NCBI GenBank assembly: GCA_021771915.1 | Contig: JAETNY010000009.1 | Span: 40,038-104,037 of the forward strand | Reading direction: 5' to 3' | Origin: Bacillota bacterium | GTDB lineage: Bacteria; Bacillota; Dehalobacteriia; UBA4068; UBA4997 | Length of the DNA: 64,000 nt | In this document: piece by piece, positions 1-64,000 of the stretch | Numbering within the stretch: the stretch's first letter is position 1 | Layout of the letters: each line of letters starts with the position of its first letter | Notes under the pieces: generated by a model | What the model saw: the letters and a program-made list of their open reading frames with translations, nothing else | What the model was told of the DNA's origin: nothing | Database searches by the model: none | Position numbers and translations under genes: made by a program

Positions 1-154
1 AAACCTCGGCCAGAATATATTTGCCAATTTCTGACTCCTCCTGCTCAGAACGCGCTTTCAAAGCCGCTTTAACGTCCTCTGGCAGGTAATAAGCAGCGTC
101 CATACAAAGCTTTTCCACAGCATCAGCAATCACGCTTGCCTGTAATTCTCGCAT
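1..154 (-). CDS. Fe-S hydro-lyase (class I fumarate hydratase / tartrate dehydratase) alpha subunit, N-terminal fragment; the gene continues off the window
   Basis: Reverse-strand translation from the ATG (complement of 152-154) reads MRELQASVIADAVEKLCMDAAYYLPEDVKAALKARSEQEES.., which is typical of the FumA/TtdA alpha N-terminus. A GGAGTG Shine-Dalgarno lies 8 nt upstream. It sits downstream of the malic enzyme gene on the same strand. Confidence 0.55.
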   Translation of the reverse strand, partial: MRELQASVIADAVEKLCMDAAYYLPEDVKAALKARSEQEESEIGKYILAEV

Positions 155-190
155 TAAAAATCACTCCTTATCTCATATATGGGCGAGGTT

Positions 191-1372
191 TTAGATACGC
201 GCTACGCCGGAAGCCTTGGCCGCATCAGCCACAGCTTTGGCAATAACCGCCGCCACATTCTTATCCAGCGCGCTGGGAATAATGTTCTCATTGTTCAGTT
301 CAGCGTCCGGAATATAACCAGCCAGCGCCTTAGCTGCCGCCAGCTTCATTTCTTCATTAATATCAGAAGCGCGTACGGCCAGTGCGCCCTTAAAGAGGCC
401 CGGGAATACCAGTACATTATTAATCTGATTGGGGAAATCAGAACGACCTGTACCGATTACCGCGGCACCGCCTGCTTTGGCCTCGTCGGGGAAAATTTCC
501 GGTGTGGGATTGGCCATAGCAAAGATAATTGCATCTTTAGCCATAGTTTTCACCATATCGGTGGTCAACAGGCCGGGCTTGGATACGCCAACGAAAACAT
601 CAGCATCTTTAACTGCGTCAGCCAGACCGCCGGTGCGTCCCTCATGGTTAGTCTGCGCAGCCAAATCCTTGTGGTTATCATTCAACATGGTGGCAGGAAC
701 ATCTTTGTTGATAATGCCCTCCATGTCCACCAGGAACATATCTTTAACGCCCATTGCCAGAATAATCCGGGCAATGGCGGAACCAGCCGCACCACAACCG
801 TTAATAACAATTTTCAAATCTTCCATCTTCTTGCCCACAACCTTGGCGGCATTGATGATGGCGCTTAAAACGCAAACGGCAGTGCCATGCTGGTCATCAT
901 GGAAAATCGGAATATCCGTTTCTTCCTTCAGGCGCTGCTCAATATAGAAGCAACGGGGAGCCGCAATATCCTCCAGATTTACGCCGCCGAAAACCGGAGC
1001 AATATTTTTAACGATTTTGATAATTTCTTCATCGTCCTGGGTCTCAATACAAATCGGAAAAGCGTCTACATCAGCAAATTCCTTAAACAGGATACTCTTA
1101 CCCTCCATAACCGGAATTGCCGCCTTGGCGCCAATATTGCCCAAGCCCAAAACCGCGCTGCCGTCAGAAACCACAGCCACCAAATTGCCCTTGGCGGTGT
1201 ATTTATAAACATCATCTGCGTTATCGCGGATTTTGCGGCAAGGCTCCGCTACACCAGGAGTATAAGCAGTGCTTAAATCATCTCTGGTCTTAACCTCCAC
1301 CTTGCTGACGACCTCGATTTTGCCCTGATGCTTCTCATGCATTTCCAGAGCCAGTTGGTTATAATCTGCCAT
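191..1372 (-). CDS. NAD(P)-dependent malic enzyme (malate dehydrogenase, decarboxylating)
   Basis: 393-aa ORF. The N-terminus GKIEVVSKVEVKTRDDLSTAYTPGVAEPC and the Rossmann motif GCGAAGSAIARI are characteristic of short bacterial malic enzymes. Confidence 0.9.
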   Translation of the reverse strand: MADYNQLALEMHEKHQGKIEVVSKVEVKTRDDLSTAYTPGVAEPCRKIRDNADDVYKYTAKGNLVAVVSDGSAVLGLGNIGAKAAIPVMEGKSILFKEFADVDAFPICIETQDDEEIIKIVKNIAPVFGGVNLEDIAAPRCFYIEQRLKEETDIPIFHDDQHGTAVCVLSAIINAAKVVGKKMEDLKIVINGCGAAGSAIARIILAMGVKDMFLVDMEGIINKDVPATMLNDNHKDLAAQTNHEGRTGGLADAVKDADVFVGVSKPGLLTTDMVKTMAKDAIIFAMANPTPEIFPDEAKAGGAAVIGTGRSDFPNQINNVLVFPGLFKGALAVRASDINEEMKLAAAKALAGYIPDAELNNENIIPSALDKNVAAVIAKAVADAAKASGVARI

Positions 1373-1552
1373 TTTACATCTTCCTCTCTTTCATTTGCAG
1401 TTTTGCTGCAATTTTTTCAGGCAGAAGCGCCGGGCCGGTAAAAAAGCCTTTTACTTCTTCTCTACTTTATATAATAAACTATTTACGCAACAATTACAAC
1501 TGAATTTTTTAAAATATTGACATAATTTCTTATTGATTCGTTTTTATTCAAT

Positions 1553-1597
1553 AAAAAAGGCAAGCCCACACATTTTTGCGCAGGCTTGTTTTTTTAT
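1553..1597 (-). terminator. Rho-independent terminator downstream of the 1625..2977 gene
   Basis: Hairpin caagcc-N16-ggcttg with a U-tract on the minus strand. It is nearly identical, as a reverse complement, to the terminator at 59080..59118. Confidence 0.6.
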
Positions 1598-1624
1598 TTT
1601 ATAATATATTAAAACATACGTTTT

Positions 1625-2977
1625 TCAGTTTGTTGATATAGTAATGGTGCGGTTGGCGTTATCCCAGTCCACCTGCGCCTGCAAGGCCTCTGCCACAAAA
1701 CGCAGCGGCACCATGGTGCTGCCGTTTCTGGTATCGGCCGGAACGTCCAGATTAATGGTCTGGTCGTTTTTTATTGCCGATTTTTGCCCCAGAACCAGCT
1801 CAATCACAGTTTCCCCTTTAGTCGCCGTAATCTTCCGGCTGGCCGCGTCAAAATCCACGCTGGCGTTCAAAGCCTCAAAAATGGCCCGCATCGGCACCAG
1901 AGTTACGTCGTTGGCTACGTAAGGCGGCTGGGTGAACGAAAGCCGGCTGCCGTTCAAAATTACGCTGATTGGTTTTTCCGCCTGCCTGATGAAGCCCAGG
2001 CCGTTGTTAACATCCCGGCCGGTGAAAACCTTTTTGCCGTCATAATACAGATTAATGGAGCCGCCGCCGTCCAGACACATGGCGTTCACCAGCCCCAGCG
2101 ACTGGCAATAGGCCGCAGCGTCTTTGGGAGTGGCGCTGTTGATGCGGCCAATCACAATTTCGCCGTTGGCTTTGTTGCCGATAAAAGAGCGCGGCACACT
2201 GTTGGCAATTTTAGAATCCTGAAAGCCCTCCGCCGCCGGGTCTGCCGTCACGTTGCCGTTGATAAGCAAGCTGGGGCCGGCCCCCAAAGCCTGCTGCACA
2301 TTCTCCCAATCCGCCGCGCTGGTGTAAGTGGTATTGAATGTTGGGCTGTAACTAACCCTATCGCCCACGTTAATGCTACATTTGGCGTCAACATTGAACA
2401 TAATGGCAAAACCGCCGGCCGGAACCGTGAAAGGCGAACTGGTAATGTTGCTGACCGTGCCATCGCCGCCCACCAACACGGCCTTGCCGCCGGCATAAGG
2501 CGTGATTTGGCCGGCAAATTCCGAAGTGTATAGCACAATGGCGTCGCTGGTTTCACAATCATGATTGATACGCCAGGCCTTGAAAGTTTGCGCATCATTT
2601 ACGGTGCAGTTGATAGTAATATCCAGACGGTCAATCAGCAGCCGGCCGTCGGACGTAATCCCCATAACCGCGCCGCCGCCGATGTGCAACAGCTTGCCAT
2701 CGCGCATAACCGTGCCGTCAGGGAAAGGAGCGCCACCATAGGCGTTGAAATAAGTGCCGTTGATTGCGGCAAAAGCGTTGTTGTCCTGCGCCATTCCGGC
2801 CAGAGATTGGGTACGATTGGCCGCGCCATGGGCAGTCATGACCCGAGCCACTGTCGTGTTCATATCAATGGTGTACCAAGTGCCGCTGGCCGCCAGAGCC
2901 GGCACAACCGGCATGGCAAACAACAGGGCTCCGCCCAGCAACACACTGACAAGCATCTTTCTCAGAAACTTTTTCAT
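1625..2977 (-). CDS. Secreted phosphodiester-glycosidase-family protein with a C-terminal copper-amine-oxidase N-domain-like repeat
   Basis: 450 aa with an N-terminal signal peptide (MKKFLRKMLVSVLLGGALLFAMPVVPALA). The C-terminal repeats VPMRAIFEALNASVDFD / VPLRFVAEALQAQVDWD match Cu_amine_oxidN1-type wall-associated domains. Confidence 0.65.
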   Translation of the reverse strand: MKKFLRKMLVSVLLGGALLFAMPVVPALAASGTWYTIDMNTTVARVMTAHGAANRTQSLAGMAQDNNAFAAINGTYFNAYGGAPFPDGTVMRDGKLLHIGGGAVMGITSDGRLLIDRLDITINCTVNDAQTFKAWRINHDCETSDAIVLYTSEFAGQITPYAGGKAVLVGGDGTVSNITSSPFTVPAGGFAIMFNVDAKCSINVGDRVSYSPTFNTTYTSAADWENVQQALGAGPSLLINGNVTADPAAEGFQDSKIANSVPRSFIGNKANGEIVIGRINSATPKDAAAYCQSLGLVNAMCLDGGGSINLYYDGKKVFTGRDVNNGLGFIRQAEKPISVILNGSRLSFTQPPYVANDVTLVPMRAIFEALNASVDFDAASRKITATKGETVIELVLGQKSAIKNDQTINLDVPADTRNGSTMVPLRFVAEALQAQVDWDNANRTITISTN

Positions 2978-3065
2978 TACAATCTCCTCTTCACTTAATT
3001 TAATGGATAAAATAACTTTAACAATCTTATTTTAAGCCAAAAAACTTAAAAAGTCCAGAGTTTTT

Positions 3066-4240
3066 TTATTTTGCTACGTTTTCGCAAAATCGCATCAACA
3101 TCATAGCCACTTCGGCGCGCGTGGCATTGCCGGCCGGCTTCAACGCGCCGTTATCGCCATTGATAATACCTGCGCCAACTGCCCATTGCATGGCTTCCTG
3201 CGCCCAATCAGAAACACTGCCGCTGTCGCTGAAATTGCTCAAAGAACCTTTAACGCTAACATCATAACCTTTAAACTGCGCAAAACGATACAGAACCGCC
3301 GCCAGCTGCTCACGCGTTATCATATCGTTCGGGGCAAACGTGCCGTCTTTATAACCATTAACCACGCCGTTGGCCGCCGCCCAGGCAATCGCTTCGCTGA
3401 ACCACTGACCAGAAGCCACATCGCTGAAATCAGCCGCGCCGGCTTTCGGCTCACCCTCCAGGCGGAAAAGCATAGTTACCAGCATCGCCCGGGTAGTCGT
3501 GGCGTCAGGCTCAAACTTGCCTGCGTCCGTGCCGTTCATCATGCCTTTGTTGTAAACATAAGCAATCGCTTCGGAATACCAGGCGTTATTCTGCACGTCG
3601 GCAAACTTATTGTTAACATTCGCCGCCGTTACCGTCTTATTGTTGTCGATTGTTGTACCAGGTTTATTTGTGTCGCCCGGTTTTTCGGTAGTACCCGGTT
3701 TGGTAGTGGTGGTGCCGCTCGGCCGGCTGCTGCCGCCATGACTGCCACCGCCGCCATTATACTGCCAGATTGCATAAACAGTTGTATCCGCCGTAAAAGT
3801 ATAAACATCATTGGCTTTCACTTTGTTTTCGCTGTCTTTGTCGCCGATTGCCCAAGCAGTCAGAGTATAGCGGCTCTTGGTCGCCGTGGGCATTTTGTAT
3901 GTTTCGCCTTTGATTACATAATCAGGGTTGGTGATACCCTCCGCCAGAGTGCCGCCGTCAGTATCAAAGGTAATAGTGTAAACCTTATCCGCCGTAACCG
4001 TTACTGCGCAAGTCGCTTTTTTATCACCGGCTGTGGCGGTGATTATGGCCGCGCCCTTGCCAACAGCCGTAACCTTGCCGTCTTTATCCACCGTGGCAAC
4101 CTTTGCGTTGCTACTGATAAACATGATATTTTTGTTAGTGGCGTTTGCCGGGGCAACTGTGGCGGTCAGTGTTGCTGTGCCGCCAACTTCCAAATTCAAT
4201 GCGGTTTTATCCAGAGTTACGCCAGTAACTGGAATATTTG
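3066..4240. repeat. Shared C-terminal module (Big_2 + List_Bact repeat + linker + 3 SLH), copy A; diverged inverted paralog of 57900..59055
   Basis: Protein-level identity is near-colinear over about 390 aa. Nucleotide identity is roughly 80% by eye. Confidence 0.8.
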
Positions 4241-6125
4241 TTGGCTGTTCTGGCATAGTGCTGTTATAATGAATTTGTACGTTTTCAGGTACATTACTTT
4301 CCGCATTTTTAATTTTTAACCAGTCTTCCTCTGTGCCCTCATAATACATATCTGTTAGGTTTTTTGCCCATACAAACATGGTTTCAGGAAAAGCACATTC
4401 CACAACGCTTTTTGGTATATAGATTTCGTTTAAAGCATCAGCCATAAAAGCACTTTCGATAATAAATACGCTATCAGGAACAACGTAAATTTTGTTTGTA
4501 TTTGCATCAAAATATTGAATTAAAGTAGTTTTATCTTTGTCAAATAAGACCCCATTTTCTATACAATAATTATCATTATTGGTATTTAATAAAACTTCCG
4601 TTAATTTAGGACAACCAGACAAGGCACCAATATAAATTTTTTCAACACTTGCCGGAATTGAAACACTAACAAGATTGTTGCAACCATTAAAACAAAAATC
4701 ACCTATTTCAAGTAAACCCTCCGGTAAAATTATTTTAGTCAAATTTTCCTTGTCTGTAAATGCAAATGGAGCAATATATTTTACAGCAGTTCCCTTAATT
4801 TCCGACGGAATATCAGCAACCGTAACGCCAACATCACAACCTGTTATAGTATTGGTTGCTTTAATAAAATAAATATTGCCTCCCACAACAGGATATAATA
4901 ATTCAGGCTCAGGATAATCTGTATAATCATAAGAATAGCCAAATAAATCATCTAATGAATAACCGCTTTTAGATAATAGTGTGCTTAATTCTTTTTCACT
5001 GCCCTCATAAGTTATATCCAGATTACTGTTAGTATCCAAGGACTGTAAACCAATACTTTTTATGCCTTTGTGCATAGTCAAATATCTTAAATTGCTGCAA
5101 TTATAAAATACATGATTGCCTATTTGGGTTACAGGTACATCATCAATACTTTTAGGTATAACAACAGAAGTAACAGTATCATCACAGCCAACTATAATAC
5201 CTGTTGCTTTATCAAAATACATATATCCACCAGATACTGCAACTTTTTCATATGATGAGAAATCTTCACTCGCAAAAGAAATATTGACATTTTTCAAAAC
5301 ATCATCAACCGTGTCCATCACATTTATTTTTGCCCATTCTGCTCGAGAACCTAAATAATTAATATTTTTTAAATCAGATGCAGCAAATGCAGAACCATAA
5401 ATTCTGGTAATAGTTGCTGGCACAGTAATATCAGCCAGCTTATAACAATTTGCAAATACACTTCTTGAAAAGCCCATAAATCCTTCAGGGAAATTAATAT
5501 TTTCTAAATTTCTACAATCATAAAATGCAGATTGATTAATCATTGTACAAGAGATTGGTAATTTAACACTGGTTAATTGATTACATCTATTAAATGCATC
5601 ATGATTTATGGTTGTTACAGTGTCTGGAACTGCATATATTCCTGTTTTACCTATTGGACATCTTAACAAAATAGTTTTATCTTTATTAAATAAAACACCA
5701 TTTTCAGTAGAAAAATCAGAATTTGAGGAGGATACCATAATTTCTTTTAACTTAGGACACCCTGAAAAAACACCACTGACCTCATTTCCCCCAATGCTAT
5801 TTACAGTAGCAGGTATGCTAACCATATAGAGATTATCGCAACCAGCAAAGGCATTTTTACCAATAACTTTTACACCATTATAAACCGTAACAACTGTAAT
5901 ATCGTCACGATATGCGGCCCAAGGTTGCGTTTCTAATGTATAATCTGGCATTGCCGCATTAATTTGTCCCTCATATTTGTAAATTTCCAGATTGCCCTCA
6001 CTGTTTAACTGCCAACTTATGTCTCCGGATAGACCACTGGCAACAGTGGCCGCCCAGGCCGCAGGCGCCATACTTAGCGCCAGCAAAAATGCCAGCGCCA
6101 GCACGGCAAAAATTTTCTTTTTCAT
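3066..6125 (-). CDS. Cell-surface protein with BspA-type leucine-rich repeats, a Big_2 domain, a Listeria-Bacteroides repeat, a G/S/T/P linker and three SLH domains
   Basis: 1019 aa with a signal peptide (MKKKIFAVLALAFLLALSMAPAAWA). The LRR_5-like repeats are AT-rich (roughly 4300-5900). The C-terminal 390 aa, including the SLH motifs FADVQNNAWYSEAIAYVYNKGMMNG.., is paralogous to the 56725..59055 protein. Confidence 0.85.
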   Translation of the reverse strand: MKKKIFAVLALAFLLALSMAPAAWAATVASGLSGDISWQLNSEGNLEIYKYEGQINAAMPDYTLETQPWAAYRDDITVVTVYNGVKVIGKNAFAGCDNLYMVSIPATVNSIGGNEVSGVFSGCPKLKEIMVSSSNSDFSTENGVLFNKDKTILLRCPIGKTGIYAVPDTVTTINHDAFNRCNQLTSVKLPISCTMINQSAFYDCRNLENINFPEGFMGFSRSVFANCYKLADITVPATITRIYGSAFAASDLKNINYLGSRAEWAKINVMDTVDDVLKNVNISFASEDFSSYEKVAVSGGYMYFDKATGIIVGCDDTVTSVVIPKSIDDVPVTQIGNHVFYNCSNLRYLTMHKGIKSIGLQSLDTNSNLDITYEGSEKELSTLLSKSGYSLDDLFGYSYDYTDYPEPELLYPVVGGNIYFIKATNTITGCDVGVTVADIPSEIKGTAVKYIAPFAFTDKENLTKIILPEGLLEIGDFCFNGCNNLVSVSIPASVEKIYIGALSGCPKLTEVLLNTNNDNYCIENGVLFDKDKTTLIQYFDANTNKIYVVPDSVFIIESAFMADALNEIYIPKSVVECAFPETMFVWAKNLTDMYYEGTEEDWLKIKNAESNVPENVQIHYNSTMPEQPTNIPVTGVTLDKTALNLEVGGTATLTATVAPANATNKNIMFISSNAKVATVDKDGKVTAVGKGAAIITATAGDKKATCAVTVTADKVYTITFDTDGGTLAEGITNPDYVIKGETYKMPTATKSRYTLTAWAIGDKDSENKVKANDVYTFTADTTVYAIWQYNGGGGSHGGSSRPSGTTTTKPGTTEKPGDTNKPGTTIDNNKTVTAANVNNKFADVQNNAWYSEAIAYVYNKGMMNGTDAGKFEPDATTTRAMLVTMLFRLEGEPKAGAADFSDVASGQWFSEAIAWAAANGVVNGYKDGTFAPNDMITREQLAAVLYRFAQFKGYDVSVKGSLSNFSDSGSVSDWAQEAMQWAVGAGIINGDNGALKPAGNATRAEVAMMLMRFCENVAK

Positions 6126-6542
6126 TATATATAACCTCCTAAAAAATTTTGTATCTCAGCAGCCGAAACACCAAAGGGCATATTTAAGTGAAGGAGTTGG
6201 TGAAAATATGCCCCCAGGTATTGGCCGCCAAGACAACAAAAAATACGCGCGCAGGCATAATTCACCCACACACGCATAGAAAACCCTTTTCAGGAGGGAT
6301 TATACTTCTAAAGCGCAGCACCACACAACCGCTTACCAAAAAACGGTTGAAAAAAACATCTTGTAAAAAAGATACAGTTATACTATAATAATAACTGGTA
6401 GTGGCACTTGCACAAAAAAGCAGTTGTGTATGGCTGGAGTAGTCAGCCTGCATAGGGGCGCTGGGTATTCGCAGTACCTCAGCCCCTGCCGCTACTTTTT
6501 TTGTTGCCCCGGTTACTACAAAAACAACGGGATACACCTTTA
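6126..6542 (-). promoter_or_regulatory. Conserved long 5' leader of SLH gene A, with a terminator-like hairpin at about 6232..6277 on the minus strand
   Basis: About 90% identical to leader B in two blocks. Hairpin AUGCGUGUG-N17-CGCGCGUAU followed by a U-run, about 110 nt before the start codon. Confidence 0.55.
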
Positions 6543-6570
6543 TTATAATGCTAATAAATACATTTATCAA
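6542..6570 (-). promoter_or_regulatory. Sigma-A-type promoter for SLH gene A (TTGATA-17-TATAAT on the minus strand)
   Basis: -35 is the complement of 6565-6570 and -10 is the complement of 6542-6547. Same position relative to the conserved leader as the promoter at 56334..56362. Confidence 0.5.
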
Positions 6571-6876
6571 TATATTTTTACAAGAAATTTAAATTTTTTT
6601 CTCGCCGCCAGCTTGATTAAAATGGCAGACAAAGCAAAAGGCAGATTTACATTGACAAAATCTGCCTTTAAGGGTAAAATATAAACAGGCACCACATAAG
6701 TTGGTAGGCGGTTAGCTGTTGACCCTCTTGCAAAGGAGGTGAGGCCTATGCGAATAAGCTTTTTTGATGTATGGTGTTTCCACATCATCATAAACATAAA
6801 GTTAAAAAAGCATAGAAAAACCCGCCACTCGGCATAGTGACAGGTTTTAAGATTTAATAATTTGTTACAAAGGCTG

Positions 6877-6965
6877 GCCGCTTATCAGTGGCGCCTATTT
6901 AGTAATATTATAGTGCAGTTTAGCAAATTTGTCAATAAATTTTGGAATTTCATTTGATTAAAGAG
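6877..6965 (+). repeat. About 85-nt conserved intergenic element E, copy A, immediately upstream of nadE
   Basis: ggctggCCGCTTATCAGTGGcGCCT..TATTATAGT..AATTTgTCAA..TTGGAATTT aligns with 56171..56260 in the same orientation. It contains a TTATCA-N17-TATTAT promoter-like spacing. Confidence 0.5.
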
Positions 6966-6977
6966 AGGAAAAATAAT

Positions 6978-8663
6978 ATGAAAATAGCCCTTGCCCAGAT
7001 AAAGGTTCGCGCCGGACGGCCGGACATAAATTTTCAAAACATGCTGGATTTCTGCCGTCAGGCCGCCAAACAGCAGGCGGATTTAATCGTCTTTCCAGAA
7101 CTGGCCGTGAGCGGGAGTTTTTTGGGTCAGGCCTGGGCCAGCCCCGGCCTGCTGGCTGAAATTCAGAAATTTAACCAGAAGCTGATTGCCGCCAGCAGTC
7201 AGCTGCATGAAGCCGTAATTGTATTCGGCAGTATCGGCATGGTAAAAACTCCGGACGGCAACAGTTCACCCACCAGCGCCATTTACGTGGCGCAAAACGG
7301 CACGCAGCTTTCCTCACCGGCCGGCGGTTTCCGCGCCAAGGTAAATGGTCAGACGCTGGATTTTGCCCTGCTGACCGAGCAGCAAAGCCAGCCGGCCGCG
7401 CCCATTGTACTGAAGCTAGCCACCTCCTGCTTTGTGCAGGAAAAAACGCCGCAGTTTTACCAAAGCTTTGCCGCTTATGCCAAAACCTATGGCAAGACGC
7501 TGGTTTATGTTAACCACGTCGGCGTGCAAGACGCCGGCAAACCGGTCTATGTTTATGACGGCGCCAGCGCTGTTTTCAACCCGGACGGCGAACTGCTGGC
7601 CGCCGCGCCCCAGTTTGCGGAGCATCTGCTGCTTTTTGACACGGAACATACGCCGAAGCCGCTGGAACTGCCCAAAACCGACAGCACCGCCGCACTTTAC
7701 GACGGTCTGGTACATGCTATCCGCGAGTATTCGACCAATTTGGGTATAAACCGGGCAGTAATCGGCTTATCCGGCGGTATCGACTCCTGCCTGAACGCCT
7801 GCCTGCTGACTGCCGCTTTGGGCAAGGAAAATGTTTTGGGTATCAATCTGCCCTCCCGTTATAATTCCGACGCCACCCGGGAATGTGCGGAAAAGCTGGC
7901 CGCAAATTTGGGTATTCGTTATGAGGTGCTGCCCATTCAGGATATGGTAGACCAGCGCGCTGAACTGCTGGCCCGGCTTAACCTGCCCCTTTCCAAGGAA
8001 ATGCTGGAAAATGTACAGTCAAGGGAACGTGGTTCCGGCTTTTTGGCTGCAGCCGCGGCTGCTTTCGGTGGCGCTGTAATCTGTAATGGCAACAAAAGCG
8101 AGTTTACAATCGGCTATGCTACCATGTACGGTGACGCTATCGGTTATTTTGCACCTCTGGGCGACCTCTGGAAATGCCAGATTTATGAAATTGCCCGATA
8201 TATTTATGAAACTTCCGGTCTGCTGCCGCTGGCCGCGCTGGAACTCCAGCCCAGCGCCGAACTTTCTGACGCGCAGGATATTGAAAAAGGTCTGGGCGAC
8301 CCCCTTTGCTATGCTTACCATGATTATCTGTTCCGCAGTTGGGTGGAATGGGGTCAGGATATCACCGACAGTCTGACCTTTTATGAACAGGGCAAGCTGG
8401 CCGAGGTTACCGGCTGCGGCACTGAACAGCTGCGCCAGCTTTTCCCGGACACTGAAAGTTTTCTGGCTGATTTGGAGCGTTGGTGGCAGTTATATCGGGG
8501 ACTGGCCGTGGCCAAGCGTTTACAGGCGCCGCCGGTTCTTTCCCTCTCGCGCCGGGCTTTTGGCGCCGACCTGCCGGAAAGTCAGACCGGCTGCCATCTG
8601 GACGATGAATATTTAACCCTGAAAGCCAAAGTGCTGGCCAAAGCCGACCAGCTGGCATTTTAA
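6978..8663 (+). CDS. nadE: Glutamine-dependent NAD+ synthetase (nitrilase/CN-hydrolase domain + NAD synthase PP-loop domain)
   Basis: MKIALAQIKVRAGRPDINF.. is a CN-hydrolase start, and GLSGGIDSCLNACLL is a PP-loop. GAGAGGA Shine-Dalgarno before the ATG at 6978; the ORF track begins at 6942. Confidence 0.9.
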   Translation: MKIALAQIKVRAGRPDINFQNMLDFCRQAAKQQADLIVFPELAVSGSFLGQAWASPGLLAEIQKFNQKLIAASSQLHEAVIVFGSIGMVKTPDGNSSPTSAIYVAQNGTQLSSPAGGFRAKVNGQTLDFALLTEQQSQPAAPIVLKLATSCFVQEKTPQFYQSFAAYAKTYGKTLVYVNHVGVQDAGKPVYVYDGASAVFNPDGELLAAAPQFAEHLLLFDTEHTPKPLELPKTDSTAALYDGLVHAIREYSTNLGINRAVIGLSGGIDSCLNACLLTAALGKENVLGINLPSRYNSDATRECAEKLAANLGIRYEVLPIQDMVDQRAELLARLNLPLSKEMLENVQSRERGSGFLAAAAAAFGGAVICNGNKSEFTIGYATMYGDAIGYFAPLGDLWKCQIYEIARYIYETSGLLPLAALELQPSAELSDAQDIEKGLGDPLCYAYHDYLFRSWVEWGQDITDSLTFYEQGKLAEVTGCGTEQLRQLFPDTESFLADLERWWQLYRGLAVAKRLQAPPVLSLSRRAFGADLPESQTGCHLDDEYLTLKAKVLAKADQLAF

Positions 8664-8686
8664 CATTCGTCAGCAAGGATATTTTT

Positions 8687-9745
8687 ATGTCTAGTATTAA
8701 TGTTATCGACCTTTTTTGTGGTTGCGGCGGCCTGTCTTTCGGATTTTCAAAGGCTGGTTATAATATCCTGCTTGGAATTGATAATGACGCCAAAGCACTG
8801 GAAACATTTAAATTAAATCACCTTAATGCAAAAGCAATTTGCAGTGATATTACCCAAATATCATACCAAAAAGATATTAAACCATTAATAGAACCATGCC
8901 AAATAGATGTGATTATTGGCGGCCCTCCCTGTCAGGGTATGTCCTTATCCGGCCCCAGAAAATTCGATGACCCAAGAAATTCCTTATATTTATCTTATAT
9001 CAGACTGGTTAAAGAAATTCAACCTAAAGCTTTTGTTATTGAAAACGTACCTGGTCTAACCAGTCTTTTTGGCGGACAGATAAAAGATAATATAATTGAA
9101 CAGTTTAGCCAAATCGGCTATCATGTGCAGTATAAAATCCTTTGCGCATCAGACTATGGAGTGCCACAAAGCAGACGCAGAGTATTTTTCATCGGACTAA
9201 AATCCGGCAGCTTCACTTATCCACAGCCAACTGATAATGTTGTTACTTGCAGCATGGCTCTGAATGACCTGCCCAGTTTAATCAGCGAGTTGGGCGATGA
9301 AATAATGGCCTATGCAACAGAACCGCAAAACGATTATCAAAAACAAATGCGAAAACATTCAAAAAGTGTACAGAACCACATTGCTGCTAATCATACAGAC
9401 AAAGTACGCAAAATAATCTCTTTGGTTCCTGACGGCGGAAATTATAAAGATTTGCCGGAAGAATACAAAACAAGTAGAAATTTTCATATTGCCTGGACAC
9501 GATTTGACAGCAACAAGCCCGCACCTACTATTGATACCGGGCATCGTCATCATTTTCATTACAAATATAACCGGGTTCCAACTGTAAGAGAATGTGCAAG
9601 ATTGCAGTCTTTTCCAGATAATTTTATTTTTCTGGGTAATAAAACTCAACAGTTCAGACAGGTTGGCAATGCCGTGCCGCCACTTTTAGCGCAAAGAATT
9701 GCTGAACAATTAAAGAAATCATTGGAGAATGAAATAAATGGCTGA
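8687..9745 (+). CDS. DNA (cytosine-5)-methyltransferase, M1 of a restriction-modification cassette
   Basis: Motif I FCGCGGLSFGF, motif IV GGPPCQGMS, motif VI ENV, motif VIII RRRVFFIG, motif X QVGNAVPPLLA. The region is AT-rich relative to its flanks. Confidence 0.9.
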   Translation: MSSINVIDLFCGCGGLSFGFSKAGYNILLGIDNDAKALETFKLNHLNAKAICSDITQISYQKDIKPLIEPCQIDVIIGGPPCQGMSLSGPRKFDDPRNSLYLSYIRLVKEIQPKAFVIENVPGLTSLFGGQIKDNIIEQFSQIGYHVQYKILCASDYGVPQSRRRVFFIGLKSGSFTYPQPTDNVVTCSMALNDLPSLISELGDEIMAYATEPQNDYQKQMRKHSKSVQNHIAANHTDKVRKIISLVPDGGNYKDLPEEYKTSRNFHIAWTRFDSNKPAPTIDTGHRHHFHYKYNRVPTVRECARLQSFPDNFIFLGNKTQQFRQVGNAVPPLLAQRIAEQLKKSLENEING

Positions 9746-11201
9746 ATATAAAATTCCCGAAGAATATTATTTCAGATTACACCATGTCCGCCCACGTTTT
9801 AAGAGTGATATTGAAAATGTCTTAATTTATATGGCGGAAGAAATTACTTCAATAGGACAAAAACCAACCCAGGAGTTTGTCAGGCTTATTAATTCAGCCG
9901 TTTTCAGATATCCCGGCAATGCGCATAGCACACTTAAAACTATAAATAATTGGCGCACTGAAATATCTGCTTTATTTGGTTTTATTGAACATGATGAATT
10001 AACCTGCAAACCCGGCAGGCGTGCTGTTGAATTAGCAACAAACCAGGATTTGGTAGAAGCCTTTAAGGTTTTTTTATATAACTTTCAATATCCAGGCGCT
10101 CATATTAAACCACACCGCATTTTAGAACAAATTAATGCCGGTATTCATTTTAAACCGGCGCAATATATATTACGTTTGCTAAAACACGCTAATAAAAACA
10201 GCCAAAACGCGGTTGGTTTAACAAAGTTTGAGGTTTGTCACTGCATTTTCAACGATTTAAGAGTAACCCGTGATAATGAAGGCGTTGAAAACACCTGGCA
10301 GAGAATAAAACTAAATCGCCAAAATAATTTAGAATACGACCAAACAGGCGATGTGATAAGATATGCCGGCGATATTGTTGACTACATGGAAAAAGCCAAT
10401 TTGTTAAAAACATATGACAACCGTACATATTATCTTAATATGCAGGAGAAAACAATTATCAACCAATTCTGCCAATCAACAGAATGGTTTGACGGTTATG
10501 ACCATATGCTGCAAAATCGTGCCGGCAATAAGACCAGTATTAAGGAACAAACAAATGCCTGGTTTGAATATGTAAACAGGGATATTGAAAATATTGATTT
10601 TTCAACAAACATTTTTGCATACATTGAATATAACCCAACAAAACTGCAACAATTACAAGCAGGCACTGGCAATATAACAAAAGGTTCTTTTAAAACTCTT
10701 ATAAAACGTGAAGCGGAATTGAATAAACGCATTGCTGTTGGTGAAGATGAACTTACGGCTAAGGATATCGGCGATATCGGCGAACAGCTGATACATGGCC
10801 ATGAATGTATGAGAATGAAGCTGGGCAACAGAGAAGATTTAATACATCTAATAAAATTGATACCAACACAATTTGCAGTTGGCTACGATATAAATTCTGT
10901 CGAATTAAATGAACTGAAAAGATTTATTGAAGTAAAAACAACAATTAGCGCTAAGCCATTGCATTTTACTAAAATACATTTGACCAGAAACGAATGGAAT
11001 ACAGCCAGAAGTACCCATGATCGTTACTATATTTATCGGCTGATGTTAAGTAAAACTGAACGCAAATTATTTTTGTTGCAAGACCCAGTTGGCTTATACG
11101 AAAAGAAGTTAATAGAAATTGCTTATAATGACGGAATAGATATTATATTTAACCCCAAAACAGCAGGAAAGTATGAGGAATTGCTTACATGGCAAAATTA
11201 A
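9738..11201 (+). CDS. Putative restriction endonuclease: novel N-terminal region plus a C-terminal DUF3883-like PD-(D/E)xK nuclease domain
   Basis: Translationally coupled between the two C5-methyltransferases, with 8-nt and 13-nt overlaps. The C-terminus reads DIGDIGEQLIHGHE...GYDI...ELKRFIEVKTT...YYIYRL, i.e. a D...E-x-K core. Confidence 0.55.
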   Translation: MAEYKIPEEYYFRLHHVRPRFKSDIENVLIYMAEEITSIGQKPTQEFVRLINSAVFRYPGNAHSTLKTINNWRTEISALFGFIEHDELTCKPGRRAVELATNQDLVEAFKVFLYNFQYPGAHIKPHRILEQINAGIHFKPAQYILRLLKHANKNSQNAVGLTKFEVCHCIFNDLRVTRDNEGVENTWQRIKLNRQNNLEYDQTGDVIRYAGDIVDYMEKANLLKTYDNRTYYLNMQEKTIINQFCQSTEWFDGYDHMLQNRAGNKTSIKEQTNAWFEYVNRDIENIDFSTNIFAYIEYNPTKLQQLQAGTGNITKGSFKTLIKREAELNKRIAVGEDELTAKDIGDIGEQLIHGHECMRMKLGNREDLIHLIKLIPTQFAVGYDINSVELNELKRFIEVKTTISAKPLHFTKIHLTRNEWNTARSTHDRYYIYRLMLSKTERKLFLLQDPVGLYEKKLIEIAYNDGIDIIFNPKTAGKYEELLTWQN

Positions 11202-12166
11202 GAGTTGCATCACTATTTTGTGGCTGCGGCGGAACTGATGTTGGTTTGCTTGGCGGTTTTGATTTTATAGGTAAACATTATGCAAATAATAATATAGAAA
11301 TTGTTTATGCCAACGATATAAACGATAATGCCTGTAAATTATTTGAAGCAAACTTCAATCTCAAACCAGATAATAGGGATATCAGAAAAGTACAGTGTAC
11401 AGAACTGCCGGAATTTGATATATTAACCGGCGGCTTTCCCTGCCAATCTTTCTCTATCGTTGCTCAAAACCCAAAACGCTTAGGCGTTAATGATGAAAAA
11501 GGAAAACTCTTTTTTGAAATGTGCCGTATCCTTAAAGAAACAAAACCCAAATGTTTTGTGGCTGAAAATGTTAAAGGAATTTTAACAGCTAATAAAAAAA
11601 GTGCATTTCCCTTAATTTTGCAGGAATTTGCGGAAAGTGGCTATGACTTGCAATATGCTATTTTAAATGCCGCGGATTTTGGCGTGCCACAAAAAAGAGA
11701 ACGTGTAATAATCGTTGGCTTTCGTAAAGATTTGAATATCAGATTTAAGTTTCCGACAGTTCCTATTACTAACGAAACTGAATATGTGCCTCTGAAAAAG
11801 GTATTGGAAAAACATGTGCCAGAAAAATACTATTTCAGCGCTAAAGCGGTTCAGGGAATGTTAAAAAACCGGGAAAGTATGAACAAAGGACGCGCGCAGG
11901 ATATTACAAAACCATGTAATACAGTTGGCGCGCATTTGGCCAAGGTATCGCTTAACAGCACAGACCCCGTTTTATTTGAAAACAACAGATATCGACGCTT
12001 TACACCAAGAGAAGTTGCCAGAATTCAGTCTTTTCCTGAAGAATATAAATTAACTTGCAGTGAAACCGCTCAATATCAGGCGCTGGGCAATGCAATACCA
12101 CCTGTTATGTTCTGGTATGTTGCACAGGCAATAAGCCGACATTTAACCAAAAAAGCATCAATCTAA
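11189..12166 (+). CDS. DNA (cytosine-5)-methyltransferase, M2 of the cassette
   Basis: FCGCGGTDVGL (motif I), GGFPCQSFS (motif IV), ENVKGIL (motif VI), RERVIIVGF (motif VIII), ALGNAIPPVM (motif X). Confidence 0.9.
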   Translation: MAKLRVASLFCGCGGTDVGLLGGFDFIGKHYANNNIEIVYANDINDNACKLFEANFNLKPDNRDIRKVQCTELPEFDILTGGFPCQSFSIVAQNPKRLGVNDEKGKLFFEMCRILKETKPKCFVAENVKGILTANKKSAFPLILQEFAESGYDLQYAILNAADFGVPQKRERVIIVGFRKDLNIRFKFPTVPITNETEYVPLKKVLEKHVPEKYYFSAKAVQGMLKNRESMNKGRAQDITKPCNTVGAHLAKVSLNSTDPVLFENNRYRRFTPREVARIQSFPEEYKLTCSETAQYQALGNAIPPVMFWYVAQAISRHLTKKASI

Positions 12167-12202
12167 AAGGATAAAAAAACAGACAAATTCAATAACAGGG
12201 GA

Positions 12203-12231
12203 TTGACAATAAAACAATAGCATGCTATAAT
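12203..12231 (+). promoter_or_regulatory. marR promoter (TTGACA-17-TATAAT) with an embedded 12-bp perfect palindrome ATAGCATGCTAT (12217..12228)
   Basis: Read directly from the sequence. The palindrome lies between -35 and -10, as expected for an autoregulatory MarR operator. Confidence 0.55.
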
Positions 12232-12256
12232 AATCAAAAGCAAAGGAGGAGCAGTC

Positions 12257-12682
12257 ATGAACTTGCAAAACAACTGCTGCGCTATGCTGAAGCAGCTGCA
12301 TGATGAAATTGGAAGACGAGTCAACAACTCCCTGCGCTCTCAAAATATGACATTTGCGCAAATGCACGTTCTGTTGCTGCTGCATGACGCTCCCAACCAT
12401 CAACTGCCCCTGAAAGATTTGGAAGCGCTAATGCATGTGGCGCAATCCACCGCTGCCGGCATTGTCAGCCGTCTGCAAAAAAAGGAGTTGGTACAGGCGC
12501 TTGATGACGCGGCCGACCAACGTATTAAAATTGTGCAGCTGACAGAAAGCGGTTTAACCTGCTGCCAGACAGCCAACAAACATATAAATGAAACTGAAGC
12601 CGCTCTTTTATCCGGTCTGACGGAAACCGAACAGGTAATTTTTTTAACCCTGCTCAAAAAGCTGCGCGACACTGTTTGTTAG
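12257..12682 (+). CDS. MarR-family transcriptional regulator
   Basis: 141 aa with a winged-HTH MarR pattern (FAQMHVLLLLHDAPNHQLPLKDLEALMHVAQSTAAGIVSRLQKKELV). Confidence 0.85.
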   Translation: MNLQNNCCAMLKQLHDEIGRRVNNSLRSQNMTFAQMHVLLLLHDAPNHQLPLKDLEALMHVAQSTAAGIVSRLQKKELVQALDDAADQRIKIVQLTESGLTCCQTANKHINETEAALLSGLTETEQVIFLTLLKKLRDTVC

Positions 12683-12718
12683 CCGATTTATTTTAATTTT
12701 TTCTTCAATTCAATACCT

Positions 12719-12751
12719 TGCTATTAATAGCATAATATTAATATTATGCTA
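12719..12751 (+). promoter_or_regulatory. Overlapping perfect palindromes TGCTATTAATAGCA and TAGCATAATATTAATATTATGCTA upstream of the MATE gene; likely MarR operators
   Basis: Both are self-reverse-complementary. They share the TAGCAT half-site with the marR promoter palindrome. Confidence 0.5.
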
Positions 12752-12782
12752 TATATTTATTGACAATAAAAGGAGAATTTAT

Positions 12783-14186
12783 ATGCCAAAAAAACATAAT
12801 GCAAAATCAAACGCCTTGCAACTTTTTCACAGCGCGCCCGTACCGCAGGCCGTGCTGAAAAATACCCTGCCTGCCATGGCGGCCATGCTGATGGTTCTGG
12901 TTTACAATTTGGCCGATACCTTTTTTATTGGCCAGACAAATGATGATTTACAGGTGGCCGCGGTTTCTCTGGCCACGCCGGTTTTTCTGCTTTTTATGGC
13001 GCTTGGCACGGTTTTTGGCGTGGGCGGAACCTCCGTCATCTCGCGCGCACTGGGACAGCGACGGCCACACTACGCCAAAAGAGTCTGCGCCTTTTGTATG
13101 TGGGCCTGTGTAATTGTTGGCGTGGTTATGTCCGCGCTGATGTTAATTTTCATGAACCCTCTGCTGCGCCTGATTGGCGCCAGCCCGGATACCTGGAACT
13201 TAACCAAAACCTATTTGGTTATTGTTACTTGCAGCGGCCCCTTTGTATTGATTTCCAACTGCTTTTCCAATATTTTACGCGCTGAGGGCGAAGCCAACCG
13301 CGCCATGTTCGGCCCGGTTCTGGGCAATCTGCTCAACGTAATATTAGACCCGATTTTAATTTTGGGGCTGGACTGGGGCATTACCGGCGCGGCTATCGCC
13401 ACCGTAATCGGCATGCTTTTCAGCGCCGGCTACTATATCGTTTATTTCATGCGCGGCAAGTCCAGTTTAAGCATCAGCCCCCGGCGGGCCACCCTGCGGC
13501 AGGGCGTTTGCAGCAGCGTGCTGGCGATTGGCATTCCTGCCGCTTTGGGCTCGCTGCTAATGAGTATTTCTCAGATTGTCGTCAATGCGCAAATGGCAGC
13601 CTATGATGATATGGCGCTGGCCGGCATCGGCGTTGCCATGAAAGTCACCATGATTACCGGCATGGTCTGCATTGGCTTCGGTCAGGGCGTGCAGCCGCTG
13701 CTAGGCTATTGCGTGGGCGCAAGGCTCTGGCCGCGATTTAAGGAAATTATGAAGATTTCCATTATTTTCGCGCTGGGTCTAAGTATAATCCTTACAGCGG
13801 CCTGTTATCTGCTGCGGCGGCAGATTGTCGGCGCTTTTCTGACTGAGCCGGCCTCCTTTGACTATGCCCTGCAATTTACCAACATTTTGCTCACCACCAG
13901 CTTCCTTTTTGGCGTATTTTATGTTCTGGCTAACGCCCTGCAAGCCATGGGCGCCGCCAGTGCCGCGCTGGTTATCAATTTAAGCCGGCAGGGTCTTATC
14001 TATATTCCGGCGTTGTTTATCCTGCAAAATATAATGGGCGTTACCGGGCTGGTCTGGGCGCAGCCGCTGGCTGATTTGCTCTCCACGGTTCTGGTCTGCC
14101 TGCTATATTGCTTCACCCTCCGGCGTTTAATGCAAACCGCCCCCACCCAGCTTAAGAATAACAAAACAGCAGCCCTGTCAATTTGA
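12783..14186 (+). CDS. MATE-family multidrug efflux transporter
   Basis: 467 aa with 12 predicted transmembrane segments and a MATE-like N-terminus (PAMAAMLMVLVYNLADTFFIGQ). Confidence 0.9.
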   Translation: MPKKHNAKSNALQLFHSAPVPQAVLKNTLPAMAAMLMVLVYNLADTFFIGQTNDDLQVAAVSLATPVFLLFMALGTVFGVGGTSVISRALGQRRPHYAKRVCAFCMWACVIVGVVMSALMLIFMNPLLRLIGASPDTWNLTKTYLVIVTCSGPFVLISNCFSNILRAEGEANRAMFGPVLGNLLNVILDPILILGLDWGITGAAIATVIGMLFSAGYYIVYFMRGKSSLSISPRRATLRQGVCSSVLAIGIPAALGSLLMSISQIVVNAQMAAYDDMALAGIGVAMKVTMITGMVCIGFGQGVQPLLGYCVGARLWPRFKEIMKISIIFALGLSIILTAACYLLRRQIVGAFLTEPASFDYALQFTNILLTTSFLFGVFYVLANALQAMGAASAALVINLSRQGLIYIPALFILQNIMGVTGLVWAQPLADLLSTVLVCLLYCFTLRRLMQTAPTQLKNNKTAALSI

Positions 14187-14217
14187 CAAGGCTGCCGTTA
14201 CTTTTATCTATATCTTT

Positions 14218-16830
14218 TTATTCGTCCCGGTTTTCTGCGTCCGCCTCGGCTCTGGCCAGCAAATCACCGATTTGCTGCTGCTCCAGCGCCTTTTTGTCGC
14301 TTTCCTTAACTGTCAAGCCCAGCGGCAGGCTGTCCTCCTCCGCCGTGCGCACTTCCAAACCGGCTTTCTGGTTGCGCTCTTTAGTATCTTCGGTTTCTCT
14401 GGTTATAACCCGGGTAACGTCAACAACCTGGTCGTTTGGCTCCAGATTAATCAGCGTCACGCCCTGGGTAATTCGGCTTTGCTCAGAAACATCACGGCTG
14501 TTAATGCGAATAACCATACCGCCCTTGGTAATCAGCATTAATTCATCGTCCTCGCGGACGTTCATGGCCGTCAGCAGTTTGCCGGTTTTCTCATTGCAGC
14601 GCATGGTATAAACACCCTTGCCACCCCGGCCAATCCGGCGGTAATTCTCCTGCGTCAGCGGTGTGCGTTTGCCAAAGCCCTGCTCAGATACCACCAGCAG
14701 CTGGCCATTTTCCTCAACCCGGGTCATCGCCACAACCTTATCGCCCGTCAGCAGGGAAATGCCGCGCACGCCGCGCGCAGCGCGTCCCATAGGCCGCAAG
14801 GATTCTTCACTGAAGCGGCAAACCATGCCCTGCTCTGTCGCCAGCAGAATATCTGAACCGCCGTCCGTCAACAGAACGGCAATCAGGTCATCGTCCGGCT
14901 GCAAACTAATAGCAGCCAGACCGTTTTGGCGGCTGTTAAACTGCGCCAATTCCGTCCGTTTAACCGTACCATTGCGTGTAGCCATAACCAGATAGCCGCT
15001 ACGTTCCAGACTGGTTATCGGGATAACTGTGCGCAGTTTTTCATTGGGGTCCAGCGCCAGCAGGTTCACCAGCGCCGAGCCGCGCGCGGTGCGGCCAACC
15101 TCCGGCAACTCATGCACCTTTAAGCGGAAAGCCCGGCCGCGGCTGGTGAAGATAAGCAGATAATCGTGAGTTGTCGCTACAAACATCTGCTCCACAAAAT
15201 CCTCGTCGCGCGTCGTCATGCCGGTAACACCACGGCCACCGCGCTTCTGTTGGCGATAGGTATTCAAATTCAGGCGTTTAATATAGCCGGCATGAGAAAT
15301 GGTGATAACCATATCCTCCATGGCAATCAAATCCTCCTCGTCCATGGAAGCGCCCTCCTCGCCCACAATAGTGGTGCGGCGTTCATCGCCAAATTTATTT
15401 TTAATTTCCAGCAGTTGCTCCTTGATGATACCCAAAATCATGCGCTCGCTGGAGAGAACCTGTTCCAGATAGGCAATAGTTTTAATCAGTTCTGCATATT
15501 CCGCGTCAATCTTGCCATGCTCCAGACCGGTCAGGGCGCGCAGACGCATTTCCAGAATGGCCGCCGCCTGCTTGAACGACAGGCCAAAGCGCTCCATAAG
15601 CTTGGTGCGCGCCTCCTCCGGGTTGGCGGCGTTGCGGATTGTGGCCACCACCTCGTCGATATAATCCAGGGCAATCTTCAAGCCCTCCAAGATGTGGGCG
15701 CGTTCCTGCGCCTTGGCCAAATCAAAGCGGCAACGGCGTTCCACAATCTCCTGCTGGTGCTTGACATAACACTGCAAAATCTCTTTCAGGTTCAACACGC
15801 GAGGCTCATTATCCACCAGCGCAATCATAATCGCACCAAATGTATCCTGCATCTGCGTATGCTTATACAGGCGATTTAAAACAACCTTGGCGATGGCGTC
15901 ATTTTTCAGTTCAATAACCACGCGGATACCGGCGCCGCTGGACTCATCGCGGATTTCGGTGATACCCTCAATAACCTTATCACGCACCAGATTGGCCATA
16001 CGCTCAATCAGGCGCGCCTTGTTTACCTGATAGGGCAGCTCCGTTACCACAATACGCTGTTTGCCTTTGGCGGTAACCTCCACATGCGTTTTGGCCCGCA
16101 TTTTAATGGTGCCACGGCCGGTCAGATAAGCGTCTTTAATGCCCTGCTGCCCCAAAATCAGACCGGCGGTAGGAAAATCCGGCCCTTTGATATAGTGCAT
16201 CAGCTGTTCAATTTCCAAATCCGGATTATCAATCAGAGCATTCAGCGCGTCCACAACCTCGCACATATTATGCGGCGGAATATTGGTGGCCATGCCTACG
16301 GCAATGCCGGAGGAACCGTTAATAAGCAAATTCGGCACGGCTGCCGGCAAAACGGTTGGCTCCTGCTCCTCACCGTCATAGTTGGGAACAAAATCCACCG
16401 TATCTTTATCAATATCACGCATCATTTCCAGCGTGAAACGCTGCAAACGGGCTTCTGTATAACGCATAGCGGCAGCGCTGTCGCCGTCAATAGAGCCAAA
16501 GTTGCCATGACCGTCAATAAACGGATAACGCATGGAGAAATCCTGCGCCATACGCACCAGCGCATCATAAATTGCATCATTGCCATGGGGATGATATTTA
16601 GCCATAATATCGCCCACGGCGCGCGCTGATTTTTTATAGGGCTTATCATGAGTAATGCCCTGTTCATACATCGCATACAAAATACGGCGATGCACCGGCT
16701 TTAAACCGTCGCGCACATCGGGCAGGGCGCGCCCCACAATAACGCTCATGGAGTATTTTAAATAAGCCGAGCGCATTTCATGGCTGATTTCGCTGCGTTT
16801 TATCGTGCCTTCATTATAAATCTCACTCAT
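14218..16830 (-). CDS. gyrA: DNA gyrase subunit A
   Basis: 870 aa; ...[22 protein letters not shown]...[26 protein letters not shown].. The QRDR differs from the E. coli reading HPHGDSAVYDTI. Confidence 0.97.
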
Positions 16831-16851
16831 TCAGTGTATATCCTCCCCTGC

Positions 16852-18915
<2,064 letters not shown>

Positions 18916-19342
18916 TTACAGCAAATTATTTTACCACACGTAGTGATGTATATGCGCCGGCTTTAAGCTGCGGCTACGGCTGCATATGCGCCGTTAAACG
19001 CCAAATTTATGACACTTTTTTGCCAGGCCGGCTCAGATATTGCTTATCTTAGTATTATAGCACATAAATGTGGCCATGGCAAGCTTTTTGCTAAGTTTTG
19101 GAACTAATATAAAAAAATTATACAATAGTATGGTAATATCTGGAAGAATATGATATAATATAAAAATCATATAAATTGTTTTATTACGCATACTAACAAA
19201 CAGACCCACCCGGCAAGTACAAGCTGCTGTGTTGGTTTGAACGCAGCACCACAAAATCTGCTGCTTTTTTTCTGAAAATTTACGCCAAGGGGTGCAAGTT
19301 TTTTGCCCTTTAAGCTGTAATTATAGCGTAGGAGGAATGTTT

Positions 19343-19909
19343 ATGAAAAACCTCCTTGATGAAGATTTGGCGCGCATGGCTCAACAAGGCGACCAAGATG
19401 CTTTTGCGGAGTTGGTACATCGCTATGAACGGCAAATTTTCAGCATGGCCTATCGGCTGGCCGGGGATTATGATGAGGCGGCCGATTTGGCGCAAGAGGC
19501 TTTTTTGCGGATATATCGTATGCTGGACAGATACGACTCGCAAAAAAAATTCTTTTCCTGGATGTATCGGGTGGCGCAAAACAGCTGCCTTAACGCTTTA
19601 AGCAAACGCCCCAGCAATGTTATACCTGTGGAACGCGCAGAGGAATATATGGCTCCTGTGGACGGTGCCGGCGGCGCGGAACCGGAACAGAATTATCTGA
19701 ACCGGGAATTGCGCCAGAACATTGACCAGGCGATTGCGGAGTTGCCGGAAAATTATCGCGATGTAATTTACCTGAGATACATTGAGGATTTATCCTATCA
19801 GCAAATTGCTGAAGCCACCGGTTTGCCGGTTTCTACGATTGAAACACGGCTTTTCCGCGGCAAAAAGCAGCTGCAAAAAAATTTGTTGCGCCTGATGCAG
19901 GCCAACTGA
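19343..19909 (+). CDS. ECF-type RNA polymerase sigma factor (sigma-70 regions 2 and 4)
   Basis: AGGAGG Shine-Dalgarno 7 nt before the ATG at 19343. Region 2 reads DLAQEAFLRIY and region 4 reads SYQQIAEATGLPVSTIETRLFRGKKQL. The ORF track starts earlier, at 19292. Confidence 0.85.
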   Translation: MKNLLDEDLARMAQQGDQDAFAELVHRYERQIFSMAYRLAGDYDEAADLAQEAFLRIYRMLDRYDSQKKFFSWMYRVAQNSCLNALSKRPSNVIPVERAEEYMAPVDGAGGAEPEQNYLNRELRQNIDQAIAELPENYRDVIYLRYIEDLSYQQIAEATGLPVSTIETRLFRGKKQLQKNLLRLMQAN

Positions 19910-20045
19910 TTTTTTGGGATAATCATCGCCGAATTCAATTTTTGAATTCAAAAATGCTTTAATATTTTTTATGCTGTTTTATACTTTAAGTTTTATGCTT
20001 GAAAATTTTGCAGGAAATTAAGAAAAATAGCAGGAAAGGAGATGA

Positions 20046-21281
20046 ATGGCAATGGCCAAGCAGAAATTATGGCAAACAGAACCATGGCAGTCTGATGAAG
20101 AATTTGAACTGCTGCTGCACCAGAGCCTTGCTGCCATTCAGCCTCCGGCAGATTTTTCCAATCGGGTGATGGCGGCAATTCAACAGGAAGCACGCAGCCC
20201 TCAGGCAGAGGTTATTCCTTTTGCTTCAACCGAGCCGGCCCCAAAACGGCGCTTTGCCCCAAGCTTCTGGCCCGGGCTTGGCACTATTGCGGCTGGTCTG
20301 GTACTGTTTGTCTGGGCCTCACTGGCACTGCCCGGCGATAACTCTAACGTACCCGGAGCACTGCCGATAATGGATACCACAAACAATGTACGCGTGGCGG
20401 AAAACGAGCCTATTGACAAGCTGACTAGACAGGACTTGCCCCAGACAGTTGAACCCAACACCACCGCTGAACCAACGGCGCCAACTACGCCGGAGGTTTC
20501 GCCGCAGACAGTGACAACGACGAATGAAAACAGCGGCTCAGATGAGCAAACCCAGCCGCTTCTGTCAGAAGTTCCAACGAACGCTGAACCGAACCAGACA
20601 ACAGAACCGGCACAGACGGCCGAGCCGCTTGAGACCAGCAATGAGCCGCCAGCCTTGCCTATTGAAGAAGCTGGCGCCGGCGAGTTAATTCTGCCCCGGG
20701 CCGCCTTTGGCACAGAAGCCCAGGGAACGCTTTCCGTGCGGCTGCTGGCTGAGGTTCCTGATAGCCAGATTTACAGCCCCAGCATCAACAGACGCGGCAG
20801 TGCTGCCAGTTTTTACACTGCCGACGCTGAAAATGTATACAGCTGGCGAGTTAATTTGTCCACGGCCGACTCGCCTGAGGTTACATTGGTAACTTCGCGC
20901 AGTTCTATTGATGACATGAACTCTCTGCTGACGCCCACCACCACGTCCTGTGACGCAACAACTCTGGTGGCATCACCAGACAACACGATTATGGCGCAAA
21001 ACAGCCCGAACGGCCTTTGGATTTCTCTGGCCGAGGGCGAGGTTTACAGCCTTTCCGAAGAAGCCGGTGGCAGCCTGCTTGCCTGGTCGCCGGATTCCTC
21101 CAAACTGCTGTTTACCAACAGCCAGGGTCAGTTATTCATGGGCTATCCGCTGGAAAAACGCATTTATCAAATTACTGATATGCCGGTTAAAGATATCTGC
21201 TGGAGTACGGATAACCAAACCATAATCTTTTTGGCAAACAACAATGACCAAGACGCTTTGTATATTGCTGAATTGATTTAA
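20046..21281 (+). CDS. Putative membrane anti-sigma factor: one transmembrane segment, a Pro/Thr/Glu-rich linker and a C-terminal PD40/TolB-like beta-propeller-like region
   Basis: Immediately downstream of the ECF sigma. Transmembrane segment WPGLGTIAAGLVLFVWASLAL; C-terminus contains SPDSSKLLFTNSQGQ. Confidence 0.5.
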   Translation: MAMAKQKLWQTEPWQSDEEFELLLHQSLAAIQPPADFSNRVMAAIQQEARSPQAEVIPFASTEPAPKRRFAPSFWPGLGTIAAGLVLFVWASLALPGDNSNVPGALPIMDTTNNVRVAENEPIDKLTRQDLPQTVEPNTTAEPTAPTTPEVSPQTVTTTNENSGSDEQTQPLLSEVPTNAEPNQTTEPAQTAEPLETSNEPPALPIEEAGAGELILPRAAFGTEAQGTLSVRLLAEVPDSQIYSPSINRRGSAASFYTADAENVYSWRVNLSTADSPEVTLVTSRSSIDDMNSLLTPTTTSCDATTLVASPDNTIMAQNSPNGLWISLAEGEVYSLSEEAGGSLLAWSPDSSKLLFTNSQGQLFMGYPLEKRIYQITDMPVKDICWSTDNQTIIFLANNNDQDALYIAELI

Positions 21282-21435
21282 CAGTGCTTTTAATATGCGG
21301 CCTTTCTTCTTGAAATGCCGCATATTATTTTTTAGCGAGCGTTTTTGTCACTTAAAAAAATTTGCTTTTTTGCAAAATTTATCAAAAAAACTGCTTGACT
21401 ATACCAACCTTTTATGATATTATATTAAAGTACTT

Positions 21436-21523
21436 GCGGATGTGGCGGAATTGGCAGACGCGCTAGATTCAGGTTCTAGTGAGGGTTAACTTCGTGGGGG
21501 TTCAAGTCCCTTCATCCGCACCA
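21436..21523 (+). tRNA. tRNA-Leu (anticodon CAG), with a long variable arm and an encoded CCA
   Basis: GCGGATG acceptor stem. Anticodon stem ctaga/tctag with loop ttCAGgt. T-arm GGTTCAAGTCC. 88 nt. Confidence 0.9.
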
Positions 21524-21527
21524 AGAA

Positions 21528-21562
21528 AAACCGATGCTTTAACAGCATCGGTTTTATTGTTT
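21528..21562 (+). terminator. Rho-independent terminator after tRNA-Leu
   Basis: aaaccgatgct-ttaac-agcatcggttt followed by a T-run. Confidence 0.7.
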
Positions 21563-21630
21563 TTTGGCAGATTAAGCAATATCACTGCACACTAAAATAC
21601 TATCCAGCTTACAAAAGCTTAATACAAAAA

Positions 21631-21666
21631 ACCCCATCGCAAAAACCAGCGAGGGGGTTTTTTGCT
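21631..21666 (+). terminator. Second hairpin plus T-tract
   Basis: ccccatcgc-aaaaacca-gcgagggg followed by TTTTTT. Confidence 0.5.
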
Positions 21667-21781
21667 TATCTTATTACTTAAGCAATTTTTTCTTAAATTT
21701 TTCATAATATAGTATATATTTTTTTGCTTTTATAGTGTATAATTAAACTATCCCGACTTGCATAAACCAAAGGAGAATACC

Positions 21782-23404
21782 ATGGATAAACAAAAACTGC
21801 AAGCCCTGCTTCAGGAACTGGAAACCTGGCATGAAAACAATGAATTTTCCAAAATCATCATGGCTATAAACGCTGTGCCAGAGGCAGAACGGTCTTATGA
21901 CTTAACCTGTCTGCTGGCCAGAGCCTATAACAATCTGGCCGTTATGGGTGATAATATGTCTTTAACCTCCAGCGAGGAACGTCGGCCAAAGCTGCTGGAA
22001 AAAGCCCTGAACCTGCTGCAATCAGTGGAAGATGAAGGTCAGAACGACAAAAACTGGCATTTTCGCAAGGGCTATGCGCTTTATTTTCTGGATAAGGAAG
22101 CGGAAGCGCTGGCCTGCTTTGAACGCTCGGCCGAGTTGAATCCTGACGACCCGGACACAGAATATTTTATTCAGGAATGTAAAAAAATTCTGGAACAACA
22201 AAATTTTGCTCCCATTGTTTATGCCCAAGAGGATTGGAATGTGGTTGAGGAACATATCAATTATTATTTCGGCGAGTATCACAATGTTTTTCATGAGTTG
22301 GTTTCGCCGGATATTCACGTTGATATTTGTATTATCCCACCCGATGACGAGCGCAATTATTTTACGCTGGTAACAATGGGTATGGGCGCGCATTTAATGA
22401 ACGTGCCGCAAGAGTTGGCGGAAAACAAACTGGAGCGCGCCGAATTAATGCTGGCGCTGCCGCCCACCTGGCAGCTGGATAAGGACTCACTGCAAGATGA
22501 ACGCTGGTATTGGCCTATTCGGCTGCTGAAAAGTTCCGCCAGGCTCCCAATCACCAATAATACCTGGCTGGGCTGGGGACATACTATCGGCCTGAATGAA
22601 GACGATTTTTATGCAGATAACACGCGCTTTTGCGGTGTGATTTTAACCTGCCCCCTGGGCTGCCCGGAGGGCTCGGAGTATTGTACCCTGCCCGGTGGCG
22701 ATGACGTTAATTTTTATCAGCTAACGCCACTTTATGCTGAAGAAATTGAATATAAATGCGCCAAAGGCGCTGAAGCGCTGCTTGATTTAATGGCGGCGGC
22801 GGAAATGGACTTTGTGGTGGATATTAACCGCCCCAACGTGCTGACCGACCAGGTTTGGCCGGAGCCGGATTATAACAAAATTATCGGCTATGGCGATTTG
22901 CTGATGGACAGCGCTATCAGTCATTTGCAGTCTATTCACCAAAAAGAACTGCCTGTGCGGCCGTTGGCGGCCTATAATCATCTGGCTATTTATTTGCGCT
23001 GGTGCATCGAGCATGACCTTTTAAGCGACCTGTTTAAACGTAAATATCACCGCACCGTTAAGGCGGTTTGGCAAAACATTGAGCAGCCGCAATATATTCC
23101 CGATTTACGCCTGTTACTGCGCGGCGACCGCGATTTAAACGGCAGTCTGTTGTTAACCTATTTTAACGGTACCGGTGCGGCTTTTGGCCGTTGGTATTAC
23201 GGTGACGGACTGGATAAAAGTCATTATTATCCCTGTGATGTAGACGACCATGCCCGGGATTATTTTGGCGAGGAACGCTACAACAGCGCCGAATTTCAAG
23301 ATGAAGCCTATCTTTTCGTTCCCTGGTCAGAGGAGTATTATCAGGCTATGGCCAAACGAATTGACGCGCAGTTTGCGCATTGGCAAACACTGGAAGATGA
23401 ATAA
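21782..23404 (+). CDS. SUFU (suppressor-of-fused)-domain protein with an N-terminal TPR-like region and a C-terminal domain of unknown function; putative polymorphic-toxin immunity protein
   Basis: AAAGGAGAA Shine-Dalgarno before the ATG at 21782. The central region reads NYFTLVTMGMGAHLMNVP..RAELMLALPPTWQL..WYWPIRLLK..TWLGWGHTIG..FCGVILTCP, which matches the bacterial SUFU family as recalled. Confidence 0.55.
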   Translation: MDKQKLQALLQELETWHENNEFSKIIMAINAVPEAERSYDLTCLLARAYNNLAVMGDNMSLTSSEERRPKLLEKALNLLQSVEDEGQNDKNWHFRKGYALYFLDKEAEALACFERSAELNPDDPDTEYFIQECKKILEQQNFAPIVYAQEDWNVVEEHINYYFGEYHNVFHELVSPDIHVDICIIPPDDERNYFTLVTMGMGAHLMNVPQELAENKLERAELMLALPPTWQLDKDSLQDERWYWPIRLLKSSARLPITNNTWLGWGHTIGLNEDDFYADNTRFCGVILTCPLGCPEGSEYCTLPGGDDVNFYQLTPLYAEEIEYKCAKGAEALLDLMAAAEMDFVVDINRPNVLTDQVWPEPDYNKIIGYGDLLMDSAISHLQSIHQKELPVRPLAAYNHLAIYLRWCIEHDLLSDLFKRKYHRTVKAVWQNIEQPQYIPDLRLLLRGDRDLNGSLLLTYFNGTGAAFGRWYYGDGLDKSHYYPCDVDDHARDYFGEERYNSAEFQDEAYLFVPWSEEYYQAMAKRIDAQFAHWQTLEDE

Positions 23405-23431
23405 TTTTATATTATAAAAGGAAGTTTAACC

Positions 23432-23707
23432 ATGGTACCGGAAAAAGCACAGAAAAAATTTGCCGCCAGATATGCAAATCAGGTGCAAGAACTGCTGGTT
23501 TTAACCGCTGAGGGTGTACGCGGCGCCGCCAAATGGGGCGACGGTCTTTGGGAACCAAGCTGTCGGCTACTGGCTTATATAGATTTGGCCGATAACAGTC
23601 TGCACGGTGGATTAAATCAGCCGGAAAGCGTAATGTTCTTTGGTCATTCCATTTTGGTGGAGGGCAACATTAACGGTGAATTAAGCGACGCTTATCTGGC
23701 CGGTTAA
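23432..23707 (+). CDS. Hypothetical small protein (91 aa)
   Basis: ORF with a GGAAG Shine-Dalgarno. No recognisable motif. Confidence 0.35.
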   Translation: MVPEKAQKKFAARYANQVQELLVLTAEGVRGAAKWGDGLWEPSCRLLAYIDLADNSLHGGLNQPESVMFFGHSILVEGNINGELSDAYLAG

Positions 23708-23957
23708 CCTAATATCCATACAGCCTTAAATTGCATATATTCAGTATTTATTTACGTTTTTTTAAGTATTTATCTGAACATACCTATTGATTTTTGACCT
23801 ATTCTGTAATAAAATAGATGTATAGTTTTTTATGAACATAATTAAGTGAATATTGTCAGGTAAAATAAAATGCCAACAGGCTTATATTTTCGCTTAAGTT
23901 CGGTTCCTGACACCATAGGGGTGCTGTTTTAAACCAGGCAAAGGGAGAGTTGTTGCC

Positions 23958-26048
23958 ATGAGCAATAAACAGAAGGTTCTGATTGTGGACGATTCAGAAA
24001 TGAACCGTTCCATTTTGGCGGATATTCTGGGCGATAAATATGAAATAATTGAAGCTGAAAACGGCGTGCAGGCCGTGGCCACTATCCAGAAGTATGGCGC
24101 AGAACTTTCTGTGGTGCTTCTGGATATGGTTATGCCCAAAATGGACGGTTTTGGTGTGTTGGATATGATGAACCAACACCATTGGATTGATGAAATCCCA
24201 GTGATTATGATTTCCGCCGAAAGTTCCTCCTCTTATGTGGAGCGTGCTTATGATATGGGCGTTACCGATTTTATCAGCCGCCCCTTTGACGCGCTGATTG
24301 TCCGCCGGCGCGTTATCAACACCATTTTGCTTTATGCCAAGCAGAAAAAGCTTACCAGCCTTTTGGCTGACCAGCTGCTACAAAAGGAAGAACGCAGCAA
24401 TTTGATGGTGGACATTTTAAGCCACATTGTAGAATTTCGTAACGGTGAGAGCGGCATGCATGTTATTCACGTCCGCCTGATTACCGAGCTTTTGCTGAAC
24501 CATTTAATGCATAAGGTTGAACGCTACAATGATTTGACCCATGAAGACTTGGATATGATTAGCATGGCCTCCGCCCTGCATGATATTGGCAAAATATCCA
24601 TTGATGAAGCAATTTTGAACAAACCCGGCCGGCTGACCGATGAAGAATTTGCGATTATGAAGACCCATGCTCTGATTGGCGCGCAAATGCTCTCAGAAAT
24701 GCCTTATAAAGATAATAAGCTTATCCAGACAGCTTATGAAATTTGCCGCTGGCACCATGAGCGTTATGACGGCAGCGGTTATCCCGATGGTCTGAAAGGC
24801 GATGAAATTCCGATTTCCGCCCAGATTGTGGCAATGGCCGATGTTTATGACGCTCTGACCAGTGAGCGCGTTTATAAAAAAGCCCTGCCGCATGAAACTG
24901 CTGTGCAGATGATTATAGATGACAAATGCGGCGTCTTTAACCCGGAATTAAAAGAATGTTTGCTTGATGTGGCCGAAACAATCCGCAGCACACTGGCTTC
25001 CGACGTGGTGGCCTTAAACCAGAAGCGAGCTTCTCAGAACGCAGTGGCGGAGATGTTGCGCAACAATGAAACCAGCGCTTCAGAGCGCACATTGCGGCTG
25101 CTGGAAAAAGAAAGAGAGAAATATAAATTCTTCGCTGCGCTAACTAAGGAAATTCAGGTTGAATATAATCCTGACCCACCCACGCTGACGCTCTCCCCCT
25201 GGGGCGCGCAAAAGCTTGGACTGGACGAAATTATCATGGACCCTCAGAATAATGAGCAGGTTCTGACTGTGACCGGCGCGGAAAATTGGCAGAAGATAAC
25301 TGAACTGCTGTTAAACTCCACACCAGAGCAGCCGATGATTAAATATGACTGCAAGATGTTTTATAATGGAGAGTTGCGTTGGCATCAGGTTATTGCTCGC
25401 GCCATGTGGCAGCAGGAGGACGAACCAATCTTTCAGGGCGCTATTGGCAAGGTTATTGATATTCATGATTCCAAACAGCGTCTGGCAGAGTTGGAGCGCA
25501 AGGCCAATCATGACTCCTTAACAGGTCTGCTGAACCATGCCAGCGCCAAAAAACATATCATTGAAAGTCTGGAAGGACACCCACACGACAAATATGCACT
25601 GATTATTTTTGACCTGGACCATTTCAAAAATGCCAACGATACCTATGGCCATATTTTTGGCGATGAGGTTTTAAAGCTGGAAGCGCAAAAGTTAAAAGGC
25701 AGCTTGCGCGCCGGCGATATTGCCGCCCGTATTGGTGGTGATGAATTTTTAATCTTCCTTCGTTATACAGATGAGGTTGAGCCAATTATTGAGCGTATTT
25801 TTAAAACATTGATTGGCCGGCATGAAGATTTTGAATTTACGGTAAGCATGGGCATAGTGCAAACTGAGTTTGCGGATAATGATTATGAAACACTTTTCCA
25901 TTGCGCCGACCAGGCGCTTTATGCGGCCAAACGCGGTGGCCGCGGACGCTATTGCTTTTATAGAGATGATTTGCCGGATACTATTCATAATAAAGCAAAA
26001 TCATCTCTTTCCAAGATTGAAAGCAACGACCCAAACCGTGAATGTTAA
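23958..26048 (+). CDS. Response regulator with REC + HD-GYP phosphodiesterase + GGDEF diguanylate cyclase domains
   Basis: REC reads VLIVDDSEMNRSIL...LLDMVMPKMDG. HD-GYP reads HVIHV..ALHDIGK..HHERYDGSGYP. GGDEF reads RIGGDEFLIFL. Confidence 0.85.
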   Translation: MSNKQKVLIVDDSEMNRSILADILGDKYEIIEAENGVQAVATIQKYGAELSVVLLDMVMPKMDGFGVLDMMNQHHWIDEIPVIMISAESSSSYVERAYDMGVTDFISRPFDALIVRRRVINTILLYAKQKKLTSLLADQLLQKEERSNLMVDILSHIVEFRNGESGMHVIHVRLITELLLNHLMHKVERYNDLTHEDLDMISMASALHDIGKISIDEAILNKPGRLTDEEFAIMKTHALIGAQMLSEMPYKDNKLIQTAYEICRWHHERYDGSGYPDGLKGDEIPISAQIVAMADVYDALTSERVYKKALPHETAVQMIIDDKCGVFNPELKECLLDVAETIRSTLASDVVALNQKRASQNAVAEMLRNNETSASERTLRLLEKEREKYKFFAALTKEIQVEYNPDPPTLTLSPWGAQKLGLDEIIMDPQNNEQVLTVTGAENWQKITELLLNSTPEQPMIKYDCKMFYNGELRWHQVIARAMWQQEDEPIFQGAIGKVIDIHDSKQRLAELERKANHDSLTGLLNHASAKKHIIESLEGHPHDKYALIIFDLDHFKNANDTYGHIFGDEVLKLEAQKLKGSLRAGDIAARIGGDEFLIFLRYTDEVEPIIERIFKTLIGRHEDFEFTVSMGIVQTEFADNDYETLFHCADQALYAAKRGGRGRYCFYRDDLPDTIHNKAKSSLSKIESNDPNREC

Positions 26049-26080
26049 AAATCTGAACATATATTAAGGAGGTTATTCTT

Positions 26081-26434
26081 ATGACTTTAGAAGAATGTTA
26101 TGTCGCTTTGGAAGGCAGTTATGCCGACGCCATAAGCAGACTGCGCAGTGAAAAGCTGGTGCGCAAGTTTGCCTTAAAATTTCTGAATGACGGCAGCTAT
26201 CAGCTTTTGCAGGACTCTCTGGCCAAAGAGGATTATGCGGAGGCTTTTCGTGCTGCCCATACTATTAAAGGCGTTTGCCAAAATCTGGCCTTTGATAAGC
26301 TGGGTAATTCCAGCGAGCATTTAACGGAGTCTTTGCGCAATGGCTGGAGTGACGCCGCGCCGGCTCTGATTGAGCAGGTTAAAGCGGATTATCAGCAGAC
26401 GATTGCCGCCCTGAACGACCTGGACCCGGAATAA
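26081..26434 (+). CDS. Hpt (histidine phosphotransfer) domain protein
   Basis: 117 aa with the AAHTIKGVCQNLAF phospho-histidine motif. Confidence 0.8.
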   Translation: MTLEECYVALEGSYADAISRLRSEKLVRKFALKFLNDGSYQLLQDSLAKEDYAEAFRAAHTIKGVCQNLAFDKLGNSSEHLTESLRNGWSDAAPALIEQVKADYQQTIAALNDLDPE

Positions 26435-26511
26435 TCCATCTGCTTTATAATAACGCTGGGGTTAAACGTGTCCATAAACTTTAACCAAAACGTGAAGGAG
26501 TTTTTATATCT

Positions 26512-29070
26512 GTGCATAACCTTAATTTAAAAAATAAAAACACCATTTTAATACTTTTCAGTATTTTACTGGGGTCTATTACGATTGCGGTATTCTTATA
26601 TCTGGCCTTTTGGGTACGCAGCCAAACCACCGAAACCATAAACAATGTTGGCAATATGTATATGGACGGACTGAATGAACGCATTACAAGACACTTCAGC
26701 ACAACTATGGATTATCGTTTCGCCCAGCTGGAAGAAATCATTGAGGAAACCCCAGATGAATACAGTAACAGCGTTAACCAGATACATAGTTACCTGGCAA
26801 ACTCAGCTATACGTCATGATTTTAATGAATTAACGCTTTGCGGCGCTGATGGCTGGCAAGATTCTATATATGGTAATGGTATAACCATGTATGCCGAAGA
26901 ACTGTTTGTGGAGGCGCTTACGGACGGCGACCGATGGGTGGCCACCGGTTTTGATACAAGCGGCAATTCAATCCTGCTTATGGGTATTCCGGCACAATTT
27001 CCCATGCAGGACGGCACTCTCAGCAGCGGCCTGATAGTTGGCATGCCCCTTGATTACATGACCCAGGTTCTGGAGGCCAGTGATACTCTGGCTTCATCGC
27101 ATATTATCCGCAAAGACGGCTCATATGTTCTGCGCAGTGATGGCAGCACCGCCAATACTTTCCGGGAACGCCTGATAGAACTTTACTCCCCACAGGATAT
27201 TGAACAGATTGAACTTGCCAATACCCAAGCTCTGGCCGCCATGCAGAAAAATGAAAATTATTCTGTCATGCTAACCCTGAATGAAACGCGTGAGCATTGG
27301 TATTTTACCAGACTGCCCTATTCCAACTGGTATCTTACCACCAGAATGCCTTTTGGCACTTTAGACCAGGCTGTAAACATGCTTACCCGTTCCACTCTAT
27401 ATGCAGCGCTTTTTGGTTGCCTTATCCTGCTTGTTGGTTTACTTATTCTGTTTATTTTCTTTAATAATATGACCAAAACTCAGCTGCTGGCGCTTAATCG
27501 GGCCCGAAAAGAAGCTGAAAGAGCCAACAAAGCCAAAAGTGAATTTTTATCCAGCATGAGCCATGATATCCGCACCCCCATGAATGCAATCGTGGGTATG
27601 ACGGCGATTGCCGCTGCTAACATTGATAACCGCATGCAGCTGGAAAACTGCCTGAACAAAATTACCCTTTCCAGCAAGCATTTGCTGGGGCTTATCAATG
27701 ACGTTCTGGATATGAGCAAGATTGAAAGCGGCAAGCTGACCATGAATATCGACCAGGTTTCCCTGCGTGAGGTTATGGACAGTATCGTCAGCATTGTACA
27801 GCCGCAGGTTCACGCAAAAAATCAGACTTTCAACGTTAGTATTCACGATATTGACACTGAAAATGTCTGCTGCGATGGCGTGCGTCTGAACCAGGTTTTA
27901 ATCAACCTGCTTTCCAATGCCATTAAATTTACACCAGAAAAAGGCACAATCTCACTGGCATTGCATGAAGAAGCATCTCCCAAAGGCGAAAATTTTGTGC
28001 GTATCAATCTGGAGGTTAAAGATACTGGCTATGGTATGTCGCCAGAATTTACCGAACGCATTTTTGATTCATTCTCCCGGGAGAATACAGACCGTGTTCA
28101 CAAAACAGAAGGCACAGGTTTGGGCATGTCTATTACCAAATATATTATTGATACTATGGGCGGCACTATCAGCCTGGAAAGTAAACAAGGCGTTGGCACC
28201 ACTTTCTATGTAACGCTTGATTTGGAAAAAGCCAGCATTCAGGAAACCGATATGAAACTGCCGAACTGGCATATGCTGCTGGTTGACGACGACCCCATGC
28301 TTTGCAAAAGCGTTATCGCCGCTTTAAAAGATATTGGCGTGCAGGCAGAAAGCGTTTTGGACGGCGAAAGTGCTATCAAGCTGGTTAAAAAGCGCCATGA
28401 CGAAAACAATGATTTCCAGATTATCCTTTTAGACTGGAAGCTGCCCGGCATTAACGGCATTGACGCCGCTAAGGAAATACGTCGGCAAACCGGCGAGGAA
28501 ATTCCAATTCTGCTGATATCAGCCTACGACTGGACGGATATTGAAGAAGATGCACGCACTGCCGGCATCAACGGCTTTATTTGTAAACCACTCTTTAAGT
28601 CCACTCTTTATTACGGTTTGCGTCCCTATGCCAATGACCCAGACGATAAAAAGCAGACCAAGCTTAAGAAAACAACTCGTGACTTTACTGGCAAAAAGAT
28701 TTTGCTGGCCGAGGATAATGACCTTAACTGGGAAATTGCTGAAACACTGCTTTCTGAGGAGGGGCTGGAGTTGGATTGGGCTGAAAATGGTCAGGTTTGT
28801 GTAGAGGTTTTCCAGCAATCCGATGTTGGTTATTATGACGCTATCTTAATGGATATCAGAATGCCGGTTATGAACGGCTATGACGCCGCCAAAACCATAC
28901 GCAGTCTGGAACGCCCAGACGCGGCGGAAATCCCGATTATCGCCATGACTGCGGACGCCTTTGCGGAAGATATTCAGCGCTGTCTGGACGTTGGCATGAA
29001 CGCTCATATCGCCAAACCGATTGATATACATGACGTTCTGGTTCAACTGGACAAATACATGAAACCATAA
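26512..29070 (+). CDS. Hybrid sensor histidine kinase: transmembrane + extracytoplasmic sensor, HisKA, HATPase and two C-terminal REC domains
   Basis: GTG start with a GAAGGAG Shine-Dalgarno. H-box HDIRTPMNAIVGM. G-box GTGLGMSI. REC motifs LLVDDDPM..LLDWKLPGINGID and ILLAEDND..LMDIRMPVMNGYD. Confidence 0.85.
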   Translation: MHNLNLKNKNTILILFSILLGSITIAVFLYLAFWVRSQTTETINNVGNMYMDGLNERITRHFSTTMDYRFAQLEEIIEETPDEYSNSVNQIHSYLANSAIRHDFNELTLCGADGWQDSIYGNGITMYAEELFVEALTDGDRWVATGFDTSGNSILLMGIPAQFPMQDGTLSSGLIVGMPLDYMTQVLEASDTLASSHIIRKDGSYVLRSDGSTANTFRERLIELYSPQDIEQIELANTQALAAMQKNENYSVMLTLNETREHWYFTRLPYSNWYLTTRMPFGTLDQAVNMLTRSTLYAALFGCLILLVGLLILFIFFNNMTKTQLLALNRARKEAERANKAKSEFLSSMSHDIRTPMNAIVGMTAIAAANIDNRMQLENCLNKITLSSKHLLGLINDVLDMSKIESGKLTMNIDQVSLREVMDSIVSIVQPQVHAKNQTFNVSIHDIDTENVCCDGVRLNQVLINLLSNAIKFTPEKGTISLALHEEASPKGENFVRINLEVKDTGYGMSPEFTERIFDSFSRENTDRVHKTEGTGLGMSITKYIIDTMGGTISLESKQGVGTTFYVTLDLEKASIQETDMKLPNWHMLLVDDDPMLCKSVIAALKDIGVQAESVLDGESAIKLVKKRHDENNDFQIILLDWKLPGINGIDAAKEIRRQTGEEIPILLISAYDWTDIEEDARTAGINGFICKPLFKSTLYYGLRPYANDPDDKKQTKLKKTTRDFTGKKILLAEDNDLNWEIAETLLSEEGLELDWAENGQVCVEVFQQSDVGYYDAILMDIRMPVMNGYDAAKTIRSLERPDAAEIPIIAMTADAFAEDIQRCLDVGMNAHIAKPIDIHDVLVQLDKYMKP

Positions 29071-29078
29071 TAAATCAA

Positions 29079-29116
29079 ACAGCCCCCTCCGCAAAAGAGG
29101 GGGCTGTTATTTTTTC
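29079..29116. terminator. Bidirectional Rho-independent terminator
   Basis: acagccccctc-cgcaaaa-gagggggctgt, flanked by A- and T-runs. Confidence 0.75.
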
Positions 29117-29136
29117 TTTAACAAACCGGCTTTTAT

Positions 29137-29757
29137 CTATTCCACATAAAACGCCCACTGCGAATTGCCGCCCAAAGCCGGCGCCTCCTCGCTATCCCAT
29201 TCGGCGTCTATCACATAAACATAACTATGCTCATCATCCAACAGCTCAAAGTTAGTCCGCTCTCTAAAAAAGACCGGTGTATGCGTTATTTCTTCTGGCA
29301 AGGTATTGCCACATGTACGTTGCTGCCATTCATCATAAGCATAGGCTGTAATCTTAAACATCGTTGGCTCGGTCTGCCAAACCAAAGAAATACCGTCTGC
29401 GCCCACCGCAGCCCTATCCAGCTTTGGCAAACTCTCCGCCGCTTCTAAAGGGTGCATAGCACAGGCAATAACACTGCTGATTACAGATTTCTTCACATCA
29501 GTATAGTAAGACCAGTTGTAACCAAACTGCACCGGTTCAACGCTCGTATCGCCATATGTTAATAATAGGGCCGGAACATTCTCTGAACTTTGCCAGTTAT
29601 CTAAAAAATCCCAGTCCTCCGGCAAAATAGCCAACTGTTTGTCATTCTGCGCCTCCGGCAAAAAATCACTTTTATCCTCCTTTTCAGAACAACCGGTCAG
29701 ACCAAGCAACGCCACAATCAACAAGACCGCCGCCATTATTTTGTTATACCTGCACAT
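29137..29757 (-). CDS. Hypothetical lipoprotein
   Basis: GGAGGT Shine-Dalgarno before the ATG. Signal peptide with lipobox MAAVLLIVALLGLTGC. Confidence 0.55.
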   Translation of the reverse strand: MCRYNKIMAAVLLIVALLGLTGCSEKEDKSDFLPEAQNDKQLAILPEDWDFLDNWQSSENVPALLLTYGDTSVEPVQFGYNWSYYTDVKKSVISSVIACAMHPLEAAESLPKLDRAAVGADGISLVWQTEPTMFKITAYAYDEWQQRTCGNTLPEEITHTPVFFRERTNFELLDDEHSYVYVIDAEWDSEEAPALGGNSQWAFYVE

Positions 29758-29905
29758 TTTATCATACCTCCATTCTCTGTACAAAATGTTTTCTATTAAT
29801 AACACCCCACAACAGAACAAAATGCAACATTATATTAAAAGCCGCCATGCATAATCAGATGACGGCTTTTATAAATCTTTTTTTATTATTTCCGAAACTC
29901 ATATC

Positions 29906-30634
29906 TCAAACCTGCGCAAAAACCTCCGCAATCGGCTCATGGATAACCAGATTGGCATGCTTATCAGCCGGTGTGGGCGTTTTATTAATCAAAACCAGCC
30001 GGTTACCGCGATAATAATTGATAAGGCCGGCCGCCGGATACACCACCAGAGAAGTACCGCCAATAATCAGCATATCAGCCTGGCTGATATCATTAACAGC
30101 GCCAGTTATAACGTCAGTATCCAGCCCTTCCTCATAAAGCACCACATCAGGCTTGAGCATACCGCCGCAAACCTGACAACGCGGCACGCCGGCGGCTTCT
30201 TTCATATAAAATACATCATGCGATTTACCACATTTTTGGCAATAATTACGCAAAACCGAACCATGCAGTTCCCAAACGCGCCGGGAACCTGCCGCCTGAT
30301 GCAAACCGTCAATATTCTGGGTCACCACTGAGCGCAAATGTCCCTCCTGCTCCAACTCCGCCAGGCGAAGATGACAGGTGTTTGGCTGCGCCTCCAGACA
30401 CAGCATTTTATCCCGATAAAATCTATAAAACTCATCTGGCTTTTCTTCAAAAAAAGTATGACTCAGGATTGTTTCCGGCGGCCAGGCGTATTGTTGATTA
30501 TACAAACCATCTGTGGAACGGAAATCAGGAATACCGCTGGCTGTGGAAACGCCGGCGCCACCGAAAAAAACAGCTTTTTTACTCTCCTGCAACCAGGCCG
30601 CCAGCGTTTTAATAGCCTCGTCCATAAAAATCAC
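29906..30634 (-). CDS. NAD-dependent protein deacylase (Sir2/CobB family)
   Basis: GAGVSTASGIPDFRS, QNIDGLH, and the zinc ribbon CQKCG..CQVCGG. Confidence 0.85.
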   Translation of the reverse strand: MIFMDEAIKTLAAWLQESKKAVFFGGAGVSTASGIPDFRSTDGLYNQQYAWPPETILSHTFFEEKPDEFYRFYRDKMLCLEAQPNTCHLRLAELEQEGHLRSVVTQNIDGLHQAAGSRRVWELHGSVLRNYCQKCGKSHDVFYMKEAAGVPRCQVCGGMLKPDVVLYEEGLDTDVITGAVNDISQADMLIIGGTSLVVYPAAGLINYYRGNRLVLINKTPTPADKHANLVIHEPIAEVFAQV

Positions 30635-30647
30635 CTACTCTGCACAT

Positions 30648-31169
30648 CTATTCTATGATGTTGATTATGCCCTCTTTGCGCGGCTTGGGCGCTGTGGGCT
30701 CTGCAATATAACCCAGCGCCACACTGGCAATAACCATATGCTTATCCGGCACGCCAAACTCCGTCAGCAAAGCGCGTATCGCCGGTTCATCACAGCAGCT
30801 GCGCAGTTGATTAATCCAACAACTGCCCAAATCTAACGCCTGCGCTGCCAGCAACATGTTCTCCACCGCCGCGGAACCGTCCAGCCAGGCATGTGGGTGC
30901 CTTCTTAAATAAGAAACAATAATCAATGTGGGCGCGCCATAAAAACAATAACTATCATCTAGCTGCAAGGTTATTCTGATAAGTTTCGCCAGACGCGCTA
31001 CTTTTTCAGCATTATGCAAAGCACAAAAATGCCAGCCCTGAAAACCATTACCGCTGGGCGCCCAGGCGCCAGCCTCTAAAATCTGTTCAAGTTGATTGCG
31101 GCTAATCTGCTCTGGCTTAAAAGCCCGAGTTGAACGACGACTTTTTATCACTTCCAAAATATCTGCCAC
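30648..31169 (-). CDS. Nitroreductase-family protein
   Basis: IKSRRSTRAFKPEQISRNQLEQILEAGAWAPSGNGFQGWHF. Confidence 0.8.
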   Translation of the reverse strand: MADILEVIKSRRSTRAFKPEQISRNQLEQILEAGAWAPSGNGFQGWHFCALHNAEKVARLAKLIRITLQLDDSYCFYGAPTLIIVSYLRRHPHAWLDGSAAVENMLLAAQALDLGSCWINQLRSCCDEPAIRALLTEFGVPDKHMVIASVALGYIAEPTAPKPRKEGIINIIE

Positions 31170-31208
31170 TAAAAAACACCTCCTGTTATAATTTTATAAT
31201 ATATTTTT

Positions 31209-32636
31209 TTATTTTTTATCAGTATCATCTGCCCAGAAATCCCGGTTGGAACGGTTCCGGCTATGTGTTAAATCCGGCGGCGTTGGCGGCACAAAGCTGC
31301 GGTGTTCCGGCCGGGTTACATCACCTGTCCTGGCGGCATGCGATATGCCTGACGGTGTTTCTGAGCGCGTCGGCTCTGCCGGCCGTGACATAATACGCTC
31401 CCGAATTTTATCAATAATATCTGACGCTTCACTATCCTCCGTTGCTATTTCCGGCTCCGGCATCATCTCGGCTTCCTGTTCCAAATCAGGCTGTACCGTA
31501 AGCTGGAATGAGGGCATCTGGCTTATTGGCTGATTTTCCGGCGCTGCAACTGAAATTTTACCCAAAGTGCTTTCTGAGCGTTCTTCAGGGCCAGCATTTT
31601 CGGTTGTTTCGGCCGTTTCTTCATTATTATGCATATGCTGGCTTAAACGGGATAATACACTTTCATGCGCCGGCGACTCCGGCTCAGGTTCCAACTCAGG
31701 CTCCGGCGTCTGCGGTTTTTGTCTGACCGGGCGCCGGGGCGGCGTCTGCATGGCCGCCGTTTCCGCATCTTCGTCTTTATCAACAATGATATTATGCTTG
31801 AGAAAGTGGCCGCGGAAATCCGTTGTTTCATAGAATGTAATGAAGGCATGGGGGTCTATCGACTGCACCAGCGTTTTCAAACGCCCCACCTCCAACATAT
31901 TGGTAACGCACATCAGCAGGCTGACCGGCGTATGCGTATACAGCCCCTCCGCCTGCAATTTGGTAACGCCGCGGTTCAACCCTTTAATCAACGCCTCGCC
32001 AACCTCTTCGCCCCTGGCGGTGATAATAAAAGCTGTGCGCTTGCTGGAAAGACCATCTAAAATTGCATGCAATGTCTGGCCGGAGGCAAAAATTAAAATC
32101 AGTGTATATAAGCCTTTCTCAATACCGAAAATGCTGGTGGAAAGCAAAATAATCACCGCGTTAATACTGGTGGTAACCGTGCTGACGGATATACCAAACT
32201 TCTGGCGCAAAACCATAGCAATTAAATGCACGCCACTGCTGCCGGAACCGCTGCGCAACACCAGCGCGTCGCCAGCACCCACAAAAACACCGGCGAAAAT
32301 GGCCGCCAACAATAAATCGTTATTATAAATAACTATACCCTCAAAACACTGCAAAAAACCGACCTGCAACAGCAGAGCGACGGTAGTCAGCACCACAAAG
32401 CGTTTATCCAACTCGCGCCAGGCCCAAATCATGCAGGGCAGGTTAAACAACAGCACCACCAGCGAAAAAGGCAGAAAATCTAAAAAATAAGTTACGATAC
32501 CGGCCATACCATAAGTACCGCCAGAAAGAAAATCGTTAGCTGAAACAAACCCCTGATAACTATACGCCACAAAAGCATTGCCTAACAAAAATAAAAAAAG
32601 TTGTGGTAATTTAATAAGTTTTTGAAAATTTTGCAT
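31209..32636 (-). CDS. YitT-family (DUF161/DUF2179) membrane protein with a roughly 190-aa acidic, Pro/Glu-rich C-terminal extension
   Basis: The N-terminal 280 aa match the YitT architecture. The tail is low-complexity (PEPELEPEPESP..). Confidence 0.7.
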   Translation of the reverse strand: MQNFQKLIKLPQLFLFLLGNAFVAYSYQGFVSANDFLSGGTYGMAGIVTYFLDFLPFSLVVLLFNLPCMIWAWRELDKRFVVLTTVALLLQVGFLQCFEGIVIYNNDLLLAAIFAGVFVGAGDALVLRSGSGSSGVHLIAMVLRQKFGISVSTVTTSINAVIILLSTSIFGIEKGLYTLILIFASGQTLHAILDGLSSKRTAFIITARGEEVGEALIKGLNRGVTKLQAEGLYTHTPVSLLMCVTNMLEVGRLKTLVQSIDPHAFITFYETTDFRGHFLKHNIIVDKDEDAETAAMQTPPRRPVRQKPQTPEPELEPEPESPAHESVLSRLSQHMHNNEETAETTENAGPEERSESTLGKISVAAPENQPISQMPSFQLTVQPDLEQEAEMMPEPEIATEDSEASDIIDKIRERIMSRPAEPTRSETPSGISHAARTGDVTRPEHRSFVPPTPPDLTHSRNRSNRDFWADDTDKK

Positions 32637-32777
32637 ATTCTGTATTTCTTTTTACCCTTTCTATGATATATAATATATATAACAAATTATAATATATATC
32701 TTAACTATATTAAATAATATCACAAACCACGCAATTTGGAAAGTGTTTTTTAACAATTAATTTTGACAGGAGGTTTT

Positions 32778-33557
32778 ATGTTTCCTTTAGCACATAATTA
32801 TATGGCCGAACGGATAATCGCTGCCGCGCCCGGCCCTTTTAAGCGCAATTTTTCCGCCCTGGAGCAGCAACTTATCTTTGTGGGCAGTATTTTACCGGAT
32901 TTTATCTGTGGTATGGGCTTTGACCGCAACGTCTGGCATAGCCAAAGCCAGGATTTTCTCCGCTTTGCCCGGGGTTTAAGCCCACAGGCGGAGGCGCTGG
33001 CGCTGGGCGTGCGTCTGCACGGCGACGACGGGCTGGGCTTTGATACCTTTGCCGATGAAATCTGGCAGGGAAAAATGGGTTGGTGTTTTCTGCAATGCCT
33101 GCCCTACATACCAGATGTTGTTCTGGCCTGCAATCTGCCGCGCGCGCTGGCTCTCTGGAAGGCTCATAATATGGTGGAACTGGCGGCGGAGCTGGAATTG
33201 GCCGCGGCTTATCCGCAGCTGGGTGAACGCCTGCTTACAGCCGTTAATTCTGACGCGGTTATGGACGAGGTTGGCCGTACTCTGGCCGCCTACACCAACA
33301 GCCCCAGCGAGCCTCCCCAAATGCGCCGTATTCTGCGTACAATGAATGACCGCTTTGATGTGCAGGAAACAACAGCCAACGGCTGCGCCCAAAAATATTT
33401 GCAGCAGCTGGCCAAACGGCATCAGGTAACCGGCGGCAGTCCGACAGAACTGGCCGGTCTGTTGGAACAAATACGCCTGGAACTTAAACCCAAACTCTGG
33501 CAATGGTTTGATGAAGTATTTGTCTTGCTAAAAACCGCCTGGGAAAAAGAAATTTAA
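32778..33557 (+). CDS. Hypothetical protein
   Basis: GGAGG Shine-Dalgarno before the ATG at 32778 (MFPLAHNYM..). No confident family assignment. Confidence 0.4.
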   Translation: MFPLAHNYMAERIIAAAPGPFKRNFSALEQQLIFVGSILPDFICGMGFDRNVWHSQSQDFLRFARGLSPQAEALALGVRLHGDDGLGFDTFADEIWQGKMGWCFLQCLPYIPDVVLACNLPRALALWKAHNMVELAAELELAAAYPQLGERLLTAVNSDAVMDEVGRTLAAYTNSPSEPPQMRRILRTMNDRFDVQETTANGCAQKYLQQLAKRHQVTGGSPTELAGLLEQIRLELKPKLWQWFDEVFVLLKTAWEKEI

Positions 33558-33687
33558 TAAATTTAATATATAGCTAGTATTTTATGGAGGTATTGTTATG
33601 CTGGACAATTTTAATGAACTGAACGCCAATAAACTGAACGATGAAAATTTAGATATGATGAGTGGAATTCTACTGGAGGAACAAATA

Positions 33688-34584
33688 ATGAATAATATCC
33701 TGTCTGAAAACCAGGAGGCTCGCCTGTTATCCGGCAAAGAGGTGGCCGCCGCCATTATGGACGATAATCTGGCGCGCGCAAACAATTTGCAGAGGCATGG
33801 CTGCAACCCCACCCTGGCTATTTTTCGCATTGGGGAACGCCCGGACGATATTTACTATGAGAACTCTATTAAACGCCATTGTGAGAAAGTCGGCGTGCGC
33901 TGCCAGACGCTGGCGTTGCCGACCAATATCCGGGAAGATGAACTTGCCGCCATGCTCACCCAAACCTCACAGGACCATTCCATTCATGGCATTTTCTTCT
34001 TCAGCCCCCTGCCCCATCAGCTGAATGAAACCTATCTGCGCAGTCTTATAAACCCGGCCAAGGACGTGGATTGCCTGTCCCGTGCCGCCCAGGCCGAGTT
34101 ATACTTCGGCGACTCCGCCCAGGGATTTGCGCCCTGTACCGCTGCCGCCGTTATGGAAATGCTGCGCTATTATCAAATTCCGCTGGTTGGCAAGCAGGTA
34201 GTCGTTTTAGGACGCTCACTGGTGGTGGGCCGGCCGCTGGCTATGCTGCTGTTACATGCCAATGCCACCGTGACTATTGCTCACTCCAAAAGCGAAAACC
34301 TGTCGCAGGTTTGCTGGCAGGCGGATATTGTGGTAGCCGCCGTGGGTAAACCGCGGCTGGTGCAAGGCGGCTGGCTGCGCCCCGGTCAGGTGGTTATTGA
34401 CGTTGGCGCTAATGACGACCCGGATAACGGCGGCAAAATGTGCGGCGACGTGGATTTCAACGCCGCCAAAGGTATGGTCAGCGCCATTACACCGGTACCG
34501 GGCGGCGTTGGTCTGGTAACTACCGCTATCCTCTGCCGCCATGTAATTGAGGCCGCAGAAAGGCAGGTTGGCATAAATGCCTGA
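33688..34584 (+). CDS. folD: Bifunctional methylenetetrahydrofolate dehydrogenase / methenyl-THF cyclohydrolase
   Basis: ..LLSGKEVAAAIMDD.., GFAPCTAAAVMEML, VVVLGRSLVVGRPLAMLL, TPVPGGVGLVTTAIL. GGAGGAA Shine-Dalgarno before the ATG at 33688. An alternative upstream start at 33598 also has a Shine-Dalgarno. Confidence 0.88.
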   Translation: MNNILSENQEARLLSGKEVAAAIMDDNLARANNLQRHGCNPTLAIFRIGERPDDIYYENSIKRHCEKVGVRCQTLALPTNIREDELAAMLTQTSQDHSIHGIFFFSPLPHQLNETYLRSLINPAKDVDCLSRAAQAELYFGDSAQGFAPCTAAAVMEMLRYYQIPLVGKQVVVLGRSLVVGRPLAMLLLHANATVTIAHSKSENLSQVCWQADIVVAAVGKPRLVQGGWLRPGQVVIDVGANDDPDNGGKMCGDVDFNAAKGMVSAITPVPGGVGLVTTAILCRHVIEAAERQVGINA

Positions 34585-35299
34585 AAAATTGGAAAATCAG
34601 AACATTCGCATTTATTTGACGCCGCTGCAGCCGGCGGATAATGATATTTTTGCCGATATTCTGGGCGCGCAGACGCTGGCCTATGACGTGCAGATTTTAA
34701 CCCCTCAGGCCAGCGTGGGCGATTATTTGCAGGCTATTGAAGATTTTCAGGAGCAAACGCTGGCCGACTGCAAAGGCTGTGATGGCTGCTGCCATGAGCG
34801 CGCGCCGCTGACGATTGCCGACTGGCAGTTAGCGCAAAACGCAGGCTCTGAAACGGAGCCAACTGAAAAAGAACTGGCCAACTGGCTGCTGGAATGGGCG
34901 GAGTTACACTTTTGCGGCCCGGCTGTTGATTTAACTTTAAAACGCACGCCGACCGGCGCCTGTAATTTTTTGCATGAGCAGCAAAAATACTGCACCAGAC
35001 ACCAACAGCGCAGTTTTACCTGCCGTACCCACTGCTGTCTGCCCAGAACAGAACGCGCCGAAGCTTTGCGCGCCGCCTTGATAAATGCCGGCGAGGACGA
35101 ATTGGTGCGCCGGCTGCTGCAAATGCCGGCCGATGTTCAACCCTGGAGCAGTCAGCTGGCTGCCTGTAATCTGGAGGATTACGCCGCCAACGCTTTCTCC
35201 CGGCTGCCCATAAATGCCTGGCGGCAAGCGCGCATACAGGATTTGCTGGATAAAGCGGATTGGGAATTAATTTATCAGCCATCGGCCGTGGCGGAGTAA
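34577..35299 (+). CDS. YkgJ-family (CxxCxxCC Fe-S/zinc-chelating) protein
   Basis: CKGCDGCCHE motif. 8-nt overlap with folD. Confidence 0.55.
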   Translation: MPEKLENQNIRIYLTPLQPADNDIFADILGAQTLAYDVQILTPQASVGDYLQAIEDFQEQTLADCKGCDGCCHERAPLTIADWQLAQNAGSETEPTEKELANWLLEWAELHFCGPAVDLTLKRTPTGACNFLHEQQKYCTRHQQRSFTCRTHCCLPRTERAEALRAALINAGEDELVRRLLQMPADVQPWSSQLAACNLEDYAANAFSRLPINAWRQARIQDLLDKADWELIYQPSAVAE

Positions 35300-35431
35300 A
35301 ATTTAAGGTGTTTGTCAAGTAAAATTTTTAGACATTTTGGACTTCTCTGAACGATTTTAAATTATTTTGTTGTATTCTGTAAAATAATACCCGATTTTTT
35401 GGTTGGCTTCTATTATAAGGTTGTGGAAAAT

Positions 35432-35575
35432 GTGGAAAACTCTGTGCATAACTTCAGCCCTTGACTGGTGCGGCCTGGCCAAATTTATCCCAAACTTATA
35501 ACCATTATTGGTGGAAAAGCCCAATGCCGTTAGCAGGCACTTTACTTTGTTCGGTGGAAAACCCCACAGCCGTAT
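35432..35575 (+). promoter_or_regulatory. Cluster of four GTGGAAAA direct repeats upstream of pepF
   Basis: gtGTGGAAAAtGTGGAAAAc ... gGTGGAAAAgcccaatgccgt ... gGTGGAAAAccccacagccgt. Confidence 0.3.
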
Positions 35576-35674
35576 ATTTTTTAGCCCAAGACATCAAAAA
35601 ACCCAAAAATAATTCATGTAATTTGCTGTTTCTTTTTAGATATTAATTTTTAAACATTAATCAGGAGGGAAATT

Positions 35675-37516
35675 ATGACACAAAACAATTCACCAGCCGA
35701 AGAAAATGTCAAAAGACTGCCCAGCCGCAGTGAAGTACCGGCGGAGTTAAAATGGGACGTGGCCTCGGTTTTTGCCAGTGACGAAGCCTGGGAGCAGGCT
35801 TTGGCGCAGGCCAGTCAAATGCCAGAGCGAGCCGCCGCTTTTGCCGGCCGGCTTAGTGAAAGCCCTGAGCGGCTGGCAGAATATTTACAGTTTAAGGAAA
35901 ATCTGCTGCAAAAGCTGGATAAGCTGTTCCTATACGCCCAGATGAAACGCGATGAGGACAACGGTAATCATGTTTATCAGGGCATGGCGGATAAAGCGCA
36001 GAATTTGGCCGTACAGACCTCGGCGGCGTTGGCCTTTGAGGAACCGGAATTGCTGGCGATTGATGAAAACAAGCTGCATGAATGGCTGCAAATGCCCCAG
36101 TTAAAGCTTTATCAGCGGTTTTTTGAGGAATTGCTGCGCCAGAAGCCGCATGTTCGCAACAAAGACGAGGAGGAAATGCTGGCGCTGGCCGGCGAGGTTT
36201 GCGCCGCACCGCGCAGTATTTTTGGTATGTTCAACAATGCCGACCTGCATTTCCCCACCGTGCGCGATGAGGACGGCAATCTGGTGGAGATAACCCACGG
36301 CAATTATACCCATTTAATGGAAAGTCCCAGCCGGCAGGTGCGGCAGGAAACTTTTAAGGGGCTTTACGCCACTTATGCCGCCTGGCGCAACTCACTGGCC
36401 GCCATGCTGGCCGCTAATGTGAAAAAGGACGTTTTTGCAGCCAGAGTGCGCCGGTTTGACAGCGCTCTGCAAGCCGCCCTTTTTGCCGAGGATATCCCGG
36501 CCACGGTTTATGATAATCTGATAGACGGCGTGCGCGCCCACCTGCCCCTGTTTTATCGCTATCTGGAGTTGCGCCGCCGCGCACTGGGCGTGGAAAAGCT
36601 GCATCTTTACGATATTTATACGCCGCTGGCCAAGGCGCGCCCCCGGGAAATTCCCTATCAGGAAGCCACGGAGATGGTTTTGCAGGCGCTGCGGCCGCTG
36701 GGCGAGGATTATATTAACACCGCCCAAAAGGCTTTCAGCGAGGGCTGGGTGGACGTGGCCGAAAACCAGGGCAAAACCAGCGGCGCATATTCCAGCGGCG
36801 TTTGGAGCAGCAAACCCTTTATTCTGCTGAACTGGCAGGGTAATTTGAACAGCGTTTTCACGCTGGCGCATGAGTTGGGTCATTCCATGCATTCCTGGTA
36901 TTCGCACCAAAATCAGCCTTATATTTATGGTGAATATGAAATTTTTGTGGCAGAAGTGGCCAGCACGGTGAATGAAAATCTGCTGCTGCGTTATCTGCTT
37001 AACCGTGAGCAGGACCCGGCCCAACGCCTGTTGCTGGTCAATCATTATCTGGACGATTTCCGCGGCACCGTTTTCCGCCAGACCATGTTTGCTGAATTTG
37101 AAAAGATTATTCACGCGGCGGCCGAGGCCGGAGAGGCGTTGTCCTGCAAATATTTCCAGGATACCTATTATCAGCTGAATTTGGATTATTTCGGCCCGGA
37201 TATGGAGGTTGACCAGGAAATTGACATGGAATGGAGCCGCATACCTCATTTTTACCGCGCTTTTTATGTCTACAAATACGCTACCGGCATGAGCGCCGCC
37301 ACAGCACTGGCGCAAGGTATTTTAAGCGGCGACGCGCGGAAAGTTAAGGATTATATCAGTTTCCTTTCCGGCGGTTGCAGCCAAAGCCCCTTGCAGCTAT
37401 TGCGCGGTGCGGGCGTGGATATGGACGCCGGCGGCCGCCAAACGCTGAACAGCGCCATGCAGGTTTTTGCGGATATGCTTGATGAACTGGAACGGCTTTT
37501 AAACGAAATGCATTAA
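35675..37516 (+). CDS. pepF: Oligoendopeptidase F (M3B family)
   Basis: 613 aa with the HELGHSMH zinc motif and overall PepF architecture. Confidence 0.9.
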   Translation: MTQNNSPAEENVKRLPSRSEVPAELKWDVASVFASDEAWEQALAQASQMPERAAAFAGRLSESPERLAEYLQFKENLLQKLDKLFLYAQMKRDEDNGNHVYQGMADKAQNLAVQTSAALAFEEPELLAIDENKLHEWLQMPQLKLYQRFFEELLRQKPHVRNKDEEEMLALAGEVCAAPRSIFGMFNNADLHFPTVRDEDGNLVEITHGNYTHLMESPSRQVRQETFKGLYATYAAWRNSLAAMLAANVKKDVFAARVRRFDSALQAALFAEDIPATVYDNLIDGVRAHLPLFYRYLELRRRALGVEKLHLYDIYTPLAKARPREIPYQEATEMVLQALRPLGEDYINTAQKAFSEGWVDVAENQGKTSGAYSSGVWSSKPFILLNWQGNLNSVFTLAHELGHSMHSWYSHQNQPYIYGEYEIFVAEVASTVNENLLLRYLLNREQDPAQRLLLVNHYLDDFRGTVFRQTMFAEFEKIIHAAAEAGEALSCKYFQDTYYQLNLDYFGPDMEVDQEIDMEWSRIPHFYRAFYVYKYATGMSAATALAQGILSGDARKVKDYISFLSGGCSQSPLQLLRGAGVDMDAGGRQTLNSAMQVFADMLDELERLLNEMH

Positions 37517-37731
37517 AATATGACAATTTAAGCTTTGGCAGCGGTTAAAAGATTTTTTTATTTTTGTCAACTTTACAGAAAAAACCCTTGACTTTAATCA
37601 GGCATAGTGCTATACTGAAACAAGTATTCAAGATAATAGCTTATTACGCGCAATAAACCAGAAGTTGATTGATTTGGCGATATTTGTTCATTTTCTATGG
37701 GTACGAAAATTTTTGACAGGAGGTACCCAAA

Positions 37732-37947
37732 ATGAATAACGGTACAGTAAAATGGTTCAACGCAGAAAAAGGATTCGGTTTCATTGCTAATGATGAAGGC
37801 GGCGATGACGTTTTCGTACATTTCTCTGCCATTCAGACTGACGGCTATCGCACTCTGGACGAGGGACAGAAAGTTACTTTTGAAGTTGAAGCTGACCCAA
37901 AAAACCCCAGCAAACTGCGCGCAGCTAATGTTTGCAAAGTTGGCTAA
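37732..37947 (+). CDS. Cold-shock protein (CspA family)
   Basis: [35 protein letters not shown]. Confidence 0.95.
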
Positions 37948-37974
37948 ACCAGCTATTTAATTAAACAAAATACA

Positions 37975-38010
37975 AAGGAACTGTTGAAAATCTTCAACAG
38001 TTCCTTTTTT
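37975..38010 (+). terminator. Rho-independent terminator after csp
   Basis: aaggaactgttgaa-aatc-ttcaacagttcctt followed by TTTTTT. Confidence 0.8.
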
Positions 38011-38105
38011 CGCGTGAATACTTAACGCCTGACGAGCCACAGACAAATTCAGAGTTTAGTATAGCGATATACAAGGACTTACCCTTTGCATATCGCTATA
38101 AACAG

Positions 38106-38834
38106 TTAATTAGCCAGCAATTTTTCCGTTTCCTTTAAGCGCTCCGTATTACCAACATCAATCCACCAGCCTTGCAGGGTGTAATGTTCCAAACGCCCCT
38201 GTTGTAAAAACAGGCTGTTAACGTCGGTAATCTCCAATTCACCGCGTGCTGAGGGCTTCAGCTGGGGAATTAAATCATACACATCAGGAGGATAAAAATA
38301 CAAACCGATAACCGCCAAATCACTGATAAACTGCTGCGGTTTTTCCACCAAACGCTTTACCTGGCCATTTTCTATCACGGCCACGCCATAATCCTGCGGA
38401 TTTGGCACCGATACCAGAAAGACCTCCGCTTTATCCGGCTTTTTCTGCGCATAGGCCGCCACAGCTGCATTAATATCAGCTTCAAAGAGGTTGTCCACCA
38501 GCAGCAGCAAAACATGCCGCTGGGCGCTGAAATCCCGGCAGAGCGAAAGCGCATGCGCAATGCCCAGCGGTGTTTCCTGCACGACATAGGTTATCGACAA
38601 CCCCCATTTAGAGCCGTTTCCTGCAAAGTTTCCAATAACTGTCCGGTTCACCGGATTTACCACCAGTGCCACATCTTTCAGCCCGGCCCCGGCCAGACGC
38701 TCCAGACCATAAGCCAGAAGCGGCTTGCCCAGCGCTTTTACCATCGGTTTGCCGCCGCGCTCATTGGGATAGCCCAGACGGCTGCCGGCTCCGGCCGCCA
38801 AAATGACGGCGCAAATTCCTGCCAATTCTGCCAT
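38106..38834 (-). CDS. Sugar-phosphate nucleotidyltransferase (NTP_transferase family)
   Basis: ICAVILAAGAGSRLG..KPMVKALGKPLLAYGLERL. Confidence 0.75.
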   Translation of the reverse strand: MAELAGICAVILAAGAGSRLGYPNERGGKPMVKALGKPLLAYGLERLAGAGLKDVALVVNPVNRTVIGNFAGNGSKWGLSITYVVQETPLGIAHALSLCRDFSAQRHVLLLLVDNLFEADINAAVAAYAQKKPDKAEVFLVSVPNPQDYGVAVIENGQVKRLVEKPQQFISDLAVIGLYFYPPDVYDLIPQLKPSARGELEITDVNSLFLQQGRLEHYTLQGWWIDVGNTERLKETEKLLAN

Positions 38835-39178
38835 TTTTAATCTACACTCCCAGTAATATATATATTACATATTATCATAACAAAATATACAACATTTTGC
38901 AAGTTTTTTTCATGCCAAACTGCATTACTTTTTGCCGCGCCGGGTGCAACATCTAACGGCACATCAACTCGCACGCCAATGCTCTGCAAATAATCATCGC
39001 GCCCCAGCAGAAAATCCGTCGGCACATTAAATAGTGATGTAGATAAAATAAAAGCAGATTTGCAATCTTTAACATAGTTTGCCCAAGCCTTAAAAAATAT
39101 TGACAGGGAGAGAAAAAAATCGTATAATATATAATTATCAGATAAAAAGCACTATTTTGTAAATGGAGTTTTAAAGTT

Positions 39179-40078
39179 ATGCGATTTTTACGTTTAATAG
39201 GTTTAAGTATGTTAATGTTGGTTTTGGCTGTTCAGCCGGCGTTAGCTTTTGATACCAGCAAGGACGACCAGCTGTTAATGCTGGTAAACAGGGAGCATAC
39301 TTTGGACGCAAGCTGGCAGCCCAATGACCTTTTGGATATTGCCAAGCTGGCCCCAAGCACCAAGGGCGTTATGCAGTTGCGCGACGCTGCGGCTAATGCT
39401 TATATCAGAATGTATACTGCTTATAAGGAAGAAAAAAATTTAACGCTGAACACAATTTCCGGTTTTCGGAATTATAATGTACAAAAACAGCTGTTTAACG
39501 GCAAAGTAGCCAAACGGCAGCACGCCGGCCAAAGTTATAAAACGGCCTATAACAACACGCTGCTTTATACGGCTTTGCCGGGAACCAGTGAGCACCAAAC
39601 CGGTCTGGCGATTGACTTGAGCAATAACACCGGCCTTTCGGATAACTTCCGCAATACCGAGCAAGGACAATGGCTGCTGACTAACTGCTGGAATTATGGT
39701 TTCATTTTGCGCTATGATAATAACAAAACCGCGCTGACTGCGGTGGCCTATGAGCCATGGCATTATCGTTATGTCGGTTTGCCCCATTCTTTGATTATGC
39801 GTGACCATGGATGGGTGCTGGAAGAATATATGGACGCGCTGCATAAACTGCCAGCCGGCAGCTATATGGAATATGCCGACCCGGCTAATGCGGAAATGGT
39901 TTATCGCATTTACTATACCCAAGATACAAACCAGGAATTTGAAGACGTTATCAATATATCCAGCGACAACTGCGGCGGCTATGTTATCACTACCCACATG
40001 CATAATGTGGAAGATTTATTGGTTGCATGGTCTGAGATAGCTTTGCGAACACCGCCTATTCCGGCCAGCTTAAGTTAA
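39179..40078 (+). CDS. Secreted D-alanyl-D-alanine carboxypeptidase (M15B/VanY family)
   Basis: Signal peptide plus the motif LPGTSEHQTGLAIDL. Confidence 0.85.
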   Translation: MRFLRLIGLSMLMLVLAVQPALAFDTSKDDQLLMLVNREHTLDASWQPNDLLDIAKLAPSTKGVMQLRDAAANAYIRMYTAYKEEKNLTLNTISGFRNYNVQKQLFNGKVAKRQHAGQSYKTAYNNTLLYTALPGTSEHQTGLAIDLSNNTGLSDNFRNTEQGQWLLTNCWNYGFILRYDNNKTALTAVAYEPWHYRYVGLPHSLIMRDHGWVLEEYMDALHKLPAGSYMEYADPANAEMVYRIYYTQDTNQEFEDVINISSDNCGGYVITTHMHNVEDLLVAWSEIALRTPPIPASLS

Positions 40079-40093
40079 AAAATTGCTAAAAAT

Positions 40094-40131
40094 AAAAACC
40101 CCCTGGTTTGTTTGCCCGGGGGTTTTATTTT
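40094..40131. terminator. Bidirectional terminator
   Basis: aaaaaccccctgg-tttgtttg-cccgggggtttt. Confidence 0.75.
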
Positions 40132-40994
40132 TATGTTGTTTCCTCTGTTTCTGATTCAGGCTGATTTTTCAAAGGCACCTCTACCGAATGTTTAACCACA
40201 TAATCCCAACGGTCATTTTCTGCGTTGGTCTGCTCATAACAGGTAAAATCCAGCCGCAGGCAATCGGTTTGCGGATAAAAACGCAGACGTTCTATTGGCT
40301 GGCCGTCAGATTTGGGCGCGCCCACATAATCAAAACTACATACGACATGCGGCAGCAACCAGTAGTTAATGTCACGCCAATATATTTGCGCCGGGGTTTG
40401 CTCATCTTTACGTCGGGCAGCTTTGCCGGGAGTATAGAAATAGCAGCGGTTACCGCTGGCCGCCAAAAACAACTCGCCGGGGTTGGTGGCCGCACTGAAA
40501 AGCGTCTGGCCGCTTTGCGCATCAACCAGCATTAACTCACCGCCGGTCAGTGCGCCGTCAACAAAGCCATTATAACGCGTTTTTCGCCAGGTTTCCAGGC
40601 AAAGCCAAAGCGCTCCCTCGCCGGTTTCTTCATCATAAGGCAGCAAAATACCACAGTTGGCCATGATTACACCGCGCGTCGCAGCCTCGCCACGTACCGT
40701 CAGCAGTTCTCGCCGCTGCAAGGCCGGCAGATTTTCCTTATAATTCGCAAGTATTGCCCCCTGCGCGTCCAAAAGCTGCACCGCCAGAGCGTCCGCTGAC
40801 GTAACTGCCAAATGCAAAGCCGTGCCGTCTATGGGAAACTGCGCGTCCCGATTGTATGGGTCATGGGAATATCCAGACTCATAAACAATATCATACATCT
40901 CCACGCCGGCTGTCTGTCCGCCGCAGGACGCTAAAAGCAAAAGCCCCAGCAACATACAACAGGCTAAATATACATATTTTGCAAAAAGGTGCAT
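40131..40994 (-). CDS. Hypothetical lipoprotein
   Basis: Signal/lipobox LLLLASCGG. Confidence 0.5.
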   Translation of the reverse strand: MHLFAKYVYLACCMLLGLLLLASCGGQTAGVEMYDIVYESGYSHDPYNRDAQFPIDGTALHLAVTSADALAVQLLDAQGAILANYKENLPALQRRELLTVRGEAATRGVIMANCGILLPYDEETGEGALWLCLETWRKTRYNGFVDGALTGGELMLVDAQSGQTLFSAATNPGELFLAASGNRCYFYTPGKAARRKDEQTPAQIYWRDINYWLLPHVVCSFDYVGAPKSDGQPIERLRFYPQTDCLRLDFTCYEQTNAENDRWDYVVKHSVEVPLKNQPESETEETT

Positions 40995-41147
40995 ATTGGC
41001 AACCCCCTTTTTCCATATATAATATATTTATTATACAATTTTTTCAGCCAATTGTAAATATCCAATCAAGCTATTGACATCAGAACATTTGTTTGTTAAA
41101 ATATAGGTATAAATATTGCAATTTTATCAATCAGGGAGGAACAGGCA

Positions 41148-43133
41148 ATGGAATTTAAGCTGCACAGTGATTATAAGCTGACAGGCGACCAACCACAGGC
41201 CGTGGACGCACTCTGCGCCGGTCTGGCCGCCGGAGCGCCGCACCAGACGCTTTTGGGCGTAACGGGCAGCGGCAAAACTTTCACTATGGCCAATGTGATT
41301 GCGCGCAGCCAGCGTCCGGCATTGATAATCGCCCATAACAAAACGCTGGCCGCCCAGCTTTATGGCGAATTTAAGGAATTTTTTCCGGAAAACGCTGTGG
41401 AATACTTTGTTTCCTATTATGATTATTACCAACCGGAAGCTTATATTGCCCGTTCCGACACTTATATTGCCAAAGACGCTTCTATTAATGATGAAATTGA
41501 AAAACTGCGCCATTCCGCCACGGCTGCTCTGCTGGAGCGGCGTGATGTGATTGTTGTGGCTTCAGTTTCCGCTATTTATGGTCTTGGTTCACCGGAATTT
41601 TATCAGAATATGACGATTTCTCTGCGCGTCGGCCAAAATTTCGGCCGTGATGAGTTACTGCGCAAACTGGTGGACATTCAATACACACGCAACGATATGG
41701 ATTTGCACCGCGGCACTTTCCGAGCCAAGGGCGATGTGGTGGAGATTTTTCCGGCCGGTTATACTGACGTAGCCGTGCGTCTGGAATTTTTTGGTGATGA
41801 AGTGGAAACCATCGCCGAGGTTAACACCGTCACCGGAGAGGTGCTGCACCGTCTGCCCCACATCAGTATTTACCCCAACAGCCATTATGTGACCGGCGAC
41901 GCCACCATGGAACGCGCACTGCATGATATCAGAGAGGAATTAAAGGAGCGGCTGGCTGTGCTTAAGGCGGATAATCGTCTGTTAGAGGCCCAGCGGCTGG
42001 AGCAGCGCACCAATTTTGACCTGGAAATGCTGGAGGAAATCGGGCATTGTCAGGGGATTGAAAATTATTCCCGGCATATGGACGGCCGCCAGTCCGGCGA
42101 ACCGCCCTATACCCTGTTAGATTACTTCCCTAAGGATTTTGTGCTGCTGGTTGACGAAAGTCACGTTACCCTGCCGCAGGTGCGCGGCATGTATGAGGGC
42201 GACCGCTCGCGCAAGCAATCGCTGGTGGAATATGGTTTTCGTCTGCCCTCGGCGATTGATAACCGACCGCTGCGCTTTGCCGAATTTGAGGAACGCGTAC
42301 ACCAGGCCATTTATGTTTCCGCCACGCCTGGTGATTATGAATTGGCGCACTCGCCGGAAGTGGTGGAGCAGGTTTTGCGCCCGACCGGGCTGGTTGACCC
42401 TCAAATTGAAATGCACCCCATTGATAAACAGATTGACCATCTGCTGAGTGAAATTCATAAAACCATCAAGGCCGAGGGGCGCGTTTTGATTACCACCCTA
42501 ACCAAGCGTATGGCCGAAGATTTAACCGATTATCTGAATGAAGCTGGCGTTAAGGTGCGCTATCTGCATAGTGACGTGAAAACACTGGAACGCATGGCGA
42601 TTGTGCGCGATTTGCGGCTGGGTAATTTTGACGTGCTGGTGGGTATTAACCTGCTGCGCGAGGGTTTGGATATTCCTGAGGTGCAGCTGGTGGCCATTTT
42701 GGACGGCGATAAGGAAGGCTTTTTGCGCTCTCACCGCTCCCTGATTCAGACGATTGGCCGGGCAGCGCGCAATGTGAACGGCCGTGTGATTATTTATGCC
42801 GATAACATGACCGATTCTTTACAGGCCGCTTTAAGCGAGACCCAGCGCCGCCGTGATATTCAGCTGGCTTATAATCAGGAGCATGGCATTATACCGCAGA
42901 CGATTAAAAAGGAAGTACGCGATTTAATCAGCGCTATTCTGCCGGAAACCGCCGCCGAGGATTTGACGGCTGACAAGAAAGGTTATGCCAAGCTGACACG
43001 TCGGGAACGGGAAAAGGTTATTCGCAATTTGGAAAAAGAAATGCGCGAGGCCGCGCGCCGGCTGGAATTTGAGAAAGCCGCAGAAGCGCGCGACCTGATT
43101 ATGGAATTAAAGGCAATGAGCAATTATGCATGA
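41148..43133 (+). CDS. uvrB: Excinuclease ABC subunit B
   Basis: 661 aa; [23 protein letters not shown]; helicase motifs; C-terminal UVR domain. Confidence 0.97.
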
Positions 43134-44007
43134 CATCTGGAACCCCTGGCATGGCTGCATTAAAAAAAGCGAAGGCTGTGCCAACTGTTATATGTATTTT
43201 CTGGACAAAATCCGCGATCAAAACGGCGCAGATATTTACCGCACCAAAAATGGTTTTGATTATCCGTTGCAAAAAGACCGTCACGGCGCTTATAAAATTA
43301 AAAGCGGCGAAACGGTGCGCGTTTGTATGACCTCTGACTTTTTTCTGGCGGAAGCCGACCAATGGCGTGAAGAAGCCTGGTCAATTATCTGGCAGCGGCC
43401 GGACGTAAAATTTCTGCTGCTGACCAAACGCCCGGAGAGAGTTGCCGCCTGTCTGCCGGCGGATTGGGGCGAGGGCTGGGAAAATGTGTTTTTCAACGTC
43501 ACCTGTGAAAACCAGCGCCGTGCTGATGAACGCCTGCCGTTGCTTCTGGCGCTGCCCTTTAAGCATAAAGGGGTTTTCTGCGCTCCTTTTATCGGCCCTG
43601 TCAGTCTGGCTCCTTACCTGGCCAGCGGCCAGATTGAGCAGGTAACCTGCGGCGGCGAAAACTATGAGGGCGCGCGCCCCTGTGATTTTGCCTGGGTTCA
43701 ACAGTTAAGCCGGGAATGTAAAGCGCAGAACGTCAGCTTTTATTTTTTTGAAACCGGCACGCATTTTATCAAGGACGGCCACCGCTATTTTCTGCCCAAC
43801 AAAAAAGTGCAAAGCCAACAGGCGCATAAGGCCGGCGTTAATGTAAAAGGACGGCCAGCCCATTACAAACTCTGCGATGGGTTTGGCCGCCCTCTGCCAA
43901 AGGAAAAGCTGTATAAGCCTCACTTTGGCCGTCAGTGCCTTAATTGTGGCAGCCGCTCTATATGCAACGGCTGTGCCAGATGTAATATCTGTTATTTGTC
44001 GAAATAA
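43126..44007 (+). CDS. Gp37/Gp68-family (DUF5131-like) protein with a Cys-rich N-terminus and C-tail
   Basis: N-terminus [20 protein letters not shown] resembles the phage Gp37/Gp68 signature. C-tail [20 protein letters not shown]. 8-nt overlap (ATGCATGA) with uvrB. Confidence 0.5.
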
Positions 44008-44492
44008 ACTATCTCACCTTGAATTTTACCCTCCTCAATGGTCAGCAAACCATAAGAGGGTTTTTTTATTTCGCCCAGCGGCCGCACCGCTGAACCAGGA
44101 TTAAACAGCAAAACATCTTCATGCCATTCGCAAAGCGGAACATGCGAATGACCAAAAACCACCGCCTGCACTGCCTTATCCGCAAAAGTACGCAGTGCCG
44201 ACTGTGGTGTAGGCAAATGCGGAAACAGATGTCCATGCGTCAGGCCAATACTGACGCCATCAGCCTGCACAACCTTGGCCTCGCCCAGCTTTGAGGTCGT
44301 TTCAGAACGGTCGCAGTTGCCAGCCACCGCCTCCACACTGGCAATCTTCTGCAATTCCGGCAACAGACACAGGTCTGTCCAATCGCCGGCATGCAAAATC
44401 AAATCTGGCTTTTGCTCCGCCAGCAGCGTCAAAACCCTGGGCTGGGGAGAACAGAACTGCCAGTGCGTATCCGAAAGTACTGCTATTTTCAT
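43992..44492 (-). CDS. YfcE-like metallophosphoesterase
   Basis: [11 protein letters not shown]...HAGDWTD...GNCD...GHSHVP. Confidence 0.85.
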
Positions 44493-44686
44493 AATTTAAT
44501 CACATTAGCAGCCTGTGGGCCACGCGCGCCCTCAATCTCGTCAAATTCCACTTCCTGGCCTTCATCTAATGTTTTAAAACCGTCCGATTGGATAGCCGAG
44601 TAATGCACAAATACATCACTGCCACCCTCACGTTCAATAAAACCGAAGCCTTTTTCCGCGTTAAACCACTTAACTTTGCCTTTCAT
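44489..44686 (-). CDS. Cold-shock protein (CspA family), paralog of 37732..37947
   Basis: [33 protein letters not shown]. Confidence 0.9.
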
Positions 44687-45130
44687 AACCAGCAAAAAAC
44701 CTCCTTAAAAACCTATACGGCTACAAAATTTACAGCTAATATTATAGCGGATTTGCCAAAAGTTTGCAAGCACTATGCGTAAAAGTTTATCGACAATTTT
44801 AGGCTTATGACGCCTTATCCGTCCTGCTCCAGGGGCTTATATAGCCCTCCCGTTTTATCGACTGTTTCTTACATTATTTTTGTAAAAAAATTTAAAAAGT
44901 TTCTACAAAAATGTTGCAATTTGTTTATGTATAGGTTATAATATACCCAACGATAAAAACAGACTATCCTTTTGGATAGTTTGACAAAAAAATTAGACGT
45001 ATTGTTTAATGGTTTTGAATATTTTTAACAGTTTATATTCTCCCCTTGCACTTTACGAAAATGTTAGCGCAGGCTATTGGGAATTATAAGCTGTCAGCAT
45101 TAAAAAAACATAGAAGGAGGTTTAAAGAAG

Positions 45131-45406
45131 ATGGCATTTACAGACAAAACCCTGGTATGCAAAGAATGTGGCGAGGAATTCCTGTTTTCGGCTTCGGAAC
45201 AAGAGTTTTATGCCGAAAAAGGCTTTCAAAACGAGCCTGCGCGCTGTCCGCACTGCCGGGCTATCCGTAAACAACAGAGAAATGCTGGCCGTGAAATGTT
45301 CACAGTTATTTGCGCTGATTGCGGCACAGAAGCCCAAGTACCTTTTAAACCGGTAAATGAACGCCCGGTTTACTGCCGCGATTGCTATAATAGACATCAG
45401 GCCTAA
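45131..45406 (+). CDS. Zinc-ribbon protein with tandem CxxC pairs (zf-trcl-like)
   Basis: TLVCKECGEEFLFSASEQEFYAEKGFQNEPARCPHCR ... CADCG..CRDCY. Confidence 0.6.
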   Translation: MAFTDKTLVCKECGEEFLFSASEQEFYAEKGFQNEPARCPHCRAIRKQQRNAGREMFTVICADCGTEAQVPFKPVNERPVYCRDCYNRHQA

Positions 45407-45445
45407 TTTGGAATAAAATAAAAAACACTATAACGCAACTGAAAC

Positions 45446-45484
45446 CAAAACAGACGCTTTCCCCATAAGCGTCTGTTTTATTGT
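45446..45484 (+). terminator. Rho-independent terminator
   Basis: aaacagacgct-ttccccata-agcgtctgttt followed by a U-tract. Confidence 0.75.
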
Positions 45485-45588
45485 GTGAACACTTAAAAAT
45501 ATACTAATATTTTTCTCCTCGCCTGCATATTCTGCAATAAGCCGGCGTTATGGCTACTTTCAAGAGAGGAGGCGCTTTTTTGCAGCTT

Positions 45589-46137
45589 GGAGAAATTATA
45601 CTATTAGGGGTGGCGCTTTCCATGGACGCCTTTGCCGTTTCCGCAGTCAGCGCCATGACAATTAAAAATATTCAGCCCCGGGATATGCTGCTGCTGGCCG
45701 CAGCCTTTGGGCTTTTTCAAGGTCTGATGCCGCTGATTGGGTATTTTGCCGGCACAATTTTTTGGTCTGGGCATTTGGCCAATCTATTAGCCTGCGCACT
45801 GCTTTGTCTGGTGGGCAGCAAAATGCTAACTGACAGCCTGCTGCACCCAACTGAAGCCATAATTTGCCTTACTCCTCGCCTGGTACTGCTGCAAGCCATC
45901 GCCACCAGCATTGACGCACTGGCGGTGGGCGTTAGCCTGACGGCGGCCGGACTGGGTCAAACCCCGGGCACAGCTCTGAACATCTGGCAGGCTGCGGCTA
46001 TCATTGCCGCCTGCACATTCAGCCTTTGCCTGCTGGCAGTGCAGCTGGGCAGGTTTTGCGGCCGACGCCTGGCCGATAAAGCCGGATTGGCCGGCGGTCT
46101 TATCTTAATTGGCATTGGCCTGAAAATGCTGGCCTGA
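45589..46137 (+). CDS. mntP: Manganese efflux pump MntP
   Basis: LLGVALSMDAFAVS.. and the repeated ALAVGVSL. Probable TTG start at 45589, 6 nt after a GGAGG Shine-Dalgarno. The ORF track's ATG at 45550 overlaps that Shine-Dalgarno. Confidence 0.8.
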   Translation, partial: GEIILLGVALSMDAFAVSAVSAMTIKNIQPRDMLLLAAAFGLFQGLMPLIGYFAGTIFWSGHLANLLACALLCLVGSKMLTDSLLHPTEAIICLTPRLVLLQAIATSIDALAVGVSLTAAGLGQTPGTALNIWQAAAIIAACTFSLCLLAVQLGRFCGRRLADKAGLAGGLILIGIGLKMLA

Positions 46138-46209
46138 GCAATCTTGACAAGCCCCCAAATACGGCTTATAATAAAACAAATCCATTATCAGAACAGTAAG
46201 GAAAAGATT

Positions 46210-46917
46210 ATGCGAACAGAAAGATACCAGCAGAAGACATTTTTCGGTACAGGCCTGCCGCTGTTTGCAGCCGCGCTGCCTTTCCTGCTGGCGTCACTGT
46301 ACCTTCTGCTTAAACAAACCCCACTCCCACTCTGCATACTGCTGCTGACCATAGGGTTGCTGTTTATCATGGCCGGCGTTTGGCAGACCAAACGGAATAA
46401 CGCGCAGCTTTTGCAGTTTGTTCGCCAAAATTCAACTTTTACGCACCAATGCCAACCGTCCCTGAAAATCGACAGCCTGCTGCACAATCTGCAACAGCAG
46501 GCGTTTGAGTTGACTGAATATCCCTTTGGCAATTATCACGCCTATCGGCAATTGGATAAGAAACACGGCTGCCATTTTTTTCTGGCCAACAATAACGCGC
46601 CGGATTGCCCGGAAACCGAAGAATATTCCAAATTATTCATTAAAACCGTTTTTGAAACCGGACTGAGCGCCGGCAACCGCTATCTGTTAAATCTGGAATA
46701 TGGCGCGGAAATAGCAAAAAACGCGCCGGAATATATCAAAGTTGCTCGCGACGGTTTTATGTGTGATAAAAGCGGCACCCCTTTTGGTTTTCGTCTGGCC
46801 TATGATACCAAAAGCAATGTTCTTTATTGGGCAGAAGCCGTCACGGACATTGACTGGCACAAAAGTGAGGTTATGGCCATTTATACCGCCAAACTGCTGC
46901 AAAAGCTTTTTTCATAA
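46210..46917 (+). CDS. Hypothetical membrane protein (2 transmembrane segments)
   Basis: AAGGAAAAG Shine-Dalgarno before the ATG at 46210. Confidence 0.45.
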   Translation: MRTERYQQKTFFGTGLPLFAAALPFLLASLYLLLKQTPLPLCILLLTIGLLFIMAGVWQTKRNNAQLLQFVRQNSTFTHQCQPSLKIDSLLHNLQQQAFELTEYPFGNYHAYRQLDKKHGCHFFLANNNAPDCPETEEYSKLFIKTVFETGLSAGNRYLLNLEYGAEIAKNAPEYIKVARDGFMCDKSGTPFGFRLAYDTKSNVLYWAEAVTDIDWHKSEVMAIYTAKLLQKLFS

Positions 46918-46940
46918 TAAATATCGTTTTCGACCACAAA

Positions 46941-47013
46941 ACTACTCTTGTAGTATTGACATTTTCATAAGACTATGGTAGTATATAGATAGAGCCGCGC
47001 GGACTCTATCTAT
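46941..47013 (+). promoter_or_regulatory. blaI-like promoter (TTGACA-17-TAGTAT) with palindrome ACTACtcttGTAGT over -35 and a 10-bp inverted repeat ATAGATAGAG-N8-CTCTATCTAT in the 5' UTR
   Basis: Read directly. The layout resembles the TACA/TGTA-type operators of BlaI/MecI-family repressors. Confidence 0.5.
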
Positions 47014-47039
47014 TTTTATTCTATAAGGAGCATTGCGAT

Positions 47040-47420
47040 ATGACTGCACAAGTGGAAATGAAGCTGGGCGATTCCGAAATCAAGGTGATGAATGTAATCT
47101 GGCGGCTGGGCGAGCCGACCGCCAGGCAGGTAGCGGAAATTTTGCAGGCAGAGGTGGGCTGGAATGTCAATACCACCTACACACTGATTAAGCGCTGTAT
47201 CCAAAAGGGCGCTGTGCAGCGACTGGAGCCGCATTTCATCTGCCGGCCGCTGGTCAGCAAGCAGAGTGTGCAGGCCGCCGAAACCAACAATTTAATTAAC
47301 AAAATTTATGATGGCTCCGCAGAAAAACTTTTTGCGGCGCTGCTGGGGCGGCAAAACGTCAATCAAACGCAGATAGACCAACTGCGCCAGCTGGTGGAGG
47401 AATGGCCCGATGAGCCTTAA
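47040..47420 (+). CDS. BlaI/MecI/CopY-family transcriptional repressor
   Basis: KLGDSEIKVMNVIWRLGEPTARQVAEIL... winged-helix region plus a dimerisation C-terminus. Confidence 0.85.
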   Translation: MTAQVEMKLGDSEIKVMNVIWRLGEPTARQVAEILQAEVGWNVNTTYTLIKRCIQKGAVQRLEPHFICRPLVSKQSVQAAETNNLINKIYDGSAEKLFAALLGRQNVNQTQIDQLRQLVEEWPDEP

Positions 47421-49653
47421 ATTGTTAAGCCCAACACAATGGAGTCTAAGCATAGTCCTGTTAATTGCAGTTGTAACGCTGCTGCGCTGCCTGCTGCAAA
47501 ACAGACGCTGGCTGCCAATGGCCGTCTGGTCGCTGCTCTGGTGGCTGGTGCTGGCGCGTCTGCTGCTGCCGCTCTGCCTGCCCTGCCCGTACAGTCTGCA
47601 AAATCTTTGGCCTGAAAATAATCCCCAAACGGTTATTGCGGAAACGCCGAATATTAATAATTTTATTCATTTGGCAGACGTCAACCCAGACCCTGCCCTT
47701 CCCGATAACCCCACTTATACGGCGAACAGCCCGACCGAAGCGGCAATCCATTTGAATACCGGCGCCCAACTGCCAATTTGGCAACTGATTTGGCTGACCG
47801 GAGCCAGCATCTGCGCCGCCTTTTTCGGGCTGGTTTATTGGCGCAGCAAACGCCGCTTTCAACAGACAGAAGCGCTAAAGCCGGAATTGCAGACTTCAGT
47901 ACAGCAATGGCTGGCCGAACACCAACTGCGCCGCACCGTTACCGTGCGCCAAACCAACCAGATTTGCACGCCGCTGACTTACGGACTGTTCCGCCCGGTG
48001 ATTTTGTTACCGGCCGATATGCCGAGCCAACAGCAAGACAGCCTGCATTTTGCTCTGCTGCATGAATGGACGCATATTCGCCATTTTGACGCCGCCGCCA
48101 AAATGCTGGCCGCCGCGGCGCTGTGTCTGCACTGGTTTAACCCGGCGGTTTGGCTGTTTTTTGCCCTGTTCAACCGCGATTTGGAGTTGGCCTGTGACGC
48201 CGGCGTGTTAAAGCACTGCGGCGCTGACGCGAAAAATCGGCGCAATTATGCACTGGCTCTGTTAAGCTGGGCGGAAACGCAAAATACCGCCGCCACTTTT
48301 TGCAGCAATTTCGGTCAGTCCCCAAATAATGTGATAGAAAAAAGGATAGTGAATATTATGAAGATGAAAAAAGTGAGCGTTTTAAGTCTGGGCGCCGCCT
48401 GCCTGCTGCTGCTTGTTACGGTAATAGCCGGCGCTACCAATCAGCCGGAGCCAAATAATTTACTGACGGCCGACCAGCTGAATAATGCCGATTATATTGA
48501 TTATAACAACATGAGCGACGCGGAACTACACCAAATCTATTCCGAACAGTCACGCGCCCAGTGGGCCATGCTGCTGGAGCCATACACCCAGTTTGGTCTG
48601 GGCTGGCAGTTTGACGACCCGGATTTTGACGGCAACGGCCTGAAGATGTATTATCAGGGGCACGAGGTCAGCGGCATTTATGACGAAACTACCGGCACCT
48701 GGCTGACCGAGCATGCTGGCGACAGCAATTTTGCCGCGGACGCGGTGGAACTGCACACCGTCTACACCGACGGACAGCTTTCCGGCCTGCGTCTGGCCAC
48801 GCCGGAGGAACAGGCGCAATGGGACGAGCAGCGCGCCCGGCCAATGTACAAACACGTGCAGCCCTACGAGCAGTTTGGCCTGACGATGGGCGAGGAAAAC
48901 CGGCTGTTCTATAACGGCCAGCCGGTGCGCTACTTCTGGGACGGCTACAATGTTACAGAGAACGGCCAGAATTTGGGACGAGCCCTTCATTTTGAATATC
49001 TGAACCAGCAGGGCGAGGTGGATTTACGTACCCGGCGCGATGTGATTTATAATGCCGACGGCAGCGTTGACCCGTTTGGCGAGTTGCTGGGCCTGGAGGT
49101 TTATGTGGAAGAAAATTTTGCTGCAATGCTGAACCCGGCCGCCCAACAGATAACCTATGCCGAATATGACGAGGAGCAGGCCGACCAAACCTCCACGGAC
49201 GAAATACCGCGGCTCCAGGTAGCCTACTATATCTATAACAATCCAGACGAGATGGCGGAAAATGACCAGACGATGGCCGAACTGATGGCACAATATGAGC
49301 AGTTTGGTCTGGAATACCGCGAGGAAATTACAGATATTGGCACCCGGCGCAATATTTACTTTCAGGGGGAATTAGTCAGCGCATTTATTGATAACTCGCG
49401 CAGCAGAGGCCTGACGGTACAAAGCAGTACCCAGCCGGAGCAGCCGCAGTTTGTCATGACGGAATATGACTTAAGAGGGCAGCTTATCGGTCTGCGTCTG
49501 GCCACCGAGGAGGAAGTAAACGAACGATTGAACCGCTACACCCCACAAAACGACATCAAATTCCAACGCGCCTATAACGCCAACGGCAAACTAACTCTTT
49601 ATTATAGCACCGATAACAACCGCACGCATAAGGCGATTACCAAACCGGAATAA
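47410..49653 (+). CDS. BlaR1-like M56-family membrane metalloprotease (HEXXH) with a novel extracellular C-terminal repeat domain
   Basis: FALLHEWTHIRHFD is M56. Transmembrane segments near aa 10-55 and about aa 315. The C-terminus has three repeats of PY(T/E)QFGL...(Y/F)(Y/F)xGxxV and QL(S/I)GLRLAT(P/E)EE. No PBP/beta-lactam sensor motifs (no SxxK). Confidence 0.8.
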   Translation: MSLKLLSPTQWSLSIVLLIAVVTLLRCLLQNRRWLPMAVWSLLWWLVLARLLLPLCLPCPYSLQNLWPENNPQTVIAETPNINNFIHLADVNPDPALPDNPTYTANSPTEAAIHLNTGAQLPIWQLIWLTGASICAAFFGLVYWRSKRRFQQTEALKPELQTSVQQWLAEHQLRRTVTVRQTNQICTPLTYGLFRPVILLPADMPSQQQDSLHFALLHEWTHIRHFDAAAKMLAAAALCLHWFNPAVWLFFALFNRDLELACDAGVLKHCGADAKNRRNYALALLSWAETQNTAATFCSNFGQSPNNVIEKRIVNIMKMKKVSVLSLGAACLLLLVTVIAGATNQPEPNNLLTADQLNNADYIDYNNMSDAELHQIYSEQSRAQWAMLLEPYTQFGLGWQFDDPDFDGNGLKMYYQGHEVSGIYDETTGTWLTEHAGDSNFAADAVELHTVYTDGQLSGLRLATPEEQAQWDEQRARPMYKHVQPYEQFGLTMGEENRLFYNGQPVRYFWDGYNVTENGQNLGRALHFEYLNQQGEVDLRTRRDVIYNADGSVDPFGELLGLEVYVEENFAAMLNPAAQQITYAEYDEEQADQTSTDEIPRLQVAYYIYNNPDEMAENDQTMAELMAQYEQFGLEYREEITDIGTRRNIYFQGELVSAFIDNSRSRGLTVQSSTQPEQPQFVMTEYDLRGQLIGLRLATEEEVNERLNRYTPQNDIKFQRAYNANGKLTLYYSTDNNRTHKAITKPE

Positions 49654-49657
49654 AACA

Positions 49658-49692
49658 GCAAGCCGCCTGTCCAAACGGACAGGCGGCTTTAC
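49658..49692 (+). terminator. Rho-independent terminator
   Basis: agccgcctgtcc-aaac-ggacaggcggct followed by TTT. Confidence 0.7.
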
Positions 49693-49745
49693 TATTGACA
49701 AGCAATTTAAAGCGCATTATAATAGAAGAAAAAGGAGGAAAAAAG

Positions 49746-50411
49746 ATGAACCTTTCAATAAAAAAAGCCATGCGCAGCTATTTTGCCGGCAAACTGCGGC
49801 TTGGTATATTTTGGTTCGCGCTTTTCTGCGTGGCCGGCTATGTACAGATTGAACTGTTTTATGGTCCACTGGACTGGTTCTATGAGCGCTATCCCTACAT
49901 AACCGGTATAATTGGCGGCCTGAACCTGACCGCTTTTGGCATCAGCCTTGGCTATCTGCTGACGCGGCTGGTAACCCGGCTGAATTACACCGGCCGCCTG
50001 CGCAGGGATTTAAGCCGCATTTTACCGTCTAATGAGGCCGCCGACCCATATGCCGTGCTGGACGCTGATATCAAACGCCAGCCCTGGCCGCAGGCCCCTG
50101 TTTATCTTGGCGAGCGCTGGCTGGTAATGCCCGGGCATGCCCTGCGGCGCGACCACATTGTCGGCATTTTCTATGAAGAACTGCACAAATCCTTTTTATC
50201 AACCAGAGTTCGCCTGACAATCGTGGACGAGTTGGGCGGCGAAATGTATCTGGATATCAAGCCCGACCTGCACCCGGAAATTTTTCAGACGTTGTCCAAA
50301 CTGCACCCGGCCGCCACAAACGCCGACCATCGGGTTTTGCGTTCCCTGCCGGAGGGCAGCGGTTTCCGCAGTCTGCGCCAGAATAATGAGCCGCCGCTCT
50401 CCCTCAATTAA
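49746..50411 (+). CDS. Hypothetical membrane protein
   Basis: AAAGGAGGA Shine-Dalgarno before the ATG at 49746. 2-3 predicted transmembrane segments. Confidence 0.45.
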
Positions 50412-51337
50412 TCGGCAAACATCGGCGTGGACAAATAGCGCTCCCCACTATCCGGCAGCAGCGCCACAATGGTTTTGCCCTGATTTTCCGGGCGTTTAGC
50501 CAGCTGTGCCGCTGCCCAAACCGCCGCGCCGGCGGATATTCCCACCAGAACACCCTCTCGCCGCGCCAACTCCCTGCCGGTAGTCATAGCGTCCTCATCA
50601 GTCACCGTTATAATTTCATCATAAATTTGCGTGTTCAGAATTTCCGGCACAAAATTAGCGCCGATACCCTGAATTTTATGCGCCCCGGCCTGACCTGCGG
50701 ACAACATCGGCGAACCTGCCGGCTCCACCGCCACCACTCGCACAGACGGATTATGCGCTTTCAGATAAGCGCCCACACCGGAAATAGTACCGCCAGTGCC
50801 CACGCCTGCCACAAAAATATCCACCTGACCGTCCGTGTCCTGCCAGATTTCCGGCCCCGTGCTGCGCTTATGCGCCGTCGGATTGGCCGGATTAACAAAC
50901 TGGCCGGGGATAAAGCTATGCGGCGTGTTGGCCGCCAACTCCTCGGCCTTGGCAATCGCACCAGCCATACCCAACGCCCCCTCCGTCAAAACCAACTCCG
51001 CGCCATAAGCTTTAAGCAGATTGCGCCGCTCCACACTCATAGTTTCCGGCATCGTCAGAATAACACGCCAGCCGCGCGCCGCCGCTACCGCCGCCAGACC
51101 AATACCGGTGTTGCCGCTGGTCGGCTCAATAATCACCGCATCGGCCGGCAATTTGCCCTCTGCTTCAGCTTCCGCCAGCATAGCCGCCGCCACCCGGTCT
51201 TTAACACTGCCGGCCGGGTTAAAATACTCCAGCTTAGCCAGAATTTTCGCGCCCAGCCCCTGCGCCTGATTATAACGCGCCAGTTCCAAAAGCGGCGTAT
51301 GGCCAATTAAATCCATAAAACTTTTAGCAATCTTCAT
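50408..51337 (-). CDS. cysK: Cysteine synthase A (O-acetylserine sulfhydrylase)
   Basis: [25 protein letters not shown].. PLP-enzyme motifs. Confidence 0.92.
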
Positions 51338-51391
51338 ACAATCACCCTCCTAATATTAAAAAGCTTTTTACCTAGTTATTTGCTAGGTTTT

Positions 51392-51420
51392 ATTATAAGC
51401 TTTTACCGTCATGATGTCAA
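51392..51420 (-). promoter_or_regulatory. cysK promoter (TTGACA-17-TATAAT on the minus strand)
   Basis: -35 is the complement of 51415-51420 and -10 is the complement of 51392-51397. Confidence 0.55.
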
Positions 51421-51453
51421 GCTGATTTAGCAATTTTTTTATGTATATACTAT

Positions 51454-51481
51454 TGCTTTTCCGCCAGCTTTAATATATAAT
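51454..51481 (+). promoter_or_regulatory. Divergent plus-strand promoter (TTGCTT-16-TATAAT) driving the repeat-containing leader
   Basis: Read directly from the sequence. Confidence 0.45.
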
Positions 51482-51492
51482 ATATACATATT

Positions 51493-51636
51493 TAATCACT
51501 AAGTTCTGCCTGCGGCCTTTGGCCTTGGCAATCACTAAGTGTTCAGTAGACGATTCCATCTGGCTGCGCCCGATGGATAAATTCACACTAAGTTCTGCCT
51601 GCGGCCTTTGGCCTTGGCAATCACTAAGTGTTCATT
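51493..51636 (+). repeat. Two identical 49-nt direct repeats (51497..51545 and 51588..51636), each containing the sub-repeat AATCACTAAGT twice; the 42-nt spacer forms its own hairpin
   Basis: cactaagttctgcctgcggcctttggccttggcaatcactaagtgttca occurs twice. Each unit contains the palindrome-like core GGCCTTTGGCC. Confidence 0.85.
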
Positions 51637-51690
51637 TAGCTGTTTTGTTTGGTGGCCGCACTCGCCCGTGTTGGCAGCAGCCAAACAGAA

Positions 51691-51751
51691 GCCGGCAGAA
51701 AAATCGGTTTGGCATAAACCGGTTCTTTTGCCGGCCTTTTTTTATGACGGC
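51691..51751 (+). terminator. Leader terminator/attenuator hairpin followed by a U7 tract, 25 nt before the downstream start codon
   Basis: GCCGGCag..CGGUUUggcauAAACCG..GCCGGCcuuuuuuuau. Confidence 0.65.
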
Positions 51752-51780
51752 CATATCTAATATGAAAGGATTTGAGCAAT

Positions 51781-52113
51781 ATGACTCCATGGCAGCCCCA
51801 GCAGGACAAAATACTTTTAGCGGCCTATGCTAAACTCCCCCAGGGAACCTCCGCCCAACGAATTTATGACAATCTGGTGCTGGTGGTTATCGTGCAGCGC
51901 GCCAGCGGCTGCATTGAGCGAGCAGAGATTTCTTTCGTCACCCAGGCGGCGCAGGATTTTCTGGCCAGCCTGCTGCAAGGCTATGACCTGCACCAAGGCG
52001 CAGAACCGCTGATACAGCTTTTACAGGAGGTTTATTTTGGCCCTCTGAAAAAGGCGCTGCTCTCCGCCGTCAAAACGATAGCGGCTCAATACGCTGAAAT
52101 TAGCGAAAAATAG
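51781..52113 (+). CDS. Hypothetical protein (111 aa), first gene after the leader
   Basis: AAAGGA Shine-Dalgarno before the ATG at 51781. The ORF track uses a TTG at 51772. Confidence 0.45.
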   Translation: MTPWQPQQDKILLAAYAKLPQGTSAQRIYDNLVLVVIVQRASGCIERAEISFVTQAAQDFLASLLQGYDLHQGAEPLIQLLQEVYFGPLKKALLSAVKTIAAQYAEISEK

Positions 52114-52131
52114 CATAAGGAGGCAACAAAC

Positions 52132-53508
52132 ATGGCATTAAGCACCACCCATATCATCAGTATCGTTTTAACGCTGTTAATTATCATGTCACTTGGTGTT
52201 TTGTCCGGCCGCAAGGTAAAAAACGCCGCCGATTTCAATACCGGCGGCAAAAGCGCCGGCGCGCTGCTGGTGGCCGGCATTATCACCGGCACGCTGATTG
52301 GCGGCAGTTCCACCATCGGCACGGCAGAATTGGGCTTTAATTACGGCCTCTCGGCCTGGTGGTTCACGTTGGGCGCTTCGCTGGGCTGCCTGTTGCTGGC
52401 CCTAATCTATGCCCGGCCAGTGCGCCGCAGCGAATGTACCACTATACAGGAAATTATCAGCACCGAATACGGCAAAACCGCCGGCCTGGTAACCTCAATC
52501 CTGACCGCGATTGGCATTGTGCTGAACATTGTGGCGCAAATTCTGGCCGCCAACGCCCTTTTAGGCTCCATGTTCGGCATGAACCCTTTCTGGTGTTCGG
52601 CAATCAGCGTTATCATCATGGTCTGTTATGTGCTTTTTGGCGGTATCAAAGGCAGTGGTCTGCTGGGGCTGGTCAAACTGGGGCTGCTTTATATGGCGAC
52701 TGTGGCCTGCGGCCTGCTGGCTATTAAAATGCATGGCGGTCTGGCCGAATTTTATGCCAGCCTGCCCAAGGTGCAGTATATGAATATGTTCGCGCGCGGT
52801 TTCGGCACCGATTTTGGCGTAGGTCTGAATGTGGCGCTGGGCGTAATCTCTACCCAAACCTATATTCAGGCGGTGCTGGTCGGGCGCTCCAATCATGAAG
52901 CCGTCAAGGGCTGCCTTTTTGCCGCCACGCTGACGCCGCCGATTGGCTTTTTCAGCCTGTTTGTCGGCATGTACATGCATATTTATTTTCCGGAAATCGC
53001 CGCCGCCGAGGCTTTCCCCAGCTTTATCCTGCATTTCCTGCCGGCGCCGCTGGCCGGCATTGCGCTGGCCACCCTGCTGATTGCCGTGGTCGGCACCGGC
53101 TCCGGCATGGCGCTGGGCTGCGGCACCATCATCAGCAACGATATCTACAAAAACTTCATCAACCGCAACGCAGACGGCAAACAGCTGCTGTTGGTATCCC
53201 GGCTGATTATTCTGCTCACGCTGGTTTTATCCGCCGCATTCACCCTGGGCAACCTTGGCAGCGCCATTTTAAGCTGGGGTTCCATGTCTATGGGGCTGCG
53301 CGCCGTGGTGCTGCTGGCGCCTATGACCACCGCGCTTTTCCTGCCCGGCAAAATTCACCCCACCGCCGCCATCAGCAGCAGCGTTATCGGCGTGCTGGTT
53401 ATGCTGCTGGGGCGCGGCCTGCCCCTGCCGTTTGACACGCTGTTTCTTGGCCTGCTCGCCTCCATTATCATACTGCTGGCCGATTTTCTGCTGGGCAAAA
53501 AGCGCTGA
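52132..53508 (+). CDS. Sodium:solute symporter family transporter
   Basis: 458 aa with about 12 transmembrane segments and an SSF-like N-terminus. Confidence 0.8.
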   Translation: MALSTTHIISIVLTLLIIMSLGVLSGRKVKNAADFNTGGKSAGALLVAGIITGTLIGGSSTIGTAELGFNYGLSAWWFTLGASLGCLLLALIYARPVRRSECTTIQEIISTEYGKTAGLVTSILTAIGIVLNIVAQILAANALLGSMFGMNPFWCSAISVIIMVCYVLFGGIKGSGLLGLVKLGLLYMATVACGLLAIKMHGGLAEFYASLPKVQYMNMFARGFGTDFGVGLNVALGVISTQTYIQAVLVGRSNHEAVKGCLFAATLTPPIGFFSLFVGMYMHIYFPEIAAAEAFPSFILHFLPAPLAGIALATLLIAVVGTGSGMALGCGTIISNDIYKNFINRNADGKQLLLVSRLIILLTLVLSAAFTLGNLGSAILSWGSMSMGLRAVVLLAPMTTALFLPGKIHPTAAISSSVIGVLVMLLGRGLPLPFDTLFLGLLASIIILLADFLLGKKR

Positions 53509-53518
53509 TTAACATAAT

Positions 53519-53555
53519 AGAACCATACGCCCCAAGCGTATGGTTCTTTATTTTC
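53519..53555. terminator. Bidirectional terminator
   Basis: agaaccatacgc-cccaa-gcgtatggttct followed by T-rich sequence. Confidence 0.75.
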
Positions 53556-53562
53556 AAATTTT

Positions 53563-54102
53563 TTAATTATAAAACCACCTAGTCGGCAGCAAAAACAGAT
53601 AAGGCGCTGTCAAAATCGCCAATGTCAGCGCGGTGCGTTTGCGCTGCTGGTCGGTTAAATCCGTCATCGTCAAACTCCAATTTCGGTTAAAACGATAAAT
53701 CAGCAACCCGACAAACAATATATCAAGCAAGGTTGCGGCCAGCGCATAGGGACTTTCAAAGATGCTTGTATAAAAATAGCCGGAAATATTTTCGTATATC
53801 CAGTCATTATCCACGCCCATTAAAACAAACAGTGGTATACCGCCCAGAAAATCAGCGGCAAAACCAGAAAGCCAGACGGGGATAAGCACCGCCAGCGATT
53901 TCTTTTTAATCTGGGGAACTTTCTGCAAACGTAGCGCCAATGCCGTTACCAGCCAATCCACCGCCAAATTACCCACAAGCATTACCAGCAGCAACACGCC
54001 GCCGGCGCCGCCCATAATCGAAGTAAAAAACCAGGCCGGCGGCCAGAGTACGACAAACATTGGTATTACCATGTTATACATGGTCACGCTGCGTTTTTTC
54101 AT
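53563..54102 (-). CDS. Hypothetical membrane protein (4 transmembrane segments)
   Basis: GGAGG upstream of the start. Hydrophobic profile. Confidence 0.5.
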   Translation of the reverse strand: MKKRSVTMYNMVIPMFVVLWPPAWFFTSIMGGAGGVLLLVMLVGNLAVDWLVTALALRLQKVPQIKKKSLAVLIPVWLSGFAADFLGGIPLFVLMGVDNDWIYENISGYFYTSIFESPYALAATLLDILFVGLLIYRFNRNWSLTMTDLTDQQRKRTALTLAILTAPYLFLLPTRWFYN

Positions 54103-54135
54103 AATCCAATTGCCTCCTGCTTTTAATCCAGATTT

Positions 54136-55962
54136 TTATTCCACCGTTACCGATTTGGCCAGATTTTTCGGCTGGTCAATGCTGCAACCTTTCTGACTGG
54201 CCACATAATAGGCAAAAAGCTGCAAGGGAATTACCGTCAGCGAGGGCTGCAACCAGGGCAATGTCTTTGGCACGTAAAAAATAGCGTCGGCAATACCGGC
54301 TAAACGCTCGTCGCCCTCCACTGCCACCGCCAGCAGATAAGCGCCGCGCGCCTTAACCTCCTCCGCATTGCTCTTAATCTTCTCTATAAGACGGTCACAG
54401 GTTGCCAGCGTGCAGACCAGCGTGCCCGGCTCAATCAGAGAAATTGTGCCATGCTTTAATTCGCCGCCGGCATAGGCTTCAGAGTGAATGTAGGAAATTT
54501 CCTTCAGCTTCAAACTGCCCTCCATAGCCACGGCATAATCCAGATTGCGGCCAATGAAAAATATACTGTGCTTGTTATAAAGCTGTGAGGCCAAAAACTG
54601 GATTTTTTCCTTATCCTGTAAAGTCCGCTCCAACTGCTCCGGCAGATTTACCAGCGCCTGATAACATTCAGCCTGCTCCTGCGCAGTCAATCGCCCCAGC
54701 AAACCGGCAAATTTCAGCGCCAGCAGATAAATAACCGCCAGCTGAGTACTATATGCCTTGGTTGTCGCCACGGCAATCTCCGGCCCGGCCCAGGTATAAA
54801 GCACATCGTCCGCCTCCCGGGCAATGGTGGAACCCAGCACGTTAACAATCGCCAGCACATGCGCGCCCTGCGCCCGACCCTCTCGCATGGCCGCAATGGT
54901 ATCAGCTGTTTCACCGGATTGTGATATCACAATCATCAGTGTGTCCTCACCGATAATCGGACCGCGATAACGGAACTCTGAGGCGATATCCACCTCCACC
55001 GGAATGCGCGTGGCTTCTTCCAGAATATATTTCGCCACCGCCGCAACATGATATGAAGAACCACAGGCCACTATATAAATTTTGCGGAAATTCGCCAGCC
55101 GCTCCAAATCAATATTAAAATCGTCCAGCTTAATCTGGCCGTCCTGCAAACGAGGACTCAAAGTTTTGCGCACGCTGTCCGGTTGCTCCATAATCTCCTT
55201 GAACATAAAATGCTCATAGCCGCCCTTTTCCGCCGCAGAAACGTCCCAGTCGATATGCTGCGCCTGCTTTTCCACCAAATCCCGGTTGATATCATAAATT
55301 TCCACCTTATCCGCAGAAAGCACAACAATCTCACGGTCGTCCAGATAATAAACTTCCTGCGTATAGGCCAAAAGCGCCGCCACGTCAGAGGCTATCAGGT
55401 TTTCACCCTGCCCCAGACCAACCACCAGGGGCGCGTCCTGGCGCACGGCGTAAAAATGCTCAGGGTCGTCAAGACAGATAATCCCAAGAGAATAAGCGCC
55501 CTCCAGCGCATTTAACAGCTTAATCATCGTATCCAGCATATCACCATTATAGTAATATTCCACCAGCTGGGCAATAACCTCGGTATCCGTCTGGGAAACA
55601 AACTCATAGCCGCGCCGCTGCAAATGATTTTTCAGCTGCTGATAGTTCTCAATAATGCCGTTATGTACCACCGCAAAACGGCCGGAACTGCTTAAATGCG
55701 GGTGAGCATTAACATCACTAGGCTCGCCGTGCGTCGCCCAGCGCGTATGCCCAATCCCCATAAAACCCGGCACGCTCTGCCCCTCGTCAGTCAACTGACG
55801 CAGAACTTGCAGCTTGCCGGCCGCTTTTACCATCTCAATTTTATTATTATGCCAAACCGCAATGCCAGCGGAGTCATAACCACGGTATTCCAAGGTGGCC
55901 AAACCTTTCAGCAACACCGGCGCCGCCGCCTTGCCGCCTACGTACCCAACTATGCCACACAT
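54136..55962 (-). CDS. glmS: Glutamine--fructose-6-phosphate aminotransferase
   Basis: MCGIVGYVG.. Ntn-amidotransferase N-terminus and two SIS domains. 608 aa. Confidence 0.97.
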   Translation of the reverse strand: MCGIVGYVGGKAAAPVLLKGLATLEYRGYDSAGIAVWHNNKIEMVKAAGKLQVLRQLTDEGQSVPGFMGIGHTRWATHGEPSDVNAHPHLSSSGRFAVVHNGIIENYQQLKNHLQRRGYEFVSQTDTEVIAQLVEYYYNGDMLDTMIKLLNALEGAYSLGIICLDDPEHFYAVRQDAPLVVGLGQGENLIASDVAALLAYTQEVYYLDDREIVVLSADKVEIYDINRDLVEKQAQHIDWDVSAAEKGGYEHFMFKEIMEQPDSVRKTLSPRLQDGQIKLDDFNIDLERLANFRKIYIVACGSSYHVAAVAKYILEEATRIPVEVDIASEFRYRGPIIGEDTLMIVISQSGETADTIAAMREGRAQGAHVLAIVNVLGSTIAREADDVLYTWAGPEIAVATTKAYSTQLAVIYLLALKFAGLLGRLTAQEQAECYQALVNLPEQLERTLQDKEKIQFLASQLYNKHSIFFIGRNLDYAVAMEGSLKLKEISYIHSEAYAGGELKHGTISLIEPGTLVCTLATCDRLIEKIKSNAEEVKARGAYLLAVAVEGDERLAGIADAIFYVPKTLPWLQPSLTVIPLQLFAYYVASQKGCSIDQPKNLAKSVTVE

Positions 55963-56023
55963 AAAAAAATTCCTCCTTATTAAACGCCGAAAAATTTACC
56001 TGACGCTCAAAACTTTGCCATAG

Positions 56024-56052
56024 ATTATATCATATAACCAGCGTTTTTGCAA
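56024..56052 (-). promoter_or_regulatory. glmS promoter (TTGCAA-17-TATAAT on the minus strand) with a short 5' UTR of about 55 nt
   Basis: Read directly from the sequence. Confidence 0.5.
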
Positions 56053-56170
56053 GCATTTTCCCAGGCGTAGCAAACCGCCATTGACGAAACATTGACAAAA
56101 TACGGCAAAAAAATAGCAACCGCCGCTAGCAGCAATAGTGACGGTTGAAAAATTTTTTAAAACTATTGTG

Positions 56171-56260
56171 GCTAACCGCTTATCAGTGGTGCCTTTATAT
56201 TTATTATTATAGTATTACATATTCAATTTATCAAACGCGCGTTGGAATTTTCTGCCTTTT
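56171..56260 (+). repeat. About 85-nt conserved element E, copy B
   Basis: Aligns with 6877..6965 in the same orientation. Confidence 0.5.
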
Positions 56261-56333
56261 TGGCTTTATGCAAAAAATTTCCAGAAGCATCTTGCCCTCC
56301 CAAAATAAAAAATGCAATTTTTTGAAAATAGGG

Positions 56334-56362
56334 CTTGACTATAAGAGTTGTTAGCGGTACAA
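56334..56362 (+). promoter_or_regulatory. Sigma-A promoter of SLH gene B (TTGACT-17-TACAAT)
   Basis: Read directly. Positioned 20 nt upstream of the conserved leader block. Confidence 0.55.
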
Positions 56363-56724
56363 TAAAAATACAAGGCGACAAAAAAAGTTGCGGCAGGGAC
56401 TGTGGGTACGCCAATACCCCAGACCCCCTATGCAGGCTGCTCTACCCAGCCATACACAACTGCTTTTTATGTGTCGCAGCGCCGCTACATTTAGTATAAT
56501 ACAAGTCAGCCCGTTCTGCAAGGGTTAAGTTGTTGGTTTTTCAGTTGAGCTGCTGCACTTTAGAAGATTATTCCTCCTGAAAAGGGGTTTCTATGCGTGT
56601 ATGGGTGAATTATGCCTGTACGCGCATTTTTTGTTGTTTTGACGGCCTTGCACGATGGGGCGGCTTGCCGGGGCTGCTCCCGGTGTTGGGCTGTTAAGAC
56701 CACACTTTTAGGAGGTTATTTATA
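56363..56724 (+). promoter_or_regulatory. Conserved long 5' leader of SLH gene B, with a terminator-like hairpin at 56593..56640
   Basis: AUGCGUGUA-N17-UACGCGCAU followed by UUUUUUGUUGUUUU. Two blocks are about 90% identical to leader A. Confidence 0.55.
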
Positions 56725-59055
56725 ATGAAAAAGAAATTTTTTGCTGTGCTAATGCTGGCATTTGTGCTGGCATTGAACACTACGCCCACGGCTTGTGCGG
56801 CGGATAGAACTGCGGCGCAGGCTATTGCGGACTGTGTTGCGGCATTTAACGCTGATGCGAACCACGGCACCGGTGAACTGCAAGCAGAGGTTAACGGTGA
56901 TACTGTAACCATTACCGGCACGGTTACGGACGCTGAAAAACCTTTGGTTTTGAAGTTGGAAGGTGGCCTTAATGCCAGCACCGGTAATGCTACAGTGAAC
57001 TGGCAGGCCGATTTAACCGGTAGTGTTTACAATTATTTGGTTTATGTGTCCGGTTACGATAACCCAAAGCAGGTTATTACCTTTAACGCCACTAAAGGGC
57101 ATATTACCAATCAAAACTCCTCGGGCTGTGCTTTGAAGCCTTATATGGCAGAAATTAATGTCAGCGGCGCAGTAATTTCCGGTTACTATGGTATTGACGC
57201 GTCCATTTATCAAGATAGCGCTTATAGTATCAACATCACCAATAGCGGTTTAGTTGCTGGCACAGAATTAGGTGTGGTAGGCTATATTGATACTTTGAAA
57301 AACGGCGGCGTTGTTTATGGCGGCAAGTGGCCGGCAGCTTCCAGCCCAAACGCTTCTACGGAATTAAATCCATTTGGTATTGCATTGCCCAGTTTTGTGA
57401 TTTATGGCAAACTGCCCGGTGAGGCGACTCTTACGGCAGGCAGCACCAATGGTCTTAAATGTTATCCTGCTAATGCCACGGGCAACGCTGAATGGGCGGT
57501 TGAAGATGGCAAAAGCGGTATTTATGTCAGCGGCAGCGGTTTTGTGGAACTGCCCGGTTTAACGGTTACCGAGCCCACCGGCGTGCTTGGTTTGAACAAG
57601 AGCAAGGTTACCTTGGCTGTTGGGGAGACTTTTCAGGTAGAGCCTTATAAGGTTAACCCGGCTGACGCTGAAGTGAAATGGATGTTTGGCAAATTGACAA
57701 GCAGCGGTGGATACACTTATTATGAGGTTATTGAAACTGATATTGCCACCGTTGACGCTAATGGTCTGGTTACTGCGCAAAAAGAAGGTACGGTAACACT
57801 GTTGGGCAGAGCGGCGAAACCAGACGGCACATGGTATAATCAGCAAGGCATTTGTCAAATTACTGTTGTTAAGGCTGCTGATAAACCAACTGTTGCCGTT
57901 ACCGGCGTTCAATTAAACCAAACAGCTCTGAATTTGGAAATTAACGGCACTGCCACACTGATTGCCACAGTTGCACCGGAAAATGCCACCAATAAATCCG
58001 TCCGCTGGAGCAGTAACAATACCGCGGTGGCAACTGTGGACGCTAACGGTAATCTCAAGGCTGTGGCCCCTGGCAAGGCCACAATCACCGCGACGGCTGA
58101 CGGCGTGAAAGCTGAATGTCGGGTAACTGTTACCGCTGATACGGTTTACACCATTACCTTTGACACGGACGGCGGCACTCTGGCCGCTGGTATTACCAAT
58201 CCGGATTACGTGGTTAAAGGTGCGGAATACAAAATGCCCACCGCTAACAAGAGCCGCTACAAACTGACCGCCTGGGCAATCGGCAGCAAAGACAGCGCGA
58301 ACCAAGTTAAGGCGAACGATGTTTACACTTTCACTGAGGACACCACGGTTTATGCCATTTGGCAGTATAACGGCGGCGGTGGAGGCGGCAGCCACAGACC
58401 AAGCGGCAGCGGTACGACCACGCCGACCACGCCAACCAAACCGACCAATCCGGAAAAGCCGGGTAACAGTGGCAACACTGGCAGCAGCACGGTAACGGCG
58501 GCGAATATTAAAAATGTGTTTGCGGACGTACAGAATAACGCCTGGTACTCCGAAGCGATTGCTTATGTTTACAATAAGGGCATGATGAACGGTACGGACG
58601 CCGGCAAGTTTGAGCCGAACGCGACGACCACCCGGGCCATGTTGGTAACCATGCTGCACCGTCTGGAAAATGAACCGGCAGCAGCAGCGGCCAAATTCAG
58701 CGACGTAGCTTCCGGCCAGTGGTTCAGCAAAGCTGTGGCCTGGGCGGCGGCTAATGGAGTGGTAAACGGCTATGAGAATGGCACGTTTGCACCAAATGCA
58801 GCAATTACACGTGAACAGCTTGCTGCGATATTGTATCGTTTTGCCCAGTTTAAGGGCTATGACGTGAGCGTTAAAGGCAATTTGAGCAGCTTTAGCGATA
58901 ACGCGCAGGTTTCCGACTGGGCGAAGGAGGCTATGCAGTGGGCGGTTGGCGCTGGTATTATCGATGGGGATAACAATGCCTTGAAGCCGACCGGCAATGC
59001 CACCAGAGCCGAGGTTGCGATAATGTTAATGCGTTATATTGAAAATGTTAAATAA
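56725..59055 (+). CDS. SLH-domain cell-surface protein, paralog of 3066..6125, with a different N-terminal passenger region
   Basis: 776 aa with a signal peptide (MKKKFFAVLMLAFVLALNTTPTACA). It has a Big_2 domain and the same Listeria-Bacteroides-repeat / linker / three-SLH module as copy A. Confidence 0.85.
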   Translation: MKKKFFAVLMLAFVLALNTTPTACAADRTAAQAIADCVAAFNADANHGTGELQAEVNGDTVTITGTVTDAEKPLVLKLEGGLNASTGNATVNWQADLTGSVYNYLVYVSGYDNPKQVITFNATKGHITNQNSSGCALKPYMAEINVSGAVISGYYGIDASIYQDSAYSINITNSGLVAGTELGVVGYIDTLKNGGVVYGGKWPAASSPNASTELNPFGIALPSFVIYGKLPGEATLTAGSTNGLKCYPANATGNAEWAVEDGKSGIYVSGSGFVELPGLTVTEPTGVLGLNKSKVTLAVGETFQVEPYKVNPADAEVKWMFGKLTSSGGYTYYEVIETDIATVDANGLVTAQKEGTVTLLGRAAKPDGTWYNQQGICQITVVKAADKPTVAVTGVQLNQTALNLEINGTATLIATVAPENATNKSVRWSSNNTAVATVDANGNLKAVAPGKATITATADGVKAECRVTVTADTVYTITFDTDGGTLAAGITNPDYVVKGAEYKMPTANKSRYKLTAWAIGSKDSANQVKANDVYTFTEDTTVYAIWQYNGGGGGGSHRPSGSGTTTPTTPTKPTNPEKPGNSGNTGSSTVTAANIKNVFADVQNNAWYSEAIAYVYNKGMMNGTDAGKFEPNATTTRAMLVTMLHRLENEPAAAAAKFSDVASGQWFSKAVAWAAANGVVNGYENGTFAPNAAITREQLAAILYRFAQFKGYDVSVKGNLSSFSDNAQVSDWAKEAMQWAVGAGIIDGDNNALKPTGNATRAEVAIMLMRYIENVK
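57900..59055. repeat. Shared C-terminal SLH module, copy B
   Basis: See 3066..4240. Confidence 0.8.
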
Positions 59056-59079
59056 ATTCACCATAAAAAGGTCAAGAAA

Positions 59080-59118
59080 AGAGCAAGCCTGCACAAAAAT
59101 GTGTGGGCTTGCTCTTTG
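59080..59118 (+). terminator. Terminator after SLH gene B; it is the reverse complement of the 1553..1597 hairpin
   Basis: agagcaagcc-tgcacaaaaatgtgtg-ggcttgctct followed by ttt. Confidence 0.6.
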
Positions 59119-59260
59119 GCATATACGCCTTTCACACACAGTTTTTTTTGAAGATTGCATTTTCTGATTGTTTTTTTCTGCCAAATGTTATATAATAATT
59201 AAATAGACTGAATTTATCAGTCCTCACAAGCAGTATAATAAAAAACGGAGGAATCTCTTT

Positions 59261-59776
59261 ATGAAATATAAAGTTGTTGGCCATCAATACCGCAATGACC
59301 AATGCCTGGTTTGCGGCTGGGACAATCCCCTGAGTCTGGGTCTGGAATTTTGGGAGCTGGAAAACGGCGAGCTGGCCACGTTGGCCAACCTGAAACCGGG
59401 ACATCAAAGTTATCCCGGGCGCGCCCATGGCGGCATTATCTCTGCCCTGCTGGACGAACTGATTGGCCGCGCAGTCTGCCTGGAGGAGCCGGCCTGTTGG
59501 GGCGTCACCGTAGATTTGGCGATTAAATACAAAAAACCGGTACCGCTGGAACAGACGATAGTGGCCGTCGGCCGGGTAACGCGTAACCGCAGCCGCATGT
59601 TTGAGGGCAGCGGTGAAATTTATCTGCCGGACGGCACGCTGCTGGCCAGCGCCGAGGGGCGTTATATGAAACTGCCAGTGGACAAAATTGTTGAGAGCGA
59701 AACGCCAATTTCTGATATGAACTGGCGCATGCTGGACGTGGAGAATGCCCCGGAATATATTGAGTTACCTTATTAG
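59261..59776 (+). CDS. PaaI/hotdog-fold thioesterase
   Basis: [16 protein letters not shown]. Confidence 0.75.
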
Positions 59777-59793
59777 AAAGGAATAAAAATCAT

Positions 59794-62508
59794 ATGGGTT
59801 TTTTTAAAAATTTATTTGACAGCAACGCTAAGGAAATAAAAAAATATTCCCAGCTGGTTGACCGTATCAACGCACTGGAACCGCAAATGCAGGCCTTAAG
59901 CGATTATGACTTGCAGGCCAAAACGGCCGATTTTAAAAATCGCCTGACGCAGGGCGCCAGCATTAACGATTTTATGCTGGAAGCCTATGCCGTAGTGCGT
60001 GAAGCCAGCCGCCGCGTTTTGGGTATGCGCCATTTTGATGTGCAGCTGATTGGCGGCATGGCGCTGCATGACGGCCGTATTGCCGAGATGAAAACCGGCG
60101 AGGGCAAAACGCTGGTAGCCACCTGCCCGGTATATCTGAACGCCCTGACGGGCAAAGGCGTGCATGTGGTTACGGTTAATGAATACCTTTCCGCACGCGA
60201 TAGTCAGTGGATGGGCAAACTTTACAAATTTTTGGGACTTTCCGTGGGTCTTATTGGCTATGCCGTACCGCCGGCGGAAAAAATCCGTCAGTATAACGCC
60301 GATATTACTTTCGGCACCAACAATGAGTTTGGCTTCGATTACCTGCGCGACAATATGGCCGTGCGCCCCAGCAATCAGGTACAGCGAGAACTGCATTTTG
60401 CCATCATCGACGAAGTGGACAGCATTTTAATTGATGAGGCGCGCACGCCGCTTATCATCAGCGGTCAGGCAGAAAAACCTACCGAGCGTTATTATCAGAT
60501 GGCCAAAATTGCCGCCCGTATGCGCCGGGAACAGGATTTTACGATTGACGAAAAAGCACGCGTTATCATGCTGACGCCGGAGGGCGTGGCCAAGGCGGAA
60601 CAGCTGCTTGGCGTAACCAACCTTTATGATAACGCCAATACGGAAATCAACCATTTTGTACAACAGGCCTTAAAAGCCGAATTTCTGTTTAAGCGCGACC
60701 GCGATTACGTGGTTAAGGACGGTCAGGTGGTTATTGTCGACGAGTTCACCGGCCGCTTAATGGACGGCCGCCGTTACAGCGACGGTTTGCATCAGGCCAT
60801 TGAAGCCAAGGAAAATGTTATCGTTAAAAATGAGAGTCAAACGCTGGCCAGCATCACCCTGCAAAATTATTTCCGTATGTATCAGAAGATTGCCGGCATG
60901 ACCGGTACCGCCATGACCGAGGAGGACGAATTTAAGGCTATCTATGGCCTTGACGTGGTGGAAATTCCCACCAACAAGCCCATGCAGCGGCAGGATAAGC
61001 CGGATATTATCTACCGCACGGAAAAAGGCAAATTTGAAGCGGTGGTTGAGGATATTGCCGAGCGGCACGCCGCCGGCCAGCCGGTGCTGGTGGGTACGGT
61101 TTCGATTGAAAAATCCGAGGCTCTTAGCGCCCTACTGCGCAAAAAACAAATTCCGCATAATGTCTTAAATGCCAAATATCACGAAAAAGAGGCGGAAATC
61201 ATCGCCCAGGCCGGCAAATTCGGCGCGGTAACGATTGCCACCAACATGGCCGGCCGCGGTACTGATATTATGCTGGGCGGCAATCCGGAATTTATGCTGC
61301 GTCAGGAACAGATGAAAGACCCTGAACGCGAATGGACTTTAATGGAAGAACAACAGTATCTGGCGCGCTATGAAGCCGAGGTCAAAGCCGACCGGGAAAA
61401 GGTATTGCAGGCCGGCGGTCTGGCAATCATCGGCACCGAGCGGCATGAAAGCAGGCGTATTGACAACCAGCTGCGCGGCCGCGCCGGCCGTCAGGGCGAT
61501 ATTGGCCGCAGTCAGTTCTATATCGCCATTGAGGACGATTTGATGCGGCGCTTTGGCGGCGACGCCCTGCAAGGCATGATGGACAAAATCGGTATGGACG
61601 ATACCATGCCGATTGAGTTGAAAATGATTAGCAAATCACTGGAAAACGCCCAGAAAAAAGTGGAAGCACGCAACTTTGAAATCCGCAAAAGCGTGTTGGA
61701 ATATGACAACGTCATGAACCAGCAGCGCACGCTGATTTATAAACAGCGACAGGACGTGCTGCGCGGTGAAAATCTGCATGAACAGGTAAAATTCATGCTG
61801 CAATCCTCCGTTAAAAATATTGTGGAACGCTACAACAACGTCAGCGAATTTGTGGAGGAATGGGATTTGCCGGCCATGCTGCATGAATTGGAGGCCGTGC
61901 TGCCAAATATTCAGAACGAGCCAGGCTTGCAGGCCGAGGATTTGGCTAAATTGAGCAAAAACGAGGTCATTCCCCTGCTCACTCAAAAAGCGGAAGCCCA
62001 TTTGGAAGGCCGCGCCGAAGCCATGGGGCCGGAAATGCTCCAGCAGTTGGAGCGCCTGCTTATCCTGAAAGTGGTTGACGAGCATTGGATGGACCATATC
62101 GACGCGATGGACCAGCTGCGTCAGGGCATCGGTTTCCAGGCACTCGGCCAGCAGAACCCCATTACCGTTTATAAAAATGAAGCCTACACCATGTTTGAGG
62201 ATATGGTGGCCGATATTCAGCTGAATGTGTCCCGTCTGGTGCAGCGCGTGGAAAAAGTTGAAGCGCCCAAGGAAAAACAAAATCTGGTGGCCAGCCACGG
62301 CGGCGAGGGTGAAGGCGCTCCGGCAACCGGCGGCAAAGGCAATGCGGCTGGCAGCAGCAAAGCGCCCACGCCCAAGAAAATGCCGGTGCATGTGGGAGAA
62401 AAAATTGGCCGCAACGACCCTTGTCCCTGCGGCAGCGGCAAAAAATATAAAAACTGCTGCGGTAAGCCCGGCGCCAACACACCGAACAACGAGGAAAGCG
62501 AAGCTTAA
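59794..62508 (+). CDS. secA: Preprotein translocase ATPase SecA
   Basis: 904 aa; [17 protein letters not shown]; C-terminal zinc motif [14 protein letters not shown]. Confidence 0.97.
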
Positions 62509-62544
62509 ATAAATATACCATATTAAAGATAAGAGGTGAAAATA

Positions 62545-63642
62545 ATGCTTAGTGATTGGAAAGCACCGCTTGAAAAGGCGCTGACTAAGCTGCATGAGCT
62601 ACAAAAAGCTCTGGATATGACATGAAAGGAACAGGAGGCCGCACGGCTGGAAGAAGCAGCGGCCGCCCCCGACTTTTGGAATAATCAGGAAGCCGCCCAG
62701 AGTCTGCTGCAAAAGCTGACCCAACTTAAGGCGGATATCAGCAACTATCAAACGCTGGCCAGCCAGCAGGAGGATTTGCAAACCCTTTGGGAGTTGGCCT
62801 GTGAGGAACAGGACGACAATTTGGAGCCGGAAATTGAACAAGGCTGCCATGCGCTGCAAAAGGCCTTGGATAAGCTGGAAATACAGGTTTTGTTCAGCGG
62901 CCCTTATGACGACCATGATTGCATTTTGACCCTGCATGCCGGCGCCGGCGGCACCGAAGCCCAGGACTGGGCGGATATGTTATACCGTATGTATAGCCGT
63001 TTTTGTGAAAAGAACGGTTTTCGCTGTGAGGTTATGGATTTTCTGGACGGTGAAGAAGCCGGCTTGAAAAGTATTACGCTGGCGATTGAGGGCGCGCATG
63101 CTTACGGTCATTTTCGCGCGGAAAAGGGCGTGCACCGGCTGGTGCGTATCTCGCCTTTTGACGCTTCTGCGCGCCGCCATACCTCCTTTGCTTCGGTTGA
63201 TGTTATGCCCCAGGTACAGGAGGATAATGAGGTGGAAATTAACCCGGACGAACTGAAAATTGATACCTACCGCAGCGGCGGCGCCGGCGGTCAGCATGTT
63301 AACAAGACGGACTCTGCCGTGCGCATTACCCACCTGCCGACCGGCATTGTGGTGCAATGCCAGGACGAGCGCTCACAGTTTAACAACAAAGACCGCGCCA
63401 TGAAGCTTTTAAAAGCGCGCCTGCTGGAAGAAAAAGTTAAACAGCGCGAACAGGAACTGGCTGAACTACGCGGTGAACATGCGGAAATTGGCTGGGGCAG
63501 CCAGATACGTTCCTATGTTTTCCAGCCTTACCGTCTGGTTAAGGACCACCGCACCAATGTGGAATCCGGCAATGTGGACGCCGTGATGGACGGCGATTTA
63601 CTGCCCTTTATCAGCGGTTATCTGAAACAGTTTAAGGGCTAA
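62545..63642 (+). CDS. prfB: Peptide chain release factor 2, carrying an in-frame TGA at 62623..62625 (codon 27) with no frame change
   Basis: N-terminus MLSDWKAPLEKALTKLHELQKALDMT-[TGA]-KEQEAARLEEAAAAPDFWNNQEAAQ.. is RF2-like on both sides in the same frame. GGQ motif (RSGGAGGQHVNK) and SPF motif (RISPFD) are present. The total length of about 366 codons matches RF2. Confidence 0.8.
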
Positions 63643-63690
63643 AACCATATATACGCACTGCCAATAAATATCATATGGAGGTAAAATGAA

Positions 63691-64000
63691 GTGGATACTT
63701 TAGAATTGCAAGCCAAAGCCAAGGAATTACGGCAGGAAATCATCAAAATGATTACAGCGGCCGGCAGCGGCCACCCAGGCGGCTCACTTTCCGCCGCAGA
63801 CATTTTGACTGTGCTTTACTTCGACAAAATGAACCTGCGCCCAGAGGAACCTGATTGGACCGGACGCGACTATTTTGTACTCTCCAAAGGGCATGCCGCG
63901 CCGGCGCAGTATGCGGCGCTGGCTTTGCGCGGCTATTTCCCGGTGGAGGAGTTGAACGGGCTGCGCAAGCTGCACAGCCGACTGCAAGGTCACCCCGTAA
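63691..64000 (+). CDS. Transketolase N-terminal subunit (partial; runs off the window)
   Basis: GGAGG Shine-Dalgarno then GTG. The protein reads ..ITAAGSGHPGGSLSAADILTVLYF..LSKGHAAPAQYA.. Confidence 0.75.
   Translation, partial: MDTLELQAKAKELRQEIIKMITAAGSGHPGGSLSAADILTVLYFDKMNLRPEEPDWTGRDYFVLSKGHAAPAQYAALALRGYFPVEELNGLRKLHSRLQGHPV

Follow-up and report, generated by a model that had tools for sequence, protein, structure and literature searches.

How did two SLH surface-protein genes, inverted and some 50 kb apart, come to share both of their ends and not their middles? The question is raised by the window, a stretch of 64,000 nucleotides analysed here from one contig of an uncultured gut Bacillota. 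A preliminary description had proposed that passenger domains were exchanged onto a conserved wall-anchoring scaffold, and that the inverted copies could mediate a chromosomal inversion. Both open reading frames of the inverted pair are present as described, gene A on the minus and gene B on the plus strand. The two most likely belong to a lineage-specific family of secreted, wall-anchored surface proteins with three modules each, and this family was very probably diversified by passenger replacement between a conserved 5' module and a conserved anchor. The pair is laid out as follows.

3066..6125, minus strand: gene A, 1019 aa; signal peptide, BspA-type LRR passenger, Big_2, Flg_new, G/S/T/P linker and three SLH domains
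6048..6125, minus strand: signal peptide of gene A, aa 1-26, MKKKIFAVLALAFLLALSMAPAAWA-A; within the conserved 5' module, aligning with aa 1-26 of gene B
4285..6033, minus strand: passenger cassette A; LRR_5 repeats, low GC, the segment replaced between strains
3075..4232, minus strand: anchor module A; Big_2 4232..4002, Flg_new 3980..3771, G/S/T/P linker, three SLH domains 3605..3075 (Pfam)
56725..59055, plus strand: gene B, 776 aa; signal peptide, orphan N-terminal domain, Ig-like domain, Big_2, Flg_new, linker and three SLH domains
56803..57879, plus strand: passenger B, aa 27-385; an orphan domain of ~200 aa, then an Ig-like domain
57895..59049, plus strand: anchor module B; Big_2 57895..58119, Flg_new 58147..58356, linker, three SLH domains 58519..59049

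Pfam recovers in both proteins the shared C-terminal module of ~390 aa (Big_2, Flg_new, linker and three SLH domains) that had been read from the letters. E-values are 1.9e-35 for SLH, 1e-15 for Big_2 and 4e-8 for Flg_new in gene A, and 4.7e-35, 1e-18 and 8e-7, respectively, in gene B. Three tandem SLH stretches (PF00395) are found in A and in B, and the TRAE-like motifs TRAM, TREQ and TRAE are readable in both. The BspA-type LRRs assigned to copy A are confined to it: LRR_5 (PF13306) matches gene A in four stretches with 183 bits against a cut-off of 27.7 (E = 2e-54) and has no match in gene B. An independent contig, L031, is 100% identical to positions 7759..1589 of the window, and thus gene A is not an assembly chimera.

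The anchors of the two genes are colinear at the DNA level, beyond generic SLH motifs. Residues 626-1017 of A align with residues 386-775 of B at 74% identity over 396 aa (BLASTP, E = 0), and positions 4207..3091 align with 57920..59033 over 1128 nt (blastn, E = 0). The nucleotide identity, given before as about 80%, is 75.8%. Similarly, the signal peptides are alike but not near-identical as had been claimed, with 18 of 26 residues matching (~70%, counted from the BLASTP alignment). Both N-termini run from a KKK stretch through a hydrophobic core to AWA-A or ACA-A, which, read by eye, is the typical Sec/SPase I pattern. The signal peptide of gene A also begins otherwise unrelated proteins in L001/L008, L010, L011, L014 and L016. 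As described earlier, the N-terminal parts are unrelated, since the passengers A27-625 and B27-385 show no significant BLASTP similarity. Across the family, the anchor contains zero to three Big_2 domains, then Flg_new, the G/S/T/P linker and three SLH domains. More distant SLH homologs are ~32-54% identical in the anchor and have unrelated signal peptides. Judged from the sequences, the paralogy of A and B is old, with 72-76% identity across the modules they share, and the pair itself is not the product of a recent exchange. Recent transfer between locus A and locus B was considered and rejected: the extra Big_2 in the longer allele of gene B shares only 78% identity with the alternative Big_2 of locus A, and no anchor tract in the locus A alleles is clearly derived from B.

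Similarity is also found upstream of both start codons, where 6508..6079 of A and 56374..56771 of B are 72% identical (blastn, E = 5e-52), extending the common region by ~380 nt. This shared upstream unit, a promoter and a leader of ~350-390 nt, was absent from the preliminary description.

6542..6570, minus strand: gene A promoter-like site, TTGATA, 17 nt spacer, TATAAT; 11 of 12 consensus matches (scan)
56335..56363, plus strand: gene B promoter-like site, TTGACT, 17 nt spacer, TACAAT; 10 of 12 consensus matches; aligns with the gene A promoter
6126..6535, minus strand: leader A, ~410 nt from just past the -10 element to the ATG; 382 nt from the conserved ACAAAAAAAGT
56370..56724, plus strand: leader B, ~355 nt

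The two leaders are 72-76% identical. Further copies were drawn from ENA, NCBI and Logan contigs, and a leader precedes every family member fetched (10 distinct copies); the position of the gene A promoter-like site is kept across their alignment. Leader and signal peptide together also head a Cu_amine_oxidN1 protein, an 877-aa SLH protein, 687- and 657-aa SLH proteins and a 468-aa LRR protein.

Conserved ends around unrelated middles might be explained by plain ancient paralogy, i.e. an old duplication followed by domain accretion, with purifying selection keeping the ends and no ongoing exchange. The A/B identity of just 72-76% in the shared DNA and the near invariance of locus B among strains are consistent with such a history, and Bacillota commonly have SLH proteins whose N-terminal domains vary. 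Nevertheless, comparison between strains at locus A makes this explanation improbable. The same-species sequences L025-L029 are 99.5% identical to the window across nadE and the leader and up to nucleotide 92 of the coding sequence, show no similarity detectable by blastn to window positions 6033..4285, and match again at 96% beyond the passenger. The LRR passengers of the window and of L025-L029 share ~30% protein identity. In total, the locus A slot holds at least five structurally different alleles within one species in flanks that are ~94-100% identical, and such a nucleotide-sharp breakpoint argues against domain accretion without exchange. Non-LRR passengers occupy the slot in L030/L004, in L005 and in an L016-like type, and L006 has no SLH gene there. 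Contigs L003-L005 stop near the passenger-anchor junction (window ~4380-4164), as is expected where co-occurring strains diverge. Two features of the anchors also speak against paralogy alone. Between same-species alleles, anchor A is a mosaic in which tracts of 98-100% identity, 100% among them, alternate with tracts of 60-85%. In the anchor tree, the sequences group by species and not by locus (bootstrap 88% and 62%), and both loci are syntenic in the second species.

The composition of gene A is likewise at odds with ancient paralogy, as GC3 steps from 0.65 in the signal peptide, a host-like value, to 0.20 in the passenger and 0.55 in its own anchor. A check of GC content bears out the AT-rich character noted earlier for the passenger (GC 0.33), and eight housekeeping and neighbouring genes have GC3 values of 0.52-0.67. 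The same high-low-high profile is present in L025, the 926-aa gene of L001, L014, L016 and L009. For passenger A no donor emerged: outside its own species, the best-matching LRR_5 proteins reach 24-34% identity, so it is composition that points to a horizontal origin. The low GC3 of the passengers could partly reflect selection on the sequences instead of a foreign source.

Locus B is different. Gene B was found at the same locus in 8/8 contigs among the matches listed. Its alleles differ by one 85-aa Big_2, inserted near 58027-58090 in the allele of 861/864 aa, and are otherwise ~99% identical. Passenger replacement was not seen in the eight contigs examined, which suggests that the two loci differ in how active the mechanism is. 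Thus, the exchange of cassettes onto a conserved scaffold is supported for locus A by the between-strain comparison, but not for locus B or as a recent event between A and B. In an exhaustive HMMER search of 1.84 billion representatives, the N-terminal ~200 aa of passenger B match only their own species, two weak partial matches aside, and residues ~207-359 match Ig-like repeats. A word-indexed homolog search with passenger B returned its own species only. This passenger had been described as beta-rich; its single-sequence AlphaFold model consists mostly of strands, which mean little at a mean pLDDT of 43.

The suggested inversion between the copies found no support. According to this explanation, a ~50-kb inversion between the shared ends would switch the expressed surface protein in the manner of Lactobacillus acidophilus slpA/slpB. 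In the latter genes, which are in opposite orientation, the 5' and the C-terminal wall-binding parts are conserved and the middles diverge. There are two surface-layer genes per genome, their mRNA has a long structured 5' UTR, and an inversion brings the silent slp gene to the active promoter (PMC3666127). A and B are similar in being two surface-protein genes of one genome with a long structured 5' UTR; they are inverted, ~50 kb apart, and have both ends in common. In addition, clustering of the anchors by species implies some exchange between paralogs over evolutionary time. However, whereas L. acidophilus has one silent copy and a single expression site, each gene here has its own promoter-like site, homologous leader and Shine-Dalgarno (SD) sequence. 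Consequently, neither is a silent copy and an inversion would turn nothing on or off; a crossover in the anchors or leaders would only trade near-equivalent ends. The repeats (~75% identical overall; 72-76% in the shared blocks, with a longest exact match of 26 nt) are a poor substrate for homologous recombination, and the leaders lack the flanking inverted repeats typical of an invertase site. Moreover, the wall-binding domains of L. acidophilus are not SLH. At least 14 contigs spanning locus A or locus B are collinear. The order glmS, gene B, 4HBT, secA is found in all eight contigs among the matches listed (a further 10 places are similar), and the order nadE, gene A, NAGPA in six contigs gathered through the NAGPA protein. 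No recombinant gene order, and hence no inversion isomer, was seen in the contigs spanning either locus, although assemblies could miss isomers of low frequency. Taken together, a switch by inversion is extremely unlikely.

We therefore favor passenger replacement, for which the following mechanism can be proposed. The first module combines a predicted sigma-70-like promoter with a structured leader RNA (~350-390 nt) and a putative Sec signal peptide that has AWA-A at its end. The second is the variable passenger, with BspA-type LRRs or orphan domains, and the third the conserved anchor, which, by analogy with characterised SLH proteins, may bind non-covalently to a secondary cell-wall polymer. 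No CsaB-like family (pyruvylation of the SLH ligand, the secondary cell-wall polymer) was found among the 10 window ORFs scanned. The 5' module and the anchor would serve as homology arms, and recombination inside them would swap the passenger-coding segment, altering the exposed domain and leaving expression, secretion and anchoring as they were. The recombination is probably a RecA-type homologous exchange after DNA uptake, with other strains or other members of the family as possible sources of the DNA. The passengers may be adhesins, or targets of phage or immune selection.

Diversification of surface proteins by recombination is well known from S-layer and adhesin families; our results extend this pattern and overturn nothing. 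The S-layer of Clostridioides difficile has highly divergent alleles at a fixed locus, with interstrain homologous recombination in the conserved flanks (PMC7677006). The slpA/cwp cassette of that species resembles the present case in having divergent alleles at a fixed locus and a conserved wall-binding part joined to a variable exposed part; divergent alleles within near-identical flanks in one species are found at locus A and not at locus B. The anchor in C. difficile is CWB2, whereas here it is SLH. The unit exchanged in C. difficile is a multi-gene cassette of about 10 kb. By contrast, here it is an intragenic segment of ~1.3-1.75 kb in a single gene, running from the signal peptide to Big_2. 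We know of no shared structured leader described for the C. difficile cassette. In modular SLH proteins, e.g. Bacillus anthracis BSL and those of Clostridium thermocellum, the SLH triplet is often N-terminal. The present family has in common with them three tandem SLH domains, varied functional or adhesin domains and predicted secretion through Sec, but differs in its C-terminal anchor on a fixed stalk of Big_2, Flg_new and linker, and in its one common module of leader and signal peptide. Passenger A and several other alleles match LRR_5 strongly, as does BspA of Tannerella forsythia, and BspA-like LRR_5 proteins are typically adhesins, a function that these passengers may share. However, the identity of passenger A to any LRR_5 protein outside the species is only ~24-34%, and LRRs are absent altogether from gene B and from several members of the family. 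In the multigene or multi-allelic surface-protein families of Mycoplasma (the variable lipoproteins vsp/vlp) and of pneumococcus (PspC), a conserved 5' UTR and signal peptide (in PspC also the anchor) flank highly variable exposed regions and promote recombination. The vsp/vlp genes switch by site-specific inversion or repeat slippage. Their anchors and those of PspC are lipid or choline-binding, and, unlike in those systems, no recombinase or repeat-slippage signal was seen here.

Locus A provides a clean natural case of intragenic cassette replacement, with nucleotide-resolved breakpoints after the signal peptide and before the Ig-like stalk that show which parts of such surface proteins are interchangeable. 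This could be of use in reading strain-level variation and fragmented metagenome assemblies, in predicting phage or host-interaction determinants, and in designing display scaffolds in which leader and signal peptide are followed by any passenger and a Big_2/Flg_new/SLH anchor.

The shared leader RNA is the sole unclassified part of the system and a candidate regulatory RNA. As a candidate new structured RNA tied to envelope proteins, it is directly testable. The fold z-score is -7.45 for leader A and -3.86 for leader B, and the consensus of nine full-length leaders has 84 pairs, 15 of them with compensatory double changes. The following elements were delineated.

6412..6504, minus strand: 5' domain of leader A, three-way junction of P0, P1 and P2; covariance model R1, 102 bits
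56378..56471, plus strand: 5' domain of leader B, three-way junction; covariance model R1, 91 bits
6284..6297, minus strand: anti-SD block of leader A, CCUCCUGAAAAGGG; predicted to pair with the SD in single and consensus folds
56573..56586, plus strand: anti-SD of leader B, with the SD at 56710..56715
6233..6277, minus strand: terminator-like hairpin of leader A, ~15 bp, then UUUUUUGUUGU (terminator scan)
56593..56637, plus strand: terminator-like hairpin and U-tract of leader B (terminator scan)
6135..6140, minus strand: Shine-Dalgarno sequence AGGAGG of gene A, read from the sequence; invariant in 10 leaders

In the 5' domain, 91.9% of cells are paired versus 42-60% in slid controls, six pairs are changed on both sides, and none of 500 shuffles scored as high; the single-stranded junction sequences are invariant. 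Covariance model R1 found no further diverged leader copies in the window, all other matches being short A/U hairpins of at most 19 bits. The terminator-like hairpin (14-15 bp) with its U-tract is present in 10/10 leaders, ~100-125 nt upstream of the start codon. One of its pairs covaries (5 GC and 5 AU among the 10 leaders), and the stem of leader B differs from that of leader A by a double compensatory change, G-C to A-U. The predicted anti-SD:SD helix can form in 8/10 leaders; the anti-SD block is deleted in L009 and L014, and thus SD sequestration cannot be essential. In all 10 leaders, CAGCCAUACAC of the 5' domain is complementary over 8-10 bp to the 5' arm of the terminator, a candidate antiterminator pairing in which both segments are invariant and thus show no covariation. 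No Rfam 15 family, riboswitches, leaders, T-box and c-di-GMP-I/II included, matches either leader at the gathering score. At E up to 10, Rfam gives chance-level matches only (the best 22.6 bits against a threshold of 49), none common to both leaders. Two exact-pattern scans for leader blocks in the JGI metagenome collection had 0 matches; by exact matching, the leader is restricted to a narrow lineage. Two other roles for this region were rejected. As a coding sequence, its 102-aa ORF (6262..6570, minus strand) is not conserved, the indels between leaders break the triplet frame, and the leader B frame that opens at the conserved AUG soon reaches a stop. As an invertible switch, it has no flanking inverted repeats and the same orientation in 10/10 leaders and in the same-species contigs.

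The leader probably regulates expression, most likely through read-through of the terminator-like hairpin and/or opening of the anti-SD:SD helix. It is plausible, though short of probable, that it is merely an mRNA-stabilising 5' UTR of highly expressed surface-protein genes without any switch, as in Lactobacillus slpA; S-layer transcripts stabilised by a long structured 5' UTR are known (PMC3666127), and the strong structure of the leader and its invariable attachment to envelope-protein genes would fit such a role. Three observations point the other way, none of them decisive: the hairpin and U-tract would terminate transcription in every leader unless bypassed, the anti-SD:SD helix is predicted in most leaders, and the invariant junction sequences resemble a binding site for a ligand or protein more than a simple stabilising stem. 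More tentatively, the leader might represent an undescribed class of cis-regulatory RNA in which the 5' junction senses a signal and co-regulates surface and envelope proteins, while the leader also acts as a homology arm. Such a class could conceivably be a riboswitch, an attenuator controlled by a protein or sRNA, or a processive-antitermination element. If so, the leader, moving with the signal peptide, would double as the upstream arm for passenger swapping, and read-through and/or SD access would control a regulon of SLH adhesins, the Cu_amine_oxidN1 protein and small DUF4190-like membrane proteins. Upstream of the latter, which are 82-83 aa long, the leader stands without the signal peptide.

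The two SLH surface-protein genes of the preliminary description, gene A and gene B, are both present as ORFs with exactly the boundaries it had assigned to them:

3066..6125, minus strand, gene A, ORF of 1019 aa
56725..59055, plus strand, gene B, ORF of 776 aa

By Pfam, the two proteins alike contain Big_2, Flg_new and three SLH stretches, and only the product of gene A has LRR_5 (BspA type). The C-terminal anchors (Big_2, Flg_new, G/S/T/P linker, three SLH domains) are 74% identical over 396 aa (A626-1017 vs B386-775, BLASTP) and correspond to a colinear DNA block (A 4207..3091 vs B 57920..59033, blastn). The nucleotide identity of this block is 75.8% over 1128 nt, lower than the 80% first given for the shared anchor. 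The two alignments show that the similarity far exceeds generic SLH motifs; the blastn result is not that of shared motifs lacking colinearity. In a codon-wise profile, A/B identity climbs from background to >60% at ~A631/B390, dips in the linker and reaches its maximum (90-100%) in the first SLH domain. The signal peptides, described earlier as near-identical, share only ~70% of their residues (18/26). The variable middle parts, or passengers, are unrelated by BLASTP, as had been noticed, and the AT-rich tract of gene A is real: GC3 is 0.20 in passenger A, 0.65 in the signal-peptide codons and 0.55 in the anchor, with values of 0.52-0.67 in eight housekeeping and neighbouring genes. Chimeric assembly does not account for gene A, since an independent contig (L031) is 100% identical over window positions 7759..1589.

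Exchange of passenger cassettes onto a conserved scaffold, as initially proposed, is directly visible at locus A, the chromosomal site of gene A, when alleles of the same species are compared. In contigs L025-L029, the slot between nadE and the NAGPA gene is filled by an allele of 856 aa. These contigs match the window at 99.5% over 8781..6034 and at 96% over 4284..1, and blastn finds no similarity to the passenger in between (6033..4285). At the 5' junction the change is sharp: the first 92 nucleotides of the CDS are identical and similarity is lost beyond them. The 3' junction of the replaced segment lies at the 'IHYNST' motif, immediately before Big_2. The LRR passengers of the window and of L025-L029 are ~30% identical in alignment. 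Locus A takes further forms in other contigs, in one of which the leader, a structured 5' UTR common to family members, precedes a different gene:

L030 and L004, allele of the type of related proteins P0001/P0056, with a full-length relative in L016
L005, allele of the type of related protein P0003, without Big_2
L006, neither SLH nor NAGPA gene, the leader preceding the gene of an 83-aa membrane protein

Three metagenome contigs stop near the passenger-anchor junction, as expected for divergence of co-existing strains. The same GC3 pattern (signal peptide 0.5-0.75, passenger 0.13-0.30, anchor 0.5-0.78) recurs in gene A of the window, L025, the 926-aa gene of L001, L014, L016 and L009, and the low GC3 of the passengers suggests that the cassettes are imported or evolve separately. 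No donor of passenger A was found, the best match outside the species being 34% identical.

The surroundings of locus A vary as well. A low-GC island at 8687..12166 on the plus strand (GC3 ~0.30) is a restriction-modification system with a BpuJI-like endonuclease between two C-5 cytosine methylases; the slot between nadE and the MatE gene in L025 holds a different system, a DNA methylase with RE_Eco47II. This slot is a second strain-variable one, adjoining locus A. In the window's species, the NAGPA/Cu_amine_oxidN1 gene (1625..2977, minus strand) directly follows gene A. In the related MAG MGBC125362, its ortholog (L010 4229..5702, 87% identical) directly follows the gene at locus B, and locus A has no NAGPA gene. 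This relocation is not accounted for by a simple inversion between the anchors.

Anchors recombine too, besides passengers: those of same-species locus A alleles are mosaics in which tracts of 98-100% identity are interleaved with tracts of 60-85%. In a tree covering Flg_new to the C-terminus, anchors group by species rather than by locus (88% bootstrap for window A and B, 62% for the pair of a second species). As both loci of the second species are syntenic with those of the window, this clustering indicates homogenisation among paralogs (concerted evolution). It is no evidence of recent exchange because A and B are still 24-28% divergent in DNA.

Nothing supports the other early suggestion, inversion between the two copies. 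Overall identity is low (72-76%), and the longest exact matches measure 26 nt (anchor) and 23 nt (leader). As each gene forms a complete expression unit of its own, a crossover would exchange near-equivalent ends without any switch. Every contig listed across locus A or locus B is collinear with the window, an observation to be read with the proviso that assemblies could miss rare isomers. The slp inversion system of L. acidophilus is defined by a silent copy and recombination-competent repeats (PMC3666127); by contrast, neither gene A nor gene B is a silent copy of that type, and their shared ends are not repeats of that kind.

Locus B is stable: in the 8 contigs listed for it, with 10 similar places beyond the listing, the genes run glmS, leader, gene B, 4HBT, secA. 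Gene B alleles of 861 or 864 aa consist of the 776-aa form plus one 85-aa Big_2 and are ~99% identical elsewhere. The DNA of this extra Big_2 is 78% identical to the alternative Big_2 of locus A; the domain is part of a common module pool and no recent transfer. Searched exhaustively against 1.84 billion representatives, the first ~200 residues of passenger B matched nothing outside their own species except for two weak partial hits, and residues ~207-359 proved Ig-like. By its sequence matches, passenger B is thus classed as an orphan; its AlphaFold model (pLDDT 43) is unusable.

The DNA similarity of A and B, as the preliminary description overlooked, extends ~380 nt 5' of both start codons (A 6508..6079 vs B 56374..56771, 72%, E = 5e-52, blastn), and the Shine-Dalgarno (SD) context is identical. 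The elements upstream of the genes are:

6570..6542, minus strand, predicted sigma-70-like promoter of gene A
56335..56363, plus strand, predicted sigma-70-like promoter of gene B
6277..6233, minus strand, terminator-like hairpin and U-tract in leader A
56593..56637, plus strand, terminator-like hairpin and U-tract in leader B

The same anchor and signal peptide (ending AWAA or AWAT) accompany wholly different passengers in related MAGs and metagenome contigs. A 22-nt core of the leader occurs at five loci in 185,579 species-representative genomes, three of them in one MAG. Together with loci fetched via proteins, the genome scan yielded 10 distinct leader copies, downstream of which are encoded:

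LRR-SLH proteins
orphan-domain SLH proteins of 877, 687, 657 and 635 aa
a Cu_amine_oxidN1 protein of 284 aa
an LRR protein without SLH, 468 aa
DUF4190-like membrane proteins of 82-83 aa

Promoter, leader and, in secreted members, signal peptide thus form a portable 5' module of envelope-protein genes. Two exact-pattern scans of JGI metagenomes for leader blocks gave no match, suggesting that the module is lineage-restricted. In L001, from a related species, the 284-aa Cu_amine_oxidN1 protein (4104..4958) is headed by the leader of locus A and, fused to it, the family signal peptide; its C-terminus is similar to that of the NAGPA protein in the window. The adjoining 926-aa LRR-SLH gene (4969..7749) starts with another signal peptide and lacks its own leader, an arrangement that suggests an operon or further rearrangement. 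Also in L001, the promoter-proximal leader part recurs as a partial second copy (3171..3315, nhmmer E = 6e-12), ~430 nt upstream of the full leader. In L011, from another related species, a CAP-domain SLH protein (2343..4403) precedes the leader-bearing SLH gene. Its signal peptide is of another kind and no copy of the leader was found 5' of it, so some SLH proteins of the lineage do without the module.

The leader matches no Rfam family, whether gathering scores are applied or E values up to 10 are allowed. Its 5' ~94 nt are predicted to fold as a three-way junction:

P0, A-run and GUAG paired with CUGC and U-run
P1, outer GGG/CCC and inner CUGAGGUA/UACCUCAG
P2, GGCUG, 7-nt loop, CAGCC

In a MAFFT alignment of the 10 copies, 91.9% of cells in this domain pair, versus 42-60% with partners slid. 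Six pairs are altered on both sides, and 0/500 shuffles match the observed covariation score. Within the window, the covariance model of the domain finds the two copies only. In the 3' half, a long covarying hairpin stands immediately 5' of the SD. The anti-SD CCUCCUGAA is predicted to pair with the SD in 8/10 leaders, the block being deleted in the remaining 2, and one pair of the terminator-like hairpin is divided 5 GC / 5 AU. In the consensus fold of nine full-length leaders, 15 of the 84 pairs show compensatory double changes. In 9/9 leaders, GGCAAC at the 5' end is complementary to GUUGUC right after the U-tract, with one double compensatory change. Likewise, in 10/10 leaders CAGCCAUACAC in the junction is complementary over 8-10 bp to the 5' arm of the terminator; both segments are invariant, which makes covariation uninformative on this pairing. 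A coding function was rejected from the promoter/leader alignments, as was an invertase-type switch, there being no invertase-type repeats.

We infer from these predicted structures that the leader may regulate expression via terminator read-through, SD access or both. A serious alternative to such regulation is a UTR with a purely stabilising role, for which Lactobacillus slpA is the precedent (PMC3666127). HD-GYP-like (HD_5) and GGDEF domains occur together in a response regulator (23958..26048, plus strand) next to a hybrid histidine kinase (26512..29070, plus strand), indicating c-di-GMP signalling in the window's organism; in L014, an HD_5 gene lies ~1 kb upstream of the leader, a matter of proximity only.

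The A/B family is a well-resolved instance of already known surface-cassette recombination. Its members are built like other SLH-anchored modular proteins, BspA-type LRRs being one passenger type among several, and the family by analogy appears mechanistically like the C. difficile S-layer cassette, where surface cassettes are switched by recombination (PMC7677006). The sole element that might, rather doubtfully, be new in kind is the structured, unclassified leader.

Elsewhere in the window, 37613..38007 (plus strand) matches the Rfam cspA thermoregulator above gathering (85.6 bits vs 78). The match takes in the gene of a 71-aa cold-shock protein (37732..37947) together with the 5' UTR, and may reflect mostly the conserved CSD gene, as the Rfam model contains coding sequence. 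Two perfect 49-nt direct repeats, 89 nt apart, occupy the intergenic stretch 51497..51634, where same-species contigs differ by an indel of ~114 nt or by a duplication. The sole tRNA gene in the window is tRNA-Leu(CAG), at 21436..21523 on the plus strand.

Follow-up and report, generated by a model that had tools for sequence, protein, structure and literature searches.

A BpuJI-family type IIS restriction-modification module from a gut Firmicute, with a possible change of recognition word

The segment 8687-12166 of the window (the whole stretch of 64,000 nucleotides that was analysed) is, with little doubt, a compact, horizontally acquired type IIS module of the BpuJI family, judged from its sequence, with three genes in the order M1-R-M2. 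The reference system, R.BpuJI/M1.BpuJI/M2.BpuJI of Bacillus pumilus, is type IIS and recognises CCCGT (Sukackaite et al. 2007, PMC1874659). Endonuclease R is a further member of this already described family, and a curated Pfam family exists for each of its domains. The analysis shows directly the domain families and fold, the catalytic residues, how the operon is built, that the three genes are orthologous to those of the BpuJI system, and that the module is widely conserved; we infer the activity, oligomeric state and cleavage pattern of R from the biochemistry of BpuJI. The three genes are as follows.

8687..9745, + strand: M1, C5-cytosine DNA methyltransferase of 352 aa, orthologue of M1.BpuJI (PF00145, E 1e-81; TIGR00675; PADLOC MTase_II)
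9738..11201, + strand: R, BpuJI-family type IIS restriction endonuclease (PF11564 and PF13020)
11189..12166, + strand: M2, C5-cytosine DNA methyltransferase of 325 aa, orthologue of M2.BpuJI (PF00145, E 4e-79)

The Open Reading Frame (ORF) that the initial annotation had placed at 9738-11201 lies at exactly those coordinates on the + strand, and it is intact, with 487 aa plus a stop codon (protein start MAEYKIPEEYYFRLHH) against 484-490 aa in relatives. R shares 26% identity with BpuJI over the full length, and hhalign comparison of the R clade with the BpuJI clade gives a probability of 100% (E 4e-43). The REase_II model of PADLOC matches R, while an NCBIfam search with the R nuclease gave no match, so that a naming pipeline would give only “DUF3883 domain-containing protein”. 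An identical protein is already present in NCBI/ENA/Logan assemblies, without a name. The gene had been put forward as a novel restriction endonuclease; the restriction endonuclease stands, flanked as it is by two methyltransferase genes, but the novelty does not, as more than 2,300 homologues have the same two-domain architecture. The protein is divided as follows.

9738..10607, + strand: recognition domain, residues 1-290, BpuJI_N fold with two winged-helix/HTH subdomains (Pfam, PDB, AlphaFold model)
10608..10757, + strand: inter-domain linker, residues 291-340 (pLDDT 40-55, low model confidence)
10758..11198, + strand: nuclease domain, residues 341-487, NOV_C/DUF3883, archaeal-Holliday-junction-resolvase-like PD-(D/E)XK fold (Pfam, fold search, PADLOC)
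10770..10784, + strand: G345-D-I-G348-E349 motif, invariant in both clades
10887..10889, + strand: D384, equivalent to catalytic D348 of BpuJI (alignment)
10929..10937, + strand: E398-V399-K400, equivalent to catalytic E367-V-K369 of BpuJI (alignment)

The N-terminal two-thirds of R, earlier left unassigned, can be assigned: residues 4-276 match PF11564 (“Restriction endonuclease BpuJI - N terminal”) across the whole profile (1-278/278) with an E-value of 3.3e-99 and a score of 332 bits, the cut-off being 25. The BpuJI N-terminal fold was solved in a DNA complex (PDB 2VLA), and PDB 2VLA/5HLT are found with the R N-terminus by phmmer (E 2e-17). An AlphaFold check of this region had been proposed, and its outcome is homology to a DNA-binding fold (BpuJI_N): the AF2 model superposes on 2VLA/5HLT/5HNF with TM 0.86-0.87 and rmsd of about 3 A, and the pLDDT of the recognition domain is mostly 75-95. 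The supposed 330-aa N-terminal region is resolved by the model into a recognition part (about 1-290) and a linker (about 291-340, some 30 aa longer than that of BpuJI), ahead of the nuclease (about 341-487). The separable recognition and cleavage modules suggested by analogy with type IIS enzymes are thus found, as an N-terminal BpuJI_N and a C-terminal nuclease domain.

The nuclease motifs and the NOV_C match (PF13020; residues 380-445, E 1.4e-13) are confined to the last 150 or so residues, the only part in which a nuclease-like signature had been noticed from the sequence. Mutagenesis established D348, E367 and K369 as catalytic in BpuJI (PMC1874659); D384, E398 and K400 of R align with this triad and are invariant among 35 sequences. 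A fold search with the C-terminal domain matches Hjc/ST1444, NhoI and SPARDA nuclease domains. The Hjc-like kinship is seen only by fold, and a PDB sequence search with the C-terminal domain alone gave nothing meaningful. A FokI-like endonuclease was also considered and rejected, because the cleavage domain of R is NOV_C/AHJR-like and not FokI-type.

The gene order is that of the BpuJI system, published as one R gene between two m5C methyltransferase genes and found as M1-R-M2 in the actual BpuJI locus (L014). In the window, the end of M1 overlaps the start of R by 8 nt and the start of M2 overlaps the end of R by 13 nt. Over its full length, M1 shares 54.5% identity with M1 of the BpuJI locus and 29% with its M2, while M2 is 48% identical to M2 and 28% to M1, and TRD blocks are conserved within each orthologous pair. 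Of 12 genome loci, 11 have the order M1-R-M2, as do 40 of the 41 metagenome contexts that remained after de-replication, all BpuJI-clade loci examined and the Acinetobacter plasmid pANC7914.1, so that its conservation spans several phyla and one plasmid; the two exceptions among the loci examined are a nuclease-gene remnant (L012) and one truncated M2. Unlike several BpuJI-clade loci, the window module has neither a vsr nor an HTH gene beside it.

The BpuJI family is large: clustering at 50% identity gives about 100 full-length clusters, and the recognition elements fall into at least four or five signature classes. The window clade is common in gut metagenomes; this subfamily is abundant in gut Clostridia, and Saccharibacteria and an Acinetobacter plasmid carry it too. 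At least 10 assemblies of the window's species have the intact R gene at one and the same site, and truncated members of the R cluster were seen on short contigs. The GC content of the module (36.8%, against 54% in nadE and 50% downstream) and flanking genes that are not common to other hosts indicate horizontal acquisition. A search of a phage collection with the R nuclease found no homologue and a plasmid search only one full-length match, so no transfer vehicle was identified. Neither direct nor inverted repeats were found at the island borders, nor a convincing promoter directly upstream of M1 or a terminator after M2.

By analogy with BpuJI, the host would be protected by the two m5C methyltransferases, each of which would modify one of the strands of an asymmetric 5-bp site. 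The endonuclease would dimerise through its C-terminal PD-(D/E)XK domains, and each N-terminal domain, as a monomer, would bind one unmethylated copy of the site in the major groove by means of an N-terminal arm and a pair of helix-turn-helix recognition helices. Binding, which works best when two sites are present, would lift the autoinhibition of the nuclease domains, which, once released, would cut near the site in a Mg2+-dependent manner. A dimer of C-terminal domains, two-site activation, variable cuts near the site and 3'-end-directed nicking are described for BpuJI (PMC1874659), and the sequence of R contradicts none of these properties. Given the low identity of R to BpuJI (26%) and its longer linker, its cleavage geometry may differ.

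The DNA-reading elements of the recognition domain were compared between the window clade and the BpuJI clade, and two of the three differ clade-wide.

9774..9803, + strand: N-terminal arm, residues 13-22, RLHHVRPRFK (R13 and R18 common to BpuJI, remainder clade-specific)
9933..9977, + strand: D1 recognition helix, residues 66-80, LKTINNWRTEISALF (contains N71; conserved in both clades)
10347..10394, + strand: D2 recognition helix, residues 204-219, GDVIRYAGDIVDYMEK (R208; clade-specific signature)

N67 and Q208 of BpuJI are reported as essential for DNA binding (PMC9240713). N67 is kept in R as N71. All 11 window-clade members have Arg at position 208 and all 24 BpuJI-clade members have Gln, and R208 is the likely counterpart of Q208, the exact pairing being alignment-dependent: hhalign, with Q208 in a gap, and a 7-sequence MAFFT run do not reproduce it. 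We retained the pairing because it appears in HMMER, BLAST and two larger MAFFT alignments with intermediate sequences that bridge the D2 motifs of the two clades, and because the model helix 204-219 is continuous. The retention of N67 with replacement of Q208 is compatible with membership of the BpuJI family and an altered specificity. As an exchange of residues, Gln208 to Arg is the classic swap of an A reader for a G reader.

In order to look for a likely recognition word, we summarized the avoidance of 5-mers in the window and in other hosts. CCCGC is the most depleted 5-mer of the window (8 observed, 79 expected; 10-fold), while ACCGC, GCCGC and TCCGC have observed/expected ratios of about 1.1, and CCCGT (30 observed, 40 expected) is not called avoided. 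An initial cross-host test with about 10 kb per host gave no clear signal, and it was redone with 41 de-replicated hosts; ten loci that carry P0242 belong to the window's species and were therefore left out as independent hosts. In these 41 other window-clade hosts, pooled, CCCGC is observed 247 times against 360 expected (rank 4 of 512) and CCCGT 359 times against 351 (rank 338 of 512). CCCGC is the most depleted word of the pooled hosts if words contained in common palindromic sites are disregarded, and no other asymmetric 5-mer is comparably depleted in the window or the pooled hosts. In contrast, 11 BpuJI-clade hosts show no depletion of CCCGC (213 observed, 219 expected), and the contrast between the 41 and the 11 hosts has z = -3.7. 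Host phylogeny, habitat and other restriction-modification (R-M) systems in the same genomes confound this avoidance signal, which is an indirect one. CCCGC is below expectation in 32 of the 41 window-clade hosts; about a quarter lack the depletion, several of them with intact modules (L077, L001, L006 and L068). The reciprocal depletion of CCCGT in BpuJI-clade hosts is weak (0.91), and since this avoidance is only marginal, avoidance is not validated as a read-out of specificity in the BpuJI family.

The clade-wide changes in the reading elements together with the depletion of CCCGC make a CCCGC specificity plausible. Whether the window clade (Arg208, N-terminal arm RxHHxRPRFK) reads CCCGC/GCGGG rather than CCCGT/ACGGG seems to us about evenly balanced, and we count against CCCGC that the well-conserved methyltransferase TRDs also fit an unchanged CCCGT specificity. 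The fuller proposal is put forward tentatively, as a serious possibility: the window clade would be a large BpuJI-like subfamily whose specificity moved from CCCGT to CCCGC through changes to the D2 helix (Gln208 to Arg) and the N-terminal arm, with D1 and the methyltransferase lineages kept.

A third specificity, neither CCCGT nor CCCGC, is a lesser possibility, in which the avoidance of CCCGC would come from other R-M systems of gut Clostridia. The number of signature classes in the family fits such a reading, as does the undepleted quarter of the window-clade hosts, and host genomes avoid many unrelated sites; the window host, for example, also avoids GATC, CTGCAG, GGATG, GTCTC and others. 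However, CCCGC leads the depleted 5-mers of the window and, apart from palindromic-site parts, of the pooled hosts, it has no comparable asymmetric rival, and its depletion is absent from BpuJI-clade hosts.

That R is a true isoschizomer of BpuJI, recognising CCCGT/ACGGG, appears unlikely. Isoschizomeric nucleases are often as divergent as R and BpuJI. M1 (54%) and M2 (48%) share long identical TRD blocks with M1.BpuJI and M2.BpuJI, and the D1 recognition helix, N67 (as N71) and the arginines of the N-terminal arm are conserved. On the other hand, throughout the window clade the essential Q208 is replaced, along with all of the D2-helix signature and most of the N-terminal arm, and CCCGT is avoided neither in the window (30/40) nor in the 41 hosts (359/351), while CCCGC is.

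It is very improbable that the R gene is a decaying or inactive passenger beside functional methyltransferases. Nuclease genes of R-M systems are often inactivated, and the remnant in L012 and the truncated cluster members on short contigs would fit such a reading; yet the ORF of R has the full length of its relatives, all catalytic and family-invariant residues are intact, and so is the gene at the same site in the other assemblies of the species. Hardly credible is a methyl-directed (type IV), repair or other DUF3883 nuclease that merely adjoins the methyltransferase genes: NOV_C/DUF3883 does occur in many contexts outside R-M systems, such as McrB-N fusions (PMC1874659), TmtA and PD-T4-1, but the N-terminal domain of R is BpuJI_N and not McrB-N or another reader, the overlapping M1-R-M2 operon and the architecture of R are conserved across phyla, and an enzyme aimed at sites methylated by its neighbours would be self-toxic. 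The methyl-directed DUF3883 family (family III, PMC1874659) was rejected likewise: it is marked by an N-terminal McrB-N-like or other methyl reader and has no cognate methyltransferase, whereas R has a BpuJI_N domain and two overlapping methyltransferase genes.

For biology at large, a further type II R-M module of a Firmicute from the gut carries little weight, and Pfam and PADLOC, both standard annotation resources, already recognise it. For restriction-enzyme specialists there is modest value in the size of the BpuJI family and in its several recognition-signature classes. If the proposed switch from CCCGT to CCCGC is true, a modular restriction enzyme would here have changed its specificity naturally by a single base, and the two clades together would offer a natural template to those who engineer specificity, in a recognition domain whose complex with DNA is available at 1.3 A (that of BpuJI). 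Many gut MAGs, whose m5C motifs are difficult to read, would also gain assigned methylation motifs, and enzymes of the FauI/SmuI type possibly a fold.

Among known systems, Hjc and other NOV_C/DUF3883 nucleases share the minimal PD-(D/E)XK core and the catalytic motif with the C-terminal domain of R, but they lack a site-specific recognition domain and stand outside an R-M context. FokI and N.BspD6I resemble R in their winged-helix/HTH subdomains (D1, D2), with which a monomer reads an asymmetric site, and N.BspD6I is the next-best structural match after BpuJI (E about 1e-5); TM is only 0.35-0.40, however, and identity 12-14%. FauI/SmuI are type IIS enzymes of the site CCCGC(4/6), and M.FauIA is reported to be an m5C methyltransferase that acts on the second C of this site (Chernukhin et al. 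2005, cited in PMC3884633). This asymmetric 5-bp site is one base off that of BpuJI, carries m5C and is the word avoided by window-clade hosts; a literature search for a link of FauI/SmuI to the BpuJI fold found none, and FauI cleaves at a constant 4/6 offset, BpuJI at variable positions. The closest relative is BpuJI itself, with the same combination of BpuJI_N and an AHJR-like PD-(D/E)XK domain, the D...EVK triad, the GxxGE motif, a D1 helix with its essential Asn, and the order M1-R-M2 with overlapping ends and two orthologous m5C methyltransferases. Unlike BpuJI, the window nuclease, at 26% identity, has a replaced N-terminal arm and D2 helix, a linker longer by about 30 aa, shorter loops around the catalytic strand and, probably, a different specificity.

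The nuclease gene (R) was found at exactly the coordinates of the initial annotation. It lies between two m5C methyltransferase genes (M1 and M2), and the three ORFs overlap as follows.

8687..9745: M1, upstream ORF of 352 aa, whose stop overlaps the 5' end of R by 8 nt
9738..11201, + strand: R, 487 aa from an ATG start, N-terminus MAEYKIPEEYYFRLHH
11189..12166: M2, downstream ORF of 325 aa, whose start overlaps the 3' end of R by 13 nt

The G+C content of these genes is 35-38.5% (36.8% overall), versus 54% in nadE upstream and 50% in the downstream region. The gap between the nadE stop and the M1 start is only 23 nt long (8664-8686) and yielded no convincing promoter, so transcription may read through from nadE into the module or start at a promoter within the 3' end of that gene. 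Directly 3' of the module, a perfect sigma-70-type promoter (12203-12231; TTGACA, 17 nt, TATAAT, upstream TG) precedes a marR-family gene (12257-12682). Elsewhere in the window (3066-6125, - strand), a secreted protein of 1019 aa combines leucine-rich repeat, Big_2 and SLH domains; its repeat-rich part has only 33-36% G+C, and its length ranges from 852 to 1020 aa among strains of the same species.

The N-terminal region of R had been described as unassigned, which is wrong. PF11564 (Restriction endonuclease BpuJI - N terminal) aligns along its full length with residues 4-276 (profile positions 1-278 of 278; E 3.3e-99; score 332 bits, cut-off 25), and the R sequence alone retrieves 2VLA and 5HLT, crystal structures of BpuJI's recognition domain (E 2e-17, 26% identity). 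AlphaFold2, proposed earlier for this region, was run with a 35-sequence alignment as input (mean pLDDT 78) and gave confident domains at 1-290 and about 341-487, with a low-confidence linker (292-325) between them. In Foldseek searches, the N-terminal domain fits 5HNF/2VLA (target-normalised TM 0.86-0.87, rmsd ~3 A), with N.BspD6I, a type IIS-like nickase, as a distant next match, while the C-terminal domain matches archaeal Holliday-junction resolvases (ST1444, Hjc), NhoI and SPARDA nuclease domains. PF13020 (NOV_C, formerly DUF3883) lies at residues 380-445 (E 1.4e-13). The functional guess of separable, type IIS-like recognition and cleavage domains was right. PADLOC agrees, with the REase_II model PDLC03432 matching R (E 1.5e-26) and MTase_II models matching both M1 and M2. 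R adds an uncharacterised member to a known, structurally solved family and lies within a canonical M1-R-M2 module.

By homology, this module would be a type IIS restriction-modification (R-M) system, in which M1 and M2 would methylate cytosine in one strand each of an asymmetric 5-bp site. The N-terminal domain of the nuclease would bind the unmethylated site with two HTH recognition helices and the N-terminal arm in the major groove, and binding would relieve autoinhibition and let a dimeric PD-(D/E)XK domain cut nearby. The analysis shows the family and fold of R, its intact catalytic residues and the orthology of the operon; the activity, oligomeric state and cut positions of R are predicted by analogy.

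More than 2,373 homologues of R were scored in a 90%-clustered collection, with PF11564 and PF13020 in each of the matches listed; clustering at 50% gave 703 clusters at E ≤ 1e-3 and 102 at E ≤ 1e-30. Two of the 50%-cluster representatives, P0274 (751 aa, nuclease match from residue 278) and P0271 (667 aa), are far above the family-norm length and are possible fusions or mis-called genes. The identical protein occurs, unnamed, on 12 contigs of NCBI, ENA and Logan assemblies, and at least 10 metagenome assemblies of the same species carry a near-identical variant in the same place on the chromosome (nadE-M1-R-M2-marR-MATE-gyrA-gyrB). M1-R-M2 is kept in 11 of 12 GTDB loci (Lachnospiraceae, other Clostridia, Saccharibacteria), 40 of 41 de-replicated metagenome contexts and all BpuJI-clade loci examined, and also occurs on the 9.6-kb Acinetobacter plasmid pANC7914.1. 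The twelfth GTDB locus (L012, a Lachnospiraceae MAG) is a decayed copy: it holds only a nuclease fragment (6001-6267; residues 337-429), with neither M1 nor M2 recognisable beside it. Border repeats were sought around the window module and none were found. Since none of its flanking genes is common to the other hosts at the loci compared and its G+C content is low, M1-R-M2 is a mobile three-gene module.

Two of the three elements that read DNA differ between relatives of R (window clade) and of BpuJI (BpuJI clade). The BpuJI mutants N67A and Q208A lose DNA binding, as PMC9240713 states citing the 2008 structure paper. The N67 helix is common to both clades (KTLDNHRTEIA in BpuJI, KTINNWRTEIS in the window clade; N67 = N71). 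However, the Q208 column is split by clade, with Gln in all 24 sequences of the BpuJI clade and Arg in all 11 of the window clade, and clade-wide differences extend to the rest of this helix (SYSMQHIxEQLNY versus GDVIRYAGDIVDY) and to the N-terminal arm (RCTIIRGKAK versus RLHHVRPRFK). The R208-Q208 pairing comes from HMMER, BLAST and two larger MAFFT alignments, and the 61-representative alignment contains motif-bridging intermediates (RYAGDIL, RYARDFL, QHGREFL, QHIxEQL), whereas the gap falls elsewhere in a 7-sequence MAFFT run and in hhalign, which do not reproduce the pairing; in none of the alignments used does the window clade keep the essential Gln. By their N-terminal arm, D1 helix and D2 helix, the 61 full-length representatives fall into at least 4 or 5 classes, for example those with the four intermediate motifs and one with a long insert before GDFxRYARDCL, and all keep GYD...EVK. 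This sequence variety suggests several specificities within one fold.

Gln-to-Arg is a classic adenine-to-guanine reader swap, and for this reason CCCGC was named as the candidate site ahead of k-mer counting. Against a maximal-order Markov model on both strands, no 5-mer in the window with a usable expectation is more depleted than CCCGC/GCGGG (8 observed, 79 expected), versus ratios of 1.06-1.16 for ACCGC, GCCGC and TCCGC and 30 of 40 expected for CCCGT. In a pooled test on 41 independent hosts of window-clade modules (modules removed, flanks de-replicated), CCCGC reaches 247/360 (0.69; rank 4 of 512, where GGACC, CCAGG and GGCCC alone rank ahead of it). It is below expectation in 32 of 41 hosts (sign test p = 4e-4) and individually significant in 6. 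In 11 BpuJI-clade hosts the ratios are 213/219 (0.97) for CCCGC and 138/152 (0.91) for CCCGT; comparing CCCGC between these hosts and the 41 gives z = -3.7, but the two sets differ in phylogeny and habitat, and several hosts with intact window-clade modules lack the depletion. We give roughly even weight to CCCGC as the site of R, avoidance being an indirect read-out with serious caveats. These genomes also avoid many sites, such as GATC (4/278 in the window), and a site that is neither CCCGC nor CCCGT is somewhat unlikely. Unchanged CCCGT specificity is unlikely: conserved methyltransferase TRDs would fit it too, but CCCGT is at 359/351 in the pooled window-clade hosts (rank 338) and significantly depleted in 0 of 41.

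Across the window (1-64000), extreme avoidance extends to CTGCAG (4/68), GGATG (10/67), GTCTC (5/32), GGACC (12/60), GAATC (19/93), AACGTT (2/18) and GACGTC (2/16), so the host lineage evidently lived with many R-M systems, mostly encoded outside the window. A single-base specificity switch in the window clade is plausible; in an abundant gut clade, this is the sole lead worth a specialist's time in an otherwise ordinary system. FauI and SmuI also have CCCGC, the word avoided in the window and in window-clade hosts, as their site, and according to a reference cited in PMC3884633 the m5C methyltransferase M.FauIA targets it.

BpuJI itself recognises 5'-CCCGT and is a dimer with two DNA-binding surfaces; its D348A, E367A and K369A mutants lose catalysis and keep binding, and the 5-methylcytosine methyltransferase genes bpuJIM1 and bpuJIM2 flank bpuJIR (PMC1874659). 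We recovered full-length BpuJI (P0121, 462 aa, matching the PDB chain at 100% identity), with which R aligns end to end at 26% identity. D384/E398/K400 of R correspond to the three catalytic residues, and these columns, like the upstream G345..G348-E349 motif, are invariant in the 35-sequence alignment of both clades. L014, the locus of BpuJI itself (Bacillus safensis assembly; M1 367 aa, R 462 aa, M2 350 aa), has the window's gene order, with ends overlapping or abutting. Its M1 and M2 are 54.5% and 48% identical to those of the window over the full length, with long identical blocks within the target-recognition regions, versus 28-29% for the cross pairs. Given the end-to-end R alignment, the shared order and these identities, each of the three genes has its orthologue in the BpuJI system.

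Three genomes that carry BpuJI or a near relative of it have one methyltransferase gene broken into two ORFs beside an intact nuclease gene (L013 6389-7440, L015 3909-5011, L117 8882-9993). The cause is either an assembly error or methyltransferase decay, the latter being unexpected beside a live nuclease. Some BpuJI-clade modules lie in defence islands, adjoining Hachiman (HamA and helicase; L108/L109) or Thoeris (ThsA/ThsB; L115/L116). In L107-L110 and L125, a vsr mismatch-repair gene follows M2 and a small HTH_17 gene, a possible controller, precedes M1, whereas the window module has neither. The inter-domain linker is about 30 residues longer in R than in BpuJI, so the cut geometry of R may differ from that of BpuJI.

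Follow-up and report, generated by a model that had tools for sequence, protein, structure and literature searches.

A conserved three-gene locus of a Bacillota genome predicted to encode a phosphorelay with a bifunctional c-di-GMP enzyme as its last member

A response regulator that carries both an HD-GYP and a GGDEF domain, followed by a stand-alone Hpt protein and a hybrid histidine kinase, raises the question of whether the three gene products form a single pathway and whether its last member can both make and break c-di-GMP. The trio occupies positions 23958-29070 on the plus strand of the window, i.e. the whole 64,000-nucleotide stretch of DNA analysed here, and comprises g1 (23958..26048, 696 aa), g2 (26081..26434, 117 aa) and g3 (26512..29070, 852 aa), all three present in the ORF list. 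The host genome is of the gut Clostridia type. An earlier note had read the locus as a compact c-di-GMP phosphorelay cluster; Pfam annotation bears out its domain calls for all three proteins, and the motifs that it quoted (HD, HHERYDGSGYP, RIGGDEFLIF and AAHTIKG) are all found. We think it reasonably probable that the operon specifies a phosphorelay of several steps whose final acceptor is g1, a bifunctional c-di-GMP enzyme.

Operon architecture and conserved gene linkage

Each of the three genes is preceded by a ribosome-binding site (AAGGAGG for g2; GAAGGAG for g3, which has a GTG start), and a scan of the g1-g2 and g2-g3 gaps (32 and 77 nt) found no terminator. Beyond g3, scanning and RNA folding identify a strong bidirectional intrinsic terminator (29078..29108, no strand assigned) with a GC-rich stem of 12-13 bp and T-runs on both strands; the hairpin folds with a dG of -23.9 kcal/mol (z -5.66; 0/200 shuffles). 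The ribosome-binding sites, terminator-free gaps and closing hairpin indicate that g1, g2 and g3 form a single operon, in line with the compact cluster first proposed. The AT-rich 250-nt gap 5' of g1 contains a sigma-70-like promoter candidate, TTGATT-17-TAAAAT (23787..23815, plus strand), which comes from a consensus scan only, and no Rfam RNA was detected in 23400-24000 at E<=1.

The linkage is conserved in other species. An Hpt gene lies within 300 nt of the g1 homologue and on the same strand at 70 of 80 species loci (61 downstream, 9 upstream), and a two-REC hybrid kinase is present at 44 of the 80, or at 35 of the 57 loci whose flanks extend 3.5 kb or more in each direction. Both the g1-Hpt-HK and the HK-g1-Hpt orders are found, the module flanks vary between species, and independent metagenome contigs carry an identical trio behind a different upstream flank. 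As judged from gene order, the trio is confirmed as a real, widely conserved signalling module, and the linkage and permuted order strongly back the phosphorelay idea. The suggested tie to SLH surface proteins is unsupported: the window contains two SLH genes, 18 kb and 27 kb away with unrelated genes between, and neither a c-di-GMP riboswitch nor a PilZ gene was found within the window.

The same comparison bears on how exclusive the trio is. A two-REC kinase is missing from the neighbourhood at 22 of the 57 well-flanked loci, so several kinases may feed g1-Hpt, and g3 is perhaps not its sole or main partner. Taken further, the trio would not be a closed pathway at all: g1-Hpt would be a hub for several hybrid kinases, as Pseudomonas HptB is, and g3 would be one input among others, or would chiefly serve as a phosphatase or sink and be nearby by chance. 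We regard this as improbable, the least probable of the alternatives. It fits the sensors of the adjacent kinases, where the sensor domain is shared in only 30 of 44 cases and non-homologous in 14, as well as the identity of the closest solved relative of g2, P. aeruginosa HptB (7c1i; 6e-4). Against it, the kinase here is co-oriented and 77 nt downstream across a gap that lacks a terminator, and the trio is kept together through gene-order permutation in many species. At this particular locus a hub is compatible with the main explanation, in which g3 feeds g1 through g2.

The c-di-GMP enzyme and its unusual receiver

More than 8000 g1 homologues were found, with ~60% identity in Oscillospiraceae and Lachnospiraceae; the family is auto-annotated as 'diguanylate cyclase' and is abundant in gut Clostridia. 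Pfam assigns Response_reg to residues 7-112 (1e-22), HD_5/HD to 168-321 (8e-30) and GGDEF to 516-663 (7e-37). Conservation was counted across species-level orthologues (n=81 for g1, 73 for g2 and 31 for g3), with the GGDEF residues counted only where that domain is present.

The HD-GYP phosphodiesterase domain (aa ~150-340; 24405..24977, plus strand) matches PmGH (4mcw) with an E value of 8e-37, and alignment to PmGH identifies all eight tri-metal ligands (E164, H168, H208, D209, H237, H266, H267 and D295); these ligands and the GYP motif are each conserved in 81/81 homologues. The GGDEF diguanylate cyclase domain (aa 512-668; 25491..25961, plus strand), placed by Pfam and by alignment with PleD, is similarly well preserved in its Mg/GTP residues (D552, D554 and N560 72/72; K557 and D561 70/72; D569 67/71), its signature motif (G593 70/71; G594, E596 and F597 71/71; D595 69/71, the other two being Glu) and its I-site R584xxD587 (R584 67/71; D587 68/71). 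The claim that both centres are intact thus holds by residues, and alignment of the 81 homologues reveals no degenerate catalytic residue apart from one in the receiver; g1 probably both makes and breaks c-di-GMP. Nearly all HD-GYP/GGDEF hybrids likewise keep both active sites (PMC2952852). The GGDEF part is absent from 11 of 80 g1 homologues, which suggests that some lineages can do without the cyclase half.

Between the two enzymatic domains lies a PAS-like domain of ~105 residues that the first reading overlooked (aa ~397-503; 25146..25466, plus strand) and that has no Pfam model. AlphaFold2 (AF2) predicts a b-b-a-a-a-b-b-b pattern with pLDDT ~90, although the inter-domain geometry of the g1 and g3 models is unreliable (pTM 0.37-0.38), and Foldseek aligns ~315 columns of g1 to the PAS-GGDEF structures 5xgb and 8c05. 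Matches to the domain occur in only 243 representative clusters among 1.84e9 proteins, where they always adjoin HD-GYP and/or GGDEF. This domain precedes GGDEF, and the cyclase half probably receives a separate input rather than simply obeying the receiver.

A different view of this half is that g1 is essentially an RpfG-type phosphodiesterase in which GGDEF is not a cyclase in vivo but tunes HD-GYP, as a regulatory GTP- or c-di-GMP-binding or dimerisation module of the kind seen in some GGDEF-EAL proteins. We consider this unlikely, if the least unlikely of the alternatives. The invariant HD-GYP ligands agree with it, the conserved I-site RxxD would permit c-di-GMP sensing, and REC-HD-GYP-PAS-like forms without GGDEF (11/80 loci; also P0277) keep an adjacent Hpt gene. 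However, where GGDEF is present, the near-invariance of GG(D/E)EF, both Mg-binding Asp residues, N560 and D569 would be unexpected for a purely regulatory, degenerate domain, and the existence of PAS-like-GGDEF and REC-PAS-like-GGDEF relatives without HD-GYP implies a working cyclase unit.

The sole exception to the intact, invariant set of catalytic residues is in the receiver domain (aa 5-120; 23970..24317, plus strand; Pfam 1e-22), which retains D11, D12 and D56 (80-81/81) and S86 (S/T in 81/81) but has Arg, R108, at the Lys position in 81/81 homologues. R108 lines up with the Lys of PleD D1 'FLTKPID' and corresponds to CheY-K109; CheY K109R can reportedly still be phosphorylated. By a 2025 definition, a receiver without the conserved Lys is a pseudo-receiver (PMC12632262), so that of g1 is formally one, with its Asp kept. 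The claim that the opposing activities are gated by phosphorylation carries less certainty than the earlier note gave it: the receiver's Asp is there, but the conserved Lys is missing, and the PAS-like domain precedes GGDEF.

Phosphorylation of g1 may be inefficient or absent, given R108. In the strict form of this idea the receiver would be a genuine pseudo-receiver and escape phosphorylation altogether, with activity set by the PAS-like domain and protein contacts, and the Hpt would either contact g1 without phosphotransfer or serve another regulator; this too is unlikely, by a shade more. Lys-to-Arg is the commonest K-position change among pseudo-receivers (PMC12632262), and relatives of the same receiver lineage that lack HD-GYP carry further changes (D56 to G in P0252, D56 to E in P0279, K to P in P0251). 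Yet K-position substitutions need not abolish phosphorylation, according to the same review, the conservation of D11, D12, D56 and S/T86 in the Hpt-linked family is difficult to account for unless phosphoryl chemistry takes place, and a dedicated Hpt gene adjoins the g1 homologue at most loci. We favour a phosphorylated receiver: R108 probably does not abolish phosphorylation, and the invariant Arg probably tunes the phosphoryl chemistry, e.g. by slowing transfer or lengthening the lifetime.

The Hpt protein, the hybrid kinase and the proposed relay

The Hpt domain of g2 (Pfam, residues 41-108, 2e-10) has its predicted phospho-His, H60, in AAHTIKG, and H60, K63 and G64 are conserved in 73/73 orthologues. 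In g3 the order is TM, extracytoplasmic sensor, TM, HisKA, HATPase, REC, REC, of which the earlier note had named the sensor and the two C-terminal RECs. Hydropathy gives two hydrophobic segments (11-29 and 299-317), and Pfam gives HisKA at 341-407, HATPase_c at 455-572 and, for the receivers, two stretches of Response_reg (2e-43). The ~265-aa region between the TMs is predicted to be extracytoplasmic because positive charge follows TM2. This sensor (aa 34-298; 26611..27405, plus strand) is modelled by AF2 as a long helix and two alpha/beta modules (pLDDT 85-90); sub-threshold dCache_1 matches in 6/28 orthologues and a collinear match to the KinD dCache (4jgo; E 0.11) are suggestive only of a double-Cache-like fold.

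The kinase core (DHp and CA; 27532..28227, plus strand) has H351, N469, G1 D504xGxG and G2 G534xGxG, all in 31/31 orthologues. REC1 (aa 587-706; 28270..28629, plus strand) is CheY-like, its best PDB matches being CheY proteins (3e-14), and has D592, D593 (N or S in 7/31), D641, S670 and K692. REC2 (aa 729-849; 28696..29058, plus strand) has E734, D735, D781, T813 and K835, with D781 and K835 in 31/31 and position 813 T in 28/31 and S in 3/31; its best PDB matches (5e-20) come from hybrid kinases that use an Hpt, namely the receivers of ShkA, PA1611, AHK4/5, SLN1, RcsC and RpfC. As judged from similarity, REC2 rather than REC1 is most likely the relay site.

We infer the following His-Asp-His-Asp relay. 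An extracellular ligand sensed by the double-Cache-like domain would cause g3 to autophosphorylate on H351, and the phosphoryl group would pass to a receiver at the C terminus, REC2 D781 being the most likely site, with REC1 as a modulator or phosphate sink; it would then move to H60 of g2 and finally to D56 of g1. If g1 behaves like the REC-HD-GYP regulators of the RpfG family, whose phosphodiesterase activity depends on REC phosphorylation (10.1101/2021.11.05.467447), this would turn on the adjoining HD-GYP domain. The PAS-like-GGDEF half would act as a cyclase governed by a PAS input of its own and by product inhibition at the I-site, and the kinase signal would move g1 from net c-di-GMP synthesis to net hydrolysis. 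The likeness of REC2 to Hpt-feeding receivers, that of g2 to HptB, and the collinearity of the cytoplasmic part of g3 with ShkA, a partner of a stand-alone Hpt, support such a relay.

Relation to known systems

Like the RpfG family (RpfC/RpfG of Xanthomonas, TM0186, PA4781), g1 has an N-terminal receiver directly before a full HD-GYP domain and is predicted to be under a hybrid kinase that uses Hpt chemistry, g3 REC2 resembling the RpfC receiver; in contrast to that family, g1 has the additional PAS-like-GGDEF half and the Arg at the Lys position, and the Hpt is a separate protein rather than fused to the kinase. Both domains in one polypeptide, an intact GGDEF A-site, a PAS-type partner domain and predicted bifunctionality are shared with the HD-GYP/GGDEF hybrids of Seshasayee et al. 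2010, a class whose definition is purely computational (74 proteins, 7% of HD-GYPs; PMC2952852). That work describes neither the REC-HD-GYP-PAS-GGDEF domain order nor a dedicated Hpt or an R108 receiver; our literature search found no experimental study of a family with these features.

Residues 344-838 of g3 align in one stretch (E ~1e-49) with all four domains of Caulobacter ShkA (DHp-CA-REC1-REC2; 6qrj), whose ShkA-ShpA-TacA system also has a stand-alone Hpt and a connection to c-di-GMP. ShkA is cytosolic and sensorless, and its REC1 is a c-di-GMP-binding pseudo-receiver locked by a DDR linker motif, whereas g3 has a TM-bounded sensor, keeps the REC1 Asp (D641) and lacks the DDR motif in its linker; c-di-GMP is the input in ShkA and the predicted output here. 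In the P. aeruginosa HptB network, where PA1611 and other hybrid kinases act through HptB on HsbR and the pathway intersects with the cyclase HsbD, a stand-alone Hpt likewise joins hybrid kinases to c-di-GMP control, and g3 REC2 matches PA1611REC (7c1j) just as g2 matches HptB; there the terminal regulator, HsbR, is a REC-PP2C-kinase and the cyclase domain belongs to another protein, whereas here the c-di-GMP enzyme itself bears the terminal receiver. Phosphorylation-controlled c-di-GMP enzymes are also known among bifunctional receiver-controlled GGDEF-EAL proteins and the cyclases PleD, WspR and DgcR; the GGDEF domain of g1 aligns well with that of PleD, I-site included, and its hydrolase differs from that of the GGDEF-EAL enzymes in being HD-GYP, not EAL, and in lying between receiver and cyclase.

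The trio is a variation on known themes, apparently unstudied, and its oddity is the invariant Arg in the phosphate-receiving domain.

Organization and probable co-transcription of the three genes

Open reading frame calling places three plus-strand genes at exactly the positions that the earlier note had assigned to a c-di-GMP phosphorelay cluster. The first, g1 (23958-26048, +, 696 aa), contains by Pfam a receiver (Response_reg 7-112, 1e-22), an HD-GYP domain (HD_5/HD 168-321, 8e-30 and 8e-17) and a GGDEF domain (516-663, 7e-37), uniting an HHExxDGxxGYP-type HD-GYP and a GGDEF in one polypeptide; the second, g2 (26081-26434, +, 117 aa), is a stand-alone Hpt protein (2e-10); and the third, g3 (26512-29070, +, 852 aa, GTG start), is a hybrid histidine kinase with HisKA (341-407), HATPase_c (455-572) and two receiver stretches (2e-43), here REC1 and REC2. 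NCBIfam returned just partial, sub-cutoff similarity of the trio to named equivalogs such as PleD, NosR-family PDE, TorS, BarA and LuxQ, and g1, g2 and g3 are therefore not orthologues of any named, studied protein.

Co-transcription of the three genes is well supported by sequence, because each gene has its own Shine-Dalgarno element (GGGAGAG for g1, AAGGAGG for g2, GAAGGAG for g3), a sequence scan found no terminator-like site within the g1-g2 and g2-g3 gaps of 32 and 77 nt, a GC-rich hairpin of 12-13 bp flanked by T-runs lies 8 nt past the g3 stop (dG -23.9 kcal/mol, z = -5.66 by RNA folding), and the genes 3' of the operon are on the opposite strand. A promoter-like site is present at 23787-23815, in the AT-rich 250-nt gap 5' of g1. 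A leader RNA or c-di-GMP riboswitch in this region was considered and rejected, as 23400-24000 has no Rfam match at E<=1; at gathering scores no c-di-GMP riboswitch occurs anywhere in the window, the Rfam matches being tRNA and a cspA element only.

Conservation of the enzymes and of the proposed relay

The conservation of g1 residues was assessed in an alignment of 28 sequences and in a wider set of 81, one genome per species, and the two agree on the catalytic residues. In an alignment of the HD-GYP domain with PmGH, a tri-iron enzyme (4mcw, 8e-37), all eight metal ligands of PmGH correspond to g1 residues (E164, H168, H208, D209, H237, H266, H267 and D295) that are each present in 81/81 sequences, as are K212, E268 and G274-Y-P; the HHExxDGxGYP motif is intact. 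Aligned to PleD, and counted only over the 71 or 72 copies that carry the domain, the GGDEF residues D552, D554 and N560 are found in 72/72, K557 and D561 in 70/72 and D569 in 67/71; within RIGGDEF, G594, E596 and F597 are found in 71/71 and G593 in 70/71, D595 is Asp in 69/71 and Glu in 2, and the I-site residues R584 and D587 are kept in 67/71 and 68/71. The possibility that g1 has a Hypr-GGDEF or makes cGAMP has against it the retention of the base-specifying D569, the equivalent of PleD D344; since this Asp is so widely kept, the domain is expected to be a canonical c-di-GMP cyclase.

Between the two enzyme domains, residues ~397-503 of g1 are modelled by AlphaFold with high confidence as a separate domain (pLDDT ~90, order b-b-a-a-a-b-b-b), for which Pfam gives no match. 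In Foldseek the PAS-GGDEF structures 5xgb and 8c05 align over ~315 columns of g1, an alignment that extends beyond this PAS-like domain (PAS*). Among 1.84 billion representative proteins only 243 clusters carry PAS* at E<=1e-3, and these only as REC-HD-GYP-PAS*-GGDEF, REC-PAS*-GGDEF, PAS*-GGDEF, REC-HD-GYP-PAS* and close elaborations; because of this restriction PAS* appears to be a small dedicated PAS-like module that would feed the cyclase directly, as its immediate input. In 11 of the 80 homologous loci surveyed the protein lacks GGDEF and ends after PAS*, with the adjoining Hpt kept in nearly all. The short REC-HD-GYP-PAS* members (L076-L085 and P0277) are about 500-520 aa long; the Hpt gene is 3.5 kb off in L081, and in several of these loci its start overlaps the stop of the preceding gene. 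One of them, L084 (52% identity), comes from a MAG that bears the name Alistipes (Bacteroidota), where its scaffold is 1.49 Mb long; such a host is far beyond the Firmicutes/Actinobacteria range of the family and points to horizontal transfer or to a binning or assembly error.

The receiver of g1 retains D11, D12, D56 and S86, and its fifth active-site residue is changed from Lys to Arg; R108-P-F aligns with the 'K-P-I' of the phosphorylatable D1 domain of PleD. The fifth active-site Lys of a receiver contacts the phosphoryl group. The canonical DD, D, T/S, K quintet is incomplete in this way in 81/81 sequences, including homologues with as little as 41% identity, and D56 is likewise present in 81/81. 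A pseudo-receiver has been defined as a receiver in which one or more of the five conserved residues of the active site are missing, Lys to Arg being the most frequent change at the K position, and substitutions there need not abolish phosphorylation (PMC12632262). The g1 receiver falls within this definition through its Arg; having kept D56, it does not belong to the aspartate-less receivers. Most relatives of the same receiver lineage without HD-GYP also carry the 'RPF' signature, and a few of them have degenerated beyond this, D56 having become G in P0252 and E in P0279, and the K position P in P0251; unlike these relatives, the Hpt-linked core family retains all of the receiver's acidic residues. 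We infer that the g1 receiver is still phosphorylated, with an altered chemistry. The earlier description of the opposing activities of g1 as gated by phosphorylation needs qualifying because the receiver is atypical and PAS* provides an extra input.

Upstream in the proposed relay, the HxxKG phospho-His motif of g2 (H60, K63, G64) is conserved in 73/73 sequences. The hydrophobic segments of g3 lie at 11-29 and 299-317, the second followed by seven Lys/Arg, so residues ~34-298 are predicted to face outward. In the AlphaFold model a long helix runs off the first transmembrane segment into alpha/beta modules at 88-188 and 195-280, followed by the second transmembrane segment, suggesting a double-Cache layout; this fold call is tentative because the sequence evidence is sub-threshold (dCache_1 of Pfam matches 6/28 g3 orthologues, best E 0.012), and the alignment with the KinD sensor 4jgo is collinear and weak (E 0.11). 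The kinase core is complete, with H351, N469, D504/G506/G508 and G534/G536 all in 31/31 sequences and G538 invariant in the 28-sequence g3 alignment, and the cytoplasmic part also aligns with 7p8e, a fragment of an AHK4-type plant receptor. The earlier note had named degeneracy of key catalytic residues as the outcome that would tell against its reading; those of HD-GYP, GGDEF, Hpt and kinase are instead conserved, the HD-GYP ligands without exception and the GGDEF residues nearly so.

Both receiver aspartates of g3, D641 of REC1 and D781 of REC2, are found in 31/31 sequences. The best solved relatives of REC2 (5e-20) are ShkA, PA1611, AHK4/5, SLN1, RcsC and RpfC, i.e. receivers of Hpt-feeding hybrid kinases, and its E734, D735, D781 and K835 are kept in 31/31, with T813 being Thr in 28/31 and Ser in 3/31; the best solved relatives of REC1 are CheY proteins (3e-14), and at D593, the second of its acidic positions, 7/31 sequences have Asn or Ser. 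Given these Hpt-feeding relatives and the fuller conservation, as against a CheY-like REC1 with a variable D593, D781 of REC2 is more likely the relay site, and REC1 would be accessory.

Linkage across species and genomic surroundings

The best genome match, at 99% identity, is CANSKT010000002.1 from a MAG that goes by 'uncultured Peptococcaceae bacterium', and the same g1 and the same trio are present on many gut metagenome contigs on which the upstream flank differs. More than 8000 g1 homologues are found in the databases, in Oscillibacter, Lawsonibacter, Lachnospiraceae, Christensenellaceae and some Coriobacteriia, under names that say just 'diguanylate cyclase' or 'response regulator'. We surveyed linkage in 80 loci from different species, 57 of which extend 3.5 kb or more to either side. 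An Hpt gene lies on the same strand within 300 nt of the g1 homologue in 70/80 loci (61 downstream, 9 upstream), making g1-Hpt the tightest pair; a hybrid kinase whose alignment covers both receivers is present in 44/80 (42 on the same strand; 35/57 where flanks are ample), in the order g1-Hpt-HK in 33 and HK-g1-Hpt in 11. The sensor domain of the window's kinase is common to only 30 of these 44 kinases. The parts of a multi-step relay, namely a terminal regulator with D56 (81/81), an adjacent Hpt (70/80) and a two-REC kinase (44/80), are thus genetically linked, and that the trio is kept despite changes of gene order and swapping of sensors is good evidence that the three are functionally coupled, as judged from genome comparison. 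Taken over domains, residues and linkage, the anatomy first proposed for this cluster is largely right, and so, probably, is its relay logic.

Nothing in the window indicates an output target for the module, and the window contains no PilZ or flagellar gene. A link to SLH surface-protein expression had been suggested; the two large SLH-anchored proteins of the window (3066-6125, -; 56725-59055, +), one with BspA-type leucine-rich repeats, Big_2 and Flg_new and the other with Big_2 and Flg_new, are encoded 18 kb and 27 kb from the operon, with gyrA/B, a restriction-modification island and a sigma/anti-sigma pair among the genes in between, and we have dropped this link at the present locus. Elsewhere, a giant SLH/FctA adhesin is encoded beside the trio in another species (L088), an anecdotal case, and a PilZ gene is found in the flank of one locus. 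In 7/80 loci, each of them from Oscillospiraceae, the flgB-fliI flagellar operon abuts the module in one of two arrangements; adjoining of g1-Hpt-HK to the start of flgB-flgC-fliE-fliF-fliG-fliH-fliI was noted for L011, L013, L015, L017, L020, L021, L026 and L087, and in Oscillibacter and other Oscillospiraceae five loci have the flagellar genes divergent and upstream, and in two they follow the kinase. As part of a reading to which we give rather low odds (below), the module might be linked to flagellar motility in the Oscillospiraceae; for the present genome, the flagellar, SLH/FctA and PilZ neighbours are leads, not evidence.

Several other features of the window were recorded. A low-GC island at 8687-12166 (+; 0.34-0.36 vs ~0.48) carries genes for two C5 cytosine methylases and for a BpuJI-like restriction endonuclease that has a NOV_C domain, and is probably an acquired restriction-modification cassette. 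A tRNA gene (21436-21520, +) lies between an anti-sigma-like gene and a SUFU/DUF7832 gene; two loci with an identical operon (L002/L003) differ 5' of the SUFU gene, where the place of the window's gyrB-gyrA-sigma is taken by an integrative/mobilisable element (integrase, MobC, RepA_N, ArdC-like), which suggests an insertion hotspot. Just 5' of the operon, a 91-aa DUF7021 ORF (23432-23707, +) is a shortened, variable or decaying gene, its counterpart at the same place being a 280-aa DUF7021+DUF2262 protein in L004 and 34 aa in L001. The cspA thermoregulator (RF01766) at 37613-38007 (+) is a full-model Rfam match of 85.6 bits (gathering score 78); this family is described for enterobacterial cspA mRNA, the host here looks Clostridia-type, and the match may be driven by conserved cold-shock coding sequence.

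Relation to known systems and significance

The module combines features of RpfG-type regulators, HD-GYP/GGDEF hybrids and stand-alone-Hpt relays. In RpfG-family REC-HD-GYP regulators, c-di-GMP hydrolysis depends on phosphorylation (10.1101/2021.11.05.467447); like them, g1 has the full metal-ligand set and GYP motif, and unlike these two-domain proteins, which end at HD-GYP and have a canonical receiver, it continues with PAS* and GGDEF and has R108 at the K position. HD-GYP/GGDEF hybrids were rare in a 2010 count (74 proteins, 7% of HD-GYPs), with GGDEF intact in nearly all and PAS frequent (PMC2952852); g1 is like them in holding HD-GYP together with an intact GG(D/E)EF site. The DHp-CA-REC1-REC2 layout of g3 resembles that of Caulobacter ShkA, residues 344-838 aligning with ShkA 4-471 in a single collinear alignment (E ~1e-49). 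ShkA-like feedback by c-di-GMP is nevertheless unsupported for g3 despite the matching architecture: the DDR motif of the ShkA REC1-REC2 linker (defined in 10.1101/675454) is absent, the aligned g3 segment reading ...KLKKTTRD..., and unlike the ShkA REC1, a pseudo-receiver without a phospho-acceptor, REC1 of g3 keeps D592, D593, D641, S670 and K692.

Stand-alone-Hpt relays tied to c-di-GMP include ShkA-ShpA-TacA and HptB-HsbR/HsbD. What is new relative to these known systems is that the terminal receiver is on the predicted bifunctional enzyme itself, has Arg without exception where Lys is expected, and travels with its own Hpt. We found no experimental study of a REC-HD-GYP-(PAS)-GGDEF protein in the literature; the HD-GYP census (10.1101/2021.11.05.467447) may list the architecture. 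That the invariant Lys-to-Arg receiver and its dedicated Hpt form a specialised phosphotransfer pair, switching a single REC-HD-GYP-PAS-GGDEF protein between synthesis and breakdown of c-di-GMP, is a reading to which we give rather low odds. In this reading, the Arg might shield the receiver from phosphorylation by acetyl phosphate or by non-cognate kinases, or might make its phospho-Asp long-lived.

There has been very little work on c-di-GMP signalling in the strictly anaerobic Clostridia of the gut, in which HD-GYP-type hydrolases dominate, and this uncharacterised module is very common there. The system is built wholly from known parts, so a specialist's surprise should be moderate. Cultured carriers exist (Christensenella intestinihominis, Pumilibacter intestinalis, Bacilliculturomica massiliensis and Lachnospiraceae bacterium 3-2), and experimental work is therefore feasible. 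A g1 homologue is present in an Adlercreutzia genome (L066), and the HD-GYP census (10.1101/2021.11.05.467447) describes a single HD-GYP protein as the sole c-di-GMP hydrolase of Adlercreutzia equolifaciens; as a further part of the low-odds reading above, g1 could be the main or only controller of the c-di-GMP set point in gut anaerobes with small genomes. Should the relay operate as proposed, it would provide an experimentally tractable HD-GYP/GGDEF bifunctional enzyme, of a class predicted in 2010 and for which we found no characterisation, a natural test case for how Arg at the receiver Lys position affects phosphotransfer, and a compact, portable three-gene system through which a cue from outside the cell could change c-di-GMP in both directions.

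Follow-up and report, generated by a model that had tools for sequence, protein, structure and literature searches.

A probable BlaI/BlaR-type proteolytic switch of a Bacillota bacterium with three uncurated repeat domains in place of the penicillin sensor

By far the most M56 proteins have no transpeptidase domain (Kurtz et al. 2026, PMC13492132). BlaIR-type switches are widespread, yet a penicillin sensor is present in only about 6% of them, and among the M56 architectures in InterPro the most frequent is a protein without identifiable C-terminal domain (PMC13492132). One such pair, CenIR of C. difficile, controls envelope genes (PMC13492132). The locus described here lies in a window of 64,000 nucleotides (64 kb) from a Bacillota genome and provides a handle on what BlaIR switches without a penicillin sensor detect, a question raised in PMC13492132. 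On balance, we consider it likely that the locus encodes a self-contained, autoregulated BlaI/BlaR-type proteolytic switch in which three uncurated alpha/beta domains of ~90 aa replace the penicillin-binding domain as the sensor.

Gene pair, promoter and operators

The features of the locus, by window position, are as follows.

46941..46954, no strand: operator O1, ACTAC-TCTT-GTAGT, a perfect dyad abutting the -35 hexamer; conserved consensus, PWM score 18.9
46956..46984, + strand: blaI-blaR promoter, TTGACA, 17 nt, TAGTAT; TG before the -10 (extended -10)
46969..46982, no strand: operator O2, AAGAC-TATG-GTAGT, over the spacer and -10; PWM score 10.4, degenerate left half-site
46985..47021, + strand: 5' leader hairpin (arms 46985-46994 and 47004-47013) followed by TTTTTATT, terminator-like
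47040..47420, + strand: blaI-family winged-helix repressor; PF03965 match, no CxC metal motif
47410..48438, + strand: M56 membrane zinc-protease module, residues 1-343; PF05569, hydropathy, motifs and alignment to BlaR1 (8exs)
48556..48828, + strand: ectodomain unit A, residues 383-473, membrane-proximal, "WLTEHAGD" subtype; unit profile
48838..49134, + strand: ectodomain unit B, residues 477-575; of the subtype that has an N-x-DGS-x-DPFG loop and a long beta-hairpin
49135..49266, + strand: linker from unit B to unit C, residues 576-619; acidic (pI 4.05), disorder predicted from pLDDT
49267..49533, + strand: ectodomain unit C, residues 620-708; unit profile, pLDDT 89-95
49534..49653, + strand: basic C-terminal tail, residues 709-747, with stop codon; pLDDT 51-79, pI 9.8
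49660..49689, no strand: 13-bp GC-rich hairpin right after the M56 stop; probable operon end
49695..50411, + strand: neighbouring gene outside the system, with promoter (49695-49723) and a 221-aa two-helix ORF (49746..50411)

A sequence-only reading of the window had proposed a translationally coupled BlaI/M56 pair, and both ORFs were confirmed. The repressor ORF (47040..47420, 126 aa) and the metalloprotease ORF (47410..49653, 747 aa) match PF03965 and PF05569, respectively, and overlap by 11 nt, with the M56 ATG inside the 3' end of blaI (ATGAGCCTTAA) and GGAGGAA 8 nt 5' of that ATG. Among related loci, gathered with the full-length sensor protein as query, M56 adjoins blaI in approximately 76 of 80.

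PF03965 covers residues 9-121 of the 126-residue repressor (1.4e-23; 83.9 bits, gathering threshold 22.6), which is 50-66% identical to the blaI proteins beside M56 in related loci. In NCBIfam it reaches none of the equivalog cut-offs for CopY, BlaI and MecI. Its top match there is TIGR02698 CopY_TcrY, with 68.2 bits (cut-off, 121.95), and its only cysteines are C53 and C78, leaving it without a C-terminal CxC motif; a CopY-type metal-responsive regulator was rejected on this score and the missing Cys-x-Cys. The Asn-Phe scissile bond of the BlaI/MecI subgroup lies in the C-terminal dimerisation helix; by manual alignment to S. aureus BlaI, the repressor probably has A-L at the position of this bond (N101-F102).

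PF05569 spans residues 11-315 of the partner protein (6.7e-47; 160.5 bits against a cut-off of 31). The HEWTH motif, recognised in the sequence-only reading, occupies residues 218-222 and is followed by D227, E259-xxx-D263 and Y280. H218/E219/H222, D227, E259/D263 and Y280 align with H201/E202/H205, D210, E242/D246 and Y261 of BlaR1 (8exs), whose roles in the zinc and catalytic site were taken from PMC9834060; by this alignment, the M56 partner retains all catalytic residues that define the BlaR1 gluzincin site. A CSNFG loop (298-302), a candidate autocleavage loop, aligns within one residue of BlaR1 S283-F284, where Phe is the P1' residue, and relatives carry SHF or SNF there. Hydropathy segments were found at approximately residues 3-32, 34-61, 123-144, 233-254 and 318-345. 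The last TM helix, placed near residue 315 in the sequence-only reading, lies slightly later, at 322-343. We infer from homology to the BlaR1 cryo-EM structure that the domain beyond it is outside the membrane.

Two palindromes had been put forward as BlaI-type operators, ACTAC-N4-GTAGT over the -35 and a 10-bp inverted repeat in the UTR. The first, O1 (ACTACTCTTGTAGT, 46941-46954), is upheld by the promoters of relatives, although it abuts rather than covers the -35 (TTGACA, 46956-46961). Within 64 kb alone, such a site is within chance, as 35 of 100 shuffles contained a match at ≤1 mismatch. Alignment of related promoters gave a family consensus of ACTAY-N4-RTAGT, which was observed 145 times in 990 kb from 81 related loci against ~3.8 expected, and 144 of the 145 matches fall within about 100 bp upstream of blaI. 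O1 is accordingly taken here as a predicted, genuine BlaI-type operator on the basis of conservation across ~60 related promoters, not of its occurrence in the window. Operators in relatives come in sets of two to three spaced 26-28 bp apart, and the promoter layout is kept. The window promoter has two, O1 and the degenerate O2, whose centres are 28 bp apart and which score best and second-best in the 64-kb window; O2 had been overlooked in the sequence-only reading. BlaI-family dimers would therefore have at least two predicted operators at the promoter of their own operon, O1 by the -35 and O2 over the -10. The dyad agrees with the described family box KACANNTGTM in its TAC...GTA core and in its spacing (PMC7253601), and the innermost base differs (TAY-N4-RTA here against TACA-NN-TGTA in the cop/bla box). 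A search for further sites, suggested as a way to define the regulon, covered the 64-kb window and ±6 kb around the 81 loci and returned no operator beyond the blaI promoter itself, so the only target found is the operon.

The second palindrome fared differently. The UTR repeat differs in sequence from the operator, folds as RNA at -14.6 kcal/mol (z -1.5), and occupies the position of a third operator (O3) in other lineages. In two relatives (L003 and L082), the corresponding position also holds a hairpin with a T-run, and the base changes are compensatory. Because it has a sequence of its own, covaries and is followed by a T-run, we read the repeat as a terminator-like hairpin, not a BlaI site.

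The hairpin at the probable operon end is present in another relative (L002) and absent from L003 and L082. Beyond it, the small two-TM protein of the sequence-only reading is there as an ORF with two predicted helices. Its promoter is a perfect TTGACA-17-TATAAT without an operator, the protein has no family match in Pfam or NCBIfam, and its 12 homologue clusters all lie in the same conserved neighbourhood; the gene accompanies the pair only in close relatives with that neighbourhood. This gene and the upstream 235-aa gene were rejected as components, since each has its own promoter, lacks an operator and is kept only with the whole neighbourhood. ABC ATPases, seen at 14 loci, were rejected as conserved partners, as their positions, sizes and strands are inconsistent. 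Apart from blaI and M56, the related loci share no conserved gene family nearby.

The ectodomain and its repeat unit

Three degenerate C-terminal repeats had been noticed by eye, and a profile built from the three units confirmed them as ~90-aa repeats at residues 383-473, 477-575 and 620-708. The profile, which also recovers the unit from unrelated proteins (per-unit E-values as low as 7e-21), comprises an N-terminal helix with PYxxFG, then YYxGxxVRxFxD and a G-x-L-x-G-L strand. No match to the unit was found in Pfam, NCBIfam or the PDB, by sequence or by fold. Residues 475-747 were modelled from an alignment of two-unit B-C modules. The units were modelled confidently and are joined by disordered linkers (pLDDT <50 at protein residues 575-611, model residues 101-137), with a pTM of 0.45 for the two-unit model. 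Past the last TM helix, the C-terminal 400 residues are predicted to form separate globular units, acidic and without cysteines, that are strung on flexible linkers. The ectodomain has a pI of 4.3 (family median, 4.4), and the unit is rich in aromatic residues. The tail was modelled as short beta-strands with moderate confidence, and it is kept only in the closest relatives (L002 and L003). Unit B carries an N-x-DGS-x-D loop reminiscent of those that bind Ca.

A motif scan of the sequence beyond the last TM helix detected neither SxxK nor K[ST]G, in agreement with the sequence-only reading, and the sensor protein has no PF00905 match. A fold check of the kind proposed was carried out on the modelled repeat units, and comparison with the PDB revealed no resemblance to a PBP or BlaR1 sensor structure. 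Similarity to BlaR1 is limited to the protease half: the NCBIfam model blaR1_generic aligns with residues 19-339 over positions 12-323 of its 585 and scores 95.6 bits, where the cut-off is 400, and the PDB BlaR1 match ends at residue 337.

The units are better conserved than the protease. In L003, identity is 78-81% for the units versus 55% for M56, and in Oscillibacter it is 53-68% for unit A versus 40-45% for M56; by these comparisons, the units are under stronger purifying selection than the protease module. An exhaustive HMMER search placed 1,072 cluster representatives in the unit family at E≤1e-3, and 597 at ≤1e-10. A word-indexed protein search had given merely 13 and 8 relatives, counts that reflect limited sensitivity rather than rarity, given the HMMER result. 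The unit occurs in M56 proteins, in fusions of M56 with M23 and in free lipoproteins; in the best 150 matches, counted at two to five units per protein, 84 are M56 proteins. Unit number and type vary modularly among family proteins, and the two-unit B-C module recurs in 84 of 170 examined. In the M56-unit-M23 fusions, peptidoglycan DD-endopeptidases are the proteins that the M23 part resembles most. The free two-unit lipoproteins sit on a conjugative element beside a response regulator.

Candidate cues and alternative readings

By analogy with S. aureus BlaR1/BlaI, the ectodomain would engage a ligand and the signal would be relayed through the membrane, whereupon the cytoplasmic zinc site would cut BlaI. 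Loss of BlaI from O1 and O2 would derepress the operon, and any distal ACTAY-N4-RTAGT targets would be derepressed too. As the sensor is made of repeat units and has no penicillin-binding domain, the signal is presumably not a penicillin. We tentatively suggest that the cue may be a ligand of the cell envelope, polymeric or multivalent in nature, for example peptidoglycan or a glycan of the wall, because Oscillibacter proteins join this same unit A to an M23 peptidoglycan endopeptidase domain, the units stand in tandem arrays on flexible linkers, the unit also occurs in free lipoproteins, and it is aromatic-rich. It is the domain fusion that would point to the cell wall as such. Many Gram-positive wall-binding modules are basic, unlike the acidic ectodomain here.

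Alternatively, the ectodomain might sense an external, non-self ligand instead of the cell's envelope, such as a glycan from the gut, compounds of bile or of the host, or a peptide or protein that competitors secrete, with the M56/BlaI relay unchanged. In the loci retrieved, the family is limited to gut and rumen Clostridia, some MAGs have several paralogous loci (L072 and L077 are both from one bin), the conjugative element that carries free lipoproteins would fit an accessory, niche-adaptive function, and aromatic-rich, acidic units are reminiscent of many carbohydrate-binding modules. We nevertheless regard this reading as unlikely, for the unit's commonest fusion partner is a peptidoglycan hydrolase domain and no transporter or catabolic genes are conserved beside the pair in related loci.

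The ectodomain might instead sense nothing and serve as a spacer, anchor or localisation module, in which case the membrane, the L1 loop outside the cell or a co-effector of BlaI in the cytoplasm would activate M56. The model, in which units are beads on disordered strings without fixed mutual arrangement, would allow this, the operators in the window are all autoregulatory, and tether or probe roles have been proposed for the largely unstructured tail of C. difficile CenR (PMC13492132). A passive spacer is hard to reconcile, however, with units that are more conserved than the protease domain and vary modularly in number and type, and we judge it improbable.

Free repeat proteins on a conjugative element and the top CopY_TcrY match might suggest a mobile-element immunity module (an ICE or prophage repressor/antirepressor) or a CopY-type metal-responsive repressor. 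Both are very improbable. The sub-threshold score and lack of Cys-x-Cys speak against the latter; the former was rejected because the pair lies in core chromosome (gyrAB, uvrB, secA, glmS, cysK, prfB) that is syntenic in relatives at 62-91% identity and of unremarkable GC content. A canonical beta-lactam sensor with a cryptic penicillin-binding fold and SxxK/KTG, for which the family name and the weak blaR1_generic similarity could be cited, is scarcely credible and was rejected, as the motif, PF00905 and fold searches were negative and no beta-lactamase or PBP2a-type gene is adjacent to the pair, whose neighbours are mntP, two uncharacterised membrane proteins, cysK and a solute symporter.

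Returning to the repeat-sensor switch, a wider proposal may be formulated, which we hold to be doubtful as a whole: that the unit is a new fold and a new extracytoplasmic ligand-binding family, also present in M23 hydrolase fusions and ICE-borne lipoproteins, that it is the sensor of one of the largest "orphan" subclasses of BlaR-type proteases in gut Clostridia, and that it recognises an envelope or gut glycan or peptide and controls a distal ACTAY-N4-RTAGT regulon. The unit is sharply defined, confidently folding and strongly conserved, with more than 1,000 cluster representatives, and the specificity of ACTAY-N4-RTAGT would allow the regulon to be read from complete genomes. Binding of a wall or gut ligand would make the unit a new sensory and cell-surface module in gut commensals that are abundant; otherwise, the locus adds another orphan BlaIR pair.

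Comparison with known systems

The window pair has the gene arrangement and PF03965 repressor of BlaR1-BlaI from S. aureus and B. licheniformis and of MecR1-MecI. Its M56 protein shares with BlaR1 and MecR1 the HExxH and ExxxD motifs and the conserved Asp and Tyr, together with an (S/N)F motif that may correspond to the autocleavage loop and a last TM helix before a C-terminal domain predicted to face outside. Two dyad operators over an autoregulated promoter are also common to these systems, and are predicted from sequence here. In contrast, BlaR1 and MecR1 have a transpeptidase-like sensor with SxxK/KTG, neither of which occurs in the window protein, and their target gene encodes a beta-lactamase or PBP2a, of which there is none near the window pair. 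The protein also falls below the equivalog cut-off of canonical BlaR1/MecR1 (NF000326, NF033108, NF033109) and lacks PF00905. CopY/CopR regulators, with their cop box RNYKACANNTGTMRNY (PMC7253601), resemble the window repressor in winged-helix family, dyad geometry and paired promoter operators, but they have a CxC metal site and a copper ATPase operon; the window repressor has neither and is paired with a protease.

Closer to the window protein are the "M23/M56 family metallopeptidases" of Oscillibacter and Dysosmobacter (for example WP_325220087.1), which have the same M56 module with unit A (54-68% identical) directly after the last TM helix, and whose loci have blaI upstream and the same operator family; the single unit of Oscillibacter M56-M23 fusions was 54-61% identical to unit A in the protein search. 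They contain one unit and a C-terminal M23 domain, whereas the window protein has three and lacks any hydrolase domain. An analogy may also be drawn with the PASTA domains in kinases of the PknB/StkP type, in that small alpha/beta repeats outside the cell are linked by a single pass to a cytoplasmic enzyme. No sequence or fold similarity to the unit was detected, and their output is a kinase rather than a protease.

Non-canonical, CenIR-like BlaIR pairs likewise combine M56 and BlaI with a non-transpeptidase C-terminal region (PMC13492132). The CenR tail (334-460), as described in that paper, is short and mostly unstructured, compared with 400 residues and three confidently folded units here, and a gene that begins the downstream side at 215 bp belongs to the CenIR regulon, whereas the downstream gene in the window has no operator. 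The sensor had been called undescribed in the sequence-only reading, which holds for the domain, absent from Pfam, NCBIfam and the PDB, and not for the class. The class of non-transpeptidase M56/BlaI switches is already known.

Gene pair and protease module

Coding features of the locus (window coordinates)
47040..47420, + strand: blaI-family repressor gene (blaI), 126 aa ORF
47410..49653, + strand: M56 protease gene, 747 aa ORF

Both ORFs lie exactly where the sequence-only reading had placed them. The M56 ATG is preceded by GGAGGAA and is located inside the 3' end of blaI (ATGAGCCTTAA), resulting in an overlap of 11 nt. In Pfam, the repressor matches the Penicillinase_R winged-helix family (PF03965, 1.4e-23); the NCBIfam CopY model scores below threshold (68 vs a cut-off of 122), and no CxC motif is present in the repressor sequence. 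Residues 11-315 of the M56 protein match Peptidase_M56 (PF05569, 6.7e-47), and residues 340-747 have no match in Pfam or NCBIfam. NCBIfam beta-lactam-sensor models match the N-terminal half only, at 95.6 bits vs a cut-off of 400. When aligned to BlaR1 (PDB 8exs), H218/E219/H222 (in HEWTH, residues 218-222), D227, E259xxxD263 and Y280 correspond to BlaR1 H201/E202/H205, D210, E242xxxD246 and Y261, the functional roles of which have been described (PMC9834060). CSNFG (298-302) aligns no more than one residue from the S283|F284 autocleavage bond of S. aureus BlaR1. Because these motif residues are conserved, the protease half looks catalytically competent, and the repressor has a cognate M56 protease whose active site is, by alignment, intact. 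The final hydrophobic segment spans residues 322-343; neither SxxK nor K[ST]G occurs C-terminal to it, in agreement with the reported lack of acyl-enzyme motifs.

A scan in which each species was represented by a single genome returned 369 relatives. L002 (91%), from a MAG that bears the label uncultured Peptococcaceae, and L003 (62%), from a Firmicutes MAG of mouse gut, are the closest; the remainder belong to Oscillibacter, Dysosmobacter, Lachnospiraceae, Ruminococcus, Acetatifactor and comparable groups. The blaI gene is directly 5' of the M56 gene in ~76 of 80 loci, and the relatives' BlaI proteins are 47-66% identical to that of the window, with L003 (79%) as the exception. Cultured relatives that have the same BlaI include Oscillospiraceae bacterium 38-13, Catonella morbi ATCC 51271 and Neopoerus faecalis. 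The window is core chromosome (gyrAB, uvrB, secA, glmS, cysK, prfB and SLH-anchored surface proteins) with unremarkable GC content near the pair. Elsewhere in the window are a low-GC island (0.36-0.43; 8687-12166), in which a BpuJI-like restriction endonuclease lies between two C-5 cytosine DNA methylases, and a response-regulator/HD-GYP-like/GGDEF protein adjoining a hybrid histidine kinase with two receiver domains (23958-29070), unrelated to the pair. A VanY-type D-Ala-D-Ala carboxypeptidase gene (39179-40078, + strand) is located 7 kb upstream of the pair, with no BlaI operator nearby.

Ectodomain repeat unit

The three repeats noted in the sequence-only reading are three copies of one domain of ~90 aa, units A, B and C (residues 383-473, 477-575 and 620-708). 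A three-repeat profile recovers the unit 1-3 times in each of the 13 relatives returned by the first search, with per-unit E down to 7e-21. A profile of 17 units, searched exhaustively with HMMER, finds the unit in 1,072 representatives of 50%-identity clusters at E<=1e-3, 597 of them at E<=1e-10. Among the best 150 of these 1,072 matches, which have 2-5 units per protein, 84 are M56 proteins whose units lie C-terminal to the last TM helix and 57 are short, protease-free proteins, many with signal or lipoprotein-like N-termini. At least one unit is present in ~55 of the 80 M56 proteins of related loci. No Pfam or NCBIfam match covers the units in ten, and then eight, diverse family members; M56 and M23 are the sole additional domains in these, besides one weak, below-threshold FG-GAP-repeat match in family protein P0089. 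One fusion is labelled by NCBI 'M23/M56 family metallopeptidase', nothing more. With a pI of 4.0-4.6 (family median 4.4), the units are acidic; they lack cysteine and are rich in aromatic residues. Judged by pairwise identity to the window protein, they are better conserved than the protease module: 78-81% vs 55% in L003, and 53-68% (unit A) vs 40-45% in Oscillibacter proteins.

B-type units have a near-invariant N/D-x-D-G-S-x-D-P-F-G loop at the tip of a long hairpin (NADGSVDPFG, residues 549-559 of the window's M56 protein), which resembles a calcium-binding loop; neither A-type nor C-type units have it. The family also includes a free lipoprotein with two units (P0013; locus L085, 6001-6873). 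Its gene is part of a conjugative element (relaxase, NikA-like, DarA_C) and lies directly 3' of the genes for a response regulator and for a 405-aa protein without a Pfam match.

An AlphaFold2 model of unit B from the unit alignment (pLDDT 87.8, pTM 0.78) predicts six antiparallel strands, one long hairpin among them, packed against an N-terminal helix. In a model of residues 475-747 built with 34 two-unit modules, both units exceed pLDDT 90, and because the linker (575-611) falls below 50 and pTM is 0.45, the model describes units B and C as independent beads with a flexible acidic string between them. Foldseek returned nothing significant against PDB (best E 1.0) or BFVD (best E 0.13), which places the unit without a neighbour among solved structures or viral models and is not proof of a new fold. 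A penicillin-binding (PBP) ectodomain was rejected on this result together with the missing motifs and family matches. The ectodomain, as modelled, is folded, under selection, modular and not a PBP.

Operators, leader and neighbours

Regulatory and boundary elements (window coordinates)
46941-46954: operator O1, perfect dyad; matrix score 18.9, best in the window
46969-46982: operator O2, AAGAC-TATG-GTAGT, left half degenerate; matrix score 10.4, second best in the window
46985-46994 / 47004-47013: leader hairpin, 10-bp stem followed by TTTTTATT; element extends to 47021
directly 3' of the M56 stop codon: GC hairpin, 13 bp
49695-49723, + strand: downstream gene promoter, perfect TTGACA-17-TATAAT, 3' of the GC hairpin

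Two palindromes upstream of blaI had been proposed as BlaI-type operators. In the window alone the first, ACTACNNNNGTAGT, occurs no more often than chance predicts in 64 kb, so its operator status depends on comparison of related promoters. In 990 kb of related loci, 145 ACTAY-N4-RTAGT dyads were observed vs ~3.8 expected, and 144 of these are within ~100 bp upstream of blaI. They are grouped in twos or threes with a spacing of 26-28 bp, with O1 abutting the -35 hexamer, O2 overlapping the -10 hexamer and O3 in the leader. This comparison backs the first palindrome as a putative operator; the BlaI-family repressor has conserved predicted operators on its own promoter. The third-best matrix score in the window is 8.6. 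Compared with the family box KACANNTGTM (PMC7253601), the window dyad has the same TAC/GTA core and spacing but differs at the innermost base. The second palindrome did not hold as an operator: it is a stem and T-run in which three relatives show compensatory base changes (the stem pairs AGA/TCT in the window and GTT/AAC in L003), and we read it as a leader hairpin. A stem and T-run occur at the equivalent position in L003 (~5560-5600) and in the related locus L082 (1-40), and the hairpin occupies the O3 position of other lineages. Terminator-like, it sits between the blaI promoter and the ribosome-binding site. Candidate roles are attenuation, stabilisation of the 5' end, and termination of the upstream gene, whose terminator would then lie 3' of the blaI promoter.

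The two-transmembrane gene reported downstream does follow the M56 gene, after the GC hairpin and the TTGACA-17-TATAAT promoter, but is a neighbour and not a component of the system. This promoter is kept in L002, L003 and L082, and in none of these or the window does it have an operator. The 221-aa, two-helix product has no Pfam or NCBIfam match and only 12 homologue clusters, all in one neighbourhood that also retains cysK and a symporter. Within ±6 kb of 81 loci, no gene family besides blaI and M56 recurs; ABC ATPases (14 loci) were rejected as a conserved partner on account of inconsistent location and form. Since no operators were found beyond blaI promoters in these regions, except one match inside a coding region, the operon itself is, as far as predicted sites indicate, the only demonstrated target. 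Within 5.3 kb, three perfect sigma-70 promoters (TTGACA-17-TATAAT; 46144-46172, 49695-49723 and, on the - strand, 51420-51392) flank the blaI promoter, which is weaker and covered by operators; the first of the three puts the upstream ORF start at ~46210 and not at the listed TTG 46144.

Candidate cue and comparison with known systems

On the model of BlaR1/BlaI (PMC9834060), the units would undergo some extracytoplasmic event that is passed to the cytoplasmic zinc site; BlaI would then be cleaved, and its cleavage would vacate O1/O2. As the cue we tentatively favour a cell-envelope polymer, because family members that end with an M23 peptidoglycan endopeptidase domain have unit A as their only ectodomain unit and because small domains arrayed in tandem with flexible linkers are suited to multivalent ligands; the acidity of the units weakens this reading. 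Each of two large surface proteins in the window (3066-6125, - strand; 56725-59055, + strand) has three SLH domains together with Big_2 and Listeria-Bacteroides repeats, and one of them also has BspA-type leucine-rich repeats. The organism therefore tethers proteins to a secondary cell-wall polymer, and polymers of this class are candidate ligands of the repeat unit.

In a survey of roughly 15,000 M56 proteins, a transpeptidase domain occurs in only ~6%, the architecture seen most often lacks any identifiable C-terminal domain, and fusions of M56 to M23 are frequent; in C. difficile, the BlaI/M56 system CenIR, whose signal is unknown, controls envelope genes (Kurtz et al. 2026, PMC13492132). 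Given this survey, a BlaIR pair that lacks a penicillin sensor is to be expected and is no surprise. The novelty lies in one large, uncurated family of well-folded sensor domains inside the 'no domain' M56 class, and in the very specific operator architecture, with three sites, that goes with it.
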